Shown: positions 1-64,000, counted from the stretch's first letter. The stretch is DNA of 64,000 nt from an uncultured virus (IMG/VR IMGVR_UViG_3300032085_001238) (IMGVR_UViG_3300032085_001238), one strand, 5' to 3'. The notes: generated from the letters alone by a model not told the origin. Translations and numbers: made by a program.

Positions 1-253
1 CGAATCTTGTTAAGTCTAATGATACATCATCACCTAACACATTTATCAAACTTTTTAATTGGTCGGTTTGATATACACCAATTTCAGCATCTTCAAATGG
101 AAACTTATCCACTTTTACACTACCTAATAAAGATTTATCAGGAGTTACAAATGATGTTGATATTGAATCACCACTTGATTTCCATTTTACTGAATTTACA
201 TTTCCACCCAAATTGTACTTTTGAATGAATTTATCTAACTTACTTTTTTGCAT
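1..253 (-). CDS. Probable DNA sliding clamp (gp45-like), partial, runs off the window
   Basis: Not in ORF track. GGAGA RBS, then ATG at 253 reading MQKSKLDKFIQKYNLGGNVNSVKWK...; open to the window edge; lies in the replication block downstream of PolB. Confidence 0.5.
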   Translation of the reverse strand, partial: MQKSKLDKFIQKYNLGGNVNSVKWKSSGDSISTSFVTPDKSLLGSVKVDKFPFEDAEIGVYQTDQLKSLINVLGDDVSLDLTRF

Positions 254-290
254 CTTACATTTCTCCTATGTTTAAGATTTATCATTTAAT

Positions 291-327
291 AATATAATAC
301 TTTTTTACCATATAAGTCAAGCTTTAT
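291..327 (-). promoter_or_regulatory. Sigma70-like early/middle promoter
   Basis: AAAGCTTGACT-N18-TATATT on the minus strand; same motif recurs at about 3442, 11927, 16634 and 55840. Confidence 0.65.
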
Positions 328-329
328 TT

Positions 330-662
330 TTACCAAAACTTATTAGTAATTATTTCTTGACTTGATTTGTAATCTACTGTGACGTAATATCTCAATGGTA
401 CTTGTTGTTGTTGTCTTTTCGAAAATGAACCATAACCATCAGCTATTACTTCTGAAGTAGGTCTCGTATCTCGCTTCATTGAGCCAGTTACTTGAAAAGA
501 TTTAACACTACCATCGTTACACTCTAAATCAAGATAATCACCTACATTTTGTTGATTCATAACATTATAACTCCAACGAAGCTGAGATAATGTTTCAGGT
601 ATGTTTTGTACTTTATTACAATAAGTTCTTAGTTCTGTTCTTTTATTATTTAATTTAATCAT
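330..662 (-). CDS. Hypothetical protein
   Basis: 110-aa ORF with AGGAGA RBS. Confidence 0.7.
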   Translation of the reverse strand: MIKLNNKRTELRTYCNKVQNIPETLSQLRWSYNVMNQQNVGDYLDLECNDGSVKSFQVTGSMKRDTRPTSEVIADGYGSFSKRQQQQVPLRYYVTVDYKSSQEIITNKFW

Positions 663-910
663 TTATTTCTCCTATGTTTAACTTTAATTAACTTACTTAA
701 TATACGAATAAAAGTAGTTATATTCGGTTTTTTATTTTCAAATACCATATAACTTTTTTCTTCATAGTTAAAATTAAACATAAAAATCTTTGTTTACAAA
801 CATTTGATTAGAGATTGAGGTGATACATTTTTGATTAATAAAACCTAAACTATTGAAAATACTTAACTTATGTAATTTTACACTCATTTGTATTACCTCT
901 GTATCACCAT

Positions 911-3415
911 TTAAAAGAATCTTTCCAATGTATTTGCTTTATCAACAGGCATATCCCATTTCAATGCTTCGTAAAACATTCTTATTTTCTTCTCTAATGC
1001 TCTTGAGAATAACTTATCATAATCTATGTTTTCCTTAATGAAATCCATAATTTCTTTTGGGTCATCATAACCTTTAAAACCAATTTGTTTTACATTCATT
1101 GTATTTGGTTTTAAATAAATCCACTTAATCTTTTCTGACGATTTAATTTGTTCAAAGTTATTCAAATTCCAATATCTTAACAAATCATTATACACCCAAG
1201 CAGCTTTCACATGTACAGGTGTTCCCTTTTTCATAGTCGTGAATACGGCATCTTTTGGTGTTGAATCTTTGAACTTCTTTAGTTTCTTAACACCAGTTGG
1301 TAGAGCGATGTTCTGAATATCTGTAGTTTTCATCTCTTTCTTAAACTTCATTATCTTCTCATCAATCACATCTTTATCCACATCACTTAAAATATCTTTC
1401 AACACACCAGTCATCAAATCTCTCATCGCAGGTGGGAATGAACTACGAACAATATCCAATCCTTTAACATCTAACTTGTCACATTCCAAACCACCATCAT
1501 TAATAATCCATTGTCCATATCTTTTCTTAGTTACCCAAAAAGCTGACTTAGCCACACACTCTTGTTTAATATCAAATCTATGTTCATCACAATTTAGAAA
1601 CTTTTTAGCAAACAAATTATAAGATTCATTTATATAATCTTGAACAACTCTTGCTGTTTCTAATATCTTTTCCGTCATAAATTTATCATCATTTAAGTCA
1701 GCATTTGGGAAATCTTTTTTAACCAGTGGAACGGCTGAATAGAATACTGAATCTGTATCAGTATAAATACAATAATCTTCTTTATCACCAAGTTTATTGT
1801 TGTAATAACTATTAGCAATTCTTTCTGTAAATTTAATTAAGTCTTGGCCAGTAGTGGTTGTAGCTTCAGCATTATCAATATCATAGAATCTAAACACAGG
1901 TAATCCCAAAACACCGTAGAGTGAATTTAATACAATCTTTTGCACGTGTTGTCTTCTCTTAAAGTATCCGTGTTTATCATCATCACCTTCTTCACCATAT
2001 TTCTTCATCAATCTTTTAAATTCAACTCTTTCATCAAACCACTTGGATAACAAAGATGGAATCAAACCTTTTTTATCATTACGATACAAAATACCATTAG
2101 AAGATATAGATACTTTGTTTTTATCAAACATTTGTTTTAATTCTTCGTTATTCATATGCCCTTGTTCTTTACCATTCTTCTCAAGTGAATAAGTTTTACT
2201 TACACCCTTGATAAACTCCTCAGCATTCCAACCATTCACTTTACCAATCTTCATCTCAGGTGAAATATTCAAAGTCATAATCGTTGAAGGATACATAGAA
2301 GTTAAATCCAAATCAAACACCCAATTGTATTTACCTGCTTTAGGTTCTTTAACATAAGCGCCTGTGAATTTATCATCACCACTACGATTCATTTTCTCTC
2401 GTGCATCTAAATCTTTATTTGGAGCAACCACTTCAATGTTTTTAAGATAAACTAAAATAGCACCCTCTAAATATCTACTTGAATGATATACATCTTCGTA
2501 TGGAACTCTACCCACATGACATATACCACGAGCCAAATCAATAAACTTTAACTTATCATCAAGTTTCTTAACGATAATAACATCGTTTAAATTGTATTCA
2601 ATGTACTTATCAATATCTGTTTCGTATAAATCTTGTAGTGTTCCCTCAAATTCTATCTTACCAAGATTAACCTCAAGTTGTCCGATATAATCTAATCTAT
2701 ATGAAGATTGTTGTGTATAAGTAAATAATCTGTATAAATGTAAATAATCTAAACAAGAAACACCAGCTATTTTATATTTACGTTTATGTTCTGAATAAAA
2801 CACCTCACCGATTGGTGAAAGGGAATTGGCAAATTGTTGTCCTAAAACTCTAACAGTTCTATTATATAAATAAGGAATATCAAATCCATCAATGTTCCAA
2901 CCACTTAGAATTGTTGGATTGATTTCAAGATATTTTTGATAGAATCTTTGTAATAATTCTTCTTCTGATTTGAATGATTCTACAACATCTGTATTTGGAA
3001 CATCACCTAAAACAAAACAAGAATACTTATCCATTGTTTTGTCATATAGAGCAATAGCTGTAATCTTGTTCTCAGCTCGTTGTGGGTCTGGAAAACCATC
3101 CGTTACCTCACACTCAATATCAAAATAAACTTCACGATGCCCTACCGATGGTTCTTCTGATTCAGTATACATATCAACCAATGTTCTGGTTTCAATCGGT
3201 ACATCTGACTCAAACACTCTACCATTCTGTAAATCATCACCAGTCCAAAAGTTTACTTTCTTTAACTTATCACCATACAAGGAACGATATGTTCCACTTT
3301 GTGATTTTAGATAAGCGTATGGTTTGTACTGAAACTTTTGATAACCTGTTTTATCATCCCAAAGATGAATTTCATTAGAAGTTTTAGTTCTTTTAACATA
3401 AATATTTTGATACAA
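911..3415 (-). CDS. Family B DNA polymerase (gp43-like)
   Basis: Exo motif DIE; polymerase motifs DLTSMYPS, KIVLNSLYG, YTDTDS. Confidence 0.97.
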   Translation of the reverse strand: MYQNIYVKRTKTSNEIHLWDDKTGYQKFQYKPYAYLKSQSGTYRSLYGDKLKKVNFWTGDDLQNGRVFESDVPIETRTLVDMYTESEEPSVGHREVYFDIECEVTDGFPDPQRAENKITAIALYDKTMDKYSCFVLGDVPNTDVVESFKSEEELLQRFYQKYLEINPTILSGWNIDGFDIPYLYNRTVRVLGQQFANSLSPIGEVFYSEHKRKYKIAGVSCLDYLHLYRLFTYTQQSSYRLDYIGQLEVNLGKIEFEGTLQDLYETDIDKYIEYNLNDVIIVKKLDDKLKFIDLARGICHVGRVPYEDVYHSSRYLEGAILVYLKNIEVVAPNKDLDAREKMNRSGDDKFTGAYVKEPKAGKYNWVFDLDLTSMYPSTIMTLNISPEMKIGKVNGWNAEEFIKGVSKTYSLEKNGKEQGHMNNEELKQMFDKNKVSISSNGILYRNDKKGLIPSLLSKWFDERVEFKRLMKKYGEEGDDDKHGYFKRRQHVQKIVLNSLYGVLGLPVFRFYDIDNAEATTTTGQDLIKFTERIANSYYNNKLGDKEDYCIYTDTDSVFYSAVPLVKKDFPNADLNDDKFMTEKILETARVVQDYINESYNLFAKKFLNCDEHRFDIKQECVAKSAFWVTKKRYGQWIINDGGLECDKLDVKGLDIVRSSFPPAMRDLMTGVLKDILSDVDKDVIDEKIMKFKKEMKTTDIQNIALPTGVKKLKKFKDSTPKDAVFTTMKKGTPVHVKAAWVYNDLLRYWNLNNFEQIKSSEKIKWIYLKPNTMNVKQIGFKGYDDPKEIMDFIKENIDYDKLFSRALEKKIRMFYEALKWDMPVDKANTLERFF

Positions 3416-3441
3416 TTAATACCTCTTTTTATCTGTAACAT

Positions 3442-3476
3442 AATATACAACATTTTGCGCATGTAAGTCAAGCTTT
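3442..3476 (-). promoter_or_regulatory. Sigma70-like promoter upstream of PolB
   Basis: AAAGCTTGACT-N18-TATATT. Confidence 0.65.
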
Positions 3477-3930
3477 ATTTTAAAATTTTTGGATTTTGTT
3501 TTATGGTTTGTTTTGTAATTTTATCTTTAAGTTTAGTTGTAGACCAACCATGAGAACGAGTTGTGTAGACAATCTTTGGTGGTAAGTCATCACCTGTGAA
3601 TGGAATAGCTTTACCATCTGTACCTTCTCTTATGTAATCCTCCCCTAATATTCTTATATCAGGTTTCCAAAACTTTATTAAGTGATATAATTCTTCTTCG
3701 GTTTGATATGTATAAACATCATCAATATATTTAATAGATATTAATGCTTCATATCTATCCCATAATGGAATTACAGGTTTATACTTACTACTTCTATGTA
3801 AGGATGGGTCATCTTGTAAAAATATAATAAACTTATCACAATGTCGTTTAGCCTCTCTAAAACATTTTATATAACCAGGATGTAATAAATCAAAGTTACC
3901 TGCAGTAAAACCTAATATTTCTTTTTTCAT
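3475..3930 (-). CDS. Cytidylyltransferase (TagD/RfaE-like HxGH family)
   Basis: GNFDLLHPGY, LGEDY and WSTT motifs. Confidence 0.85.
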   Translation of the reverse strand: MKKEILGFTAGNFDLLHPGYIKCFREAKRHCDKFIIFLQDDPSLHRSSKYKPVIPLWDRYEALISIKYIDDVYTYQTEEELYHLIKFWKPDIRILGEDYIREGTDGKAIPFTGDDLPPKIVYTTRSHGWSTTKLKDKITKQTIKQNPKILK

Positions 3931-4317
3931 TTATCCTCCAAATACTTTTTTCTTACCACCATCATATTCATAAGCATGTCCGTTTTCTTTCAGTAATTCA
4001 TTTACAGATTTTTCATTACCTTTAACGAACAGTTCGCCGAGAACTCGTCCATATTTCCCAACACCGTGAGATTTTAATAAGAACTTGCCCTCGTCCGAAT
4101 TTTCTAATAAATCTTTTACATAAGCTTTTGCAGCTAAACCTTTTTCTTTTTCTTCAAGATTACGAGTTCTTGATTCCCAAGCATCTACACCCATAAACCT
4201 AATTCTATTTTTTACCCATACATTAAAACCTAAGTCTATCATAGCATCTGCTGTATCACCATCTACGACTCTTACAAGTTTTGCTGAATAAATATGTTTG
4301 TCCATTTTCTTTGCCAT
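3931..4317 (-). CDS. Thermonuclease (SNase family)
   Basis: RVVDGDT, IRFMGVDAWE, GKYGRVLG. Confidence 0.9.
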   Translation of the reverse strand: MAKKMDKHIYSAKLVRVVDGDTADAMIDLGFNVWVKNRIRFMGVDAWESRTRNLEEKEKGLAAKAYVKDLLENSDEGKFLLKSHGVGKYGRVLGELFVKGNEKSVNELLKENGHAYEYDGGKKKVFGG

Positions 4318-4327
4318 TTCATCTCTC

Positions 4328-4771
4328 CTATATAAAAATACTTAATACAATTAAACCTAAACCAATACCAGCCACAGCCCAATCGAATGCATTTGAACGA
4401 GGTATTTCAATACCCATCATTTTCCACGGCCCTTTTATAACAAATGGGTCGTCTGTTACTACATAATTCAATGCTCTTTCATAGACGAAATATCCTATCA
4501 TCCAAGAACCTAAAAATGTAAGTGATAGACTCCAAAAAGATGTGAATAAGAATGCTGAAAATATACTTCCAACCATTCCAATGTTCTCACCTAATCTCCA
4601 AGCGTGATAATCTAAATAACCAACACCATCTCTTTTACCTTTTGTTATTGAACCGAAGATTAATTTATTTTCTTTTCTTCGTTTTGCTTTTGCCCAAGTG
4701 TATCCTTCTGTACATCCTTCACTTAACCAATAAGTAACCATTGTTATTGTAAATAGTAATTGTCCTATCAT
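4328..4771 (-). CDS. Membrane protein, unknown function
   Basis: Several hydrophobic segments; GGAG RBS. Confidence 0.65.
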   Translation of the reverse strand: MIGQLLFTITMVTYWLSEGCTEGYTWAKAKRRKENKLIFGSITKGKRDGVGYLDYHAWRLGENIGMVGSIFSAFLFTSFWSLSLTFLGSWMIGYFVYERALNYVVTDDPFVIKGPWKMMGIEIPRSNAFDWAVAGIGLGLIVLSIFI

Positions 4772-4787
4772 TTTACTTCTCCCGTTG

Positions 4788-6644
4788 TTAAACTATTTCA
4801 CAAACACCACCAGCACAAGCAACTTCACCTTTTAAATCTGTATTGTCTTGTTCTTCAGTAATTCGTGCTAAGTTGATGTTCTTTAATGTTTCTACCATTT
4901 TATCGTAAGTTGCTTCTTCACAATCTTCAAATGGCGCTTGTTTATATGTTCCACCATTATAAGGTAGAATACTTAAACCATTATACGCTTCTTTATTTTT
5001 CCACATCCATTGTCCTATGTCTTCCCACTCGTGTTCTTTAACTGATATTGTAGCGGATACATTATGTGTATTCATTCCACTACGATGTCCTTTCTTGACA
5101 TAATTCTCACTAATGAATTTTACTCTTTCCAATAATTGAAATGCTGACTCAGTTCTCATTGTTGCCCCATCAGGAGCTTTCTGTGGAACTGATATAACAG
5201 CAGTATCGTGTGGTCTAAAGTATTCATCTTCGACTAAATCAGGATGGTTTCTTAACAAATAATCATATATAGCCTCATTCTTACCAACTCTAATTCTTCT
5301 AATGTAATAATCATTGTGCCATGCGTGAATACCACTTGATGTTCCCAATGTTAATGATGTTGTACCTGCTGGTTTAACAGTTGTACATCTAGCTGCTGGA
5401 TTGACTCCGATTAATTCTGCTACTCTTTTGTTTTCTTCTTTCACCACATTTGCAGCTTCTGTTACATCCAAGTCATCTAATTTGTTAGAAGCAATACCAG
5501 TCATTGATACTCCGATTAGAGCATCTTTCTCTGTTGTTCTTTGCCATATTGGTCTTAAATAATGAAAGTCTACATATCCAGCTTGTAGTGTTCCAATGAA
5601 TGCTCCAGCTTTTACTCTTTCATTCAAGTCTTCTTGTGATTCCACATTTGATACATTCACTTCTGTTAAATTACAAAACTGATATGGTCTTAGTGCAATT
5701 TCACAACAAGGATTAGTTCCCCAATCTTTGTCATTGGTTAAATAAATACCTGGCTCCCCACTACCACTAGCTTTAATCTTCTCCCATAATTCAAAGAAAA
5801 ACTCTTCTGTGATTTTAGAACGAACCAAAGCAGCTGAATTGTTTGCTCTTCCCCGTTGAGGATTTGTTTCCCACCAATTCCCATACTTGGATGAAATCAT
5901 TGAATCATCATCTGCAGAGAATAATGAAATCAGAGCAGCTCTTCTTATCCCACCAGCCAAAACTGCGTCAGCTATGTGACATACAATGTCGTGAACTTCT
6001 AATGTGGTTAACTTATCACCATTATCTTTTGTTTCCAATATACCATTTATCTTAACCAAACATTCTCTTAATGGTTGAGGACCAGGTGCTTTACCACCAC
6101 TTGTAACTAACTCAGCACCTTTTGCTCTTATGTCTGAAAAGTCAAAATTTATATGTGAACCACCATAAAAATAAGATTTAATCAATACCTTAATAGCATC
6201 AGCCCAACCTTCAATTGAATCACTAATTAAATATCTTCTATTTCTTTTAAAGTTTGGTAAATGTATTTCAGGTAATTGTTCCACATGATGTTGTTGAACT
6301 GAATAACCCACACCAGTTCCACCTAATAATAAAAACATTACTTCCGAAAATGATTGCCAATTATCTATTGGAAGATAAGCACAATTATAAACTCTATTGG
6401 GTGAAATTTCGATTGGTTTACCAGCAAACTGCATACTCCTCATTGATGGTAATACTTTTTTATCCAATACCATTTTATAAGCTTTATCTATTTCTGATTT
6501 TAATTCTGGATATTTCTTGATGTGCATTTTTTTATTTCGTTCCACCAATTCTTTCCAAGTTTCTCTTCTTTTCTTTTCAGGTATGTACCTTGCGTATTTC
6601 ATATAAACAGTAATGTCCGACAATATTTTTGTTGAAATATCCAT
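4788..6644 (-). CDS. nrdJ: Class II (B12-dependent) ribonucleotide reductase
   Basis: TNPCCEI active site, TTVKPAGT, C-terminal CAGGVC; no adjacent beta-subunit gene. Confidence 0.9.
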   Translation of the reverse strand: MDISTKILSDITVYMKYARYIPEKKRRETWKELVERNKKMHIKKYPELKSEIDKAYKMVLDKKVLPSMRSMQFAGKPIEISPNRVYNCAYLPIDNWQSFSEVMFLLLGGTGVGYSVQQHHVEQLPEIHLPNFKRNRRYLISDSIEGWADAIKVLIKSYFYGGSHINFDFSDIRAKGAELVTSGGKAPGPQPLRECLVKINGILETKDNGDKLTTLEVHDIVCHIADAVLAGGIRRAALISLFSADDDSMISSKYGNWWETNPQRGRANNSAALVRSKITEEFFFELWEKIKASGSGEPGIYLTNDKDWGTNPCCEIALRPYQFCNLTEVNVSNVESQEDLNERVKAGAFIGTLQAGYVDFHYLRPIWQRTTEKDALIGVSMTGIASNKLDDLDVTEAANVVKEENKRVAELIGVNPAARCTTVKPAGTTSLTLGTSSGIHAWHNDYYIRRIRVGKNEAIYDYLLRNHPDLVEDEYFRPHDTAVISVPQKAPDGATMRTESAFQLLERVKFISENYVKKGHRSGMNTHNVSATISVKEHEWEDIGQWMWKNKEAYNGLSILPYNGGTYKQAPFEDCEEATYDKMVETLKNINLARITEEQDNTDLKGEVACAGGVCEIV

Positions 6645-6737
6645 TTCTTCTATCCCCTCTAATTTTGTGATTTAAATTATAACCTTTTGGTTAGGTATTT
6701 ATAAATATCACTTTAATAATTTCTTCTTAACTTTTTC

Positions 6738-6860
6738 TTATATTTCCCAATAATCATCTGAAATAATTATATGTGTTGGGTATATATCCCACTCTTCAAA
6801 GTGTTCTTCTTTCTCTTCTTTCTTGGTTCTGAATCCTACTGATTTTTTATTTTTTGACAT
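6738..6860 (-). CDS. Small hypothetical protein (40 aa)
   Basis: Below ORF-track cutoff; MSKNKKSVGFRTKKEEKEEHFEEWDIYPTHIIISDDYWEI; fills an intergenic gap. Confidence 0.45.
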   Translation of the reverse strand: MSKNKKSVGFRTKKEEKEEHFEEWDIYPTHIIISDDYWEI

Positions 6861-6882
6861 TTTTTATTCTCTCATTATTTTT

Positions 6883-7185
6883 TTAAAGTCTATTTGGATA
6901 TGTTTCATTTATTTTTTCTAACAATTGTTTTTTATTATCATAAGAACTATGTAACACGCCAAATTCATTACAATAATCATTAAGTTGTTTTCTTGTCCAT
7001 TTCATTGATGGTTTTGGTGTTGGAAGTGGACTTATCCAAGCTTCATTTACATCTTCGGTTGTTGGGTCATCACCAATGTATCTACCATTCTCATCTCTAG
7101 CTCTTACCAATTCATCATTTGAATTTAGCCTCTCGCCAGTTATAAACTCCACCATATCATTTATTACTTCTATGAATTTATTCAT
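6883..7185 (-). CDS. Hypothetical protein
   Basis: RARDENGRYIGDDP motif plus short C-terminal helical domain. Confidence 0.7.
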   Translation of the reverse strand: MNKFIEVINDMVEFITGERLNSNDELVRARDENGRYIGDDPTTEDVNEAWISPLPTPKPSMKWTRKQLNDYCNEFGVLHSSYDNKKQLLEKINETYPNRL

Positions 7186-7450
7186 AATTATTCACCTCTA
7201 TTATCTTTCCCAAATCAAATGCGTATGATTTGACACCTTTGTAATCAACTGTATTTCTATCCAATACTTCTACCAACATTGTTGGTGGATTTTTTGAATA
7301 AGCTAATTGAAACTTTATGTGTGTGTAATGTTTTTCATCTATTCTTTTTTTCCAATATTCTGTAAAGTCTCTATATTCAGTAGTTTTAGTTCCTTCATAT
7401 ATTCTTTCAAAATATTTTCTCTTCAATACCAAATGTAATACTTTATTCAT
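7178..7450 (-). CDS. ASCH/PUA-like domain protein
   Basis: LHLVLKRKYFERIYEGTKTTEYR (GxKxxExR motif). Confidence 0.8.
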   Translation of the reverse strand: MNKVLHLVLKRKYFERIYEGTKTTEYRDFTEYWKKRIDEKHYTHIKFQLAYSKNPPTMLVEVLDRNTVDYKGVKSYAFDLGKIIEVNNYE

Positions 7451-8798
7451 CTGCCATCAAATCCTCATATCTATTGGATAACATTTTTTTCATCAAGTTA
7501 TCCCTATTATCTATTTTACCTTGTTGTTCTTTACCACCCACAGAATTACCCTCAAAGATTTCCATCTTACCAGTGTTGGTGTTTACCTTTGCTGGGAATG
7601 TTATACCATCAGGACCAAATCTGTTTTTGATAACGTGGAATCTACCTGTATTACCAATCTTATCTTCTACTTTTCTACTTAATGACATCACAAAATCTGC
7701 TGTCATAATCTTTTGATATGATTCTGAAACCTTAGTAGCCTCAATCACATCTTCATCCAAAGCACTTCTATTAGCCTGTGAAGCAGTCCATATTGGAATC
7801 TGAAACTCACCAGCCAATCCTCTTAAATCTTCATATATGTTTCCAAGTGCGTGTCTTACTTCTCTTGCACCACCTGTATCTTTTAAGATGTCAGCATAAT
7901 CAACTACAACCATATCTACTTTTGTTCCTAATGTAGTCAATCTTTTTAAATGAGCCGATAAGGTATTTACACTAGCTGATTTAGTTGGATAATACTTAAT
8001 AACCAAATCACCTTTTAATTTATCCATTTCACTTTGAACATCATCTTTATGATATTTAAGATTTTGATTTGCAATACCTGTAAAGATACTATCATATCTC
8101 AAACCCACATAAGCCTCATTTAACTCTAATGAATAGTGAACTATATGTCTTCCTTTTTTCATTGAGTTAGCACCAATTGCAGCCAACACCCAAGTCTTAC
8201 CAACACCAGCAGGAGCAACAATCACACCAAGTTCTCCACCACCTAAACCACCTTGAGTTAAATCATCTATGACATCCCAACCCGTTGGAACTGTTGTTCT
8301 GGCAGTTTCTGAATATCTATCTTCTATATGTTCAATGTATTCGTGTCCGATGTTTCGTTCAGTTCCTGCATTTAATGCGTCATCAACTAATCTTTTAATT
8401 TGTTCAAAGTCACCTTTGGATTCCATTATTTCAACCGATTCAACAATAGCATTTTTTAATGTTTGATTCTTAAAAAAGTCTAATGCCTTATCTTCAATGA
8501 AATCTAAATCAGGTGATTCCAAGTGTCTAAACACTTCTTTTAAATTTTCAACAATGGATAACTTCAATACATCATTTTCTACTTCACTCGTTTTTACTTT
8601 AAATACATCAAGTGTAATACACTTTCTATATTCATCATAATATTTTTTACATTCCTTTACAACCCATTTCAAACTATCACTATCGTAATGTTTCTCATCC
8701 AATATATCGTGTATCTGTTCAAGAAATGATTGATTCTTCATCAAACTAGCAACCGATTTAATTTGAAATGTATGTCCAAAATCTGTTAATTTATCCAT
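7443..8798 (-). CDS. Replicative DnaB-like helicase (gp41-like)
   Basis: APAGVGKT Walker A, SLE, VVVDYAD, TASQANR, KNRFG. Confidence 0.95.
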   Translation of the reverse strand: MDKLTDFGHTFQIKSVASLMKNQSFLEQIHDILDEKHYDSDSLKWVVKECKKYYDEYRKCITLDVFKVKTSEVENDVLKLSIVENLKEVFRHLESPDLDFIEDKALDFFKNQTLKNAIVESVEIMESKGDFEQIKRLVDDALNAGTERNIGHEYIEHIEDRYSETARTTVPTGWDVIDDLTQGGLGGGELGVIVAPAGVGKTWVLAAIGANSMKKGRHIVHYSLELNEAYVGLRYDSIFTGIANQNLKYHKDDVQSEMDKLKGDLVIKYYPTKSASVNTLSAHLKRLTTLGTKVDMVVVDYADILKDTGGAREVRHALGNIYEDLRGLAGEFQIPIWTASQANRSALDEDVIEATKVSESYQKIMTADFVMSLSRKVEDKIGNTGRFHVIKNRFGPDGITFPAKVNTNTGKMEIFEGNSVGGKEQQGKIDNRDNLMKKMLSNRYEDLMADE

Positions 8799-9855
8799 TC
8801 AATCCCCTAAACCTATCTAACCTTACAAACTCCATAATCCAATTATCAAAATTCTTTATGTTTGATTGTAATTTATCCTTTATAAACATTGTTTGAAATT
8901 TATACTTAATCAATTGTGGAACATCACCATTAACAGCACCTTGTATTTTCATCTTCGTATGGTTTGGTATGTCTACATTGTTTAATTGCATTAGTAAATA
9001 ATTTCGTTTTAACAAGTTACTACTTTTTTTTATATTTTCCAAGACTTTTATTTTTTTATCTGAATTATTTACAAAATTTATTAAATCCATCGCTGTAAAA
9101 TCTTCATCTTCTGTAATTTGTGGAATGTATTTTATTATGGTTTTTAATCCAGCTCCCATAACTCCATTGATATTATCTGATTTATCTCCATCTACAATTC
9201 TATATGTTAACATATTTCTTGATGGTAAACCAAACTCTTCCAATACTGCTTGTTTATTATATAATTTTTTCTTCGTAGGACTCCACACTTTCACTCTATC
9301 ATCTACTAATTGAATAAAGTCTTTATCCGTTGACATCAATATACAATCACTCTTTGGAAGTAATTGTTGTGAGATATAAGCCATTGTATCATCAGCTTCA
9401 ATCCCATCAACTGAAACAAGGGTTAAAGGTAATTGTTCTAAATATTCAACCAACCTACCCATTTGTTGTTTCATTGATTGTTGTTCATCAGCTGGTGCTG
9501 TTCCCCAATCAACATTTCTATTTAATCTTCGTTTAACTTTACGAGTACCTTTGTATTCTGGATAGATTTTTTGTCTTCTTTTACTTCCACCTTTTCCGTC
9601 AAATACAATAATACATCTTGATGGTTTCAATATATCACAACTATATCGAACTGATTTCATAAACCCAACCATACCACCAATATGTAATCCGTCTTCGTTT
9701 AACGCAGGATTAACTGCAAACGACCTGATAAATGTGTTCAGGCCGTCTACAATCAATACTCTGTCGTTCAGATGATTTACAGCTTTGTGTGTATCATCTT
9801 TTGTTTGGTCTAAAAAAGATAAATATTTTTCATTTAAGTCTTTTTTAGAGTTCAT
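8791..9855 (-). CDS. 5'-3' exonuclease / T4 RNase H-like
   Basis: IVDGLN, YPEYK, EADD, STDKD, GDKSDNINGV. Confidence 0.93.
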   Translation of the reverse strand: MNSKKDLNEKYLSFLDQTKDDTHKAVNHLNDRVLIVDGLNTFIRSFAVNPALNEDGLHIGGMVGFMKSVRYSCDILKPSRCIIVFDGKGGSKRRQKIYPEYKGTRKVKRRLNRNVDWGTAPADEQQSMKQQMGRLVEYLEQLPLTLVSVDGIEADDTMAYISQQLLPKSDCILMSTDKDFIQLVDDRVKVWSPTKKKLYNKQAVLEEFGLPSRNMLTYRIVDGDKSDNINGVMGAGLKTIIKYIPQITEDEDFTAMDLINFVNNSDKKIKVLENIKKSSNLLKRNYLLMQLNNVDIPNHTKMKIQGAVNGDVPQLIKYKFQTMFIKDKLQSNIKNFDNWIMEFVRLDRFRGLNG

Positions 9856-10963
9856 CCACAGACTCCTCAGTTTCTACTACATCATCGATACCAAGTTCTT
9901 TAGAATCATATTTTAAAATACAAGCATTACAGATTAATCCGTAACAATAATCTTTTAATTCTGAATTTTCTAACATAAGTTTTTCAAAATCTTTAGATAA
10001 GAACTTGTATTCTTTAATTAATTCACCAGTTTCAAGGTCACAATGTTGTAATGTATACCAAGCACCACCAACTTTTAAAAGTTTGTGTTCTTTCATTACT
10101 GTTAACCAACTACCAAAGTCATCAATACCTTTATCAAAGTAAAGTGGAAACTCTACAGTCCTCATTGGAGGTCCGAGACGATTCTTAATCACTTGTCCTT
10201 TGATTTTAATACCAATGGTGGTTTTGTTACCATCTTTGATTTGTCCAGCATTCTTGAATCTAACACGAGTTGATGAATGGAATGGAAGAGCCTTACCACC
10301 ACTTGTAGTCCAGGGGTCTCCAAACATTACACCAAGTTTTTGTCGTAATTGATTTGTGAAAACCAATGCAACTTTTTGTCGTGCTATCATCTGTGTTACT
10401 TTTCTCATAGCTTTTGATATGATGATTGCTTTGGCTGTTGCCCAACCATCTTTATCAAAGTCAGCATCCATTTCTTGTTTAGTAGAAGCAGCTGCTAATG
10501 AATCAACCAAGATTGTAACTAACTTATCCTTGTTTGATTCTCTGATTTTAGTAACAATTGTTTCAATAGTATCAAATATTTCTTCACAAGTTTCAAGATG
10601 TACATATAACATTTTAGTAGTATCCACACCAATAGCTCTCAAGTATTCTTGAGATACTGCTGATTCTGTATCAATGTAAACTGCTATACCATCTTGTTTT
10701 TGTGTTGAAGCCAATAGATGAGAACCTATTAGAGATTTACCACTACCCTCTAAACCATTTAATTCAGTAATCTTACCTACGGCAACACCACCATTTGGTC
10801 TATTAGCAATTGCTAAATCTAACATAGTTGAACCAGTTGAAATCCAACCCGTTACATCTGTAGGATTACCACCTTCTTCAAGAAAGTAAGCAACCTTTTG
10901 ATGTTTGAATTGTTTATTTAGTTCATCGGCAATTATCCCAGCCAATTCGTCTTTTTCTGACAT
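9845..10963 (-). CDS. uvsX: RecA/UvsX recombinase
   Basis: GLEGSGKS, YIDTE, VDSLAA, NQLRQK, SGGKALPF. Confidence 0.95.
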   Translation of the reverse strand: MSEKDELAGIIADELNKQFKHQKVAYFLEEGGNPTDVTGWISTGSTMLDLAIANRPNGGVAVGKITELNGLEGSGKSLIGSHLLASTQKQDGIAVYIDTESAVSQEYLRAIGVDTTKMLYVHLETCEEIFDTIETIVTKIRESNKDKLVTILVDSLAAASTKQEMDADFDKDGWATAKAIIISKAMRKVTQMIARQKVALVFTNQLRQKLGVMFGDPWTTSGGKALPFHSSTRVRFKNAGQIKDGNKTTIGIKIKGQVIKNRLGPPMRTVEFPLYFDKGIDDFGSWLTVMKEHKLLKVGGAWYTLQHCDLETGELIKEYKFLSKDFEKLMLENSELKDYCYGLICNACILKYDSKELGIDDVVETEESVDEL

Positions 10964-10978
10964 ATTGTTCTCCTATTA

Positions 10979-11060
10979 TGTAAGAGTGAGAGAGTGATGC
11001 TATGAATACTTGTATTCATGTGAGAAGTTTCATATGTGAAATGTCATCCCACTCATTACA
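10979..11060 (-). ncRNA. Candidate structured cis-regulatory RNA between the SSB and uvsX genes
   Basis: Closing stem UGUAA/GAGUGGGA...UCUCACUC/UUACA enclosing two hairpins (UUUCA/UGAAA; AUGAAUAC/GUAUUCAU). Confidence 0.45.
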
Positions 11061-11075
11061 ATTTGTTGTTATTGA

Positions 11076-11840
11076 TTAATTATTGAATAAATTATCAAAT
11101 GCGTCTGAAACATCTGCTGTTGATTTAGTAGCTGTTTGTTGAGCTACTTTCTCAGTAGTGTTCGTTGGAACACTTGCTTCTGTCTCATCAGATGGATTTA
11201 AAAAGTTCTGTAAAACTTCTTTCAACTCATCATAAGTTGGTTCATTGTAAAGTTCAGTTAAATTAGACTGATTTTCAAAGATACCTTTTAACTGCTCAGC
11301 ATCTTCGGTAATCGCTGTCTGATTAGGTTTAACCCTTACAGTAGTTTTACCATATTGGTTACCAGCTTCAGCAGGTGTTTGTCTATCTATACCAATATCT
11401 CTACCATTAGTAGCATCTGTGATGTCACCATAATCAGGGTCAGCAATTACACCAAGAAGTTCTTGATATACAGTTTTACCGAATCCCCAAAATTTAACAC
11501 CTTCTGATTCTTTACCACGAACTACTACAGGAGCAAAAGTTCTCATTTTAGGTTCAAGTCTTTTACCTTGAATCCATTCGTCTTTATTACCTGTTGATTT
11601 TAGTTTGTCAGCAAATTCAGCTACTGGGTCTGGTCTTCCAAATGAAAGAGGTGATAGGTAAGTTTTATTATTACCTAAGTTATAATGAAAGAATAACTCA
11701 ATGAATGGGTTATCTTTATTATGTTTGTAAGGAACAACACGAACAACTTGTTGACCTGGTTCAGGTTTCCAAAAGTTATCTTTTGTATTTGAAGTTGATT
11801 GTAATGTTGCTAGTTTGGATTTTATTGCGTCTATATCCAT
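11076..11840 (-). CDS. ssDNA-binding protein (gp32-like)
   Basis: FWKPEPG, VKFWGFGKTVY, DYGDITD, acidic tail ending AFDNLFNN. Confidence 0.85.
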   Translation of the reverse strand: MDIDAIKSKLATLQSTSNTKDNFWKPEPGQQVVRVVPYKHNKDNPFIELFFHYNLGNNKTYLSPLSFGRPDPVAEFADKLKSTGNKDEWIQGKRLEPKMRTFAPVVVRGKESEGVKFWGFGKTVYQELLGVIADPDYGDITDATNGRDIGIDRQTPAEAGNQYGKTTVRVKPNQTAITEDAEQLKGIFENQSNLTELYNEPTYDELKEVLQNFLNPSDETEASVPTNTTEKVAQQTATKSTADVSDAFDNLFNN

Positions 11841-11926
11841 TTTGTATTTCTCCTATGTGTTTTATCATTTATCGTTTATTAGTTATGGTTTTATGAACCA
11901 TATAACCTATTTTATTTCTTACCTAT

Positions 11927-11961
11927 AATATATATCAAAAATGCAATATAAGTCAAGCTTT
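11927..11961 (-). promoter_or_regulatory. Sigma70-like promoter upstream of SSB
   Basis: AAAGCTTGACT-N18-TATATT. Confidence 0.65.
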
Positions 11962-11964
11962 TTT

Positions 11965-12351
11965 TTATTTTTTTTCAAATTTTTTCCATTTTCCTATTGG
12001 ACACTCTGCTGTAGCGTAGTGAGTTTTAACATTCATAAAGCATCCACACTCTATACATCGTCCATCTTTCTTATCTGTATCGGGATTAATTTCATCATAT
12101 AATAACCTATCACACCTAATACATTCATCCCATCTTTCTTGTGCAATTTCTTGGGGGACTATAACATGCTTTCCTCTCATAAAGGCTTTCAAACTTCTCC
12201 AATGAGTAACAGCTAAATCACGAACCATTTGAGACGTTGGTGGAAGTTTCTTTTCCATTTTCAACATATTCTCTGATTTTTTAATGTTTTTTAACTCTTG
12301 TTCTGTAGCTTCTCTATCAATCGTTGGTATTGGTTTGAATTTAAAACTCAT
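11965..12351 (-). CDS. Cys-rich putative metal-binding protein
   Basis: CIRC...CIECGC...CPIGKW. Confidence 0.7.
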   Translation of the reverse strand: MSFKFKPIPTIDREATEQELKNIKKSENMLKMEKKLPPTSQMVRDLAVTHWRSLKAFMRGKHVIVPQEIAQERWDECIRCDRLLYDEINPDTDKKDGRCIECGCFMNVKTHYATAECPIGKWKKFEKK

Positions 12352-12902
12352 TTTACTCCAAGATGATTCATTAGTTTTTGTAGATTATTTTCTATGGTTT
12401 TTAATCTACCATCTAATGATTGTTTCTGTGCCTCTCTTTGTTTTTGAGCTGTTTTAAATTTATCAATTATTTGTTCTGATGTTTGTAATTCTTTTAAATG
12501 GGAATTTTCTTTTAACCATTTATTATATTTTTTCTTAAAGGATTTAATTTGTTTTTCATCAAAAAAATCAGTTGGTAGTTTTGGTGGTTTAGATTTTGGT
12601 TTAGGTGGTTTTGGTATTTTTTCACCATCAGCCCATTTTTTTATTGTTTCTTCATCTCTATAACCACATATTGAATTTCCTGTGTCGGAATTAACTAAAA
12701 GTGGTGTACCACATTTAATTTTAAATTTTTCTTCTATTTCTTTTTTGAATAATTCATTAGCCTTATGTGTTGTATCTAACTTAACAATATCATAACCATT
12801 TGAATTAAGTTTATCTACAATTGGTTCTACTTTAGTGCAAAAAACACATCCAACTGAGTAAAAATAATATAAAGTGGATTCTTTTTTGGATTTTTTTGTC
12901 AT
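12348..12902 (-). CDS. Thioredoxin/glutaredoxin-fold protein with basic C-terminal extension
   Basis: YYFYSVGCVFC and GTP cis-Pro motif. Confidence 0.8.
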   Translation of the reverse strand: MTKKSKKESTLYYFYSVGCVFCTKVEPIVDKLNSNGYDIVKLDTTHKANELFKKEIEEKFKIKCGTPLLVNSDTGNSICGYRDEETIKKWADGEKIPKPPKPKSKPPKLPTDFFDEKQIKSFKKKYNKWLKENSHLKELQTSEQIIDKFKTAQKQREAQKQSLDGRLKTIENNLQKLMNHLGVK

Positions 12903-12919
12903 AACCTTTTTCCTCTATT

Positions 12920-13315
12920 TTAAACTTTTTCTATTTTAAATATTCTTGTATTGATTCTATTCAATCCTTCTGAATTTGTTATCAATAACATATTCTTAAA
13001 GTTTTCCCAGGGTATCATAAACTTGTTGTCTAAAACACCGTTGTTTAAATTCTTTATACATTCATTCAATGCATTGATGGTATATAATGTATTGGAATGT
13101 TTTTTTCTATGTAATGAAATCGTTCCCTCTACTTTATTATAATCTATACCACCTTGTGTATCTACATTGTATGTACAGATTAATTCATTCACATTGTTTT
13201 CATTTTGTAATACATATACTTTACTGAATATGATTGTATATGCATCAACGATTTTCTCAATTGTTTCATCAAGATTATCTTTTGTTGTGAATGTTGCTAG
13301 TAGTTGAGATTTCAT
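12920..13315 (-). CDS. Hypothetical phage protein
   Basis: 131-aa ORF in operon. Confidence 0.75.
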   Translation of the reverse strand: MKSQLLATFTTKDNLDETIEKIVDAYTIIFSKVYVLQNENNVNELICTYNVDTQGGIDYNKVEGTISLHRKKHSNTLYTINALNECIKNLNNGVLDNKFMIPWENFKNMLLITNSEGLNRINTRIFKIEKV

Positions 13316-13319
13316 TATT

Positions 13320-15350
13320 TTACCTTCTCAAGTCCGCTGCTGGAGTATTTGGAAACTTTATTGGTTCTTGGTCACCATAAATATCTCGTGATACTGATTC
13401 AACATTTTTACCAAAGTTAGGAGCAACTTTCATTTCAAATTTATGTAAACCACCATACCCCTCACCATCTTCTCTAATACCAACCTCAGTAATTGGAATA
13501 ACTTTATCTTGTCCTGCAACCTTAGCTCTATATTCTACCATTGGTGGGTTTGCGTCAGGATTAACCTCCAAAGATTCAACTACTTGATTCCAATCTGAAG
13601 TTCCAAATATACCTTCCATTACTTTTTTACTTATAACAAATTCACCTAATATTATATTTTCATCACCATCTGATACTGATTTTAAAGGGAAGTTGTCTCT
13701 AACAACATTCATCACAACTTCTTTAGCCTTATCATCATTTTGTATAAATGTTGCAACTTCTTTAGCGTGTTCTTTAGCTATTAGTTTTTGTTGTTCTACA
13801 AACTCTTCACCTAATGGGTCACCTGCTTCTGTCATTAATCTACCCAAAGTTATGGATACTTTATCAATAGCTCTTTTATCTTTTTTCTTAGACCATTTCC
13901 TTAGATTTTCTTTAATATAATCCCTACTTAAAACCAAATCAGAATTTTCGGCTAAATCTTTTTTATACTGAGATATAAAACCTTCAAATGATTCTATTGT
14001 TTTATCTTTAGTTGCTGAATCCATATCCACAGCTACTTTTAAAAGTACTTTATCAAAATTTTCAATACCATCAATATTATTCAAGTACTCACTAATATTC
14101 ATTCTATTATTTTGATAAAAATTATCAATATTTTTTACTTGATTGTCTTTGAATGCACTAACACCTTTTTGTTGTAAATGTTGTGGTAAAATTCCTGTAT
14201 CTTCAAAAACAGAGCCAATTGTTTTATTTAACAACCTTTGCCCTTTTAAACTTTGTTTTAATGATATTTCATCTTTAACTATTTTATCACCGACTTTTAC
14301 CGTGAACATAATATCTGTACTATATCCTTTTTCACCATAGTCTTGTCCTAATGCTTCAAATTCTTCTTGAATATCCCAAGCCGAACCAACTATTTCATAA
14401 TCAGGTCCATGAGTGTCATACATCATTCTTAAAATAGCTGAACTATTTGCTTTAGCCGCTTTAGACCAAGTAGATGTTACAGGAATTTTTTCTCCTCTAG
14501 CTTTTGCTTTTTGTATTTGTTCATCTATGGCTCTAAAAAATTCAGCTCTTTCTTCTCTTTTCATTGTTGTAGCCATCATTGATAAAAGTTCTCCTGCATT
14601 AGCGCCTGCATTACCCGCTCCAACTTTTCCCATACCATAATAACCTGATTTAGAAGTATCACCATCTGCAGTAAAACCTTTGTCCTTATCAGTTAATCGT
14701 GTATTCATTAATCTTTCAATGAATTGTGTATATTTTTTTGGTATCTTTGGATTGTTTTTTACACTATCGGGCATTGTGAAAGTATCTGTGGTTTTATTGT
14801 TACTATTTTTCTTGATAAAGTCTTCATCACTTGTTTCCAATGGTTCACTATATACTTTACCACCAATTTTTTCTCTTTGACTATCAGCTTTTGATTTTGG
14901 TTTATCTTCAGTATCTTTTTTATCTTTACTACTTTTACCAGTGACAGCTTTCTCTGTATCAAAATCATCTCCTGATAATTTTCCAGTATCGGTTTCTGTG
15001 TCTTGTTTAGTATCACCCTTATCATCAAGATTGGCTGCTTTTACCGCAGCTTCTTTTTCATCAGTTCCTTTTCCTTGTTCAATGTCTGAAGCATATTGTC
15101 TAGCTGTTTTCATTGTAATGGTTCTTGTTTTACCATCGTGTTTAAATGTTACTTTCTCATCTTCATCATCTTGTTCATTGATTAAATTTTGAATAACTTG
15201 ATAAATAACATTATTTGGTAAATTCAATTCTTCCATTGATTCACGAAGATTGTGAATATGTTCTGCGTTTTTTGGATTAGGCATTCCATCGTGAACACGA
15301 TATGCCCATTCTACTAATATGTCTTCAATGATTTCTGAAATATGTGTCAT
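13320..15350 (-). CDS. Multidomain protein, possible PD-(D/E)xK nuclease domain
   Basis: STDI...EISLK motif; N-terminal EWAYRVHDGMP module; charged linker. Confidence 0.45.
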   Translation of the reverse strand: MTHISEIIEDILVEWAYRVHDGMPNPKNAEHIHNLRESMEELNLPNNVIYQVIQNLINEQDDEDEKVTFKHDGKTRTITMKTARQYASDIEQGKGTDEKEAAVKAANLDDKGDTKQDTETDTGKLSGDDFDTEKAVTGKSSKDKKDTEDKPKSKADSQREKIGGKVYSEPLETSDEDFIKKNSNNKTTDTFTMPDSVKNNPKIPKKYTQFIERLMNTRLTDKDKGFTADGDTSKSGYYGMGKVGAGNAGANAGELLSMMATTMKREERAEFFRAIDEQIQKAKARGEKIPVTSTWSKAAKANSSAILRMMYDTHGPDYEIVGSAWDIQEEFEALGQDYGEKGYSTDIMFTVKVGDKIVKDEISLKQSLKGQRLLNKTIGSVFEDTGILPQHLQQKGVSAFKDNQVKNIDNFYQNNRMNISEYLNNIDGIENFDKVLLKVAVDMDSATKDKTIESFEGFISQYKKDLAENSDLVLSRDYIKENLRKWSKKKDKRAIDKVSITLGRLMTEAGDPLGEEFVEQQKLIAKEHAKEVATFIQNDDKAKEVVMNVVRDNFPLKSVSDGDENIILGEFVISKKVMEGIFGTSDWNQVVESLEVNPDANPPMVEYRAKVAGQDKVIPITEVGIREDGEGYGGLHKFEMKVAPNFGKNVESVSRDIYGDQEPIKFPNTPAADLRR

Positions 15351-16625
15351 TTATAACCTTTCCGTAATGTTTTGCATTTCACCATAGTTTAAACCCATTT
15401 TTGATTTGGTGTAAAAATAAGGTTCTGTATCACCTGGTACATCGGTTTTAACTTCTAATATTCTTTTGATTTCTTTCAAAGTTTCAACTCCATCTTGTTT
15501 TGAAAAATCGAATAGGAAACTATCATATCCGTATAAAACCAATTTAGTCTTCTTATCTAATAAATAGTCTTGAATTAATAAAATCTTCTTAACATTCAAT
15601 TCTGTTTCCAATGCTTGAATTAAATAATTAAACAATTTACTCTTATTCAAATCATTGTAATTTTCTAATACTATTCTCCGTCTATAAATATCAGTTAAAA
15701 TGTATTTATTCTTATTTATTTCATCCCATTTGTTATTTATAAATTTGTATGTTAAATCAAAAAATGGAACTTTTTCTCTGGTTTGTTTATCAATTCCACC
15801 ATATAATAATTGAAAACTTCTTTGTTTTGATTCCTCATATGAACATTCATAGTGTTTAGCCAAATGTTCGTGAACTGAATCTTTACCAAAATCATACTTA
15901 ACCAATTGTGAAATTATTCTTAAATGATATGCATCATAATCCATTTCAACCAAATAATCGTTTTCAGCCACTATAGCTTTTCTCTTTTCAGGTGGTAGAG
16001 CTGCAAAGTTAACTGAACCGAATGAATTACTTGGACGACCTGTTGTTGTCCATAGATTGTAATTACTATATAACTTACTATCTGATATGTGTTTTCTTAC
16101 TCGTTCATCAAATATATCACATACATCATTTGATACCTTTACACCTTTTTTTTCAATTGAACCAAAGGCTTCTATGAAATCATTCATATAATAATCATCA
16201 GTTCCACCAACATATGGTCTAACCATCTTCTCATAAACATCACTACAATACTCATTATGTTTCGATAATGGTATGATTTCGTTAAGTTTTTTTACATTGT
16301 AGAACTTATTACTCAAGAAATCTATTGCATTATTACGAACATTGTTTTCAAATGGTTTACCTGTATCTATCCAATGTAAGAAATTCATATCCACAACAGT
16401 GTCGAATTTATAAAAATGATTCAATAATTTTTTATCACGAGTTAAAATCGTATAATCATTTAACCATTTGTAATCCTCCATCATTTTATCTGAATCAGGA
16501 TGTTGTTCAATGATAAACATTGGTTCTTTTTTGGATATTTCTTTACACCATAGTGCTGATAATCCATTATCTTTATGTAATGGATGTAAGAATGGTTCTT
16601 TAAATATAGGTATAATACAATACAT
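15351..16625 (-). CDS. Minimal family A DNA polymerase-like protein
   Basis: TTTGRPSN, motif A DYDAYHLRI, motif B KQRSFQLLYG, NYLIQ, motif C YDSF. Confidence 0.8.
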   Translation of the reverse strand: MYCIIPIFKEPFLHPLHKDNGLSALWCKEISKKEPMFIIEQHPDSDKMMEDYKWLNDYTILTRDKKLLNHFYKFDTVVDMNFLHWIDTGKPFENNVRNNAIDFLSNKFYNVKKLNEIIPLSKHNEYCSDVYEKMVRPYVGGTDDYYMNDFIEAFGSIEKKGVKVSNDVCDIFDERVRKHISDSKLYSNYNLWTTTGRPSNSFGSVNFAALPPEKRKAIVAENDYLVEMDYDAYHLRIISQLVKYDFGKDSVHEHLAKHYECSYEESKQRSFQLLYGGIDKQTREKVPFFDLTYKFINNKWDEINKNKYILTDIYRRRIVLENYNDLNKSKLFNYLIQALETELNVKKILLIQDYLLDKKTKLVLYGYDSFLFDFSKQDGVETLKEIKRILEVKTDVPGDTEPYFYTKSKMGLNYGEMQNITERL

Positions 16626-16633
16626 TGTACTTC

Positions 16634-16667
16634 AATATACAACATTTATTTTAATAAAACAAGCTTT
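16634..16667 (-). promoter_or_regulatory. Sigma70-like promoter giving a near-leaderless PolA-like mRNA
   Basis: AAAGCTTGTTT-N17-TATATT; the -10 box ends 8 nt before the ATG; no SD. Confidence 0.55.
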
Positions 16668-16669
16668 TT

Positions 16670-19600
16670 TTATGCAGAATATCCTTTACCTGGAGTTGAA
16701 CGTCTTGGAGCTTTATCAAAAGCCGTAATGACAGTTTCGCTGTCGGTTATAAATTGGAATCCTTTTTGAATTACTAAAAAATATTCTTTATTATTTTCCA
16801 TTTCGATAATTGGTGGTATTATACCTTGTACACCATTATTAGGTAAAGTTTTTCGAGCATCATCAATATACTTTTCACCTAATATATTATTAATACCTTT
16901 TACTTTACCATTAAAATCAATATATCTGGCAGTGCCAACATCTACATTATTACTAGATGATATACCATAACCATCAACCACACCCCCAAAATCAAGCTTA
17001 AATGTTTTTTTAGTTGAAGCTTTAAATGTAAAAACTAAATCAATGTTATTTCTATTATTATCTTGTATTTTTAAATTTGTCATAAAAGGTAATAATGTTT
17101 CCATTTTTACCTTTTCCCCATTTAGTGCAAAACCTTTCAAATTTAAGTTGTTCAATACTTTTGGTGATAAAAATACTTTTTCTCTATCAATGTCTTTTAT
17201 TATTGTTTCAGTGTTATTTTTTATGGGTCTATATTTAGTTTCTAATATAGTAAACCACCCATCGGAATTTACATTATGTGCTACTTTCATTGTCTGTAAA
17301 TAAGAGTTTTTAAAATGTTGTTTTGGTAAATAATCCACTCTAAATGTATCACCAGGTTGAATTGAACCAATTCCATAAGTGGTTAATGATAAAGTATATG
17401 GAAGTAAAATAGACTTGTTTTTTAAATTAATTTCTTGTATTTCTATTAATCTAAAATAATCTTTAAAACTAACCGCAACTTTATTTCCTCTTCGTATTAA
17501 TAAATCATTATTTTGCTCTATCAATTTATTTTGTTGTTCTTTTGTTATTTTAGTCGGTCTAGGTATTGATATAGGTGCTTCTTTTAAACCACCTTCTGGA
17601 TTTCTTTTTTCACCACCTGCAACTATAATATCTTGTGTATTTCTAATAGCAGATGTTTTATAAATATTTGAATCTATTAAAGATTTAGCTCCTGCATAAA
17701 TATCAATATTGTTAGCATTTTTATTTTCTTTTGCATCAATTTGACTACTTCTATATCCACCATTGTCAGGTTCATAAAGGATTGATAAAGATTGTTTATC
17801 TAAATCAGCGGTTTGAACCACTCTATGAATATCTTCATTTAATGGGAATATATTGTTTTCGTGACTCATACCTTGAATGGCGTACATATTTCCAATATCA
17901 CCTGTTGGTAAATTAAGTTCTAAATTATAATCTTTTACTATTGAATTTGGTGACATAATGTTAAATTTAAATAAATTTGCAAATTCATCAGGCTCTTCAG
18001 TTTCTGAATTTGATATACCAGAATCTAATATTCTTTGAGTAATGTCAGGTCTATTGGAGTCAATTATTATCAATTCTGAATCCAATCCACCAGTTATAAA
18101 TTTCCAATCAAAAACCCCATCACTATCTTCATTTATTGCTTTAAGAATATCATTTAACGATTTTTTTACAGTTTCATTAGTTTTAAATGCATTTATTATA
18201 GTCTCTACATTAATAAAAACCTCACGAATTGGTATTCTTCTTTTACCTTGAGACTCCTCACTACCAATACCCGCATCGAATTTTGTATGGTCTTCACCAT
18301 CTGGATAAACAAATGGATACTTTTTATTAAAGTAACTATATGAACCTTTACCCCCATCTTCAGGGTCTGAATTTCCCCACCAATCAGGATAAAGAAATAC
18401 AGGTGGTTCTTCAGGTACTTTTGATAATGTTTTTTGTCTATTTGTAAACACATTGTCCCAAGTTGTAAATGAATTTGATGAATCCATTCTAACTTGAAGA
18501 TTTTTTCCTTCATTTATATCATCACCACCATTACCAAAACCAAAGTTTTGATTAAAAATAATATCCTCAATGAAACCCCAACTCACATAAATATCATCAG
18601 CCTCTCTACTATTGACAAATACACCAGTTCTAATGGAATCATCTGTTGGAGTTAAATCTGCACCACCAAAATTAAGAAAAGCTAGTTGAGCTAAGTTCTT
18701 TTCATATTGTTCAATGGTTTCAGCACTCGAATCAAAATTTGGCGTTAAAAGTATATCCTTAGCATCAGAGGTAAGTTGTGTTACTACCTCTTCAGTAGGT
18801 TCTTGGATTTGATTATTTAATGTAGCCTCAAGTCCTAAAAGTAAAGTAGCACGAGTTAAAATATCTTTGATGTGCATTGTTGTAGACTTATCTGTTTTAA
18901 AATCTAAAAGTGCAGAATTGGTAGAAATTAATGTAACTGAACATTCCACACTACCATTTGGTAATATTTTTGCATTATAATCAGATACAATACCTTGAAT
19001 AACTTCTAAATCACCTTGATATTTTGTTACTTGACCTAAAGCTTCGTTTCTGTCCTCAACATAATATCCATCTACATCATCATAACCTGGAACAATATTG
19101 CTAGGGTCTCCATAAAGATATTCACTAATCGGTACAGAGCTTGTAATTAATTCTTGTGGATTATATAAATTCTTAACACTACTATGTCCAAAATCTACAA
19201 ATATTGTAGCACCTGGTTTTAAAAAGTATCTATTGTAAATTTTATCAAAATCATAAAAATTATGAACTACGAAATTAACTATTGTTTTTTTTCTAACACC
19301 CAATGTTCCGTCAGTTTCTGAAGTAAGACCTGTAATACCAGCTTGTGGTTTCATTAATGGATTTTTTTCTAATTCAGTTGGTATTATTCCATAAATTCCA
19401 CTATCTTCAGTAAAAGTATATCCATCAGTACCCACTATTTCATTAGGTGTAAGTTCACCATAACTTGTTTGATAATTATAATCACCAATGATATATGTTC
19501 TTCTTGCGTGGTCAACCTGAGGTCTTTCTTGTGTTGTAATATAGTACTTACCATCTATTTTAGTAATTAGTGCATTGGGATATGTTTCTTGTATTTCTTT

Positions 19601-19903
19601 TAATTTTTTTTGGTTTTTTTCATTTCTAAACTTTTTTGAGGTTTTATTATCAACTTCATCTGGATTGTCAATTTCTTCTAATACTTCAGCCACTTTAGCA
19701 GGTTCAACTATTTTAACACTTGTCCACATTCTGATAAAGGGTGTTCTTGATGATAAGTCTGCTTGATTGTTTCCATTTTTATCAGGAAAAACTGCTTCAA
19801 TGGATTCACCAGGAGCCACTTCACCTGCAACTCTTTGTCTATCTTCAAGTTTTTTCTTAACTTTACCTGATATTGGACTACCAAATAATCTTTCATTTAT
19901 CAT
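16670..19903 (-). CDS. Large baseplate hub-like structural protein
   Basis: Position after tape measure and LysM-like genes; PQAGITG, FLKPGATIFVDFG, GIGSIQPGDTFRVDYLP. Confidence 0.55.
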   Translation of the reverse strand: MINERLFGSPISGKVKKKLEDRQRVAGEVAPGESIEAVFPDKNGNNQADLSSRTPFIRMWTSVKIVEPAKVAEVLEEIDNPDEVDNKTSKKFRNEKNQKKLKEIQETYPNALITKIDGKYYITTQERPQVDHARRTYIIGDYNYQTSYGELTPNEIVGTDGYTFTEDSGIYGIIPTELEKNPLMKPQAGITGLTSETDGTLGVRKKTIVNFVVHNFYDFDKIYNRYFLKPGATIFVDFGHSSVKNLYNPQELITSSVPISEYLYGDPSNIVPGYDDVDGYYVEDRNEALGQVTKYQGDLEVIQGIVSDYNAKILPNGSVECSVTLISTNSALLDFKTDKSTTMHIKDILTRATLLLGLEATLNNQIQEPTEEVVTQLTSDAKDILLTPNFDSSAETIEQYEKNLAQLAFLNFGGADLTPTDDSIRTGVFVNSREADDIYVSWGFIEDIIFNQNFGFGNGGDDINEGKNLQVRMDSSNSFTTWDNVFTNRQKTLSKVPEEPPVFLYPDWWGNSDPEDGGKGSYSYFNKKYPFVYPDGEDHTKFDAGIGSEESQGKRRIPIREVFINVETIINAFKTNETVKKSLNDILKAINEDSDGVFDWKFITGGLDSELIIIDSNRPDITQRILDSGISNSETEEPDEFANLFKFNIMSPNSIVKDYNLELNLPTGDIGNMYAIQGMSHENNIFPLNEDIHRVVQTADLDKQSLSILYEPDNGGYRSSQIDAKENKNANNIDIYAGAKSLIDSNIYKTSAIRNTQDIIVAGGEKRNPEGGLKEAPISIPRPTKITKEQQNKLIEQNNDLLIRRGNKVAVSFKDYFRLIEIQEINLKNKSILLPYTLSLTTYGIGSIQPGDTFRVDYLPKQHFKNSYLQTMKVAHNVNSDGWFTILETKYRPIKNNTETIIKDIDREKVFLSPKVLNNLNLKGFALNGEKVKMETLLPFMTNLKIQDNNRNNIDLVFTFKASTKKTFKLDFGGVVDGYGISSSNNVDVGTARYIDFNGKVKGINNILGEKYIDDARKTLPNNGVQGIIPPIIEMENNKEYFLVIQKGFQFITDSETVITAFDKAPRRSTPGKGYSA

Positions 19904-19905
19904 TT

Positions 19906-20175
19906 TTAAAACCCTTCAGCGTCTTGTGTATTTGCTGGTATTCTGATTGATGTTCCTGCTGGTATGTTGTTTGTAGTTAGATTATTAGTTCGTGCTATAA
20001 ACCACCATAATGATGAATCACCATAGAATCTTTGTGCTAAATTATCACACCTATCACCTTCAGTAGCGATGAAATATCCATCACTATTTTTTTCATTTAC
20101 TTTTTTGTAAACAGTAGTGGAATAATAATCTTTATTATTCTTTCTTTGTTTTTTTGTATTTTCGTATCTAGCCAT
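19906..20175 (-). CDS. LysM-like baseplate protein (gp53/tail X-like)
   Basis: EGDRCDNLAQRFYGDSSLWWFIARTNNL...IRIP. Confidence 0.8.
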   Translation of the reverse strand: MARYENTKKQRKNNKDYYSTTVYKKVNEKNSDGYFIATEGDRCDNLAQRFYGDSSLWWFIARTNNLTTNNIPAGTSIRIPANTQDAEGF

Positions 20176-21758
20176 TATTGATTAATCCCATAAAATTTTG
20201 TACCTAATCTTGGAGCTTTGTCGTGAATAACTTGGTATCCAATTGTTGCAAGAACAAATCTTGGAACTCTTTTACCATTTTCTGTTTCATAGGGTGATGA
20301 TTGGTCTATTGAGTAAGATATTGATTTAATATATCCCATTAATTCTTTATTTTCTTTTCCATATAATTCACCATATCGGAGTTTAGCCAATGGTGGTTTC
20401 ATTCTATTTCCATAACCTACCGCACCTTCATTAATATATTCAGGATAACACATTGATGTTAACCTATCTAATTTTTTATATATATTTCCCAATTCTTCTT
20501 TTGTCTGTGCCATAAGTTTTAAAGTCATTGATATTTCTCTTTCAGCTCTCTCATAAGTCCAAACAGGTTCACTTCTTCCAAGATAATTATGTGGAGCGTA
20601 AGATGGTGAGATGTTTTCTGTCAATCCTTCAATAAATGCTCTAAAAAATATATAAGCATTAGTTCTCATATCTTTAAAATAGAATGGCATTCCATTTTTT
20701 TCTTCTTCTAAAATATCTCTACCAGATTCACCATAAGCGTCTTTCAAAGTTTGTTGAGCCATTGGGTTTTCAGGAAGATTATCTCTGAAAGTTACATTGG
20801 TAAATAAATCACCACCTTCTGATTTTTCTTTTATAGTTACTGATTCACCTGTTAAATTACTTTTTAATTTATTTCCAAATTCTTTTAAAGAATCACCAAA
20901 TCCTCCTCCTGGCACACCACCAGTTGCAGTGGCTATACTTAAACCATCTGTGAATGATTTATTAATATCATAAGGAACATTTCCACCAATTAAATTAGTA
21001 TTTCCGTATTGGTCTCCACCAAATAAAGTACTCAAACCAGGTTCTGTTTTATCAAATAAACTAACAGGAACTCCACCAGCTCTAAATCCAGCTTGTATTA
21101 TAGTTGATAATGGATTGTATAACTCCTTAAACCTTTGACTTGATTGTCTAATTTCACCACCTATATCAAGATATTGAACACTTGAATTTCTTCCAAGAAA
21201 ATTTTGTTTGAGTGCAAAAGCTACACCTGCAGGTGATGTTAAAAATTTACTTAATCTAATAGCATCAGTTAATAATCTATTTATTGGAAAATCTCTACCA
21301 CCAAAATTATTTAATCTTCCATTTATTCCACTATCTGAACTTGAAGGTATTTTACTAACTATATATGGTTCTTTTCCTGCATCTTTTAAAAATTCTGTTG
21401 AATCAAAAGATTGTGTTGGACCATTACCTAAAAATTTACCAACCATACTAATTACTGATGTTCTTGATGAATTTGCAAGTCCAAATCTACCATCTTGAGG
21501 GTTTCTTATATTTAATTTATCTCTACTTGCATTTGGATAATTATAACCAACACCATCAATTGGTGTATGGTTTGGATTATATAATGTTGACCAATTCAAC
21601 CCATCAAGTGGTGATTCTCCTATTAATTCACTTAATGGAGGTCTAGTGAATTTTGTTAACTTTGTATCATTTACACCAGTTATTCTATTTGATGAAAATG
21701 ATTCAATATTATTTTTTAATTCTTCTTGAAATACACTTTTTAGATTTGATAAACTCAC
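20175..21758 (-). CDS. Baseplate / tail-tube initiator-like protein
   Basis: C-terminal YLGRSEPVWTYERAEREIS tube-like domain; synteny. Confidence 0.5.
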   Translation of the reverse strand: MSLSNLKSVFQEELKNNIESFSSNRITGVNDTKLTKFTRPPLSELIGESPLDGLNWSTLYNPNHTPIDGVGYNYPNASRDKLNIRNPQDGRFGLANSSRTSVISMVGKFLGNGPTQSFDSTEFLKDAGKEPYIVSKIPSSSDSGINGRLNNFGGRDFPINRLLTDAIRLSKFLTSPAGVAFALKQNFLGRNSSVQYLDIGGEIRQSSQRFKELYNPLSTIIQAGFRAGGVPVSLFDKTEPGLSTLFGGDQYGNTNLIGGNVPYDINKSFTDGLSIATATGGVPGGGFGDSLKEFGNKLKSNLTGESVTIKEKSEGGDLFTNVTFRDNLPENPMAQQTLKDAYGESGRDILEEEKNGMPFYFKDMRTNAYIFFRAFIEGLTENISPSYAPHNYLGRSEPVWTYERAEREISMTLKLMAQTKEELGNIYKKLDRLTSMCYPEYINEGAVGYGNRMKPPLAKLRYGELYGKENKELMGYIKSISYSIDQSSPYETENGKRVPRFVLATIGYQVIHDKAPRLGTKFYGINQ

Positions 21759-23704
21759 TATAAATCCCCAAGACCTGCTACCATTCTATCAGGTCCTCTT
21801 TTTGTTTCATTTATTAAAGTTTCCATTTTTTCTTCAATATTTCTTAATAGTCCAACCGTTTCTTTATTATTAACACCATTAATAGATAAACTAGCTTCTG
21901 GTCCAGATGCAAAATCATTAACAGCTGTAGTTCCAAATACCGTATCTTTTGGATTTGTCTTTAACATTTTACCCGTTGGTGTAACGACTAAATGAGAGCC
22001 TCCTGAACTTTTGAAATCATTAACATTACCCGTACCATCATCAGGAGTAAGTGCGGCCGTAATTGTACCTGCTGCTGCAGCACCCAAAGGACCACCCGCC
22101 ATAAATCCTAAACCTGTCATTGCAGTTACAAGTAAGTTATTTAAAGAAAATAAATTAGCTAAACCTGTAAAAAATTTAAATATTTTACCAACACCTTTTA
22201 CTATCTTTGTTACAGTATCAGCAAAATTTTCTATAAATGTTTTTACTCTTGCAATATTTTCCTCTGTCATAAACTCTTCGCTAAATGCTTTAACAGCATC
22301 TTCTAAAGGTTGTCCAAATTTTAATAAAAATTGTGCACCTAATTCTTTAACTTGATTCGTAATATTAGTTAATGCTGACATTCCATCCTTACCAGCTAAA
22401 TCTGCAAATGATTTTTGTTGAACGACTGATTTATCTTGAGCAGATATTAATTTTTCCATTTGTTTAACTTCTAATCCAAGTGATTTAGCTAATGATTTCC
22501 TTTGTAATACATTTAATTTATTAAATTCAGCTTGTCCTCCAAGTTGTTTTGTGACATTCTCCATCATACCATTTAAATCACCACTTAACGCTAATTCTCT
22601 AGCTTTTTGGAAATTTAAATCTTTACCAATCATTACCGATGCTTCAATTTCACTTGTTAATGATGTTTGGAAGTCTAATAAACTGTCTGCTATACTATCA
22701 ACTGTTGATAAATTTAATCCAAGTTGTCTAGCTTTTATTGCGGCTTTTGTAATACTTTCAAGATTATCTGCTCCAAATTTAGCAATTGTTTCGGCACTTT
22801 CGGCTATATCTTTCATTACCGCATTTGGATTAACATTGTTTTGTCTAGCTAATTGATATGTGGATTCTGCTAAATGTTCGGCTTGGTCAGCAGTTAAATT
22901 ACCAATAGTCATTAATGTACCGAATAATTTTGCACTCTCATCTGTTGATAACCCTAATGCCACAGCAGTATCTAAAATTTGGTCAGGAAGTCTTGAAGCT
23001 GAATCTAATGTAATACCAAAATCTTTTGATAAAGTATCTACCAATGTTACCACATCAGATGTTCCTTTTCCAAGTGAAATCACATCAATAGAGGCTTGCT
23101 GCATATTTTTTTGAAATTCACCACCTGAAGTTCCCATTACACCAAATTGTTTACCTAATGCATCAGTTATTGCAGATGCAAATTTTAAAGCTTTAACAAG
23201 TAAACCAGTTATTAAAAGAACACCACCCGCAACAGGTCCTACTTTTTTCATATGTTTTAAAAAACCACCAGCCTTTGATGCCATACCACCAGTTAACTTG
23301 TCACCAACCTCTGTAGCCAGATTTACTTTATTTTGAACTTTTTCTGCTGCATCTCTTGTTTTTAATAACTTAAGCTGGTTTTCAATTGAATTTCGTTCAC
23401 CAACTGACTTAGCTTTAAGTAATTTTTTCTCCAACGATGCTTGCATTCTTTTAGATTTAGCCACATCTATGTTACCATCTAATATCTCTTTACCTAAATC
23501 AGCAACAGCACCCAATTGTTTACCATTCATTTTATTGGCTTTTCTACTATCGTGAAGACCTTGCAGTGTTTCTGCAACATTGTTTGTCATCTTTTTTGTA
23601 AAACCATCAGAATCTTTTAATCCTTGATTAAAACGGTCTATATTAAGATTCATCTCTTCAATAATATTACGAGCTTCTTTTAATGTCTCTGTACCTTTGG
23701 CCAT
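21758..23704 (-). CDS. Tape measure protein
   Basis: Ala/Gly-rich helical protein with C-terminal hydrophobic segments, between chaperone-like and baseplate genes. Confidence 0.75.
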   Translation of the reverse strand: MAKGTETLKEARNIIEEMNLNIDRFNQGLKDSDGFTKKMTNNVAETLQGLHDSRKANKMNGKQLGAVADLGKEILDGNIDVAKSKRMQASLEKKLLKAKSVGERNSIENQLKLLKTRDAAEKVQNKVNLATEVGDKLTGGMASKAGGFLKHMKKVGPVAGGVLLITGLLVKALKFASAITDALGKQFGVMGTSGGEFQKNMQQASIDVISLGKGTSDVVTLVDTLSKDFGITLDSASRLPDQILDTAVALGLSTDESAKLFGTLMTIGNLTADQAEHLAESTYQLARQNNVNPNAVMKDIAESAETIAKFGADNLESITKAAIKARQLGLNLSTVDSIADSLLDFQTSLTSEIEASVMIGKDLNFQKARELALSGDLNGMMENVTKQLGGQAEFNKLNVLQRKSLAKSLGLEVKQMEKLISAQDKSVVQQKSFADLAGKDGMSALTNITNQVKELGAQFLLKFGQPLEDAVKAFSEEFMTEENIARVKTFIENFADTVTKIVKGVGKIFKFFTGLANLFSLNNLLVTAMTGLGFMAGGPLGAAAAGTITAALTPDDGTGNVNDFKSSGGSHLVVTPTGKMLKTNPKDTVFGTTAVNDFASGPEASLSINGVNNKETVGLLRNIEEKMETLINETKRGPDRMVAGLGDL

Positions 23705-23705
23705 T

Positions 23706-23954
23706 TTATATAAAATCCTTTATTGTAAATTTAGATAATTTAATTGGTTTTTTACCTAAAGATTGTAAATCTTTATTGATTCTATCTTCTGTATCTTGTG
23801 TGAGTTTATTTAAGTTACTTAAATCTTTGGTAAGAACTTTGTCTTTTTTTAATTTATTAACAATATTTTTATCTTTAATAAGTTTTAATAATTTTGAAAA
23901 AAATCCCTCTGCGATGAGATTTGATTGATTCATATATGATTTTTTCTTTGACAC
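23706..23954 (-). CDS. Hypothetical basic protein
   Basis: GTG start, GGAGAG RBS, preceded by the late motif. Confidence 0.6.
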   Translation of the reverse strand: MSKKKSYMNQSNLIAEGFFSKLLKLIKDKNIVNKLKKDKVLTKDLSNLNKLTQDTEDRINKDLQSLGKKPIKLSKFTIKDFI

Positions 23955-23980
23955 AATACTCTCCTATTTAGGTGTATCTA

Positions 23981-23996
23981 TTCATATATAAATATC
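23981..23996 (-). promoter_or_regulatory. Conserved late-promoter-like motif (ATATTTATATATGAA, sense)
   Basis: Repeated upstream of about 10 structural transcription units. Confidence 0.7.
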
Positions 23997-24010
23997 AAAT
24001 ATGTAGAAAA

Positions 24011-24250
24011 TTACCTTTTAAATCTTGGATTCATTGGTGGTTTTGAAGATTTTGCTTTCTGATTAGCCTTTTCTATTTGTTTGTTTTCTTCTGTGCGAGT
24101 ATCAACTAATTGTTTATAATAGAAGTTTCTTAAATATATAGGCATGTTGTATACATCGGAATGTACAAAACCTTTTCCGTAATACATTAATTGAAATATT
24201 TGTTCGTGAAGTTTGGGTTTGTCTTTAGGACTCAGGCCAAAAAAACCCAA
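24011..24250 (-). CDS. Tail/baseplate assembly protein, probably the frameshift extension of the upstream gene
   Basis: Overlaps the upstream gene at a GGG-T7 run; TTG start without a clear SD. Confidence 0.6.
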   Translation of the reverse strand: MGFFGLSPKDKPKLHEQIFQLMYYGKGFVHSDVYNMPIYLRNFYYKQLVDTRTEENKQIEKANQKAKSSKPPMNPRFKR

Positions 24251-24968
24251 CCGTCATCGGTATATCTACCTTGACGGACTCACCTCCTATCTCTATCTCT
24301 TGTGATAATTCAATGTCTGGTGCTACTTTTGAAATTTCTTTTCTTAAATGCATTGAATCTCTTGCGAGTAGATTTTGAACAAAGTTGTTTATGGTAGATT
24401 GAGATTCATCACCATCAACTGATGTAATGGTATGTCGTAATCTCGTGGTTAATTCAGGTGAAACATCTGAACCTGTTTTTTTAGAGGCTTGTAATTCTTC
24501 ATCTATTACTTTTTCTTCTGCTCCCGTTAACAATTTAAAAGTAACTTTTTTCTTTGATATTGGTAAGGTAACTTCAAAGTTATTTTCTGAGACACCTTCT
24601 GGTAATTTTTTAAATGGACAATCAGCTAAATTGAATGTATGAGTTAAAACTTCACCTGATTTAGGATTAGTAACTTCACAAGGATACTCAGGCCCATATG
24701 CTAATATTCTAGCTGCAACCATTACAGCATTTTTGTCACCTAATATCATATCACCTTGTTTTACGCCAGGCGTTAATATTAAAGAATCTATTAACCTATC
24801 AATCACAACACCCTTTTTAATAAGATTCTGTGAAGTAAGAATATCTTCTTCTTTAGCTGTCATATATTTAATTTCTACTTTTCCATCAGAACAAGGGTGT
24901 TCTTTTGGATATAACTTACCCTCACTAGGTAAATCAATTACTTCACTTGGGAACTTGTTTTCTGCCAT
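24225..24968 (-). CDS. Baseplate hub / tail assembly chaperone (gp26-like)
   Basis: LPSEGKLY, MTAKEEDIL, ends FFWPES. Confidence 0.75.
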   Translation of the reverse strand: MAENKFPSEVIDLPSEGKLYPKEHPCSDGKVEIKYMTAKEEDILTSQNLIKKGVVIDRLIDSLILTPGVKQGDMILGDKNAVMVAARILAYGPEYPCEVTNPKSGEVLTHTFNLADCPFKKLPEGVSENNFEVTLPISKKKVTFKLLTGAEEKVIDEELQASKKTGSDVSPELTTRLRHTITSVDGDESQSTINNFVQNLLARDSMHLRKEISKVAPDIELSQEIEIGGESVKVDIPMTVGFFWPES

Positions 24969-24980
24969 TATAACCTCCGA

Positions 24981-25160
24981 TTATTTTGATTCAGAAACAG
25001 ATGCTTGTCTGTAACTTGTAACTAATTTTTTTATTTCACCGATAGCTTTTCTTGCTCTACCACCAGCTGCTTTTGTACCCTTATCTGAAAATACTGAATG
25101 ATTTTCTTCAAATTGTTCAAATAATTCTTTTATATCATTGTATAATTTATCTGTTGACAT
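24981..25160 (-). CDS. Histone H1-like (Hc1-type) small protein, 59 aa
   Basis: Missed by track; GGAGAC RBS; KGTKAAGGRARKAIGEIKKLVTSYRQAS. Confidence 0.75.
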   Translation of the reverse strand: MSTDKLYNDIKELFEQFEENHSVFSDKGTKAAGGRARKAIGEIKKLVTSYRQASVSESK

Positions 25161-25181
25161 TTTTGTCTCCTATAACTTTGG

Positions 25182-25673
25182 TTAAACTTCTATTGCTCGT
25201 CTAAACCAACCTAACCAGAATTTCTCTTGATTTGGTTTGTCTATAACTATGTTAGCAAATCGTAACACACGATATGCTCTTACTACATCTACACCTATTT
25301 TTTGTACAGCATTTAATGTAGCTGGTCCTAAACCACCATCTACTTCAATTTTGTTTCTATTCTTAGAATTAGCAGCCTGTTGTAATACCTTAACAGCTCC
25401 TCTTCTTCCAAAATTAACACACATATCAAAATAAATATGTCTTAATTGTGAGGGAATATCATCACACTTACCTCGTCTCCAATAATCTGTATGATATATT
25501 TTTTTAGCTTGTTCTTTTGTGAGATTTTTAATGTCCACATCAGGATACCATCTTTTAGCGATTCCATATTTGGTTTCACCACCAGCATCATCAGGGTCGT
25601 TTACATATCCACCTTCGTGGTCTAAAACTATATCTATTATTTCTTCAAATGTTGTTTTCATTTTCATCTCCAT
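25182..25673 (-). CDS. Glycoside hydrolase family 108 lysozyme with peptidoglycan-binding domain
   Basis: HEGGYVNDPDDAGGETKYGI; VDGGLGPATL; GWFRR. Confidence 0.92.
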   Translation of the reverse strand: MEMKMKTTFEEIIDIVLDHEGGYVNDPDDAGGETKYGIAKRWYPDVDIKNLTKEQAKKIYHTDYWRRGKCDDIPSQLRHIYFDMCVNFGRRGAVKVLQQAANSKNRNKIEVDGGLGPATLNAVQKIGVDVVRAYRVLRFANIVIDKPNQEKFWLGWFRRAIEV

Positions 25674-25692
25674 ATATAAATATATATAAAAT

Positions 25693-25726
25693 AAAAAAAC
25701 CCTTGATTTTTATTTCAAGGGCTTTT
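25693..25726 (-). terminator. Intrinsic terminator after the tail tube gene
   Basis: CCCTTGA/TCAAGGG stem plus U-tract. Confidence 0.75.
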
Positions 25727-25749
25727 CCATATATTAGTTTAAGTATTTA

Positions 25750-26238
25750 TTAGAATTTAAGTATTGCGTAATCATATCGTAATGTTAATGATATTTCAAC
25801 AGGGTCTGATGAGTCAAATGCTAAATCACCAAAATTAGCTGATTGGATATACGCACCTTTTAATTCCCATTCTTCAACCACAGCTCCAACTGGGTCTAAA
25901 AGGTTAAATGTAATATCTTTTTTGTAAAAATCAGCGTATCCATCTCTACCAGTAACTGATTCGTGGTGTAATCTAACCCACTCAATCACTTGCTGTGCAG
26001 CTGATGGAACAACCGGGTCGTATAACATAATTTCTAAAGGTTGCCATCTTGACTTACCTTTAACATATCTTGTTACATTCATATGTTCTAATACAACTTC
26101 GTCTGATTCAATTGATGGCCTGTTCATTGACTTAATTAAATAAGCATTGATACCATCTATTTGCATTATAAATCTGTTTTTGAGCTTTGGCTCAAAGGGG
26201 GTAAACATTATATCTTGTGGTTCTAATAATTCAGCCAT
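25750..26238 (-). CDS. Tail tube protein (gp19-like)
   Basis: FEPKLKNRF, YKKDITF, WELKGAY, LTLRYD; directly after sheath. Confidence 0.9.
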   Translation of the reverse strand: MAELLEPQDIMFTPFEPKLKNRFIMQIDGINAYLIKSMNRPSIESDEVVLEHMNVTRYVKGKSRWQPLEIMLYDPVVPSAAQQVIEWVRLHHESVTGRDGYADFYKKDITFNLLDPVGAVVEEWELKGAYIQSANFGDLAFDSSDPVEISLTLRYDYAILKF

Positions 26239-26296
26239 TTAAATTCTCCTATTAAGTACTTAAACCTTTAATTCATATATAAATATCAGTAATTAT

Positions 26297-26332
26297 AAAA
26301 AAAAGGGACTTATATTTAAATAAATCCCTTTT
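26297..26332 (-). terminator. Intrinsic terminator after the sheath gene
   Basis: AAAAGGGA/TCCCTTTT stem plus U-tract. Confidence 0.7.
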
Positions 26333-26355
26333 CTTTAGTTTATTTTAACTAACCA

Positions 26356-28611
26356 TTACTCTGGAAAAGAAGCACCAGTTGGTTGTATTGTAAAGTCTAA
26401 TACAATAAACTCAGCAGTTCTTGTAGGTTGTAAGAATAATTGTCCGACTAATTGATTTCTATCAATTGTATCAGGTGTATTATTCGTTTCATCCATCACT
26501 ACTCTGAATGCACTCAATCCACTTTGTGATTGAACTTGTTCTAAGAATGGATTAACAATTCCTAAGAATCTTCTTCGTGTTGCCGATGTATTTTGTTCAA
26601 ATACAAGGAATCTTGAAGAAGAAGCTATGAACTTCTTAACTCTGATTAATAATCGTCTTACATTGATTCTATCCAACGCACTTGCTTTTTTCTGTAATGT
26701 TTTTTGTCCAAACACCGTTACCCCTTGTCCAGGGAATGTTGCGATTGGATTAATATTACTATCATATAAATCATCACGATTACCTTGAGTTAGTTTTCTC
26801 TCAGCTTGAATAGCAGTTGTAATTCCACCACGATTCAATCCAGCAGGAGCGAACCACGGGTGTGCAACTCTATCATTGAATGCGTAAACACCACCTAATA
26901 CTACTGATGGTGGCACCCATCTTTGAGTTCCAGCAACTTGTGAATCAGGTACTTTAACCCATGGCCAATACATAGCTGCGAAGTTTGAATCTCTAGCTTC
27001 ACCTCTTGTAGTAGCTGCTGTTAATGTTGAAGCATAAGGAACCGGGTCAATAATTGCAAAACAATCACCTCTTGATTCACATACATCAATAGCTTTAGCC
27101 GTAATAGAAGAATGTAAAGAGTCTATAATACCTGGCATTAAGATTAAATTAATATCAAATTCATCTTGGTTTGCAAGTAAGTCAAGAGCTTCTTCATATG
27201 CATTTTTACCATCATCTGCTACAGTTGGGTCAAATCCTTGTGAATTTTGTGCTACGATGTTTTCATAAAATACTGCTCTAGGAGCCCGAGTAGAATCACC
27301 ATTAAAATGTCCTAAAGCGTTAAATCCACTATGTCCATCTGAAGCACCAGTGAATCCACCATTTAGTGAACCACTACCAACTTGAGGTAATGATTGAGAT
27401 ATATGACCACCATTTACAGGTATGTCACTTACATTCCCATTCTCATCTAAATAATCAATTGTAGGTGTACTAACACTTTTAACTCTTACAAATCTTGAAG
27501 CGTTTGCAAATGAACCAGTTAATTGTAAGTATTTTGTACTTCCCTCTGTTTTAACTTGTTGTTTTTGGTCTCCAATAACTTTTGAAATAAAGTTAGGTGA
27601 ATTAGGGTCTAATGTTATATTATTAAATGATTCAAGTATTTGTTTTCTTTTAACATTATCATTACCAGCCCTAATTGTTAAATTAAAAGTACCTTTTTTA
27701 TCATTTTTAGAAACAACTTCATATCTAACATTATGTTTTGAACCACTAACTAAAACATTATTTACTCTAGCAGTTGCATTACCATTATTCATTATTGTAC
27801 CATCAGCTAATGTTTCTAATGTGAAACAAGTTGTAGTAGTTCCAGCAGAAACAGTACCACCAGTAATGTTAAATGAACCACCTTTACCTGCTACACCACC
27901 ACCAACTCCAGAACCTGCCGGAGCAGTTGTAAATGAACTTGGAGCACCAGCAGAAGCTGTTAGGAATGTAGTATTATTTGCAGCTGTTCCTGCTAATGAA
28001 GCCGTAAGTGCTAATTGCCCATTTGATTGTGAAACTGCTGTCACATTTAATCCTGAAACAGCGTTAATCTCAGTTACAAGATTGGTTATATGTGCTCCTC
28101 TCGTAGCACCATTGACAAAGAATCTGATTGAATCATCAGATGAATCTCCACCACCATCACCAGAAGCTATGAATTTAAATTCACTACTTCCTTGTGTTAT
28201 TTTATAAACTTCTCCAATACCTGTTTTAAATGTAGTTGCAGATACAGAACCAGTAGCTTTATTGACACCAGATGTTACGCTTGAATTTGTAGTAACAACA
28301 TCAGCGGTAGCTGGTCCAAAACCTTGTGAACCATCTGCCATTATTCTAACAACAGTTAGTGTGTCTGAATTTTTTAAATATTCTTCAGCTGCATGTGAGG
28401 TTAAGAATTGGACTGAATCCGAACCCGTTCTAAACGTATCTCCAAATTTCGCTTGGAAATCAGAAAATGATGTTACAACGGTTGGGATTCCTGCAGGACC
28501 TTTAAGTGTTGGTCCAATGAGTGCAGCTCCAATATCAGCCACAGCGGAAGGTAAAAACGTCTGGTCTATTTCATTTGTAAATACACCAGGTGAAATTATT
28601 TTTTCGGCCAT
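26356..28611 (-). CDS. Tail sheath protein (gp18-like)
   Basis: SPGVFTNEID, WFAPAGLNRG, GQKTLQ, DRINVRRL. Confidence 0.96.
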   Translation of the reverse strand: MAEKIISPGVFTNEIDQTFLPSAVADIGAALIGPTLKGPAGIPTVVTSFSDFQAKFGDTFRTGSDSVQFLTSHAAEEYLKNSDTLTVVRIMADGSQGFGPATADVVTTNSSVTSGVNKATGSVSATTFKTGIGEVYKITQGSSEFKFIASGDGGGDSSDDSIRFFVNGATRGAHITNLVTEINAVSGLNVTAVSQSNGQLALTASLAGTAANNTTFLTASAGAPSSFTTAPAGSGVGGGVAGKGGSFNITGGTVSAGTTTTCFTLETLADGTIMNNGNATARVNNVLVSGSKHNVRYEVVSKNDKKGTFNLTIRAGNDNVKRKQILESFNNITLDPNSPNFISKVIGDQKQQVKTEGSTKYLQLTGSFANASRFVRVKSVSTPTIDYLDENGNVSDIPVNGGHISQSLPQVGSGSLNGGFTGASDGHSGFNALGHFNGDSTRAPRAVFYENIVAQNSQGFDPTVADDGKNAYEEALDLLANQDEFDINLILMPGIIDSLHSSITAKAIDVCESRGDCFAIIDPVPYASTLTAATTRGEARDSNFAAMYWPWVKVPDSQVAGTQRWVPPSVVLGGVYAFNDRVAHPWFAPAGLNRGGITTAIQAERKLTQGNRDDLYDSNINPIATFPGQGVTVFGQKTLQKKASALDRINVRRLLIRVKKFIASSSRFLVFEQNTSATRRRFLGIVNPFLEQVQSQSGLSAFRVVMDETNNTPDTIDRNQLVGQLFLQPTRTAEFIVLDFTIQPTGASFPE

Positions 28612-28724
28612 TGAATTTCTCCTAAGTTAACTTTTTAATTTTTGAGGTATATACTATTTTTGCGCATTAGTATTATTCATATATAAATATATGATTAAAC
28701 TCTCAAACGATAATTTTTTTTTTA

Positions 28725-28985
28725 TTATTCAGATTTATTTGGTGTGAATACACCTGTTTCTGGATTTAAAGAACCTTGTCCATACTTATTAGTAATTCCA
28801 TCAAGAAATTTCTTTTCATCATCTTGAATTGATTTCAAAGATTCTTCTAATTCAACTTCTTGTTCGTCTAATCTGATTTGAGCTAATTTTAATTGTCCGA
28901 ATTGATTTTGAACATTTGCATAACTTTGTTGTATATCTTGAACTTGTTTAAGTTCTTCTTCTGTGAATTTTACTTCTTCTGGCAT
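28725..28985 (-). CDS. Small coiled-coil phage protein
   Basis: KYGQGSLNPETG; GGAGG RBS; own late motif. Confidence 0.7.
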   Translation of the reverse strand: MPEEVKFTEEELKQVQDIQQSYANVQNQFGQLKLAQIRLDEQEVELEESLKSIQDDEKKFLDGITNKYGQGSLNPETGVFTPNKSE

Positions 28986-29043
28986 TTATAACCTCCATTA
29001 ATGTTTCATATATAAATATATATAAATTTTCAAAACAAGTGAT

Positions 29044-29907
29044 TTATTTTCCTACTTGTTCGTCTGTAGCATCACCCTCAAACCCAAACACAACTCTTGA
29101 TGGTGTAAGTGCTTTTGAAGTTTCATTAGTTGTTCCAAATATATTACTTGTAAATTCAGGTATTACATATGCTTTTATTGATAAACCAAATTCAGTTTTT
29201 ATTAATCGTTCACCATCTTGATTCATTTCAGATGCATCACTTATACTACCATCCAATGAAGATAAAAATTTATATTGTTCTGAATCACCAAAGTATGTTC
29301 CAATATGTTCAAGAAATAAATCACTTAATATATTCATTTGTTCAATATAATTAGTCATCATTACTACTGAATAATTACAAACTACGTGGTCTGGCATTCC
29401 AGTATAAATAACTTCTTGTACGGGTTTAAGTCCTCTTTGAACTGAAAATCTATCATATTGATTATCTTTTGACCAGGCATTACTTCTAGCTACTTTTATA
29501 AATTCACCTTTTACATCGTGGTCGAAAGACATAGGCATATTATCATCAAAAGAAACATCAGTTCTTCTAAACATAATTAATGGTAATATTAATGAGCCAT
29601 TTTTATCTCTTAACACACCCCTTTTTCTAAAATTTTTCCATCTTTCCTCATTACCATAATAAACAGGAACTTTAATTATTTCGTTAGCTTCTTTTATTTT
29701 TGGTTTCATTACATTTTTCATATGAGTCATTACAGATGTATCAATATCTTTTAATGTTACAGCAAAATTATTATTAAAATCTTTTCCTGGAGTTAATGTC
29801 TGTTTTGCATTACCACGAACTCTATTAGTTTTTGTAGACACTTGTGTGGCTCTATTAACTGACTCCCTATTAAGTGTTTGTTTATTTGTTATTTTATTAA
29901 CGGCCAT
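29044..29907 (-). CDS. Tail terminator / sheath stabiliser (gp15-like)
   Basis: VPVYYGNEERW, LILPLI; between neck and sheath genes. Confidence 0.7.
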   Translation of the reverse strand: MAVNKITNKQTLNRESVNRATQVSTKTNRVRGNAKQTLTPGKDFNNNFAVTLKDIDTSVMTHMKNVMKPKIKEANEIIKVPVYYGNEERWKNFRKRGVLRDKNGSLILPLIMFRRTDVSFDDNMPMSFDHDVKGEFIKVARSNAWSKDNQYDRFSVQRGLKPVQEVIYTGMPDHVVCNYSVVMMTNYIEQMNILSDLFLEHIGTYFGDSEQYKFLSSLDGSISDASEMNQDGERLIKTEFGLSIKAYVIPEFTSNIFGTTNETSKALTPSRVVFGFEGDATDEQVGK

Positions 29908-30280
29908 TTCGTCTTCTCAGTTTTTTAAGTTTATCTAATTTGTTATTAACTTTACCCTTTACTTCTTCTGATTTAATACTACTCATATCAGCTTTACCAA
30001 TTGCAATTTCTTTTTTAATATCTACTTCAATAGCTTTTACACCTGTTTGACTCGGTGAATCAAAGTTATCCAACTTATTCATCAACTTACCCATCATTTG
30101 TTCCATTTGTAGATTACCATTTGGTTCGGGTATGTAAGTGTGTTTTCTTTCACCATACATATCTTCATCCTCTTGCACATTACCACTCACCTCTTGTTTT
30201 GGTTTAGGTTTTTCTACAAAGTTAGGATTTGAAGTATCATACTTAGTAATCTTTTTTCCTGTTATTTGTTGAACAGCCAT
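29897..30280 (-). CDS. Hypothetical protein
   Basis: C-terminus similar to that of 40994..41305. Confidence 0.7.
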   Translation of the reverse strand: MAVQQITGKKITKYDTSNPNFVEKPKPKQEVSGNVQEDEDMYGERKHTYIPEPNGNLQMEQMMGKLMNKLDNFDSPSQTGVKAIEVDIKKEIAIGKADMSSIKSEEVKGKVNNKLDKLKKLRRRNGR

Positions 30281-30289
30281 TGGTTATCC

Positions 30290-32128
30290 TTATACACTTA
30301 TACTTGTTCTATTGATAAAATAGTCTTGTAATTTTCCAAGTTGCCCACCATCTAACGCTTTTTCATAAATAGCCATTTCATATATGTTTCCTTCGAATCC
30401 CGTACTACTATTTCCAAAACCAAGTTCATTAATGGTTTGTAAAATGTTTTCATCATAATCATCACTTGTTCCTAAAGATGTTTTGTTTATAAACCACTCC
30501 ACTTGTCCAAATCCATCATCACTATTGAATGGTTTTTTTCTACAAGTTAATAAAAGTTTTGTGCCTTGTAAAATTGTACCATCTGCAGGTGTAACTGTTG
30601 TAGATACACTATTAGTCCCATCATTACCCTTTACTAAAAGGTTAGCTCTATTGGCATTAACATACAAAATCTCAATCAAATCATTTCCAGCAGTATCTTT
30701 TAGTAACACTTGACGATTCTCACTACCAAAACTAAGTGCAAAAAACAATGTAAATTCAGATAAAGCTAAACCAGTTGTAAAATCCATATGGTCTAAATTA
30801 TCACTATTTCTTTTAAATTGTAAACTATTTACTGATGCATTGTATTCAGGTTGTGCATTAGCAGTACCTTGTGTTAAATGATTATTGTTATCACTTAAAT
30901 CATCCCATTGACTAACAGCAGCTCCACTTGAAAGACTAGATAGTGTTGAAAATGAATAATATCCTTTTAAATTACCAACTGTTAATGGTAATAATGCAGT
31001 GGATGAGGCTTCTAGGTTCATTCGTGAGTGTCTGTCGTGTTTTCTTCTCTCATCTTCTAAATATAAATTATTATTTTCATTAAATATTTTTTTAGCTATT
31101 TTATGATTTAATTCATTTAAATATTTATTTTCTGGTATTTCTATCCATTGTTTCCAAGACAGTGGTTTTGGACCTTGTTTTTGTTTTGATACCTCTTTTA
31201 ACATTGAAATTAAATTATCTGTATTAAATAATTTTGATTTCATTTGTGGAACTTGTTTATAATTACTTTTAGTATTTTTAACCACCTGCTGAAATTGTTC
31301 TGCTTCTTGTAATCTTTTTTCCAAAACAGATTTGTCTTCAACTGTTTCAGATAATGAAATTACTTTATTTGAAAGTATATCCACTTCACTTTGTAATTCT
31401 GAAATTGTATCTTCTTTACTATCAATTTCTTTTTGAAATTTACCATTTTCTACAATTAAGGAATTTTCACTTTGTTGTAATTTATCACTTAACTCATTGA
31501 TTACTTCGTTACTCTTATCATTTTTTGTTTTTAACTCTTTTATTATATCAGTAACTTGTTTTATTTTTTTATTTTTTTCTTTTAATATTTGTTTCTGTTC
31601 ACTTATAAGTTGATTTTTATCTTTTATTTGGCTTTCAAAATTATTTATTTCAAATAAATATTCTTTATAAGTTTTTCTAATTTCTAACTTTAATTCTTTT
31701 TTAGAATTTTTTGAATTTTGTAATTTTGCAGCTAAACGATTTATTTTATTTTTTGCCTCTTTTAAAATATTGTTAGAGTTATTAATTATTTTATCTTTAT
31801 ATTCAAGTCTTTCATTTTTTTTGTTAATTTGTTCTTGTAAAGAATAATTTTCACTTTCAAGTTCTTCAATATCATATTTTCTTTCATTTATTTTATTTTC
31901 AAACTCTTTTTGTTTTGTAGAAAATAATCCAGTTTCAAAATTTCTAGCTTTATTTAACTCTTGTAAAAGATTAGTTTTTTCATTTTCTAAATTTACCACT
32001 TGATTTGATAAGTTGTTAGTTTCTTCCTCTAAATTTTTAATAGTCTTTTCTCTATAATCTATCTCTTGTTCATATTTGATAGTTGTTAGTTTTCCATTAA
32101 ATCTTTCTTTTAAAATATCTAAACTCAT
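30290..32128 (-). CDS. Long coiled-coil protein with C-terminal LamG/concanavalin-like domain
   Basis: About 290 aa of heptad-rich sequence; VSQWDDLSDNNNHLTQ...FEGNIYEMAIYEKAL. Confidence 0.65.
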   Translation of the reverse strand: MSLDILKERFNGKLTTIKYEQEIDYREKTIKNLEEETNNLSNQVVNLENEKTNLLQELNKARNFETGLFSTKQKEFENKINERKYDIEELESENYSLQEQINKKNERLEYKDKIINNSNNILKEAKNKINRLAAKLQNSKNSKKELKLEIRKTYKEYLFEINNFESQIKDKNQLISEQKQILKEKNKKIKQVTDIIKELKTKNDKSNEVINELSDKLQQSENSLIVENGKFQKEIDSKEDTISELQSEVDILSNKVISLSETVEDKSVLEKRLQEAEQFQQVVKNTKSNYKQVPQMKSKLFNTDNLISMLKEVSKQKQGPKPLSWKQWIEIPENKYLNELNHKIAKKIFNENNNLYLEDERRKHDRHSRMNLEASSTALLPLTVGNLKGYYSFSTLSSLSSGAAVSQWDDLSDNNNHLTQGTANAQPEYNASVNSLQFKRNSDNLDHMDFTTGLALSEFTLFFALSFGSENRQVLLKDTAGNDLIEILYVNANRANLLVKGNDGTNSVSTTVTPADGTILQGTKLLLTCRKKPFNSDDGFGQVEWFINKTSLGTSDDYDENILQTINELGFGNSSTGFEGNIYEMAIYEKALDGGQLGKLQDYFINRTSISV

Positions 32129-32601
32129 TATTTAGGCCTTTCCTCTATTTGTAACGATGATAATCTTGAACGATGTGCTGTCGCTACAATGTTATGTTTA
32201 AAGTTCGGATGTCCTCCGAATAATTTTGGTTCTGTTGTTCCATTAATTTCCCAATAGTAATCATTCCAATCCACAATATCACCATTCTCAGGATAAAAAT
32301 TCAATGAACCACTTGATAAATTTTCTCTTTGAAAGAACATTGTTATATTTGAATTTAAATCTGCTCCAAACTCGTCTTGTTCTATCGTAGGTTCAGCATA
32401 TTCAATCAAACAATTGACTCTGAATCCTATATCATAGTATTTAGCGGTTGATTCACCATACATATTATCTTCAGTTTTATCAATATTCACTTTATAAATA
32501 TCAACTGATTGTCCAATAATTTCATCAATTAATTCTTCATTCATTTGATTTAATAAATCAAATTCTTTTTGTGGTATAAAAAATGGTTTTGTTTGAGACA
32601 T
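32128..32601 (-). CDS. Neck / head-closure protein (gp14-like)
   Basis: NMYGES, PENGDIVDWNDYYWEI; synteny. Confidence 0.7.
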   Translation of the reverse strand: MSQTKPFFIPQKEFDLLNQMNEELIDEIIGQSVDIYKVNIDKTEDNMYGESTAKYYDIGFRVNCLIEYAEPTIEQDEFGADLNSNITMFFQRENLSSGSLNFYPENGDIVDWNDYYWEINGTTEPKLFGGHPNFKHNIVATAHRSRLSSLQIEERPK

Positions 32602-32605
32602 TTAA

Positions 32606-33790
32606 TTATCCTATGTATATTTTTAATGGAGCTTTATTTAATACTTCCTGTTGAGCATTTGCAACTTCTTGTTCTGTAATTGCTTGTTCTTTTTTACTAA
32701 CAGCTTCTAAGAAATTATTTAATTCTTCTAATAAATTTGCTTTCTCTTCTCTACCTTCTGCCTTTAAAGCTTCACCATCCATAGAGACTTCTCCATTTGG
32801 TAATGGTAATGAAGCATATTTACTTCTAATAATTCCTAATAATTCTTTTGACAATGCTAAAGTATATTTTCTAATCCAATTTCTACCCATTGAATTTATT
32901 TCATTATATACAATAAATTTATATGGTATGTTTGATGGGTCAGATACTTTACCACTTGTCTTAGTTTGAGTAACATCCGTCATATCTTCTCGTCTATAAT
33001 AATGAAAATATATTTTATCACCAGCATCTTTTGATGTAGGTTTTGGAAATATCCTCATTTTATTATTTACTAATTCAAATGAATATGCAGATTTTCTAAT
33101 CAAGTCATTTGTTTCAATCGCATTAGCTCTAGCCAAATCATATGATATTGGTCTTAATATGTAAGACACTGCTGGTGATACACTACCAAATCCAAAAGAA
33201 TCTAATAATTCAATGTTATCATAAGTTCCAGCAAAAGGGTCATAAAATTTAGATATTGCAGCGGGTGCTTGATTAAATACTCTTTGAACCACCATTGGAT
33301 TTGTAGTTGTAACACTTGACTCTAAATTAGCCTCACTTGGTAAATCATAAACTTGTTGAGATGATGTAATGGTTATTGAACCTGTAAACATTGTAGTGTT
33401 TCCTCCAACATTTACAGCTTGTCCGTATTGTTCTGCTAAGGTAAATAAAGACATTCCACCCACAGGAGTTTCAGCTTGATGTGAACCTGTTGAACTCATT
33501 CCAGTGGTGGTATCAGTATTTCCGTAATGTTCCCACATCCAATTCTTTGTATTGTAATGATTGATTTGTTGTGAATATTCTGATACTGCTTCTTCTAAAC
33601 AAGCATATATAGAACCACTATTAAATTCAAGTTGCATAACTGGATGTCCAAGTTTTGTTGCAACATATTTACAAACCGTTAAACTATCGGTTTGAAATTC
33701 TGAATCTGCATCGTAAATTCCGTGTGGTGTAGAACCAGTTACTTGTAAAGTTGCTGTTGGGTCTTCATATAAAAATTGAAATTTTGACAT
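32606..33790 (-). CDS. Neck protein (gp13-like)
   Basis: KLGHPVMQLE, WIRKYTLALSKELLGIIRSKY; start moved to ATG 33790 behind a GGAGA RBS. Confidence 0.75.
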   Translation of the reverse strand: MSKFQFLYEDPTATLQVTGSTPHGIYDADSEFQTDSLTVCKYVATKLGHPVMQLEFNSGSIYACLEEAVSEYSQQINHYNTKNWMWEHYGNTDTTTGMSSTGSHQAETPVGGMSLFTLAEQYGQAVNVGGNTTMFTGSITITSSQQVYDLPSEANLESSVTTTNPMVVQRVFNQAPAAISKFYDPFAGTYDNIELLDSFGFGSVSPAVSYILRPISYDLARANAIETNDLIRKSAYSFELVNNKMRIFPKPTSKDAGDKIYFHYYRREDMTDVTQTKTSGKVSDPSNIPYKFIVYNEINSMGRNWIRKYTLALSKELLGIIRSKYASLPLPNGEVSMDGEALKAEGREEKANLLEELNNFLEAVSKKEQAITEQEVANAQQEVLNKAPLKIYIG

Positions 33791-33841
33791 TAATTTCTCC
33801 AAAATGGGTATAATTGTTCATATATAAATATCAATTAAAAC

Positions 33842-33873
33842 AAAAAAGGGTAAGAAATAAATCTTACCCTTTT
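33842..33873 (-). terminator. Intrinsic terminator
   Basis: AAAAGGGTAAGA/TCTTACCCTTTT 12-bp stem. Confidence 0.8.
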
Positions 33874-33903
33874 AAGTTGTTTAATAATATAAAATACTAT
33901 TAA

Positions 33904-34410
33904 TTATGTAGCTGTTGGTGTATCGTTTAAATCACCTTTAATATACCACTCAGTACCATCAGTAACACATTCAAGTTGTTCTCCAAGAACACAGTTTGCA
34001 AGAGTAATAGCTTGTTTACTATCAAAACTTGTTCTAGCTAATGTTGTACCATTAGTATTATCCAAACCAGTATAATTCAATAATGAAGTTCCAGCTGAAG
34101 ATGATATAACATGCGCGTGTGCTGTAGCGAATACCAGTTTGAAATTAAGTCCTGCTTCTACAACTGGTAATGTTATTACTCTAGCACCACCACCTACAAA
34201 TACTGTAGCACCTGATTGAGCCGCTGTTAGTGTTACACTAGCTCCAGTAGCACTACCAACGATTTGATTTTTAGCACCAGTTAGTGTTCCACCACCTGAC
34301 AACGTTGCATCACCTGTTATTGTAACAGCACCATCAATTTTCCCACCATCTCTTAACGATACTTCACTTTCTCTGTTGGTAATTTTATATTTACCTATTC
34401 TTTTTGCCAT
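33904..34410 (-). CDS. Putative capsid decoration / structural protein
   Basis: Ala/Thr/Gly-rich, beta-rich; directly downstream of the MCP gene; own late motif. Confidence 0.55.
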   Translation of the reverse strand: MAKRIGKYKITNRESEVSLRDGGKIDGAVTITGDATLSGGGTLTGAKNQIVGSATGASVTLTAAQSGATVFVGGGARVITLPVVEAGLNFKLVFATAHAHVISSSAGTSLLNYTGLDNTNGTTLARTSFDSKQAITLANCVLGEQLECVTDGTEWYIKGDLNDTPTAT

Positions 34411-34537
34411 TTTTATTTCTCCTAATGTTGAGTCACTACTCTCAGGATTGTTAATTTTTTTTATACTAACCTTGTTTAGTGACTACTTAGGCTAGTAAAT
34501 TACATTTTATAATTCATATATAAATATCAAATATATA

Positions 34538-34570
34538 TGAAAAACCCCCACAAAAAGTAGGGGTTTTTCA
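34538..34570 (-). terminator. Intrinsic terminator after the major capsid gene
   Basis: TGAAAAACCCC/GGGGTTTTTCA stem. Confidence 0.8.
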
Positions 34571-34618
34571 ACTAAGTTAACCTCCTTATATTAAGAGGTT
34601 AGTAAAGAATTAATTAAC

Positions 34619-36349
34619 TTATACTAAGTTTAAGTCTTTACAATTAATTGTACCATAAAACTCTGGTCTAATCATTTTCTTAGCATATCGAGTCATTACA
34701 CCTTTTCTTGGTGTGAAATCCTCAGGGTCATATACTAATGGAGTCATAATTAGTGGTACATATGGTGAGTATACCGCACCAGTTTCTAAGAAATTACTTC
34801 CTCTGAAACCAACAAGTATTTTGTTCTCAGTCATATATGGGTTTTTGTAAACAGTGAATCTATTATTCATAGTTCCTGCTACTTGAACACCAGCAGCAAA
34901 CTGAGATTTATTCCCATCTGTACTTACCATGTATCCAGGTATTGATTCTAAGATTGTTGCAACAGTCGGAGAAACAACTACGAAGTTAGCACCACCTCTA
35001 AGAGTTAATCTTTGGATTTCGTTAGAAACCTTTTGGATTTTACCCAATAGAGTTTGATACCATTCATATCTTGTTCCATAGAATGTTGTAATAGCCCATG
35101 CACTTTCATCAGTACCTGTTCCATTATAATCTTCACCAGGAGTTGCAGACCAAAACTCTTCTGTTACTGCATCACCAATTAACATATCAAGTATTTCTAA
35201 ATCAATTTCCATTGAAATGTACTCACTTAACATTGAAGTTAATTCAGCTTCAGCGTCAACAGAATGATAAGCATTTAAGTCTTGAGCTAACTCAGGAGAC
35301 CATACAGCTTTCAGTTTTCTTGTTTTCGCAACGATAGCTTGAGACTTCAATTGTAAGTCAACTTGAGGTATGTTAAGGTTACTATTATCATCAGCAACAC
35401 CAACTGTATCTTCAAAATCACCTCTATCAGATTCAGTAGGTTGTAATGGTATGTTCACTTTAATTGATTCATTCAATGTAGCAGCTGATTGAGATACAAT
35501 CATTGTTACATTACCAGTTGCAGAATCAAATGTTGTGAATTGTGGGAACTGTTTTTTAACATTAGCTGAACCAGAAACAATTTTAACTGCTCTAAATGCT
35601 TTTGTATCAAATTTAGCATCTAATGCAACAGCATCAAAAGTAACTTTTAATAAGCTACCTTGTGCTAATGAAGCAGAATGTTCTTGACTGAAGTTAATAT
35701 CTTTATAAGTTGCTGAAGCAGTTGAAGCTGCAGTTCCAGTTTCTGAAGCAACATCAACTAAACCAACAGTTACAGCATTATTCTCTTTAATATTAATAGA
35801 ATAATCATATCTACCTTCACCATACAAACCACCAACACCATACGGAGCAGATGAACCGATTGGAGAGTTAGGACCTGATTTACCAGCTAATGATTCAACT
35901 TCACCACCTGGAACAACAGACCTATTAACACCACCAGCAGTAGTTGCAGTATTAGCATTACCAAAGTTACTTAATGATGTTCCATATTTGAAATCAAGAT
36001 AGAACACTAGACCGGATGGTAAGTTCATTGGTTGAACAGATACAAAGTCTTGAGCTGCAATCTCACCAAAGATTCTACGAACCAATGGTAATGCAACACC
36101 AGACCATTCTTCTGAACCAGCCGTACCAGCAGTACCACTACCAGCACCTCCACCAGTTGCAGAGTTTTCTTGGATTAACTGTTTTGCTTGGTTTTCAAGC
36201 ATTACAGCCATTCCATTTTTTTGAAAATCCTCATTCAAACCATCAAGAAGACCCGTTTTGTCCCATTTACTAACGAGACCTTTCGTTTCATCTTGTTGTT
36301 TTTTATAAGGAGAAGCGTCTAATAACGCTTCGTTAACATAATTTGACAT
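34619..36349 (-). CDS. Major capsid protein (gp23-like)
   Basis: VQPMNLPSGLVF, KTRKLKAVWSPELAQDLNAYH, YSPYVPL, PRKGVMTRY. Confidence 0.97.
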   Translation of the reverse strand: MSNYVNEALLDASPYKKQQDETKGLVSKWDKTGLLDGLNEDFQKNGMAVMLENQAKQLIQENSATGGGAGSGTAGTAGSEEWSGVALPLVRRIFGEIAAQDFVSVQPMNLPSGLVFYLDFKYGTSLSNFGNANTATTAGGVNRSVVPGGEVESLAGKSGPNSPIGSSAPYGVGGLYGEGRYDYSINIKENNAVTVGLVDVASETGTAASTASATYKDINFSQEHSASLAQGSLLKVTFDAVALDAKFDTKAFRAVKIVSGSANVKKQFPQFTTFDSATGNVTMIVSQSAATLNESIKVNIPLQPTESDRGDFEDTVGVADDNSNLNIPQVDLQLKSQAIVAKTRKLKAVWSPELAQDLNAYHSVDAEAELTSMLSEYISMEIDLEILDMLIGDAVTEEFWSATPGEDYNGTGTDESAWAITTFYGTRYEWYQTLLGKIQKVSNEIQRLTLRGGANFVVVSPTVATILESIPGYMVSTDGNKSQFAAGVQVAGTMNNRFTVYKNPYMTENKILVGFRGSNFLETGAVYSPYVPLIMTPLVYDPEDFTPRKGVMTRYAKKMIRPEFYGTINCKDLNLV

Positions 36350-36366
36350 TATATTTATCTCCTAAG

Positions 36367-37407
36367 TTATTTAACTAAACCAGCAAGTTTTTTGAACCTG
36401 TTAGCAACTTGAACCTCTTCAGAAATCACTTTACGAGATTCTGTAGATGGTTTAGTTGATGCAACAGGAGCACTAGCTGATTCACTAATTGATTTTTTTG
36501 TTACGATTGAACTATTATCACCAAACTGTTCTGCAAGTGTAGAATAAACAAGTTTAATCTCTCTTGTAGTTTGAGCTCTGTCAAATGTTTCAACCACTTT
36601 AAGTTTTTGATTGTTATCTAATGAATAAGATTTAAATAATTTATTAGTAAATAACAATTTAGCATTCAGAATGTTAACTTCGTGAAGTTTGTCTTTCAAG
36701 AAATGAACTGCTTCTTTGTACTCTTTTAATTCAGCTTCTAAAGAAGATTCTTTCATACCAGTTTTACCTTTACCGATACCTGATGATACATCAGTATTAT
36801 CTTCTTTATTGTCACCTTTACCAATTCCAGATGATTTGTCAAGTTCTTCATCGACTTCGTCTTTGTCGTCCTCGTCATCTTCTTCAGTAAGAGCAGCTTC
36901 ATCGATTTCATACTCTTCTTCAACAGTTTCTTCAGATTCATGCATACCTTCTTCAGCTTCATCTTCATCATCGTCTTCAGTTAATTCAGACTCTAACTCT
37001 TTAATGATAGCTTCTAAGTCAAGATTGCTTTCATCCATTTCTTCATCTTCGTCATGCATTCCTTCTTCAGCGTCGTCGTGCTCGCCTTCGTCATGCATAC
37101 CTTCTTCACGTTCATCACCTTCTTCAGCTTCGTCATCGTGTTCACCTTCCATAGGTGCACGCATTTCTTCAGCTTCATCATCGTGTTCACCTTCTTCACG
37201 CTCTTCACCTTCTTCATGCTCACCTTCTTCTTTTTCATCATGACCAAATTCTTCAACTTCGTCATCTTCTTCTTCTTTAAGTTTAGCAGAAAGCATAGAT
37301 TTGATTTGGGGTGTGAATGCTTCTTCTAAAGCCATTTTAGCATTTTCTAACGCAGTTTCTCTAACTGCTTTAGCATCTGCTATAGCTTCTTTTAAAATAT
37401 CTCCCAT
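36367..37407 (-). CDS. Prohead core / scaffold protein (gp22-like)
   Basis: Very acidic with EGxHDD repeats; EVNILNAKLLF; start moved to ATG 37407 behind a GAGGAG RBS. Confidence 0.85.
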   Translation of the reverse strand: MGDILKEAIADAKAVRETALENAKMALEEAFTPQIKSMLSAKLKEEEDDEVEEFGHDEKEEGEHEEGEEREEGEHDDEAEEMRAPMEGEHDDEAEEGDEREEGMHDEGEHDDAEEGMHDEDEEMDESNLDLEAIIKELESELTEDDDEDEAEEGMHESEETVEEEYEIDEAALTEEDDEDDKDEVDEELDKSSGIGKGDNKEDNTDVSSGIGKGKTGMKESSLEAELKEYKEAVHFLKDKLHEVNILNAKLLFTNKLFKSYSLDNNQKLKVVETFDRAQTTREIKLVYSTLAEQFGDNSSIVTKKSISESASAPVASTKPSTESRKVISEEVQVANRFKKLAGLVK

Positions 37408-37542
37408 GATATTTCTCCTCAATGTATTTTTTGGAATAAGTTTATTTGGAAACTTAATAAATGTTAAGTTATATTTAGACACCGTAAAAGGGTAGACGGT
37501 GTATTGTGTCTTTCGGTAATAAATATTAAAAATTAATAAAAA

Positions 37543-38061
37543 TCACAACAATTTTTTATGTTTTTTTATGCCTAATCGTTTAAAGTCTTCTGTAAGAAAG
37601 TTATCGTACCATTTAGTCTTTTTCAATTTATTACTAGCTTCAAACAAATCTTTCTTTTTAGCTAAATTATACAATACACAAGGTGCTTTCTTTCTTGTTT
37701 TTAATCCTGCAACTTTAAAATCTTCAAATGGTGAAAACATCAATAACTTAATATCTTTCATATTATTTTCTTTTAATTGTTCATTTATGAATTTTTGATA
37801 TGATTGTCTTTTTATTGTTTTCATATCATCACCAATATGTAGAATCAGTCCAGTCTTGAAATCAGATTCATTCCATTCTTGAATCATTTCAATAAGTGAT
37901 TTGTCCATATTAGAATTATACACCATAAACTTTATATTGCCAGTTTGTAAATCTCCTTGTATGAAAGGACATATTGGCATATTGTTAAATGTGGGATTTG
38001 GTGTCTGTAAAAAATCTAAATATTCAAATAATTTGTCTATTATTTCATTATGAGTATTAAT
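37543..38061 (-). CDS. Hypothetical protein (PxCPF motif), probable non-ATG start
   Basis: Frame is open 39 codons upstream of ATG 37980; an ATT at 38061 overlaps the bS21 stop. Confidence 0.55.
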   Translation of the reverse strand: MNTHNEIIDKLFEYLDFLQTPNPTFNNMPICPFIQGDLQTGNIKFMVYNSNMDKSLIEMIQEWNESDFKTGLILHIGDDMKTIKRQSYQKFINEQLKENNMKDIKLLMFSPFEDFKVAGLKTRKKAPCVLYNLAKKKDLFEASNKLKKTKWYDNFLTEDFKRLGIKKHKKLL

Positions 38062-38305
38062 AGTCTTCTTTCTCTTTTTGAACTTGATATTGATTTCTTA
38101 GTTTGGCAAGATTTCTTTTTTCTCTTTTGACTCTTGAGGGTTTTTCAAAGTATTCTTTTTTTCTTAAATCTATGAACAAATTACTATCCTTTACTTTTCT
38201 TTTAAGTATTCTCATAGCTTTTTCTACTTCATTGTTATATACTTCTACTTGTAATCCTTGTAACTGTTTTTTAGGCTTTCTCCTAAAATTTTTTCTTTTT
38301 TTCAT
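38057..38305 (-). CDS. rpsU: Ribosomal protein bS21 homolog
   Basis: VEKAMRILKRKV...LRKKEYFEKPSRVKR. Confidence 0.85.
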   Translation of the reverse strand: MKKRKNFRRKPKKQLQGLQVEVYNNEVEKAMRILKRKVKDSNLFIDLRKKEYFEKPSRVKREKRNLAKLRNQYQVQKEKEDY

Positions 38306-38306
38306 A

Positions 38307-39977
38307 TTAACCTCTTGGATTTAGTTTGTTTTTCATTAAAAATTCTACTGCTTTATTGTATTCCTTCTTAGGAACATTTAATTCTATATCATTACCTTTT
38401 TGTTTAAATTTTGGTAAACTTTTAAATGGATATTTTTTCATCGCTTTTTGTAGTTTTGACATATCTTTTTTATTTAACAAAATTTTCATCAGTTTTTGTT
38501 CTGAAAGTTTTTCTTCATTAACTCCTGCACCAAGTTCATTCTTTATAGCTTGTGTGACTAATGTTACTTGGACTTTATCATTTTGACTATGGAATTGTTT
38601 TAATTTCTTTTGAATTAATTTACTATTAAAGTTCTTTGGAAAATACTTTTTGAAGTTTTTATAATTTACATTATCTGGTGAATATGACATAGCTCTTATG
38701 ATAGCAAGAATTGAACTACCAACTCTATTCAAATGAGATTTATTATTCACATCAAAATTCTTAATTTTTGATTTAAGATTTCTAACTATTTCTCTAACAA
38801 GAATGAATAGTATTTTTCTATCACTACCAGTTATAGCTTCATTCAATTGTTCTTTGATGATTTCTCTAATTTGTTCTCTTAATTTTTGTTCTGATGTAAG
38901 TTTTCCTTCATATACTTTTTTATTTTGTTGAAGGTTTTTGAATAATTTATTTTGTTTATCATCAATTGTTTTATACTTCTTTGGATTTTCATTAAAATCC
39001 ACAAGAGCATAATTTAACATCTTCATCCATTTAGTATCACTATGTTTTTTACGAAAATCAGATAGCATCTTAAAAAACTTATTCTTATCTTTCTTAGCTT
39101 TTTTGTAAAAATAAAAAACATTTACTCCAGCAGAAACTTCTGTAAGTTTTCCTTCAGTCATTTGTTCTGATTTAGATTTCAAAAACTCAGTAGCCAAATA
39201 TCTTTCTCTTCCGTATTGAGCTTTTGTCCATTTCTTACTCATTGATTTAGGCATTTCACTCAATTCAACACCTTCGTTATTCACCATCCAAGCAACTCTA
39301 CGAGCGTCTGAATTATATACTTTCTTATAACGATTTTCTTCTAATTTTTTCATCCACATTCTTACTTCTTTGACGGTAAATCTTCTTTTCTTAGATTCTT
39401 GAATTGATTCATCAAACTCACCATCCATAGCTTTTTGTTCAATATTATCCATCATTTCTTGAGCTTCAGCATCTAATTCTTTTATCTTATTAGTAGTTCC
39501 TTCTGGCGCTCTACCATCATTATTAAAAATTGATAGGCCAATATCAGATGCTCTTTTTTGTAAATCTTTTAATTTATCTACATATTCTTCAGGTATATTA
39601 CCTTCATTATCATCTATAAATTCACCAACTCGGTTATGAGTTTGTTCAGCCTTTTCACCTACCTTAGTATCACCACCTAAAAATGATGGTTTATCTGGTA
39701 CCAATGAGTCTGGTTTTTCTTTTTCTTTTTTAGAAAATGGATTTAATTTAGATAATTTAGAAAGAAACCCTTTTTTCTTTTTTGATTTATCATCAGTAGG
39801 AGTTTTAGCAACCATATCTTTTGCTTTTTTGTTCGCAGGATGTTCATCAGGTAATTGTAAAGCAGTTCTTACTTTAATCATATTTCCTGTTTTAGGATTT
39901 TTGATTTCTTTGTCCATTATGTCTTCCACAATGGCCTGTCTGATTAATTCTTTAAGCTGACTCTTCTTGATTTTCAC
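38307..39977 (-). CDS. Modular putative internal head protein
   Basis: N-terminal KSQLKELIRQAIVE; modules separated by EGKLTE/EEKLSE linkers. Confidence 0.6.
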   Translation of the reverse strand: MKIKKSQLKELIRQAIVEDIMDKEIKNPKTGNMIKVRTALQLPDEHPANKKAKDMVAKTPTDDKSKKKKGFLSKLSKLNPFSKKEKEKPDSLVPDKPSFLGGDTKVGEKAEQTHNRVGEFIDDNEGNIPEEYVDKLKDLQKRASDIGLSIFNNDGRAPEGTTNKIKELDAEAQEMMDNIEQKAMDGEFDESIQESKKRRFTVKEVRMWMKKLEENRYKKVYNSDARRVAWMVNNEGVELSEMPKSMSKKWTKAQYGRERYLATEFLKSKSEQMTEGKLTEVSAGVNVFYFYKKAKKDKNKFFKMLSDFRKKHSDTKWMKMLNYALVDFNENPKKYKTIDDKQNKLFKNLQQNKKVYEGKLTSEQKLREQIREIIKEQLNEAITGSDRKILFILVREIVRNLKSKIKNFDVNNKSHLNRVGSSILAIIRAMSYSPDNVNYKNFKKYFPKNFNSKLIQKKLKQFHSQNDKVQVTLVTQAIKNELGAGVNEEKLSEQKLMKILLNKKDMSKLQKAMKKYPFKSLPKFKQKGNDIELNVPKKEYNKAVEFLMKNKLNPRG

Positions 39978-40992
39978 CCTCTTCCTCCTCTATGAGTTGT
40001 GCTTCACTTAAACAACCTCTTGCGACTGCTGTATGAGCGTCTTCCACTAATGTGAATTTCTCTACTTCTATTGGAAACTCATCTTGATTAAATTGTTCAC
40101 TTACTACTTCCATAAAACCTTTAACCAATGATGTTCCACCACCGAATACAATCGGTATAGCATTTGGGAAGTTTGGAACACTTTCAGCATTATTGAACTG
40201 ATTTGTTAAATTTGTTAATAAGTAATTCACTAATGCTCCGTAATAACTTCTAATAGCATTAATGATATTATACTCATCACTTCCCTCATTATAAATATCA
40301 TTTATTGCACTTTTTGTTAAATCCAAGTTCTTAGAACTTTCTTTTATTGAAATCACTTTTGCTTTTGTAACACCACAATCGTTTGCTACACATTCATCTA
40401 TCCAATCTCCACCTCTTGCTACAGAAAAGGAGAGTGCACTCATCCCTTGATACATCACACATACATTACACATTCCAGCACCCATAGATATTGCAATCCC
40501 AGTTAAATCATTATCCACGAGTCCTTCGTAAGCGAGAGCAACACTCTCCTCTATAACTTTTACATCGTATCCATATGTTTCAATAATCTGTTTCAATACA
40601 TCTTCGTGATAAGAAACTTCTCTTGTTTGGTCTATTGGTTTGGCTGGTATACAATAAACACAAGTTTCTTTACCTTTTGACTTACCTAGCAATTCACCAA
40701 TAATTGCATTCAATACAGGTAGTGCATCTTTTTCTTTTGGATTTAATAATCCACTTGACATTGGTCGTTTTAATTCTGTTGTACTAAATATTTGTGCATA
40801 ATTAAAAGCGTGTTGTCCAACGATGTGAACTTTACCACCCTTTTCAACAAATGGTATTCTTTGTCTTTTTAACATTCGTTTAACTTGATTTGCATCTCCG
40901 TCAACAGTTAAGAATACATTTCTTTGTTTTTTTATACTATTTTCTGTGGCTGTTATATAATAACTTGTTCCACAATCTAAGCCTTTTGCCAT
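39952..40992 (-). CDS. Actin-like ATPase (MreB/FtsA/ParM superfamily)
   Basis: GLDCGTS (phosphate 1), ESVA (connect 1), SMGAG (phosphate 2), GGDWID, FGGGTS (adenosine). Confidence 0.85.
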   Translation of the reverse strand: MAKGLDCGTSYYITATENSIKKQRNVFLTVDGDANQVKRMLKRQRIPFVEKGGKVHIVGQHAFNYAQIFSTTELKRPMSSGLLNPKEKDALPVLNAIIGELLGKSKGKETCVYCIPAKPIDQTREVSYHEDVLKQIIETYGYDVKVIEESVALAYEGLVDNDLTGIAISMGAGMCNVCVMYQGMSALSFSVARGGDWIDECVANDCGVTKAKVISIKESSKNLDLTKSAINDIYNEGSDEYNIINAIRSYYGALVNYLLTNLTNQFNNAESVPNFPNAIPIVFGGGTSLVKGFMEVVSEQFNQDEFPIEVEKFTLVEDAHTAVARGCLSEAQLIEEEEGENQEESA

Positions 40993-40993
40993 A

Positions 40994-41305
40994 TTAACCT
41001 CTGAGTTTCTTTAGTTTATCTTTTTGGGTTTTAACCTTACCCTTAATTTTTTCGTCTAACTTTACACTAACTTCATCTGTTGTAGTGTCCATTATTCTAT
41101 TACTCTTTATATCTACTTCTATTGGCCCCATATTCTTTTTAACTTTTGTTTCTTCTATCGTTGAAGTTTTTATTACTTCTCCGATGTTTAAGTTGGGAGA
41201 CTTTTGAAACTTTAAGTTTTTTGAAACCCATATTAGTAAAACATAACAACCTACAACTACCTGCCATATAAATAGACTAATGAATATAAAATCAAACAAT
41301 TCCAC
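40994..41305 (-). CDS. N-terminally membrane-anchored protein
   Basis: N-terminal TM helix, basic C-terminal tail. Confidence 0.65.
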   Translation of the reverse strand: MELFDFIFISLFIWQVVVGCYVLLIWVSKNLKFQKSPNLNIGEVIKTSTIEETKVKKNMGPIEVDIKSNRIMDTTTDEVSVKLDEKIKGKVKTQKDKLKKLRG

Positions 41306-41913
41306 TATTTACCTTTTACAAAATCTCCAAGTGCTGGTATATTAACTACACCACCAATATCTGATAATCTTTTTGGTTTTACTGATTCATCTTTTTTGAT
41401 AGCTTTAGATATTGCATCTCTTCTCTTTTTCAAATATTCATCTGAATCATCTACATCACCATCATTATCAACATCTGAATCTTCTTTCCCTACAGCATCT
41501 AATTTTTCTTCCATTTCAGAATCTTCATCATCGTGTCCATAAACATGAGCTTCATCTATTTCATAGTAACGATTCAATACATGTCCCATATCTTCATACA
41601 ATGCAGTCAATCTTTGATTTAAAGCTTGTGCTTCTTTAGCAGTTTTTGTAAATTCTACAACACTACCTTTTAATGATTTCATATTTTTATTAATTGAAAC
41701 TTTATCAAACCAATCATCTTGTTCACCTAAAATGTGATGATGTGCAGATTCTGCAACTTCTGATAATTGTTTTGCAATTTCAACTATGTTGTTATTATTA
41801 TACAATTGTTTTCCAACAATACCAAAGTTCTTAACACCCTCAACAACTTTATATTTGTCAATTTGTGGTCTGTCTTCAAACGCTTCTGATAATATGTCTT
41901 TTAATTTTGCCAT
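41305..41913 (-). CDS. Putative internal head protein
   Basis: Start moved to [10 protein letters not shown] behind [19 protein letters not shown] acidic loop. Confidence 0.6.
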
Positions 41914-41927
41914 TTTTATGTCTCCCA

Positions 41928-42215
41928 TTATTTCCAAAATATTATTTTAGCTATTATACCCAACACTAAAGTGTAAATACCCCATAGTGCAGTGGTTACA
42001 TTTTGTTTAAAATTCTTTAATTCTGTTATATCTTGTATATCGATTTGTTTTCTCCAAAAGGTATTTTTATTTACTCTAACAATAATACCATCTTCCGGGT
42101 CTAATAATACTTCTTTAATTTCTGTTACAGTTTGATGAATTTGTTCTAATTCACCATTCATTAGTTTTGTTTCAACACATTCTAACTTTTCTATAATATC
42201 TTTATTAGTAGCCAT
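41928..42215 (-). CDS. Small protein with C-terminal TM helix
   Basis: Coiled coil plus [19 protein letters not shown]. Confidence 0.6.
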
Positions 42216-42817
42216 TATCTTTTACTCGCTGTTCTGTTTTTCATTGCTTTTGTACCACCAAAGTATTTTCTAAATCTATCTACTATCTTATCTTTAGTTA
42301 AAACACTTTGTAAAAATTCTACTTCATATGGATAAGCCCTTGACATATCACCATGTTGAAATCCTCTGACTAAATCAAAGAAATCAATCACACCATTTTT
42401 TGCCTTTGTCATCCAATCCTTTACCACTTTACCTTGTAGTTTTCTTAATTCTTTTGAATATTTCCTTAAAGCATCATCAACAACCATCTTTGCTTCTTTT
42501 GATGAAAATGGTGGAGGTGATGATACACCACCAAATGATTCACTTAAATCACTATTTAATAAATAATCTCTTGACTTGTTTAAATAATTAGAAGCCAATG
42601 TGATTTTATCTGTCCACCACGCTGGTAAAGAATCCTCTTTATCCATAGATTCTAATTTCTTCAATAATTCTTCAGAGTCTTCAATTGATAATTTTAACTT
42701 TCTAATAGCAGATGGAACATCAGTATGTCCGTCTTCATTGACTTTAAAAGGTTTTCTGTCTTTATCAGTATAAACCCTACCTAATTCAATATCTTTTAGT
42801 AAGTCTTGAAGTTTCAT
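42215..42817 (-). CDS. Putative internal head protein
   Basis: MKLQDLLKD; LPAWWTDKITLASNYL module. Confidence 0.6.
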   Translation of the reverse strand: MKLQDLLKDIELGRVYTDKDRKPFKVNEDGHTDVPSAIRKLKLSIEDSEELLKKLESMDKEDSLPAWWTDKITLASNYLNKSRDYLLNSDLSESFGGVSSPPPFSSKEAKMVVDDALRKYSKELRKLQGKVVKDWMTKAKNGVIDFFDLVRGFQHGDMSRAYPYEVEFLQSVLTKDKIVDRFRKYFGGTKAMKNRTASKR

Positions 42818-43089
42818 CTATCTATTCCAATATATTTTGCTTTGTTTTTATTTAAAAATCTTTCTAAATCTTTTGTTCCTTTTGGATAATAATCATTTCT
42901 ATCACCAATTAAATGAAACTCATTAAATCCATTATCATAAAGTTTAAATTTTTCATTCTTTATTTGAACTACAATTCTTTCTCTTTCATTCCTTTTTGGT
43001 ATAGATGATACCTCACCACCTGGCATATTCAAATACTTACCTTTCATTTTAAACTTTCCTTCTGATAATAAGTCTTTTAATTTAATCAT
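42814..43089 (-). CDS. Putative internal head protein
   Basis: MIKLKDLLSE N-terminus. Confidence 0.6.
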   Translation of the reverse strand: MIKLKDLLSEGKFKMKGKYLNMPGGEVSSIPKRNERERIVVQIKNEKFKLYDNGFNEFHLIGDRNDYYPKGTKDLERFLNKNKAKYIGIDR

Positions 43090-43369
43090 TTTTCATAGCC
43101 GTTTTAATCTTTTGTATATCAGCCATAAGTTGTTGTGGTGTCATACCAGCAGCATCAATTACTTTATACAATATAGCAGCTCTTTTCATTCTATTCAAGT
43201 TTGCACCTTTCATAGATTGAACAAATTTATCTAAGAATCTATTTACAACTGATGGTAATTTGATTTTATCAAAATTAATTTCATTAAGGTTTTCTTCCTT
43301 AATCATACCAGTTTCTTTACGAATCTCTTGATTTTGTTTTTTAATTAAATCTTTCATATTAATCATCAT
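43082..43369 (-). CDS. Hypothetical protein
   Basis: MINMKDLIKK; AGGAG RBS. Confidence 0.65.
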   Translation of the reverse strand: MMINMKDLIKKQNQEIRKETGMIKEENLNEINFDKIKLPSVVNRFLDKFVQSMKGANLNRMKRAAILYKVIDAAGMTPQQLMADIQKIKTAMKND

Positions 43370-43375
43370 ATACTC

Positions 43376-44305
43376 CTATTTTACAACTGCCCATAATGTG
43401 TTCATTAATTGCGTTGGACTTTTATATCCTATATCTGATAATATTTTTTTCATTTTAGGATTTACTTTTTTAAATACTTTTGTTAATAGATTAGCTGTTT
43501 GCATATCTACTGTTACTAATCCTTTTTTAGTGTTGTAACCATATGCTTGTTTATCTTTCATAACTCTAGCAGCAACATCAAATATTGTTTCTTTTGCTTC
43601 TGTAAGTTTTCCTTCAAGTTTAATTGCTTTAGCTTCTGGACTATTATATTTACCACTCTTTTTTAATTTTTTCACTAACATTTTAGCAGCTCTTTCGTTT
43701 TTAACTACTTTAATAGTTTCACGGCCACCATCTGTCACTACCCACATACCTTGTTTAGCCATTCTTTGAACTGCAGCTGATTGTTTTTCTTTGAGTTTCT
43801 TTTTAATCAAATGAGGACCTGCTGGTTCTTCACCTAATTCACCATTCTCACCATATCCACAAGTTCCTTCACCCAATATATCTTTAGCTTTATCTGATAA
43901 ATATTTTATATCTGCACTTGCTATTTGTTTTAAAACTTTCTTATCTGTTTTTTTCAATAATGTCACAATCTGTTGAACAAGTGGATTGTTATCAGGTAAA
44001 GTTCCTTTCATATCCTTAAATGCTCTTTTTAATTGTTTGATGTGTGATGAACTAAATGGTATTCTTACTTCATTCATGTTAGCCAACTCTTCACGAACCA
44101 TTTTCTTAATCAAGTTTCTAACTTTCATTTCTCTTTTCACCTTGTTTGGTAATCCTTTGTGTTTTGTTTTTGCATATTTATCAACATCTTTTTTCTTCAT
44201 TGACTTAGCAACTTTTCCAGCTTCACCCTCTTTAGGTTTATCACCTTTTTGCATTGACTTTACAACACCAAAAAATCTTTGTTGAGCTTTTGATGATGCT
44301 GGCAT
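43376..44305 (-). CDS. Modular basic putative head protein
   Basis: MPASSKAQQRFFG...TKHKGLP module; EGKLTE linker. Confidence 0.65.
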   Translation of the reverse strand: MPASSKAQQRFFGVVKSMQKGDKPKEGEAGKVAKSMKKKDVDKYAKTKHKGLPNKVKREMKVRNLIKKMVREELANMNEVRIPFSSSHIKQLKRAFKDMKGTLPDNNPLVQQIVTLLKKTDKKVLKQIASADIKYLSDKAKDILGEGTCGYGENGELGEEPAGPHLIKKKLKEKQSAAVQRMAKQGMWVVTDGGRETIKVVKNERAAKMLVKKLKKSGKYNSPEAKAIKLEGKLTEAKETIFDVAARVMKDKQAYGYNTKKGLVTVDMQTANLLTKVFKKVNPKMKKILSDIGYKSPTQLMNTLWAVVK

Positions 44306-44622
44306 TACATTAACTTTCTAAAATTCTTTTTATATTTTTTTGTGAAATCAACTATATTCTTTTTATAATTATCTAAAAAGTCAGCAGCTTCATCATTTAA
44401 TCCTTTTTTTCTTAAACTATCATATAAATCCAAATAAGACTTTTGTAATCCTTTTAAAGACTTATCTATATTTTTAGCGTGTTTTTTATATTCGAAAGCA
44501 GGGCCTTCATTTATATTAAACTCATCTTTGATAGATTCCAATACTTTATTCTGTTTAGGTTTGGATTCTTTTTTCTTCTTATCATTATATCCCATTAAAG
44601 ATTTATAATCCATTTTACTCAC
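44305..44622 (-). CDS. Hypothetical protein
   Basis: 105-aa ORF in the head operon. Confidence 0.65.
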   Translation of the reverse strand: MSKMDYKSLMGYNDKKKKESKPKQNKVLESIKDEFNINEGPAFEYKKHAKNIDKSLKGLQKSYLDLYDSLRKKGLNDEAADFLDNYKKNIVDFTKKYKKNFRKLM

Positions 44623-45238
44623 CCCTAAATATATCGTTAATTATATTTTCAATTTTACAATCGTGACAACACACACCATCTCTTGTTCCAACACCTTCGT
44701 GTAATTTACCTTCATTTGTTGGTGATAGAAATGCTCCGTGTGTAGATGGATTTGATACGAAATCAAATGCAATAAGTTCAAAGTCTGGTTGAACCTCTAC
44801 TGAATCATCTTCATTCATTTCTTTTACTGAACCTAATCCTCTCGATGATATACCTAATTTAATACCACTTTTAAATAATTCTTTTAAGATGTTTCCAGCT
44901 GGTGTACCAAGTACTTCAACTGTTCCCATTAAATCATTGTCTTTCCAATGCATTTCTAATATATTATGAGAAACATTGTTTAGATTCACCACAGACGAGT
45001 CAGGATGGTCAAGTTCACCTAATGCTCTTCGTTCTTTAATTTGAATTTTTGAATATTTTTCGGCTTCTCGCATTAAAGTTTCTCGTGGATATACTCTTCC
45101 ATTTTGATTCTTTGCTTCTGCTCTTTGTAATACACCTTTAACAACCAATCTTCCATCATTGTTTTTCATTGACTCATTGATTTGTTGAGGGGAAACCTCA
45201 AATGGTATATAATCTACTATTACTTGTTTTGACATCAT
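44615..45238 (-). CDS. Prohead protease (gp21-like)
   Basis: NQNGRVYP, ALGELDHP, GISSRGLGS, DFVSNPS. Confidence 0.96.
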   Translation of the reverse strand: MMSKQVIVDYIPFEVSPQQINESMKNNDGRLVVKGVLQRAEAKNQNGRVYPRETLMREAEKYSKIQIKERRALGELDHPDSSVVNLNNVSHNILEMHWKDNDLMGTVEVLGTPAGNILKELFKSGIKLGISSRGLGSVKEMNEDDSVEVQPDFELIAFDFVSNPSTHGAFLSPTNEGKLHEGVGTRDGVCCHDCKIENIINDIFRGE

Positions 45239-45244
45239 TGTCTC

Positions 45245-45712
45245 CTATCCTATTACAAATTCTGCAGTTCCTGTTATCTCACCTGCTATTACTTGCCAAT
45301 TGTCACCATCATACATTAAAGTTACACTTCTTCCAGGAAGATTTGATGTTAAGGTATTACCAGCTGCAAAATTAGCTGGTGTGATAACTAAATCATTACC
45401 GCCAAGTCTTGTACTATGTACTATTCTTTTTACTTGTCCTAAAATTCCATTAGCAAGTGATACATGTGTTCTAGAACCAGCAGAAACACACAATGATGTT
45501 GTAGTCTTTAAAGATAAAGGTACAGCATTATCTGCACCATTACCTCCTAAAACTGGTCCCTCCAAATCTTCACCTGGTGAACCACTGGCGTTTTGTGAAT
45601 CAGAAATTCCAGGGTCTAACGCAAATCCCAAAGCCTTTTTCTGTTTTGGTGTTAAACCAGTTCCATAGTCTGATGTTAATATTTGCTTTTTACCTTGAAA
45701 TAAAACTCCCAT
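45245..45712 (-). CDS. Structural protein, paralog A
   Basis: Shares KQILTS.YGTGLT.KQK and NWQV.AGEITGTAE with the upstream gene. Confidence 0.65.
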   Translation of the reverse strand: MGVLFQGKKQILTSDYGTGLTPKQKKALGFALDPGISDSQNASGSPGEDLEGPVLGGNGADNAVPLSLKTTTSLCVSAGSRTHVSLANGILGQVKRIVHSTRLGGNDLVITPANFAAGNTLTSNLPGRSVTLMYDGDNWQVIAGEITGTAEFVIG

Positions 45713-46164
45713 TATGCTATCACCATTTCTGCTGTTCCTGTTATCTCACCAGCAACTACTTGCCAATTTAAACCATCAAATAATAATTGAACAGCTCTAG
45801 CAGCTGCATTTGAAGTTAAGGTATCACCAGCAGCAAAAATACTATCACCACCAATTCCATCCTCAGGTGTGATAACTAATGCATTACCACCCAGTATTGA
45901 TTTATGTATAATTACTTTTAATTGTCCTTCAACACCCTTACCTAATGTTACATGTGTTGCACTAGCTTTTGTTGATACTAAAGACACTGTGGTTGTTGAT
46001 GATAAAACTGTTGCATTACTTGTACCATTACCAGCGATTACAGTTTCAGTACTATAAACAGTCGGTTTTAATACCCAAGCTCTACTGAGTTTTTGTTTAC
46101 TAGTTAAACCTGTACCATAACCTGATGTTAGAATCTGTTTATCACCATCTATTATTTTTGGCAT
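45712..46164 (-). CDS. Structural protein, paralog B
   Basis: Tandem paralog of 45245..45712. Confidence 0.65.
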   Translation of the reverse strand: MPKIIDGDKQILTSGYGTGLTSKQKLSRAWVLKPTVYSTETVIAGNGTSNATVLSSTTTVSLVSTKASATHVTLGKGVEGQLKVIIHKSILGGNALVITPEDGIGGDSIFAAGDTLTSNAAARAVQLLFDGLNWQVVAGEITGTAEMVIA

Positions 46165-46174
46165 TTATAAACTC

Positions 46175-46480
46175 CTATTTCCAAGCATTTCGTTTCAACC
46201 ATATATCTCTTAATATATCGCCAACAACATTTCTAATTAATTTTGTTATTTGTTTTAAATCTTTATCATCAATAGCTTCTTTTACAAATGTAAAACCAGT
46301 GCTCTTTTTAAATCTTTTTTTCTTTTTCTTTTCATCTTCTTTTGAACTAAAAGCAAATGGAGTTGAATATCCTGCAACATTACCAGTGGTGGTTATTTCT
46401 TCTAAACTTTCTTCGTCTAAAAGTTCAAGTGTTAGTTTTTTAACTAACTCTTTAAATAACTTTCTGTTTTTTATTTCCAC
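46175..46480 (-). CDS. Hypothetical head-region protein
   Basis: LEEITTTGNVAGYSTPFAF motif. Confidence 0.65.
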   Translation of the reverse strand: MEIKNRKLFKELVKKLTLELLDEESLEEITTTGNVAGYSTPFAFSSKEDEKKKKKRFKKSTGFTFVKEAIDDKDLKQITKLIRNVVGDILRDIWLKRNAWK

Positions 46481-47327
46481 TTTTTTTCACTTCCTTTACA
46501 AGTTCTAAATATCTCATTGTTTGAATAACATACTCATCTTTAACAACATCTGATTTATCATCAATACCACAGAATTTGTTAATGGATTTTATAGCTTCAC
46601 TCATTTTGATTTTTACAACTTTATCTTGTAAGTTTTTAGAATGTGTTTGTAAATCTTTCTTTAAACCTTTTACAATCTCTCTTAAAGTATCTTTTAATGA
46701 ATTAGTATTAGATACATTGTTAATATACTCACGAAGTAGATTCTTTTGAGCTGAACTTAATTTTGTATATTTTTGATTAAATTTTTCTAAAAGGGTTCTA
46801 TAAGTTAATATTCTTAAATCTTCATCATCTGGTAAAGTAGTAACAGTTTCTGATAACTTAATAGATTTGTCAGTTGTTGTCACATGTTCCACAATATTAA
46901 AATGTGATTCTGTTTTTTGGTCAGGTGACAAAGATTTGTTATATTCAAATAATGTAAAAATAGATGCGTAAGTTTTATAATGTGGAACTTTAGAAGACAT
47001 AAATTTCTGTAGATTATAATTAGATTGAATCTCTTTAATTAAATTATATCTCTCTCTTCTAAGTGTAGAATTATTTAAATCTTTTCTGGCTTTCATAACT
47101 TCATTAATGAAGTAATCAGCCTTTGTATCAGACTTAAATTTCTTTGTTATTAATATATTGTATAGAGCTAGTTCTTTACCCAACTCCGTGTTTTCGTTAA
47201 ACTTTTCTTTAACGATTTTTACCGCTAGCCCATTGTCTTTATTTAGCACATCAGATGTAATCTGCCTTAGCAAAAATTCAAACAATAAACCTGTGTTGCG
47301 GATTTTATTGTGTTTAACTTTACGCAT
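46452..47327 (-). CDS. Helical protein downstream of the portal gene
   Basis: KHNKIRNTGLLFEFLLRQITSD; own late motif. Confidence 0.7.
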   Translation of the reverse strand: MRKVKHNKIRNTGLLFEFLLRQITSDVLNKDNGLAVKIVKEKFNENTELGKELALYNILITKKFKSDTKADYFINEVMKARKDLNNSTLRRERYNLIKEIQSNYNLQKFMSSKVPHYKTYASIFTLFEYNKSLSPDQKTESHFNIVEHVTTTDKSIKLSETVTTLPDDEDLRILTYRTLLEKFNQKYTKLSSAQKNLLREYINNVSNTNSLKDTLREIVKGLKKDLQTHSKNLQDKVVKIKMSEAIKSINKFCGIDDKSDVVKDEYVIQTMRYLELVKEVKKSGNKKQKVI

Positions 47328-47408
47328 TGTCGAGTCCCCATTTTGTTTGGATACTATATATGTAATTATTCATATATAAATATAATGTTTTTTGTAAATA
47401 CATTGATT

Positions 47409-49193
47409 TTATTCCTCTTCATCTAAAATAATTTCTTCATTTAACATAGATTTATCTAAATCTTTACCAAACTTATCTTTAAGTGAATTTAATAAACCTT
47501 CTCTTGCAACAATCGTTCCACCTTTTGATGTAGCCAATGGAGAACCACCTTTAAACTCTCGTTTTCCATATCGTTCTGTTTTGTGTTTTGTTGCATCTTT
47601 TATATCTTTGGCTGAGTATTCATTACCAAATTCTTTCTTACCAGTTCCACTTCGTCTATCCCCACCATGTTCACCACTCTGTTCTTCCATATCATCAGTT
47701 GGTTCTGTTCCTTCATCGGCTGGGTCTGTTCCCTCAGTTTCAATTTGTTCCATTCTAAATTGTTGTTTTCTATCTTCAATCACACCATTGAATACATCAA
47801 CTTTTTCTTCATCATTTAACTCAAAAATATTATCATATATCCATTGCCTTGAAAATAATTTGTTTTCAATCAAGTCATTAGCAATATCTTTTTTCTGTGT
47901 TAATAATTCTAATTTCTCTTGTTGATGTATCATTGATGGATTTGTTAACTCTAATTCAAAATTAATCAACTCAGCATCATCAAACCCTTGTGTGTATAAG
48001 TGAACAATAGCAATCTTTTCTAATTCAGCTACAATAATTTTTTGTAGTCTTTCAATTGTTCTTGCGAATCTAACATCTTCAGCTGCTAATGTAGCTTTTG
48101 AACCTACATTCTCATCATATCCCAAAAATGCTTTAGGAACTTTAAGAGCTGCCATCATTTTATTTTTTAAATACTCTACATCTTCAATTGCACCATCATT
48201 ACCCAAACCTGGTAAAGTATCAATTTGAGTTCCACTATCACCACCACGAACAGGTAAGTAATAATCTTCTGTTACGGATTCCATATTGTATTTTAAATTA
48301 TATTCACCATTTGCATTCATCACAGGTGTCTTTTTCATTTTACCAATAATTTGTTGCATAAAGTTATCTACTTCATTTGGAGGTATATTACCAATGTCAA
48401 CTTTGAATACTCTTTTCTCTGGTGCTCTCATCATACGATGAATCAACATAGCGTCTTCCATAAGAGTTAATTGTTTAAATACTCTTCTTGCACCTTCTAA
48501 CATTGATTTACCATAAGGTAAGTAATTTGTATCTGCAAGATTTCTGAAATGAGCAACTTCATAATTTTCGTGAACATCATTTGGTTTTGAACTTCTTGTT
48601 GATTCTGAATATTGTTGAATTTCAAATTGAACTAATTTAGGATTACTTGGGTCATGTCCCTCTAATCTATTTACTTCATATACTGAAAGAGGTTTTACAT
48701 TAACAACTCCGTGTTTATCCAATATATCTAAATGTAAGTAGAAATCACCATATTTAACCATATTTCTAATATAACTCCATAGATTAAATTCAATGTTTAT
48801 TATGTCATAAAATAAGTTATGTAAAATTTTATGGACTTTTGGATTATTAGTTTTAATTTTCATTATTCTGTTTTCAATATTATCAACCGTAGATTCATCA
48901 CAATAAATATCCAATGCTGATGATATGATTGGGTCTGCATCCATTAATTCATAATCTCTAAATAATTCTTTTCTAGCTACATCATACGCACTTGCATTTT
49001 GTTTGGCTTGATATGCTGAATTACCATATCCACTTGAATTAATTCTATTATATCTATCAATAAAATTAGATGTTAGTGCAGTTTGAGAAAACTCGACATC
49101 CTTGACTTTTACTTGCCCGTCATTTGTTTTTCTAACTACAATTTGATTTTGAAATAATTTTCCTAATTTCTGTAATATATTTTCGTCTGCCAT
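47409..49193 (-). CDS. Portal protein (gp20-like)
   Basis: LMEDAMLIHRMMRAPEKRVFKVDIGNIP, EDYYLPVRG, IDTLPG. Confidence 0.96.
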   Translation of the reverse strand: MADENILQKLGKLFQNQIVVRKTNDGQVKVKDVEFSQTALTSNFIDRYNRINSSGYGNSAYQAKQNASAYDVARKELFRDYELMDADPIISSALDIYCDESTVDNIENRIMKIKTNNPKVHKILHNLFYDIINIEFNLWSYIRNMVKYGDFYLHLDILDKHGVVNVKPLSVYEVNRLEGHDPSNPKLVQFEIQQYSESTRSSKPNDVHENYEVAHFRNLADTNYLPYGKSMLEGARRVFKQLTLMEDAMLIHRMMRAPEKRVFKVDIGNIPPNEVDNFMQQIIGKMKKTPVMNANGEYNLKYNMESVTEDYYLPVRGGDSGTQIDTLPGLGNDGAIEDVEYLKNKMMAALKVPKAFLGYDENVGSKATLAAEDVRFARTIERLQKIIVAELEKIAIVHLYTQGFDDAELINFELELTNPSMIHQQEKLELLTQKKDIANDLIENKLFSRQWIYDNIFELNDEEKVDVFNGVIEDRKQQFRMEQIETEGTDPADEGTEPTDDMEEQSGEHGGDRRSGTGKKEFGNEYSAKDIKDATKHKTERYGKREFKGGSPLATSKGGTIVAREGLLNSLKDKFGKDLDKSMLNEEIILDEEE

Positions 49194-49203
49194 TTTTTAC
49201 CTC

Positions 49204-50817
49204 TTATTTAATTAACCAAGTTAAATCTTCTTTTTCACCTACACCATTATCCATTTCATATGGATTTTTAGATGGTTGTCCAATAGAACCTATTCCAAAA
49301 CCTGCCGTGTGTTCCGATTTGTTTCCATTTGACTTCAACATTGAGTTCATTGTTGCCCATTGTTGGTCATTTTTGTCTTTCTGTAGTCTAAGAGCTGTAT
49401 CTCTAACCCAAAGTGCTATTGAATAAGACATAACTAAGTCGTCATTGTAACCTTGCATTGCTTCTGCTTTTGATTGTGAAACTCCAGTCTTGTATATAAA
49501 TACAAATAATTCATCAATTAATCGATTTGAGTGAAGTTTTACTAATTTTTCTCTTGTATATTCCTCCATTTTAGCTATTGCTAATGGACGAGTCTTTGCT
49601 GTTGTTGAAAAACCAGGCACCATATTTCTATCTTGTGCTCTGTATTTATTTGTAATGTTATGTTCCGTATCAACAACTTGTAAATCTTTTGATTGATAGA
49701 ATAGATTCTTATACCCTCTATCAATAATAGTTTGTATTGTAGCCCAACCGATATTGTTGTTCTCAACTACCAATAAAGCATCATTATATTTTGTTGCAAC
49801 TTCAATTAAGAAGTTTCCATAATCCGTTGTACTCAATTGTCCTTTGTATTCAGCACATTGTTCCATATCTTCTACTTCAAATACTTGACAAGCAGAAAAG
49901 TCACTTCCATCACCACGAGCCACATCAGCAACCACTATATATTCTTTTGTATAATCAGGTTGTCTCCAAACCCACATACCTCTATCTATTCCAACTTCCT
50001 CTACAGGTGCTTCTATCATCTCATCTTTATACCATTGTAGAATTGCAGGGTCAACTACACTTCGTCCACTTGATAGAAAATCTGTATCACATTCTTGAGC
50101 AGCTTGTGACGGCCCTAAAATCTTATCTTGTTCATCTCTCCAAACTTGGTCTCTTTCAGGATGGTCTGTCCAATGAAGTTTGATTGTATTAAATTGATTC
50201 GTACCTTCCTCAGCACCTAACCATTGTTTATGAAACCAATTACCCACACCATTAGGTGTTGATAAAGCAATACATCCACCACCAGTTGATAGTGTTTGTT
50301 GAGCAGCTGTCCATATCGTATCAATTCTATCAATGAACGCCGCCTCATCAATTATCAAAAGAGATAATGCTTCTGAACGACCAGCAGATTCATTTGAAGC
50401 AATTGCTTTAATCTGTGAACCATTTTTAAATCTTAATGATAATTTATTTATCTCTTCCGTTCCAGTCTTCAACCATTGAGGCATTCCCTCATACATCACT
50501 CTAACTTTTGTAACAAGGTTTTTAGCAGTTTCTTTACCTGTAGCAATAACAAGAATGTTCTTATCATTGTGAAATAACATCAACCACAAAGAGTATCCAG
50601 CTGATAAAGTCGATATACCTAATTGTCTAGCTTTTAAAATAATATTATAACGATTATCTTTAAATTCTGTTAAACACTTTTCTTGAAATGGATATAAATC
50701 AAACTTCACCTTACCTTTTGTAGGATGTTGAATAGTACAATACTTTCTCATAAAATGTACCGGGTCAGATGCACATTTCAAGTATTCCCTTTGTATAGCT
50801 TGTTTTAAATCACTCAT
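49204..50817 (-). CDS. terL: Terminase large subunit (gp17-like)
   Basis: LKARQLGIST, IIDEAAF, STPNG, DVARGDGSDFS, NDDLVMS. Confidence 0.96.
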   Translation of the reverse strand: MSDLKQAIQREYLKCASDPVHFMRKYCTIQHPTKGKVKFDLYPFQEKCLTEFKDNRYNIILKARQLGISTLSAGYSLWLMLFHNDKNILVIATGKETAKNLVTKVRVMYEGMPQWLKTGTEEINKLSLRFKNGSQIKAIASNESAGRSEALSLLIIDEAAFIDRIDTIWTAAQQTLSTGGGCIALSTPNGVGNWFHKQWLGAEEGTNQFNTIKLHWTDHPERDQVWRDEQDKILGPSQAAQECDTDFLSSGRSVVDPAILQWYKDEMIEAPVEEVGIDRGMWVWRQPDYTKEYIVVADVARGDGSDFSACQVFEVEDMEQCAEYKGQLSTTDYGNFLIEVATKYNDALLVVENNNIGWATIQTIIDRGYKNLFYQSKDLQVVDTEHNITNKYRAQDRNMVPGFSTTAKTRPLAIAKMEEYTREKLVKLHSNRLIDELFVFIYKTGVSQSKAEAMQGYNDDLVMSYSIALWVRDTALRLQKDKNDQQWATMNSMLKSNGNKSEHTAGFGIGSIGQPSKNPYEMDNGVGEKEDLTWLIK

Positions 50818-50818
50818 T

Positions 50819-51178
50819 TTAGTCCAATTGTCCTGCTAAATAAACAGTACTAGATGTAAAGAAGACACCACCAAAGAACCATAAATATCTATTGTGATAC
50901 CATTTTGGTTTTATGGTTTTAATCATATCTTCTTTGATTTTAATTTGTTCCTCATAAAGTTTTGCATTTTCATCACAATCATCTATGTATTCATCATATT
51001 CTTGAACTTGACTTTCTAAATTCGTATAAGCACTTTCACATACTTCTCTTTTAAATTGAAGTTCTTTAATATTGTTTGTCATATTAATAACTTCTTCTTC
51101 TGAAAAACAAGTTCCTTCACAAATGTCTTGTGTGAATGAAAAACTTAGTAATAATATTAATAGTAATTTAGTAACCAC
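50819..51178 (-). CDS. Signal peptide + coiled coil + C-terminal TM protein (spanin-like)
   Basis: Start moved to GTG 51178 behind GGAGG; KPKWY...WFFGGVFF. Confidence 0.5.
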   Translation of the reverse strand: MVTKLLLILLLSFSFTQDICEGTCFSEEEVINMTNNIKELQFKREVCESAYTNLESQVQEYDEYIDDCDENAKLYEEQIKIKEDMIKTIKPKWYHNRYLWFFGGVFFTSSTVYLAGQLD

Positions 51179-51671
51179 TTCTACCACCTCCCATTGAACC
51201 ACCTGATGTTCTGGTTCTTGTACCACTTGTTCTACGCGTTGATGTTTGAGTTCTTGTACCACTAGTTGATGTTTGCATTCCTCCATTATTTCTTACAAAT
51301 ACATCTTGTTCATTACCATCCATTGTATGTTGTGTCATAAAATTGGAAGTTCTACCAATTGGTGTTATTGTATGATGGTGTAATTTAGTGTTCGCAGGAA
51401 CTACATTTCCATTGCTATAAAAGTAATTACCATTACCAAAAGTTGAACCATCACCAACTTCAAATGGTGTAATAACATCCTTAATTACATTTTGATTTGT
51501 TCTGTTACCTCTTAGCTGTTCAAGTCTTTGTGATGTACCTTCAATTCCACCACCTTCTGTTGAAAATGGTTCACCGGCTATCATTATAACTTTACCACTG
51601 TAACTTACATCAGTTCCAGCTATTTTGTATGAAATATTATTTCCATTTGTATGTCCTGGTTCATGTGGCAT
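51168..51671 (-). CDS. Hypothetical protein with Thr/Gly/Arg-rich tail
   Basis: 167-aa ORF. Confidence 0.6.
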   Translation of the reverse strand: MPHEPGHTNGNNISYKIAGTDVSYSGKVIMIAGEPFSTEGGGIEGTSQRLEQLRGNRTNQNVIKDVITPFEVGDGSTFGNGNYFYSNGNVVPANTKLHHHTITPIGRTSNFMTQHTMDGNEQDVFVRNNGGMQTSTSGTRTQTSTRRTSGTRTRTSGGSMGGGRSGY

Positions 51672-51976
51672 TATTTCTTCTCCTTACTAAAGTTTTTTAA
51701 GAAATCTTTAGCTTCTTTATTGGAAACTTTCTTTTTCTTATATTTTTTATTTTTTATTTCTTTAATAGCTTTTTTCCTATTTTCTAAACTCTTTTTAATT
51801 GCTTTTTGTGACTTCTTTTTACCCTTTAATGCATTAGAAACTCTTTTAGAATCTTTCTTCAACCCTTTAAGTTTCTCATCTTTTTTACCAGCACTTCTAC
51901 CTGATAAAAATGCAACAAGGATTCCACCACACAAAACAAAAAATCCTATAACATATTTTTTTATTTTACTAAACAT
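51671..51976 (-). CDS. N-terminal TM plus basic coiled-coil protein
   Basis: Hydrophobic residues about 9-24; Lys-rich tail. Confidence 0.6.
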   Translation of the reverse strand: MFSKIKKYVIGFFVLCGGILVAFLSGRSAGKKDEKLKGLKKDSKRVSNALKGKKKSQKAIKKSLENRKKAIKEIKNKKYKKKKVSNKEAKDFLKNFSKEKK

Positions 51977-51977
51977 A

Positions 51978-52127
51978 TTATTTACCGAAAGGTAATTTAT
52001 CCCATACAGGTTTAATTACTGCATCGAATATAATATCGTCTTTTTTACTTGGAGATAATTTTACGATTTTTTCTAATGTATAAAATCCTAACATTATCCA
52101 TTCCCAATTTGCCATCATCCAATCCAT
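51978..52127 (-). CDS. Small holin-like protein (49 aa)
   Basis: Missed by track; AGGAG RBS; MDWMMANWEWIMLGFYTLEKIVKLSPSKKDD... Confidence 0.55.
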   Translation of the reverse strand: MDWMMANWEWIMLGFYTLEKIVKLSPSKKDDIIFDAVIKPVWDKLPFGK

Positions 52128-52137
52128 TTTACTTCTC

Positions 52138-52638
52138 CTATTGTGTGTTTTTATTTATTGACATTTCTACTTCACCATTTGCTAGGGCGTTAGCCACTGT
52201 TTTATCAAATGGATTTTTCTTTCTTTGCTCTGTCATTTCATCTACCCATTGTCTCATTTCTTCTTCAATGGATTTCATATTTTTAAAATCTTTTAATCTA
52301 CGATAAGCAAACCATCTTAATTTTGAATCAAATTGTAAATCCATTTCATAATTAAGTTGACAATGATAACATCTACCATCAGCTTTATATGTATCTTTAT
52401 CCCATTTTTTTAAGATAAGTTTTTTACAACCAGAACATTTATTATCCCAAGAATGATGTCTAACATTGTTTGTATTTTTTGTTCTATATCCATCTCGTTG
52501 TTCCCACTCATTACCATCAGAATCAGTCCATTTATCACCAACTTCTCTTTTTTCATCTTGAGAAGAATATCCAACTTGTATTTTACTCTTATAGTTTCCA
52601 TCCAACATATCTTGGACTTTTTGTAAATTTTTACTCAT
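52138..52638 (-). CDS. Zn-finger-like hypothetical protein
   Basis: CSGC...CYHC; GDKWTDSDGNEWEQRDG. Confidence 0.7.
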   Translation of the reverse strand: MSKNLQKVQDMLDGNYKSKIQVGYSSQDEKREVGDKWTDSDGNEWEQRDGYRTKNTNNVRHHSWDNKCSGCKKLILKKWDKDTYKADGRCYHCQLNYEMDLQFDSKLRWFAYRRLKDFKNMKSIEEEMRQWVDEMTEQRKKNPFDKTVANALANGEVEMSINKNTQ

Positions 52639-52668
52639 ATTTCCTCTTATTCTTGTATATATAAATAT

Positions 52669-55600
52669 CTAAAAATAAATTAAACCTGTAATTTGATTGA
52701 TTGGAGCAAATGCACCTGTGAATTTATAAGTCTTTCCTTTATACTTGAACACTATTCCTTCACTTGGAACAATAGCATTCACACCACCAATTGCATTTAA
52801 TTTATCTAATTGTAATTTTAATGTATTTAATTTATTCTTATCACCACTAGCTTTTACATTCTCTATTGATGTTTTTAATTTCTTTCTAATACTTTGAACT
52901 GATTTCTTTGGATTAGCAGCCATAAATCCTTTTACATTCTTTAATATTTCTGCACCAACTCCAAAGAACAATTCTTCAAATGGTTTCATATTTTCTTTAA
53001 CCATTTTTGCGTGATTTTCTTTATCAGTCTTCAATACCCATTCTAAAAATTCAGATTCATCTTTTAATTCTTTTCTTATTGTAGGTATCTTATATGACTT
53101 ATCAAAGAAAGCCCATCGTTTAGTTAGATTTTCTAAAATATCGTCTGTAATATCATAGTTAAATTGTTGTGCTGCATTATAAATATATTCTTCCCAATAT
53201 GATTGATGATATAAACCTAATGTATCATTATCTTTTAATCCATATTGATTTCTTAATTTATTCAATTCACCAATAAATTTAGATTTCATTGTTCCAAAGT
53301 CTTGATGTTTTGGTACATCTAAAAATACAGGTTTTCCTATCTTGTATTTCTTTTGAATGTTTTGGTTTCTTTGTTTAATCATACCAGCCAATACTCTTCC
53401 ACTTCCTTTTACTTCACCTTTTACATTTCCTTTGTCGTCATAAACCAATGCTCCGTGAAATACCAATTCAGCTTTATCATAATTAACTACATTTTCTGAT
53501 TTAGGCCACATTACCTCTAAATTCATAAAGTTATATCCATTGTTGAATATCTTTTCTTTTTGTTTGTCTGATAATGATTTGATAGCTTTTTCTAAATCTT
53601 TCATAGCAAATACAAAAGCATCTTTTATATCACCTCTACCTTTGAATTTACTTATGATACCTTTTGTATCCAATGCAGTTTTTCCACCATTCTTAATGTG
53701 TCCTTTATTTCTAGCTGCAATAAGTTTTCCGTCTTTCCAACTTATCATAATGTTTTGTCCATCTAATTTCTCTGTAACTCCATCTTCACGACTTAATGTT
53801 CCACCTAATCCATTTTCTATAATTTTTTTTAAATCACCAAAAGTTAAATCCTTATCATCAAATGGATGTGCCATATGTCCGTAAGCTCCACCTTCATTCA
53901 ATAATTCTTTTTTCCACCAATCTTTTGTAAATACATTTTCTTCAACTTCTTCTTTTTCTTGTTGTTTAATTGTATCCACAGTATCTTTAGCAATTTGTTT
54001 TTTTATATCTTTATCTTGTTTAGTGAATTTCATCAATTCATAACCAACCTCTTCGGCTTTTGTTTTCATCGCTCTAAACCATTTATTGTAACCTTTTACT
54101 CCTGTTAGGTTTTCTTGGTTGTTTGGTGTAACTCCTGTTCCTATTCCGGCTGGTAAATACGATACAGAATTATGAGGACCAATTGGCCAACCATCTAACA
54201 TTTCATATTCACTTGGTGGTAAGTCATCTGAATTGTTTTGTAATATATAATTAATTACAGTCCAACCAAGTTTTTCTGCTTCTTGATTACCTCTACCTTT
54301 ATAATGTTCTGCATTTTTAAACATTAAACTTGGACCTGAATCCACACCTTGAATACCTCCAGCATTTGCGGTGTTTGAAACTTCTAATAATTTACTCATA
54401 TCAGTATGAATTAAAAACTCATCTATTTCTTTTGATTTTTCAATTCTAAATTTAAGAGCTGGTCTTCCATTGATTAATAAATCACCTTTTTCATTCCAAT
54501 CCATTGTTTTAATAACAACCTTTTTGTTTTTGAATTTACCCATTCTAACCGTATCACCTATGTTGATTGGTAATTTAATGTCTTCACTCAATTGATTTCT
54601 TAATTTTTCTATTTCTTTTTGTATCTTTTTTTGATTTGGTGAACCTGGCATTTGTTTGAAAGCTTTAGAATATAATTTACTTATTTGTAATTTTAATGCT
54701 CTATCCTTTTTACTACCTTTTTTAAACCAATCTTCATTTATGTCTTCTGTAGCTAATCTTATCAACTGAGATAACATTTGTGGATTTGATGTTAAGTATT
54801 TTACTAATTGGTTTTTGTTAGTTAATAACTTATTAGGTATTTTTAATTTTTTAATAGCTTTTTTAAAATCAACGTCATGTAATAAATCTCTATCCTCACC
54901 ATCAAAGTGTTTTTTGTTTTTTGGTTTTTCTTTTGTATTATCCCAAGTAACGACATCATTTTCTTTTACAGGTTCCCAACCTCTTTTGATTTTATCTTTT
55001 TTTCTTTTTTGGACACCTGCTTTAGAATCACTACTATCATCAAAGTCATATGTTTCAGGTTCTGCCTCCAACCCATCAATGTGTGGACCACTATGATATT
55101 GATGATGTTTAAGAAATTGTTTAAATTTTTTCTTATCTGTTGGGCTACTTATTTTCATTTTTTTATATTTATCTGTAACTTTGTTTGGTAATGATTCATT
55201 CATTTCAAATAATTTTTTAAATTTATTCACCATCATTTGAAACACACCATCGTTAAAGTAACCAAACATCTTCTTAAATAACTTAGCTCTTTGTTTATCA
55301 TCAAACTTATCTGAACCCAATAATTCTCTCATTGTAGTTCCACTAACTTCTTTACCACCTACTGATATTGAAACATGTGGTGCAACTAAATAATATCCAT
55401 TTTCACCATAACCTTTTAAATTTTTTTTGTTTTTTAAATAATCTTGGAAATACTTTCCACCACCTCCTAATCTACCTGCATCTTTAGCACCGAATACATA
55501 AACGAATGCTGTTGTTTTTTTATCATATTTCTTTTCTAAATTTTTTGCAACATAAGGTGATTTTTCTTCTATGATGTATTTTGACTTAACACCCATTTTA

Positions 55601-55824
55601 GACATATGTCTGACTTTTTCTTTAAAGTTCATTGGGTGTCTTGGTGGTTTCTTTATATTGGATGTTGTGATGTATGCTTCATCAACTTTGGATTGTAACC
55701 ATTTATATGTTTTTAAATGATGAGGGCCGAATGGTTGAAATCTACCACCGTATATACCAATGACTTTTTTTATTCCATTGGCTTCTAAAATTGGTTTTAT
55801 TATTTCTTCTACAAGTCTATTCAC
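52669..55824 (-). CDS. Multidomain protein: N-terminal HxGH-like nucleotidyltransferase plus C-terminal KxDG ligase-like domain
   Basis: IYGGRFQPFGPHH, VSGTTMR; EKLDGQN, EGIVF, YKFTG. Confidence 0.7.
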   Translation of the reverse strand: MNRLVEEIIKPILEANGIKKVIGIYGGRFQPFGPHHLKTYKWLQSKVDEAYITTSNIKKPPRHPMNFKEKVRHMSKMGVKSKYIIEEKSPYVAKNLEKKYDKKTTAFVYVFGAKDAGRLGGGGKYFQDYLKNKKNLKGYGENGYYLVAPHVSISVGGKEVSGTTMRELLGSDKFDDKQRAKLFKKMFGYFNDGVFQMMVNKFKKLFEMNESLPNKVTDKYKKMKISSPTDKKKFKQFLKHHQYHSGPHIDGLEAEPETYDFDDSSDSKAGVQKRKKDKIKRGWEPVKENDVVTWDNTKEKPKNKKHFDGEDRDLLHDVDFKKAIKKLKIPNKLLTNKNQLVKYLTSNPQMLSQLIRLATEDINEDWFKKGSKKDRALKLQISKLYSKAFKQMPGSPNQKKIQKEIEKLRNQLSEDIKLPINIGDTVRMGKFKNKKVVIKTMDWNEKGDLLINGRPALKFRIEKSKEIDEFLIHTDMSKLLEVSNTANAGGIQGVDSGPSLMFKNAEHYKGRGNQEAEKLGWTVINYILQNNSDDLPPSEYEMLDGWPIGPHNSVSYLPAGIGTGVTPNNQENLTGVKGYNKWFRAMKTKAEEVGYELMKFTKQDKDIKKQIAKDTVDTIKQQEKEEVEENVFTKDWWKKELLNEGGAYGHMAHPFDDKDLTFGDLKKIIENGLGGTLSREDGVTEKLDGQNIMISWKDGKLIAARNKGHIKNGGKTALDTKGIISKFKGRGDIKDAFVFAMKDLEKAIKSLSDKQKEKIFNNGYNFMNLEVMWPKSENVVNYDKAELVFHGALVYDDKGNVKGEVKGSGRVLAGMIKQRNQNIQKKYKIGKPVFLDVPKHQDFGTMKSKFIGELNKLRNQYGLKDNDTLGLYHQSYWEEYIYNAAQQFNYDITDDILENLTKRWAFFDKSYKIPTIRKELKDESEFLEWVLKTDKENHAKMVKENMKPFEELFFGVGAEILKNVKGFMAANPKKSVQSIRKKLKTSIENVKASGDKNKLNTLKLQLDKLNAIGGVNAIVPSEGIVFKYKGKTYKFTGAFAPINQITGLIYF

Positions 55825-55839
55825 AATATTCCTCTATAT

Positions 55840-55873
55840 AATATACGACATTTTTAGTAATTAAACAAGCTTT
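55840..55873 (-). promoter_or_regulatory. Sigma70-like promoter
   Basis: AAAGCTTGTTT-N17-TATATT. Confidence 0.55.
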
Positions 55874-55875
55874 AT

Positions 55876-56136
55876 TTACATAACATTTTTGTTAAACCAA
55901 GCTTTTAATTTAGTGCTTAATTCATATGAATCGTCATCATTAAGTTTTCTTGATTCTTTTCTCAATAAACCAATTATTTTAGTAAAAGCTCTATCGGCTT
56001 TTCCTTCTGTAATTTTTTCTTCTGCTTTAACACAATTACGATATGTTTTACCAAACATTTTTTTTGTTTTACGAGTTGGATGTGTCTTATATCCTTTTTG
56101 ACACTTTTCTGATATTAAGTCTTTTAATTTTACCAT
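55876..56136 (-). CDS. Putative internal head protein
   Basis: Start moved to MVKLKDLISE; CQKGYK...NCVK module. Confidence 0.6.
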   Translation of the reverse strand: MVKLKDLISEKCQKGYKTHPTRKTKKMFGKTYRNCVKAEEKITEGKADRAFTKIIGLLRKESRKLNDDDSYELSTKLKAWFNKNVM

Positions 56137-57248
56137 GTTCGACACGCCCAATATCTAGCTTTATATTTTGGTCCTGGATTATCACAATTATGTCTTGCTC
56201 TAAATGATTTTCTAGCTCCAGGATTTGATTTTCTGATTCTCATCGTTCCACCTTTAGCATCACCACCTTGTCCAAAATGAACAACTACTGTATTACCTTT
56301 ATCATTCTTTACATAAACTTTAAACTTTTTCTTATCACCTTGCATGATTTTATTTAATTTAACTTTTCTACCTTGATATTCTGCTTCTTGTAAATCCTCA
56401 CCATTAAATTCAAAGGTATATCCATATCCTTTACCATTTACTTCATAGTAAACTTCTTTTACACAATTAGGCACCATCTTGTCACCTTTTTTCTTCATAC
56501 CAAGTTGTTTATATCCAACCCAACAAGTTCCTCGTTTTTCTTCAATTGATTCTTTTTTAGATTTATTGCCCCAATTCTTAGCACCTACTTTTCTACATTT
56601 AACCAAAGCACCACTCGCATAAGCAGAAGGCCATACATCATATCTTGCTTTTACTTTATGATAACAAGCATCTTTCTTTTCTGATAATACTTCACAATAC
56701 TCTTCAAGAATAATTTCTGTTAATTTTTCTTTGGATATATCCATTACACTCTCCGATTTTTTCTTTTTACCAGCACAGTGTGCTTTTTGACTGAATCCTT
56801 TTGGATTACTACAATCTATTGACTTTTTATATTTTTGACTCCAACCTTCATTTTTCTTTTTAGTAATCTTTTTCATCTTATTTATATAAGCTCTATAAAC
56901 ACCAGCTTGAGATGTTTTACCCATCTCTTTTGCTCTTTGTTCCATAGCTACAGCTGCTTGTATTTTGTGAGCGTGTGATTTACCACTTCCGTTTATTTTA
57001 CTCACACTAGCTTTCGCATCTTTTACCGTTGCAAACTTTAATCCTTTAATAGTTCCCTTTGGGTTCTCATCCGTGTATAAATCCGAATGTTTCTTTGAAC
57101 CTGCTGGTTGTCCTTTTTTTCTTGGTACTCTTGGATTCTTTTTTTCACCCATTTTAATTTGTCCTAAAGGCCTTGGCCCACATCTCTTTCTATATTGTGC
57201 ATCACTTTCACCTGACTTCTTTCTTCTTGGATTACAATTCTTAGGCAC
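56130..57248 (-). CDS. Polymodular basic Cys-pair protein
   Basis: About 6 short Lys-rich modules, mostly bounded by xxE junctions. Confidence 0.7.
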   Translation of the reverse strand: MPKNCNPRRKKSGESDAQYRKRCGPRPLGQIKMGEKKNPRVPRKKGQPAGSKKHSDLYTDENPKGTIKGLKFATVKDAKASVSKINGSGKSHAHKIQAAVAMEQRAKEMGKTSQAGVYRAYINKMKKITKKKNEGWSQKYKKSIDCSNPKGFSQKAHCAGKKKKSESVMDISKEKLTEIILEEYCEVLSEKKDACYHKVKARYDVWPSAYASGALVKCRKVGAKNWGNKSKKESIEEKRGTCWVGYKQLGMKKKGDKMVPNCVKEVYYEVNGKGYGYTFEFNGEDLQEAEYQGRKVKLNKIMQGDKKKFKVYVKNDKGNTVVVHFGQGGDAKGGTMRIRKSNPGARKSFRARHNCDNPGPKYKARYWACRTW

Positions 57249-57957
57249 CTGTTTTCACCTTAGTGGTTTTTTGTCCTTTACTTTTTTCACCACCTTTTTT
57301 AGAATCACCTGCTTTTTTCTGTGCAGCTCTTTTTCTATTAACAAAAGCCGCTATACCTTTCTTTCCAAGTTTTGCTGCTTTGTTAGCAGATAAACATGCA
57401 GCATATGCATCACCTTTTTTACCACCACCACATTTACCAAGTTTTTTACCTGTTGAACTATATCTATCCCAACCACCAGCAGTAGTTCCACCAGCTCCAC
57501 CTTTTTTAAACCATTGACTTAAATTTTCATTAGTGACTTCAGGTTGTTGAGCTCTATCAATAATCACATTAACATGTAGTTGAATGAAGTGTGTATCTTC
57601 CTCTTCTTCACCGTGTCCAGTTATTTCTGCAATTCTACCTAATTGAAAAGAAATCGTATTACACAATTTAACGGCGTGGTCGATTGGGTCGTGGTTTAAT
57701 GGTTCTTGAGCAACAACTTGTTTTTCCATTTCAAACAAGTGGTCGAAATCTTTAGCTGATTGAATAACTAATTCTTTAGCATCTTCATTTTGTTTTAATT
57801 TTTCATAAAGAGTTACAGCAGATTTACAAATATCAAAGTGTTTGGTTTGATAACCAAATATATCAATGTTTTCACCACCACCAAAATGTTCAGGTGCATT
57901 TTCTGGATATTTGTTTTCTTGTTCTTGTTCAACTAATAATGTTTTTAATTTAATCAT
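57241..57957 (-). CDS. Putative internal head protein
   Basis: Start moved to MIKLKTLLVE; ENLSQWF...CG...AC module. Confidence 0.65.
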   Translation of the reverse strand: MIKLKTLLVEQEQENKYPENAPEHFGGGENIDIFGYQTKHFDICKSAVTLYEKLKQNEDAKELVIQSAKDFDHLFEMEKQVVAQEPLNHDPIDHAVKLCNTISFQLGRIAEITGHGEEEEDTHFIQLHVNVIIDRAQQPEVTNENLSQWFKKGGAGGTTAGGWDRYSSTGKKLGKCGGGKKGDAYAACLSANKAAKLGKKGIAAFVNRKRAAQKKAGDSKKGGEKSKGQKTTKVKTGA

Positions 57958-58021
57958 TGTGATTCCCTTGACAGCAATCACATTCACATTTACAATTTTC
58001 ACAACACTTACAATTACTCAT
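57950..58021 (-). CDS. Metallothionein-like micro-protein (23 aa, 8 Cys)
   Basis: MSNCKCCENCKCECDCCQGNHND; GAGGAG RBS; overlaps both neighbours. Confidence 0.6.
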   Translation of the reverse strand: MSNCKCCENCKCECDCCQGNHND

Positions 58022-58352
58022 CATCTTTCTCCTCTTCATCCTCTTCAGTAGCTTCGTGAGAATGTTCTTTTAATTCAACAACTTCTAACATAGAAGTTGG
58101 AATGTTTTTAATTGTTTTGTTACCGAACTTTACATCGTATTTTGTAATAGTTCCATCTTCAAATAATGTGTGATGAATCACTTCACCTACAACATCACCA
58201 TACTTTTCTTTATCGGTGGAAGACTTCCACTCCATATGAGTCGCTCAGTTATGGGCAACTTCTTTGTTTTTCTTTATGATTTGAGGATGAGCATCAGTTT
58301 CAGCAAGTACTTCTTTGATGATTTCTCTCAATGATTCTTTTGTTAGTTTCAT
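58014..58352 (-). CDS. Candidate selenoprotein (112 aa, UGA at codon 36)
   Basis: AGGAG RBS, ATGA overlap with the upstream gene, in-frame TGA at 58245-58247 in HN*ATH, SECIS-like hairpin downstream. Confidence 0.75.
58215..58233 (-). promoter_or_regulatory. Bacterial SECIS-like hairpin
   Basis: GGAGUGGAAGUCUUCCACC; apical GU about 20 nt 3' of the UGA. Confidence 0.65.
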
Positions 58353-58909
58353 AGTTTAACTCCTAAACCGACTTTAAATTGAAAGTCTTCTTGTTTGTTA
58401 TAGTATTCGTGTTTATATAAACCAAATACATTAATTTTTTCTGTTAACCATTTCTTTATTTCTGATTTTAGATTAATGATATTGTTCTCACCTAAATCAG
58501 ACTTAAAAGATAATCCAACATTGTATTCTAAATCGTCTTGTTTTAATTTTTTATTGTATCCTAAACTAGCCAACTTATCTTCATCTTTAATCGATATACC
58601 GAATTTCCATCCGTTATCATCAATACCAAAGTTATAAGTTGTATAAAAAATATCCTTTGATTCTTTGTTCACATAATCCACACCATAATAAATAAAATCA
58701 TTAACGGTATGTGAAAACTTAAACACATCATCTATGTATTTTTCACCTAATTCTCGTTCCCAATCTCTTTTTAATAAATATCTAAATTTTTCGTTTGTGT
58801 TCTCTATTTTAACAGAAAACTCATAATCTAATTTTTTTTCTACATCATTTGGTGTTCTTACACTTAGTGATGTTGATACAATTGTTGCTAACAATAATTC
58901 CTTTATCAT
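58349..58909 (-). CDS. Secreted / outer-membrane beta-rich protein
   Basis: Signal-like N-terminus; amphipathic strands; ends FQFKVGLGVKL. Confidence 0.6.
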   Translation of the reverse strand: MIKELLLATIVSTSLSVRTPNDVEKKLDYEFSVKIENTNEKFRYLLKRDWERELGEKYIDDVFKFSHTVNDFIYYGVDYVNKESKDIFYTTYNFGIDDNGWKFGISIKDEDKLASLGYNKKLKQDDLEYNVGLSFKSDLGENNIINLKSEIKKWLTEKINVFGLYKHEYYNKQEDFQFKVGLGVKL

Positions 58910-59112
58910 TTCTTCTTTCCATACTTTGTATGGTAAAATCTTTTTCTATCTATAACCTTACCAGTTTTTGTGTCAAATGTAGTTTCCAACACATATAACT
59001 TATTCGTCTTTAGACTTACATATGTTGTAACCTCTATTTTATATCTACCTATTTCAGGTTCTGCTGATACCATAAATGATACCAGCAGTAAACCGATTAA
59101 TAACTTTTTCAT
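58906..59112 (-). CDS. Small secreted protein
   Basis: MKKLLIGLLLVSFMVSA signal peptide. Confidence 0.65.
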   Translation of the reverse strand: MKKLLIGLLLVSFMVSAEPEIGRYKIEVTTYVSLKTNKLYVLETTFDTKTGKVIDRKRFYHTKYGKKK

Positions 59113-59113
59113 A

Positions 59114-60100
59114 CTATTGTCCTATTGGAATCCTATTGAAGATTCTTCGTTCAGTTCTTCCCATAACATCACAATCACCATTGTCATTGTTAAACTCATC
59201 ACAATTGAAATAAATATCATTTCCATTATAAGAATACGAACCATCATCACAGAAACCATCACCTAACCAACCTTCAGGTGCACATATGTTATTACAATCT
59301 TCAATCAAACCAGGTGAACATTCACCAGGTATAACTTCACAATCACCTTCATCAAAGTTTAGTTCTTCACACCATAAATTAATTGGAGTTACATATTGTC
59401 CACAATCATCACCACCATTGTATAAACAATCTTGGTACATATTAAAAGCTTCTTCACTTGGGTAAATTGCATATGCTCCATCATCACAATAACTATCACC
59501 TATCCAAGAAACAGGTGCACAATTTCCATCACAATCTAACATCATTTCACCATAATTTAATGAATACCATTCAGTATTACAATCATTAAATTCACAATTA
59601 CCATCATCTACATTTGCATTCATATCATAATTTATAGCGTCATCATTCATACAACCATAAACTATATCATTTAATTCAATACTAAATGAAAAATCTAATC
59701 TATTTGGTCTTGTGTTTGTTATTTCTAAATAATAAATTCCCTCTGTTACAATACCAACCTCAACACCATTTCCATTTGTTGCAAAAGAATACAAAGGTGG
59801 TGGAGCTCCTAACTCACCATCACATGCTTCAAATAAAGCACAATGAAAACCAGCTTGGTTTAAATTTATTGTGAATAAAGTGGTTTCACTTAAATCAAAA
59901 GCTAACCAAGTTGTAGCTCCACCCTCAAGTGATGCTTCAAACTCCACACTATTCCAATCATACAAATTAGATGCTTCACAACCAACCAATACAGGTTCGT
60001 CATCATTACCACCATCATCAGGTGATGTTGGACTTGAACCATCACAACTGAATGTGAATAGTAACATAAAACTCATTAGATACATTAATAATTTATTCAT
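59114..60100 (-). CDS. Lipoprotein with Cys-rich LNR/Notch-like repeats
   Basis: Lipobox-like FTFSC; two C..SW(I/L)GD..CDDG...C.E.N.D.GDC repeats. Confidence 0.7.
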   Translation of the reverse strand: MNKLLMYLMSFMLLFTFSCDGSSPTSPDDGGNDDEPVLVGCEASNLYDWNSVEFEASLEGGATTWLAFDLSETTLFTINLNQAGFHCALFEACDGELGAPPPLYSFATNGNGVEVGIVTEGIYYLEITNTRPNRLDFSFSIELNDIVYGCMNDDAINYDMNANVDDGNCEFNDCNTEWYSLNYGEMMLDCDGNCAPVSWIGDSYCDDGAYAIYPSEEAFNMYQDCLYNGGDDCGQYVTPINLWCEELNFDEGDCEVIPGECSPGLIEDCNNICAPEGWLGDGFCDDGSYSYNGNDIYFNCDEFNNDNGDCDVMGRTERRIFNRIPIGQ

Positions 60101-60111
60101 TTCATTTCCTC

Positions 60112-60489
60112 CTAAAACTTATTTCCAAGTATTTCCTCAACTACTTCGTCAAGTTCATCTGTTGTTGTTTTCAAAGTGAAACTCATATCACCTTGAAGTC
60201 TTTTAACTTCTTCCCCATCATCAAAAAAGATAATCGTTGGAAGTATCACTACATTATTATCAGCTTGAATATTTGGAAAATTATCAATATTCACTCGATA
60301 CACTTTTGCATCAAATGAATCCCATTCATCAATTGCTGTAACTTTATTCACTTCATTCCATCCAGCCCAAAACTCAACAGCCACTAAACCTCTATTGGTT
60401 GCTTTATTGAAATTCTCATCTGTTAATTCTCTTACACCACCGAAAAGGGATGTAATCATTAAACATAGTATAAATATTTTCTTAAACAT
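60112..60489 (-). CDS. Exported thioredoxin-fold protein lacking CxxC
   Basis: LTDENF, VEFWAGWNEVN, LPTIIFFDDGEEVKRLQG. Confidence 0.75.
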   Translation of the reverse strand: MFKKIFILCLMITSLFGGVRELTDENFNKATNRGLVAVEFWAGWNEVNKVTAIDEWDSFDAKVYRVNIDNFPNIQADNNVVILPTIIFFDDGEEVKRLQGDMSFTLKTTTDELDEVVEEILGNKF

Positions 60490-60498
60490 AACCTTCTC

Positions 60499-61176
60499 CT
60501 ACTTATCTAATTTTTCTTCTAATTTTTCAATATCTTTTAGTAAATCTTGAATCTTTTCTTCAAGAACCATAATTTTGTTTCTCGACATTTCATCTTTCAT
60601 CTTATACTCACCACGAGATGGTGGCCAAGATGAGTTAGGGTCAACAGCATAAACACCATCACCAATTGGTGTAAACTTGTTTTCTAAATCTGTAAGTCTT
60701 TTATCCATTGTTGTTTCTAATGATGTTAATCTTTTATCCATATCAACAACTAAAGTATTGTCTTGTGATTCCAATGCTCCAAATCTCGTATCCAACTCAC
60801 CCATAAATGTAAAATACATTGTAATACCTGATACTAATAATGAACCTATATAAATCATAGTTTTTAAATCAATGTTAAACTTTGATGTTTGTAGATTGTC
60901 CATTGTTAAGTCTGGCGCACTTTGTGGTGGAGGTGGAGCAACAGGTGGTTGTTGATACATCTGTTGTTGTGGTTGAACAGGTGGTGGAGGTGGAGGAGGA
61001 GGTGGAGGTGGTGGAGCTTGTATGTCCAACGCTTCCATTAATTGTTCTTGAGTAATCATACCCCATTGTATAAGAACTTGTCCTACTTGAGCATCCTCAC
61101 CTTTAACAGCCATCACACCATCAACTTGTTGTTGTGTAACATATCCTTTTTGAACTAATATTTCACCTATTTTCAT
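60499..61176 (-). CDS. MshEN-like domain / Pro linker / TM / coiled-coil protein
   Basis: KIGEILVQKGYVT...QVGQVLIQWGMITQEQLMEALDIQ. Confidence 0.65.
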   Translation of the reverse strand: MKIGEILVQKGYVTQQQVDGVMAVKGEDAQVGQVLIQWGMITQEQLMEALDIQAPPPPPPPPPPPPVQPQQQMYQQPPVAPPPPQSAPDLTMDNLQTSKFNIDLKTMIYIGSLLVSGITMYFTFMGELDTRFGALESQDNTLVVDMDKRLTSLETTMDKRLTDLENKFTPIGDGVYAVDPNSSWPPSRGEYKMKDEMSRNKIMVLEEKIQDLLKDIEKLEEKLDK

Positions 61177-61185
61177 TCATAACTC

Positions 61186-62274
61186 CTAAAAGACTGTGTA
61201 ATTCAATCCTACTTTTAATTCATAGGAATCAATACTCCAATATCTTAAATATCTTGCTTCACCAAATACACCTAAATTTCTATTAAATTTCCAACCAGCA
61301 ACTAAACCTAAATCAAAATCAATATCACCACTTTCATAAATAAAAGAATATTCCGTAAGTCCTTTACTGATTGGTAGTATTGAAGCCCATCCGTGAACCC
61401 AATACTTTTTATCATATAAATAATAATCTAAACCAATAACCAATGAAGCCTCATATTGCCAACCAAGAGCATTAACCTCTTCTTCATTATAAAGATTAAT
61501 TATATCACCATAATAGTATTCATAAAACTCATCATCGGTTTCTGCAATTAATTCACCATTTTCATCAAACCATTCATAGTTACCAAATTCACCAGGGTCT
61601 TGAACACCATTATCGTTTAAATCATCAAACCAATACTCATCATCATATCCATATTCATAAGCCAATGTCCACCATTGTCCGTTAGAACCTTGTAACCAAT
61701 CATTGAATGGAAACAATCCATAAGCTGGATGTCCTCTAAAGTTACCACCTGCAGTGAAGTTCCAACTTGTTCCAAGTGGTTTCCTCCATCTGGCATCTAA
61801 TTGTGCAAATTCTAAATCCTCTAATCCAAAGTTAGCATAAGTTCCTTTAACTACAAAGTTATCACCCAAGTATCTAACCCAAGATTCTGTATCAACAAAC
61901 TCTTCACCAAAAGAACGAATGGCTGAATACTTAACCAAGTATTCCCAACCACTCACATTACCAATTGTAGCAACATCTGATAAATTCTTTTCTGAACCAT
62001 CATAGAAGTTCTTACCTTTAGCTTGATATTTAAATCTTGCAAGTTTCCTTATACCGAATGAAACATTGTATGAACCCTCAACTTCTTCTGTTGTTTCAAC
62101 AAATGTTCCCAAGTCTTGGTTAAAGTCAAATTGTTGTTTTGGCTCAAATGGTGATTGAACACTTACACTTGTATAAAATGTAGAATACTTTAAAAAGTTA
62201 TCTACAAAATAATTACTACCTTCACTTCCTAATAAGATAGCTGTTGTTAATAAGATTGATAGTAATTTTCTCAT
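61186..62274 (-). CDS. Putative outer-membrane beta-barrel protein
   Basis: Signal peptide, aromatic-rich strands, terminal ELKVGLNYTVF. Confidence 0.65.
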   Translation of the reverse strand: MRKLLSILLTTAILLGSEGSNYFVDNFLKYSTFYTSVSVQSPFEPKQQFDFNQDLGTFVETTEEVEGSYNVSFGIRKLARFKYQAKGKNFYDGSEKNLSDVATIGNVSGWEYLVKYSAIRSFGEEFVDTESWVRYLGDNFVVKGTYANFGLEDLEFAQLDARWRKPLGTSWNFTAGGNFRGHPAYGLFPFNDWLQGSNGQWWTLAYEYGYDDEYWFDDLNDNGVQDPGEFGNYEWFDENGELIAETDDEFYEYYYGDIINLYNEEEVNALGWQYEASLVIGLDYYLYDKKYWVHGWASILPISKGLTEYSFIYESGDIDFDLGLVAGWKFNRNLGVFGEARYLRYWSIDSYELKVGLNYTVF

Positions 62275-62285
62275 TTACTTTTCTC

Positions 62286-62702
62286 CTACTGTATTTTATT
62301 CTCGTGTTTATTTACTACTCTTGTTAATTCTGTTAATAAATCAACACAAGAAGTATCCACTTTATATTTTGACAAGTCCAAAAGTGGTAAAGGTTTTTCT
62401 ATTTTAATGTCTTTCAGTTTGTCATTCTGAATCACTAATTTACTTCCACCTACGATAATACCATCCACTACATCATAAGTAAAGAATGTTGTAGACCAGA
62501 TTCCTACTCTGACTATTCTGCCAGGTTTACCATCTACTTCTACTACATCGTCTTCGTTGTAATCATTACCCTGAAATATCATAAATCCAGCTACAAGTTT
62601 TTCAATTGTAGACCTGAAGAGTAATGTTAAAATACCAACTATAAATAACCACCCGTATTCACCGAGAATTAATGAAACCTGATTTTGGATTTCATTTTCC
62701 AT
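62286..62702 (-). CDS. MscS-like small membrane protein
   Basis: TM, then AGFMIF...DDVVEVDGKPGRIVRVGIWSTTF. Confidence 0.65.
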   Translation of the reverse strand: MENEIQNQVSLILGEYGWLFIVGILTLLFRSTIEKLVAGFMIFQGNDYNEDDVVEVDGKPGRIVRVGIWSTTFFTYDVVDGIIVGGSKLVIQNDKLKDIKIEKPLPLLDLSKYKVDTSCVDLLTELTRVVNKHENKIQ

Positions 62703-62757
62703 ATCAGTTCTCCAATTATTGGTTATATGTTAGTGTAACCTACTTATTATCAAAAAT

Positions 62758-63549
62758 CTATTTGTATCCTATACCTTTACTTCTTTTTTTATTACCTTTT
62801 AAAATCAAATTATGTTTAACCCACATTTTACCTATCACATTTCTTATAGGTTTCTTTATAAATTTATCTATATATTTTTTTGTCAATTTTCCAAACTTAG
62901 CTTGAGCTTCTTTTGGTTTTAAAAACTTTGAATTATCAACAATTACAAAATTACTACCAAACAAAGATTGAAATGCACCTAAGTTCTTTTGAACATCTTT
63001 CCACGATTGAACCAATATGTCTTCTGGTAATCTTCTTGCTCTTTCTTGATTTCTTTGTTTAGCAACTTCTAATGATGTATTAACAAATACCATATATGTA
63101 TCATATCCAAGTTTTTCTAATTGTTTTTTTTCAGCTTTTATCTTTCCAAGATTATGACCTGTTCCATCAATAATCATTCCAAGTCTACCTTCCATATATT
63201 TATTTTTTCTATCTCGTGTCATTAACTTGGCTTTTTTTCTAACTGTCATATTTTCTGAATCTTCATCCCCACCAGCAATAGCATCAAACACTTCTTCTGG
63301 CCATTTATCAATATCTAATTTACCTGTACCGAATGTTTCAAATCCATATTTTTTTAATAAAAATTCAAACTCTGTATCTGAATTAACTGCTTTCAATCCA
63401 CTAACCGATACATTGATTTTTTTAGGAATACCAAACAATTCACCAGCAACATAAGATTTACCAGAACCTGGCCCTCCAGCCATAAAAACGGCTTTCAATA
63501 TACCTTTGTCAAAGACTCCCTCTTCCAATAATTGTTTTAATTTAACCAA
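62758..63549 (-). CDS. Zeta-toxin/PNK-like P-loop kinase
   Basis: AVFMAGGPGSGKS, IIDGTG, VNTSLEVAKQRNQER. Confidence 0.8.
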   Translation of the reverse strand: MVKLKQLLEEGVFDKGILKAVFMAGGPGSGKSYVAGELFGIPKKINVSVSGLKAVNSDTEFEFLLKKYGFETFGTGKLDIDKWPEEVFDAIAGGDEDSENMTVRKKAKLMTRDRKNKYMEGRLGMIIDGTGHNLGKIKAEKKQLEKLGYDTYMVFVNTSLEVAKQRNQERARRLPEDILVQSWKDVQKNLGAFQSLFGSNFVIVDNSKFLKPKEAQAKFGKLTKKYIDKFIKKPIRNVIGKMWVKHNLILKGNKKRSKGIGYK

Positions 63550-63604
63550 AATGGTTCTCCTATTAATATAGTATTATTCATATATAAATATAACAAAAGT
63601 TTAA

Positions 63605-64000
63605 TTAAATGGGAATTATTGTTCTATCTAAACGAACACTACAAGAAATAAAACTTCCAGCTGCATTTAATCTAACATCAGAATTACTTATATCAGTTGT
63701 AAAATTAATTAAGTTCAAACCTGAATTTATTTGTGCATATTCCGTATTTGAAGCTGTTGAATTATGATGTAAAACCAATAATTCACTCACTTGATAATTT
63801 GAAGCACTTGTTACTTGTAAAGTGTATTTTGCTGAACGAAAACTTCCAGTATTAAAAGTATCAATTACTGATGATGAATTAGTCATTTGAACAAATTTAG
63901 TTTTAAATAAATCACCACTTGCACTTATGTTTCCACTTGCGGTTATATGATTGCCTTTTATAAAGCCAGTTGTTGTGAAGTTATTCATTGAAGCTGAATA
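63605..64000 (-). CDS. C-terminal part of a virion structural / fibre protein (partial)
   Basis: Frame open to the window end; ITASGNISASG; RSAKYTLQVT...SELLVLH. Confidence 0.6.
   Translation of the reverse strand, partial: YSASMNNFTTTGFIKGNHITASGNISASGDLFKTKFVQMTNSSSVIDTFNTGSFRSAKYTLQVTSASNYQVSELLVLHHNSTASNTEYAQINSGLNLINFTTDISNSDVRLNAAGSFISCSVRLDRTIIPI

Follow-up and report, generated by a model that had tools for sequence, protein, structure and literature searches.

During late infection, a T4-like marine phage that is common and uncultured probably assembles filaments tethered to the membrane. We consider this probable because the phage has its own volactin-family actin and because two further proteins that it encodes, one in the membrane and one soluble, share a terminal helix. 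The analysis concerned a stretch of 64,000 nucleotides (here, the window; coordinates are counted from its first letter), which is a T4-like myophage segment with every gene on the minus strand. Terminase, portal, protease, capsid, Ad2 adaptor, sheath, and tube genes were named in the window using Pfam and PHROGs. The actin and the head genes around it are as follows.

44615-45238, minus strand: prohead protease (PF03420, E value of 3e-28; phrog_207)
39952-40992, minus strand: volactin-family actin-like ATPase of 346 aa, single domain (PF25216, E value of 1.8e-74; AlphaFold2 pLDDT of 94.8)
38057-38305, minus strand: bS21 ribosomal protein, the second gene past the actin (PF01165, E value of 3e-11)
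36367-37482, minus strand: scaffold-like gene, so labeled from position and acidity only
34619-36349, minus strand: gp23-type major capsid protein (PF07068, E value of 3e-79)

An intact volactin-family actin

The open reading frame at positions 39952 to 40992 encodes an intact volactin-family actin. Residues 1 to 331 cover positions 1 to 321 of the 321 positions of PF25216, with a score of 251 bits (cutoff, 35), and the protein falls below the family cutoffs for BeeR (34 versus 530 bits), MreB (20 versus 366 bits), and FtsA (17 versus 176 bits); MamK was not among the matches listed. The five actin-fold motifs reported in an earlier, sequence-only reading of this DNA were all found, namely, DCGTS (residue 6), ESVA (residue 149), SMGAG (residue 169), GGDWID (residue 194), and GGGTS (residue 284). 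Comparison of alignment columns with volactin, Mad28-like, MamK, MreB, and FtsA sequences revealed the family form of the ATPase motifs (DxGT, connect-1 E, SxGxG, GGDxxD, KE, and GGT), and these motifs were nearly invariant across 79 family sequences. E149 occupies the same column as the connect-1 glutamate of MamK, which we take to have a catalytic role. The actin is acidic (pI 4.8), as is its C terminus, and it has a maximum hydropathy of 1.47 and no hydrophobic segment.

The AlphaFold2 model of the actin (pTM of 0.92) was best matched by BeeR (Z score of 27.7, rmsd of 3.5, 304 residues), followed by MreB (25.8), BiP (22.9), PilM (20.8), EutJ (19.8), ParM R1 (18.8), and sugar kinases (16.4). 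A profile of the 79 actin relatives retrieved MamK (E value of 2e-17), then 8r2n (BeeR), and MreB from the PDB. Identity as an Hsp70 or a sugar kinase was ruled out: the protein is a single domain of 346 aa, and both BiP and the sugar kinases scored below BeeR and MreB. The sequence-only reading, which had named these two folds as the competing groupings, was right about the actin superfamily but missed the family; profile, tree, and structure comparisons place the protein with volactin and Mad28-like actins. No close structural relative was found in BFVD, where the best match was phage G gp506 (14% identity).

The actin is 34% identical to a Haloferax volactin orthologue and 33% identical (E value of 3e-47) to a family member encoded as the second actin in a magnetosome-type cluster (locus L352), where the neighbors include genes for a true MamK (472 bits; cutoff, 400), MamB/M-like and MamE-like proteins, and FeoB. 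In trees of 96 and 36 sequences, which had a weak backbone, the window clade was tight and distinct from the clades of archaeal and Mad28-like sequences. Placement within the archaeal volactin clade, as a VolA orthologue, was rejected: the window actin lies outside it, and the two clades are each well supported with only a weak backbone between them.

A scan of viral contigs with the actin yielded 135 relatives, and the best 80 of the 135 (71 to 100% identical) were kept. Within this set, actin identity exceeded capsid identity in 41 of 41 loci containing both genes (81% versus 63%) and protease identity in 23 of 27 loci; dN/dS was 0.08 to 0.15 in seven close pairs. One homologue carries a Pelagibacter label, which may reflect a binned phage contig. 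The nearest related record has no actin gene because that record is an 18%-complete fragment. The actin was also covered in three of four marine RNA runs at a summed depth of at least about 24 (about 1 in the fourth), coverage that we left out of the evidence because the contigs are strandless, give no expression levels, and may mix in DNA and relatives. The phage clade is probably just under jumbo size, since G005, a relative with an estimated completeness of 95%, is 168.8 kb long. No tubulin was found in four of four related records, one of them near-complete.

Judging from its intact motifs and characterized relatives, the actin would bind ATP and polymerize, and we regard polymerization as very likely. 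Actin-fold proteins such as PilM and EutJ act as a monomer or small oligomer, and the window protein might likewise chaperone neck or tail assembly in such a form, or be a minor virion part, with the tails described below serving as docking tags. The replacement of the phosphate-2 Asp by Ser would be consistent with this, as would the conserved place of the gene near neck and sheath genes in other clades and a common N-terminal leader on the products of neighboring genes, which suggests head-internal proteins. However, the Ser variant is family-wide (S169 is among the nearly invariant residues), and Mad28, which has the same SxGxG phosphate-2 and xExx connect-1 variants, polymerizes with ATP-gamma-S (PMC10653835). 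The best structural matches are the filament formers BeeR and MreB, ahead of PilM and EutJ, and the leader is absent from the actin. A role as a nonfilament assembly factor is decidedly unlikely.

A membrane partner and a soluble protein with the same tail

The partner genes and the neck genes that flank one of them are as follows.

40994-41305, minus strand: single-pass membrane protein of 103 aa with a GTG start, candidate actin anchor, upstream of the actin in 67 of 80 loci
41231-41287, minus strand: predicted transmembrane helix of the membrane protein, residues 7 to 25 (hydropathy of 2.49)
40997-41134, minus strand: conserved C-terminal tail of the membrane protein, residues 58 to 103, candidate actin-binding element with the helix pattern V-x-x-Q-x-x-x-L-x-x-L-R at its end
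32606-33802, minus strand: head-tail adaptor Ad2, three genes ahead of the soluble tail protein (phrog_211, E value of 9e-14)
29897-30280, minus strand: soluble protein of 127 aa with the same tail, candidate second adaptor (tail profile, probability of 98.8%, E value of 5e-17)
29044-29907, minus strand: gp15-like tail sheath stabilizer, a weak match directly after the soluble tail protein (PF16724, E value of 3e-4, below cutoff)

The gene 1 nt upstream of the actin encodes a protein with a transmembrane helix and a basic tail, as the sequence-only reading had noted: it has one hydrophobic segment (19-residue Kyte-Doolittle mean of 2.49 from residue 7), and a hydropathy of 1.8 is reached in 50 of 53 aligned homologues. 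The two genes are also co-conserved. Among the best 80 of 135 actin loci, the 13 without the membrane gene contain at most 501 nt of upstream sequence; the two genes are adjacent, with a gap of at most 60 nt, in only 39 of the 67 others, and the gap is up to 1.7 kb in the rest. In the reverse search, the actin was present in 77 of the 80 loci found by the membrane gene (best 80 of 111), and the three loci lacking it lie on contigs that stop 0.6 to 2.7 kb downstream, among small genes. The forward and reverse counts are not independent, because many contigs are common to both searches. Given the placement of the actin among volactin and Mad28-like proteins and its co-conservation with the membrane gene, an actin/anchor pair is well supported as a hypothesis. 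The window membrane protein does not have the four-helix DUF7139 domain of CdpA-like partners; it has a single hydrophobic segment and no Pfam match.

The tail of the membrane protein contains seven residues that are invariant in 53 sequences (G89, V91, T93, Q94, K95, K97, and L98), and its dN was lower than that of residues 1 to 57 in seven of seven pairs. About 45 residues of this tail also end the soluble protein at 29897 to 30280, a third component that the sequence-only reading missed. The tail profile matched exactly two proteins in the window and likewise exactly two in G005. The soluble gene, flanked by the Ad2 adaptor run and the gp15-like gene, was present in 58 of 58 loci spanning the genes on both sides of it (80 loci fetched), and a hydrophobic segment was absent in 18 of 18 sequences of its product. 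AlphaFold2 modeled the soluble protein as mostly disordered, with helices at residues 55 to 71 and 114 to 125 (mean pLDDT of 60). Both tails are basic (pI 9.6 in the membrane protein and 10.2 in the soluble protein), in contrast to the acidic actin. In the ESM Atlas, the two partners matched only unnamed clusters. Neither partner had a DNA-binding domain or a family match in Pfam, PHROGs, or other profile searches, a result that does not exclude binding. No natural fusion of the tail to actin occurred among the extensions that long family members carry at either terminus.

The C-terminal helix common to the two proteins may bind the actin, probably at a filament end in the manner of the ParR peptide on ParM, and we consider tail-actin binding likely. 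The simplest reading would then be that an end-binding helix is present on two carriers, a membrane anchor and a soluble adaptor, a reading to which we give roughly even chances.

Probable late timing and possible roles of a filament

Two copies of an enriched 15-bp motif bear on the timing of these genes.

47369-47383, minus strand: motif copy, putative late promoter, heading the run that holds the protease, membrane gene, actin, and bS21
33817-33831, minus strand: motif copy heading the neck run with the soluble tail protein, found before the headed gene in 20 of 41 loci

The motif occurs nine times in the window (0.12 expected), ahead of sheath, tube, neck, and other genes. The run below the copy at 47369 to 47383 has no gap of more than 25 nt down to bS21. 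A looser form of the pattern was detected ahead of the first gene of this run in 16 of 16 loci; it also stood ahead of the gene that immediately precedes the membrane gene in 16 of 65 loci, and ahead of the actin itself in 0 of 69. On the coding strand, the canonical T4 late motif was not found ahead of these genes; the enriched motif has the opposite orientation. We infer that the motif is a late promoter and that the actin and its adaptors are expressed late.

The sequence-only reading had placed the pair between the prohead protease and scaffold genes and had proposed that it positions proheads. The order is correct, but with seven intervening genes on the protease side of the pair and three on the side of the scaffold-like gene, which had neither a Pfam nor a PHROG match. 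The position of the pair in the head cluster is specific to this clade and points to late timing, not to proheads, because other clades usually keep the pair near neck and sheath genes, mostly with a soluble partner. Prohead positioning is thus unsupported, while the proposed pairing of actin and anchor stands as a hypothesis.

We propose that a volactin-family actin is produced by the phage itself in late infection, that the membrane protein would fix the filament ends to the inner membrane, and that the soluble protein would connect the filaments with another partner, for which virion assembly intermediates are the most likely candidates. The outcome would be a phage-built, membrane-tethered filament organizing where heads, tails, or DNA meet. 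The odds appear evenly balanced for the full scheme, i.e., a late filament with its end bound by the tail helix, which one protein would place at the membrane and the other on assembly cargo. The limited adjacency of the two genes (39 of 67 loci) and the weak profile links between clades, described below, count against it. The anchor may be unnecessary, because Mad28 binds liposomes unaided (PMC12713370).

Alternatively, the actin and its membrane partner might alter host shape, block division, or disturb host MreB, FtsA, or a volactin-family actin, thereby enlarging or stabilizing the infected cell; the late position would then reflect timing only. Several characterized systems lend themselves to this interpretation: volactin acts in a cell-shape transition (PMC10869688), the gene upstream in archaea is a relative of the one for the division anchor CdpA (PMC12126565), shape is under the control of FcmB together with membrane-associated FcmC (PMC12645912), and Mad28 interacts weakly with MamK (PMC10653835). 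Host remodeling nevertheless seems unlikely to us. Most of the upstream partners listed for other phage clades have no hydrophobic segment, and their pairs sit among neck and sheath genes; the window actin is very distant from MreB and FtsA; and the second copy of the tail in the neck cluster would be left unexplained.

We also considered DNA positioning of the ParM/AlpC type, in which the soluble tail protein would bind phage DNA and the filament would move genomes to the membrane or to packaging sites. The C-terminal peptide of ParR binds only the polymerizing end of ParM (PMC9178275), the prophage AlpC/AlpA system ties phage DNA to filaments (PMC4446434), the second helix of the soluble protein could dimerize, and some cellular family members have weak ParB-type HTH matches. 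This role is highly unlikely, however: no centromere-like repeat array was found in positions 36000 to 47500, where the repeats fall inside coding sequence or paralogous genes, neither partner has a recognized DNA-binding domain, and AlpAC genes are early, whereas the window genes belong to structural gene runs.

Relatives of the pair and comparison with known systems

Two further viral scans confirmed 407 and 414 relatives (best 80 of each kept). In the other clades, an upstream gene whose product has a strand-linker-helix tail accompanied 87 of 103 distinct actins, a count that is partly circular because the tail profile was built from 68 of these genes. The usual order in these phages is a 450-aa protein, a 180-aa protein, the partner, the actin, a 400-aa protein, and a very long ORF. 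A sheath domain was detected in two of the tested long ORFs and the HK97-gp10 family in one upstream gene, and several loci had metabolic neighbors. Profile comparison of the flanking genes in other clades with the window neck genes returned nothing (all <1%), so positional equivalence between the clades is drawn solely from gene order and the two sheath matches. In archaea, 74 of 80 volactin loci (best 80 of 521) had a membrane gene of at least 200 aa upstream, which matches the published adjacency of HVO_2016 and volactin (PMC12126565), and the DUF7139 domain was present in three of three partners tested. A membrane partner with the tail described above was upstream in 0 of 23 bacterial loci.

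With a helix register chosen by eye after the sequences, which are related, had been seen, a matrix built from the haloarchaeal helix alone ranked the two tail proteins first and second among 70 window genes and first and second among 157 G005 genes. Under a matrix from other phages they ranked fourth and second in the window and second and first in G005, and an unrelated neighbor (41305 to 41937) scored equally high; shuffled tails reached the matrix score in 0 to 4 of 2,000 cases. With the same choice of register, the window-clade tail matrix gave the partner the top rank in 37 of 39 haloarchaeal loci (about nine genes each; L312 was dropped, although it has a true membrane partner) and in 47 of 87 phage loci (8 expected), and the same held for a combined matrix in 13 of 34 loci from other archaea (4.6 expected). 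Profile-profile probabilities were 4 to 23% between window tails and other-phage tails and 31 to 56% between other-phage and haloarchaeal tails; the window membrane tail reached 1.5% against the haloarchaeal tail, below an unrelated control at 2.1%. A single motif across the window clade, other phages, and haloarchaea is partly supported, through a link that is weak and post hoc. CdpA's C-terminal domain was rejected as an instance of the same tail: the likely CdpA ends in a Cys-rich segment and gave no match.

We tentatively extend the filament reading to a two-adaptor actin spindle, in which the helix, an ancient volactin-docking motif shared with archaea, would cap filament ends at the membrane and grip tails or heads via the neck-cluster protein; this extension is possible but doubtful. 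The tail helix is a direct candidate for the element that joins volactin tips to the membrane in haloarchaea, and, if it is shared with archaea, the HVO_2016 tail would be the missing tip anchor of haloarchaeal volactin.

The known cytoskeletons of lytic phages are tubulin-based, and the known phage actins are partition-type proteins from temperate phages. The partition-type phage actins are covered in PMC8026635. No description of phage volactins was found in the literature searched (mostly open-access main texts), and term searches in three jumbo-phage reviews (PMC7824862, PMC13282480, and PMC8314001) revealed no phage actin of the volactin kind. In the present case, an actin from a barely studied family is encoded by a gene that is highly conserved in an abundant clade of marine phages, and relatives occur on hundreds of viral contigs, two of the matching records being 485 and 595 kb long. 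If filaments form, many large phages would organize late infection with actin.

The closest known system is that of Haloferax volcanii, the one species in which volactin has been described as dynamic filaments touching the membrane by their tips (PMC10869688) and in which the CdpA-like HVO_2016 adjoins it (PMC12126565). The window actin shares with VolA (HVO_2015) the full length of the Pfam family and a membrane gene directly upstream, and its partner ends, like the haloarchaeal partner, in a helix of the pattern V-x-x-[QA]-x-x-x-L-x-x-L-R, in one copy rather than two in tandem. Unlike the H. volcanii system, the window system is phage-encoded, has a partner with one hydrophobic segment and no DUF7139, includes a second, soluble copy of the tail, and belongs to a separate clade. 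Mad28 of deep-branching magnetotactic bacteria, which carries the SxGxG and xExx variants also found in the window actin (PMC10653835), probably belongs to the volactin family, a link made by motif and position. It binds lipid directly and works with the coiled-coil protein Mad25 (PMC10653835; PMC12713370; PMC12748827), whereas the window actin has no magnetosome genes around it, lies in a phage structural context, and falls in a clade apart from L352.

AlpC/AlpA of the Corynebacterium prophage CGP3 (PMC4446434) and ParM/ParR/parC likewise combine a phage or plasmid actin with a cotranscribed adaptor, and the C-terminal peptide of ParR parallels the candidate tail helix of the window adaptors. 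The window actin differs in its family (Z scores for ParM R1 versus BeeR, given above) and in its structural-gene rather than early context, and the window system differs in having a membrane-anchored adaptor and in that a DNA-binding domain and a centromere were not found. In bS21-encoding phages (PMC9723584), bS21 also lies amid terminase, portal, protease, and capsid genes; its strand is opposite to theirs in those phages and the same as theirs here, and the matches are from a lake there and a marine metatranscriptome here; an actin is not mentioned in the available text of that report. The PhuZ tubulin spindle of nucleus-forming jumbo phages (PMC13282480) is a functional analogue only, being another phage-encoded cytoskeleton, and differs from the window protein, which has an actin fold. 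If the two-adaptor spindle exists, it would be the actin counterpart of PhuZ in large phages without tubulin.

Leader-bearing genes in the window and in a relative

A 10-residue leader, M-x-K-L-K-D-L-L-x-E, opens 6 of the 75 window genes, listed below, and 9 of the 183 genes of G005, a 168.8-kb relative estimated to be 95% complete.

Window genes starting with M-x-K-L-K-D-L-L-x-E
41305-41937, minus strand, leader-bearing gene
42215-42817, minus strand, leader-bearing gene
42814-43089, minus strand, leader-bearing gene
55876-56151, minus strand, leader-bearing gene
57241-58002, minus strand, leader-bearing gene
62758-63549, minus strand, leader-bearing gene

In these two gene sets, the pattern had no matches inside genes, and neither the actin nor the two proteins sharing the C-terminal tail helix (i.e., the membrane protein and the soluble neck-cluster protein) carry it. 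The leader resembles the capsid-targeting sequence that internal head proteins carry in T4.

G005 also encodes a large nucleotide-sugar biosynthesis cluster (L322 4137-18606) and, outside it, a CCA-adding enzyme, peptide deformylase, PhoH, and UvsE.

Genes upstream of the membrane gene

In the gene preceding the membrane gene (41305-41937), a segment at residues ~170 to 185 scored like the tail helix with the matrix trained on partner tails of other phage clades, and several unnamed PHROGs matched at the same segment. This resemblance may reflect either chance or a third ligand. Two genes ahead of the membrane gene, a 95-amino-acid gene with a hydrophobic C-terminal end (41928-42215) is kept in many loci and possibly encodes a second small membrane protein. 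Farther upstream, a tandem pair of paralogous genes (45245-45712 and 45712-46164; ~76% DNA identity in parts) is inserted ahead of the protease gene. Few relatives have this pair, which weakly matched a host-adsorption PHROG.

The wider volactin family

The location of a volactin-family gene (L352 7896-9077) within a magnetosome-type cluster that also contains MamK suggests that Mad28 and volactin form one family. Among family members such as P0148, P0178, P0205, and similar proteins, several are interrupted beyond residue ~180 by inteins that contain LAGLIDADG or HNH domains; others have a fused ParB-type helix-turn-helix, kinase, Wzz/ParA, or PRC domain, or contain two actin domains.

Downstream genes and a putative late promoter

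The gene 3' of the actin (window 38307-39977; L388 4279-6939) ranges from ~90 to 860 amino acids between loci, and its product opens with a segment resembling L-K-E-L-I-R-E-E-L that is repeated. Several short genes with such a start occur in some loci. The bS21 gene (window 38057-38305) lies within a few genes 3' of the actin in nearly all loci reaching that far. In the window it shares the strand of the structural genes, whereas PMC9723584 describes phages with bS21 on the reverse strand.

A 15-bp motif, a putative late promoter, is kept in relatives.

Copies of the 15-bp putative late promoter
23981, 25669, 26272, 28676, 29005, 33817, 34513, 47369, and 63577, minus strand

The core of the window motif corresponds to the T4 late box in reverse complement.
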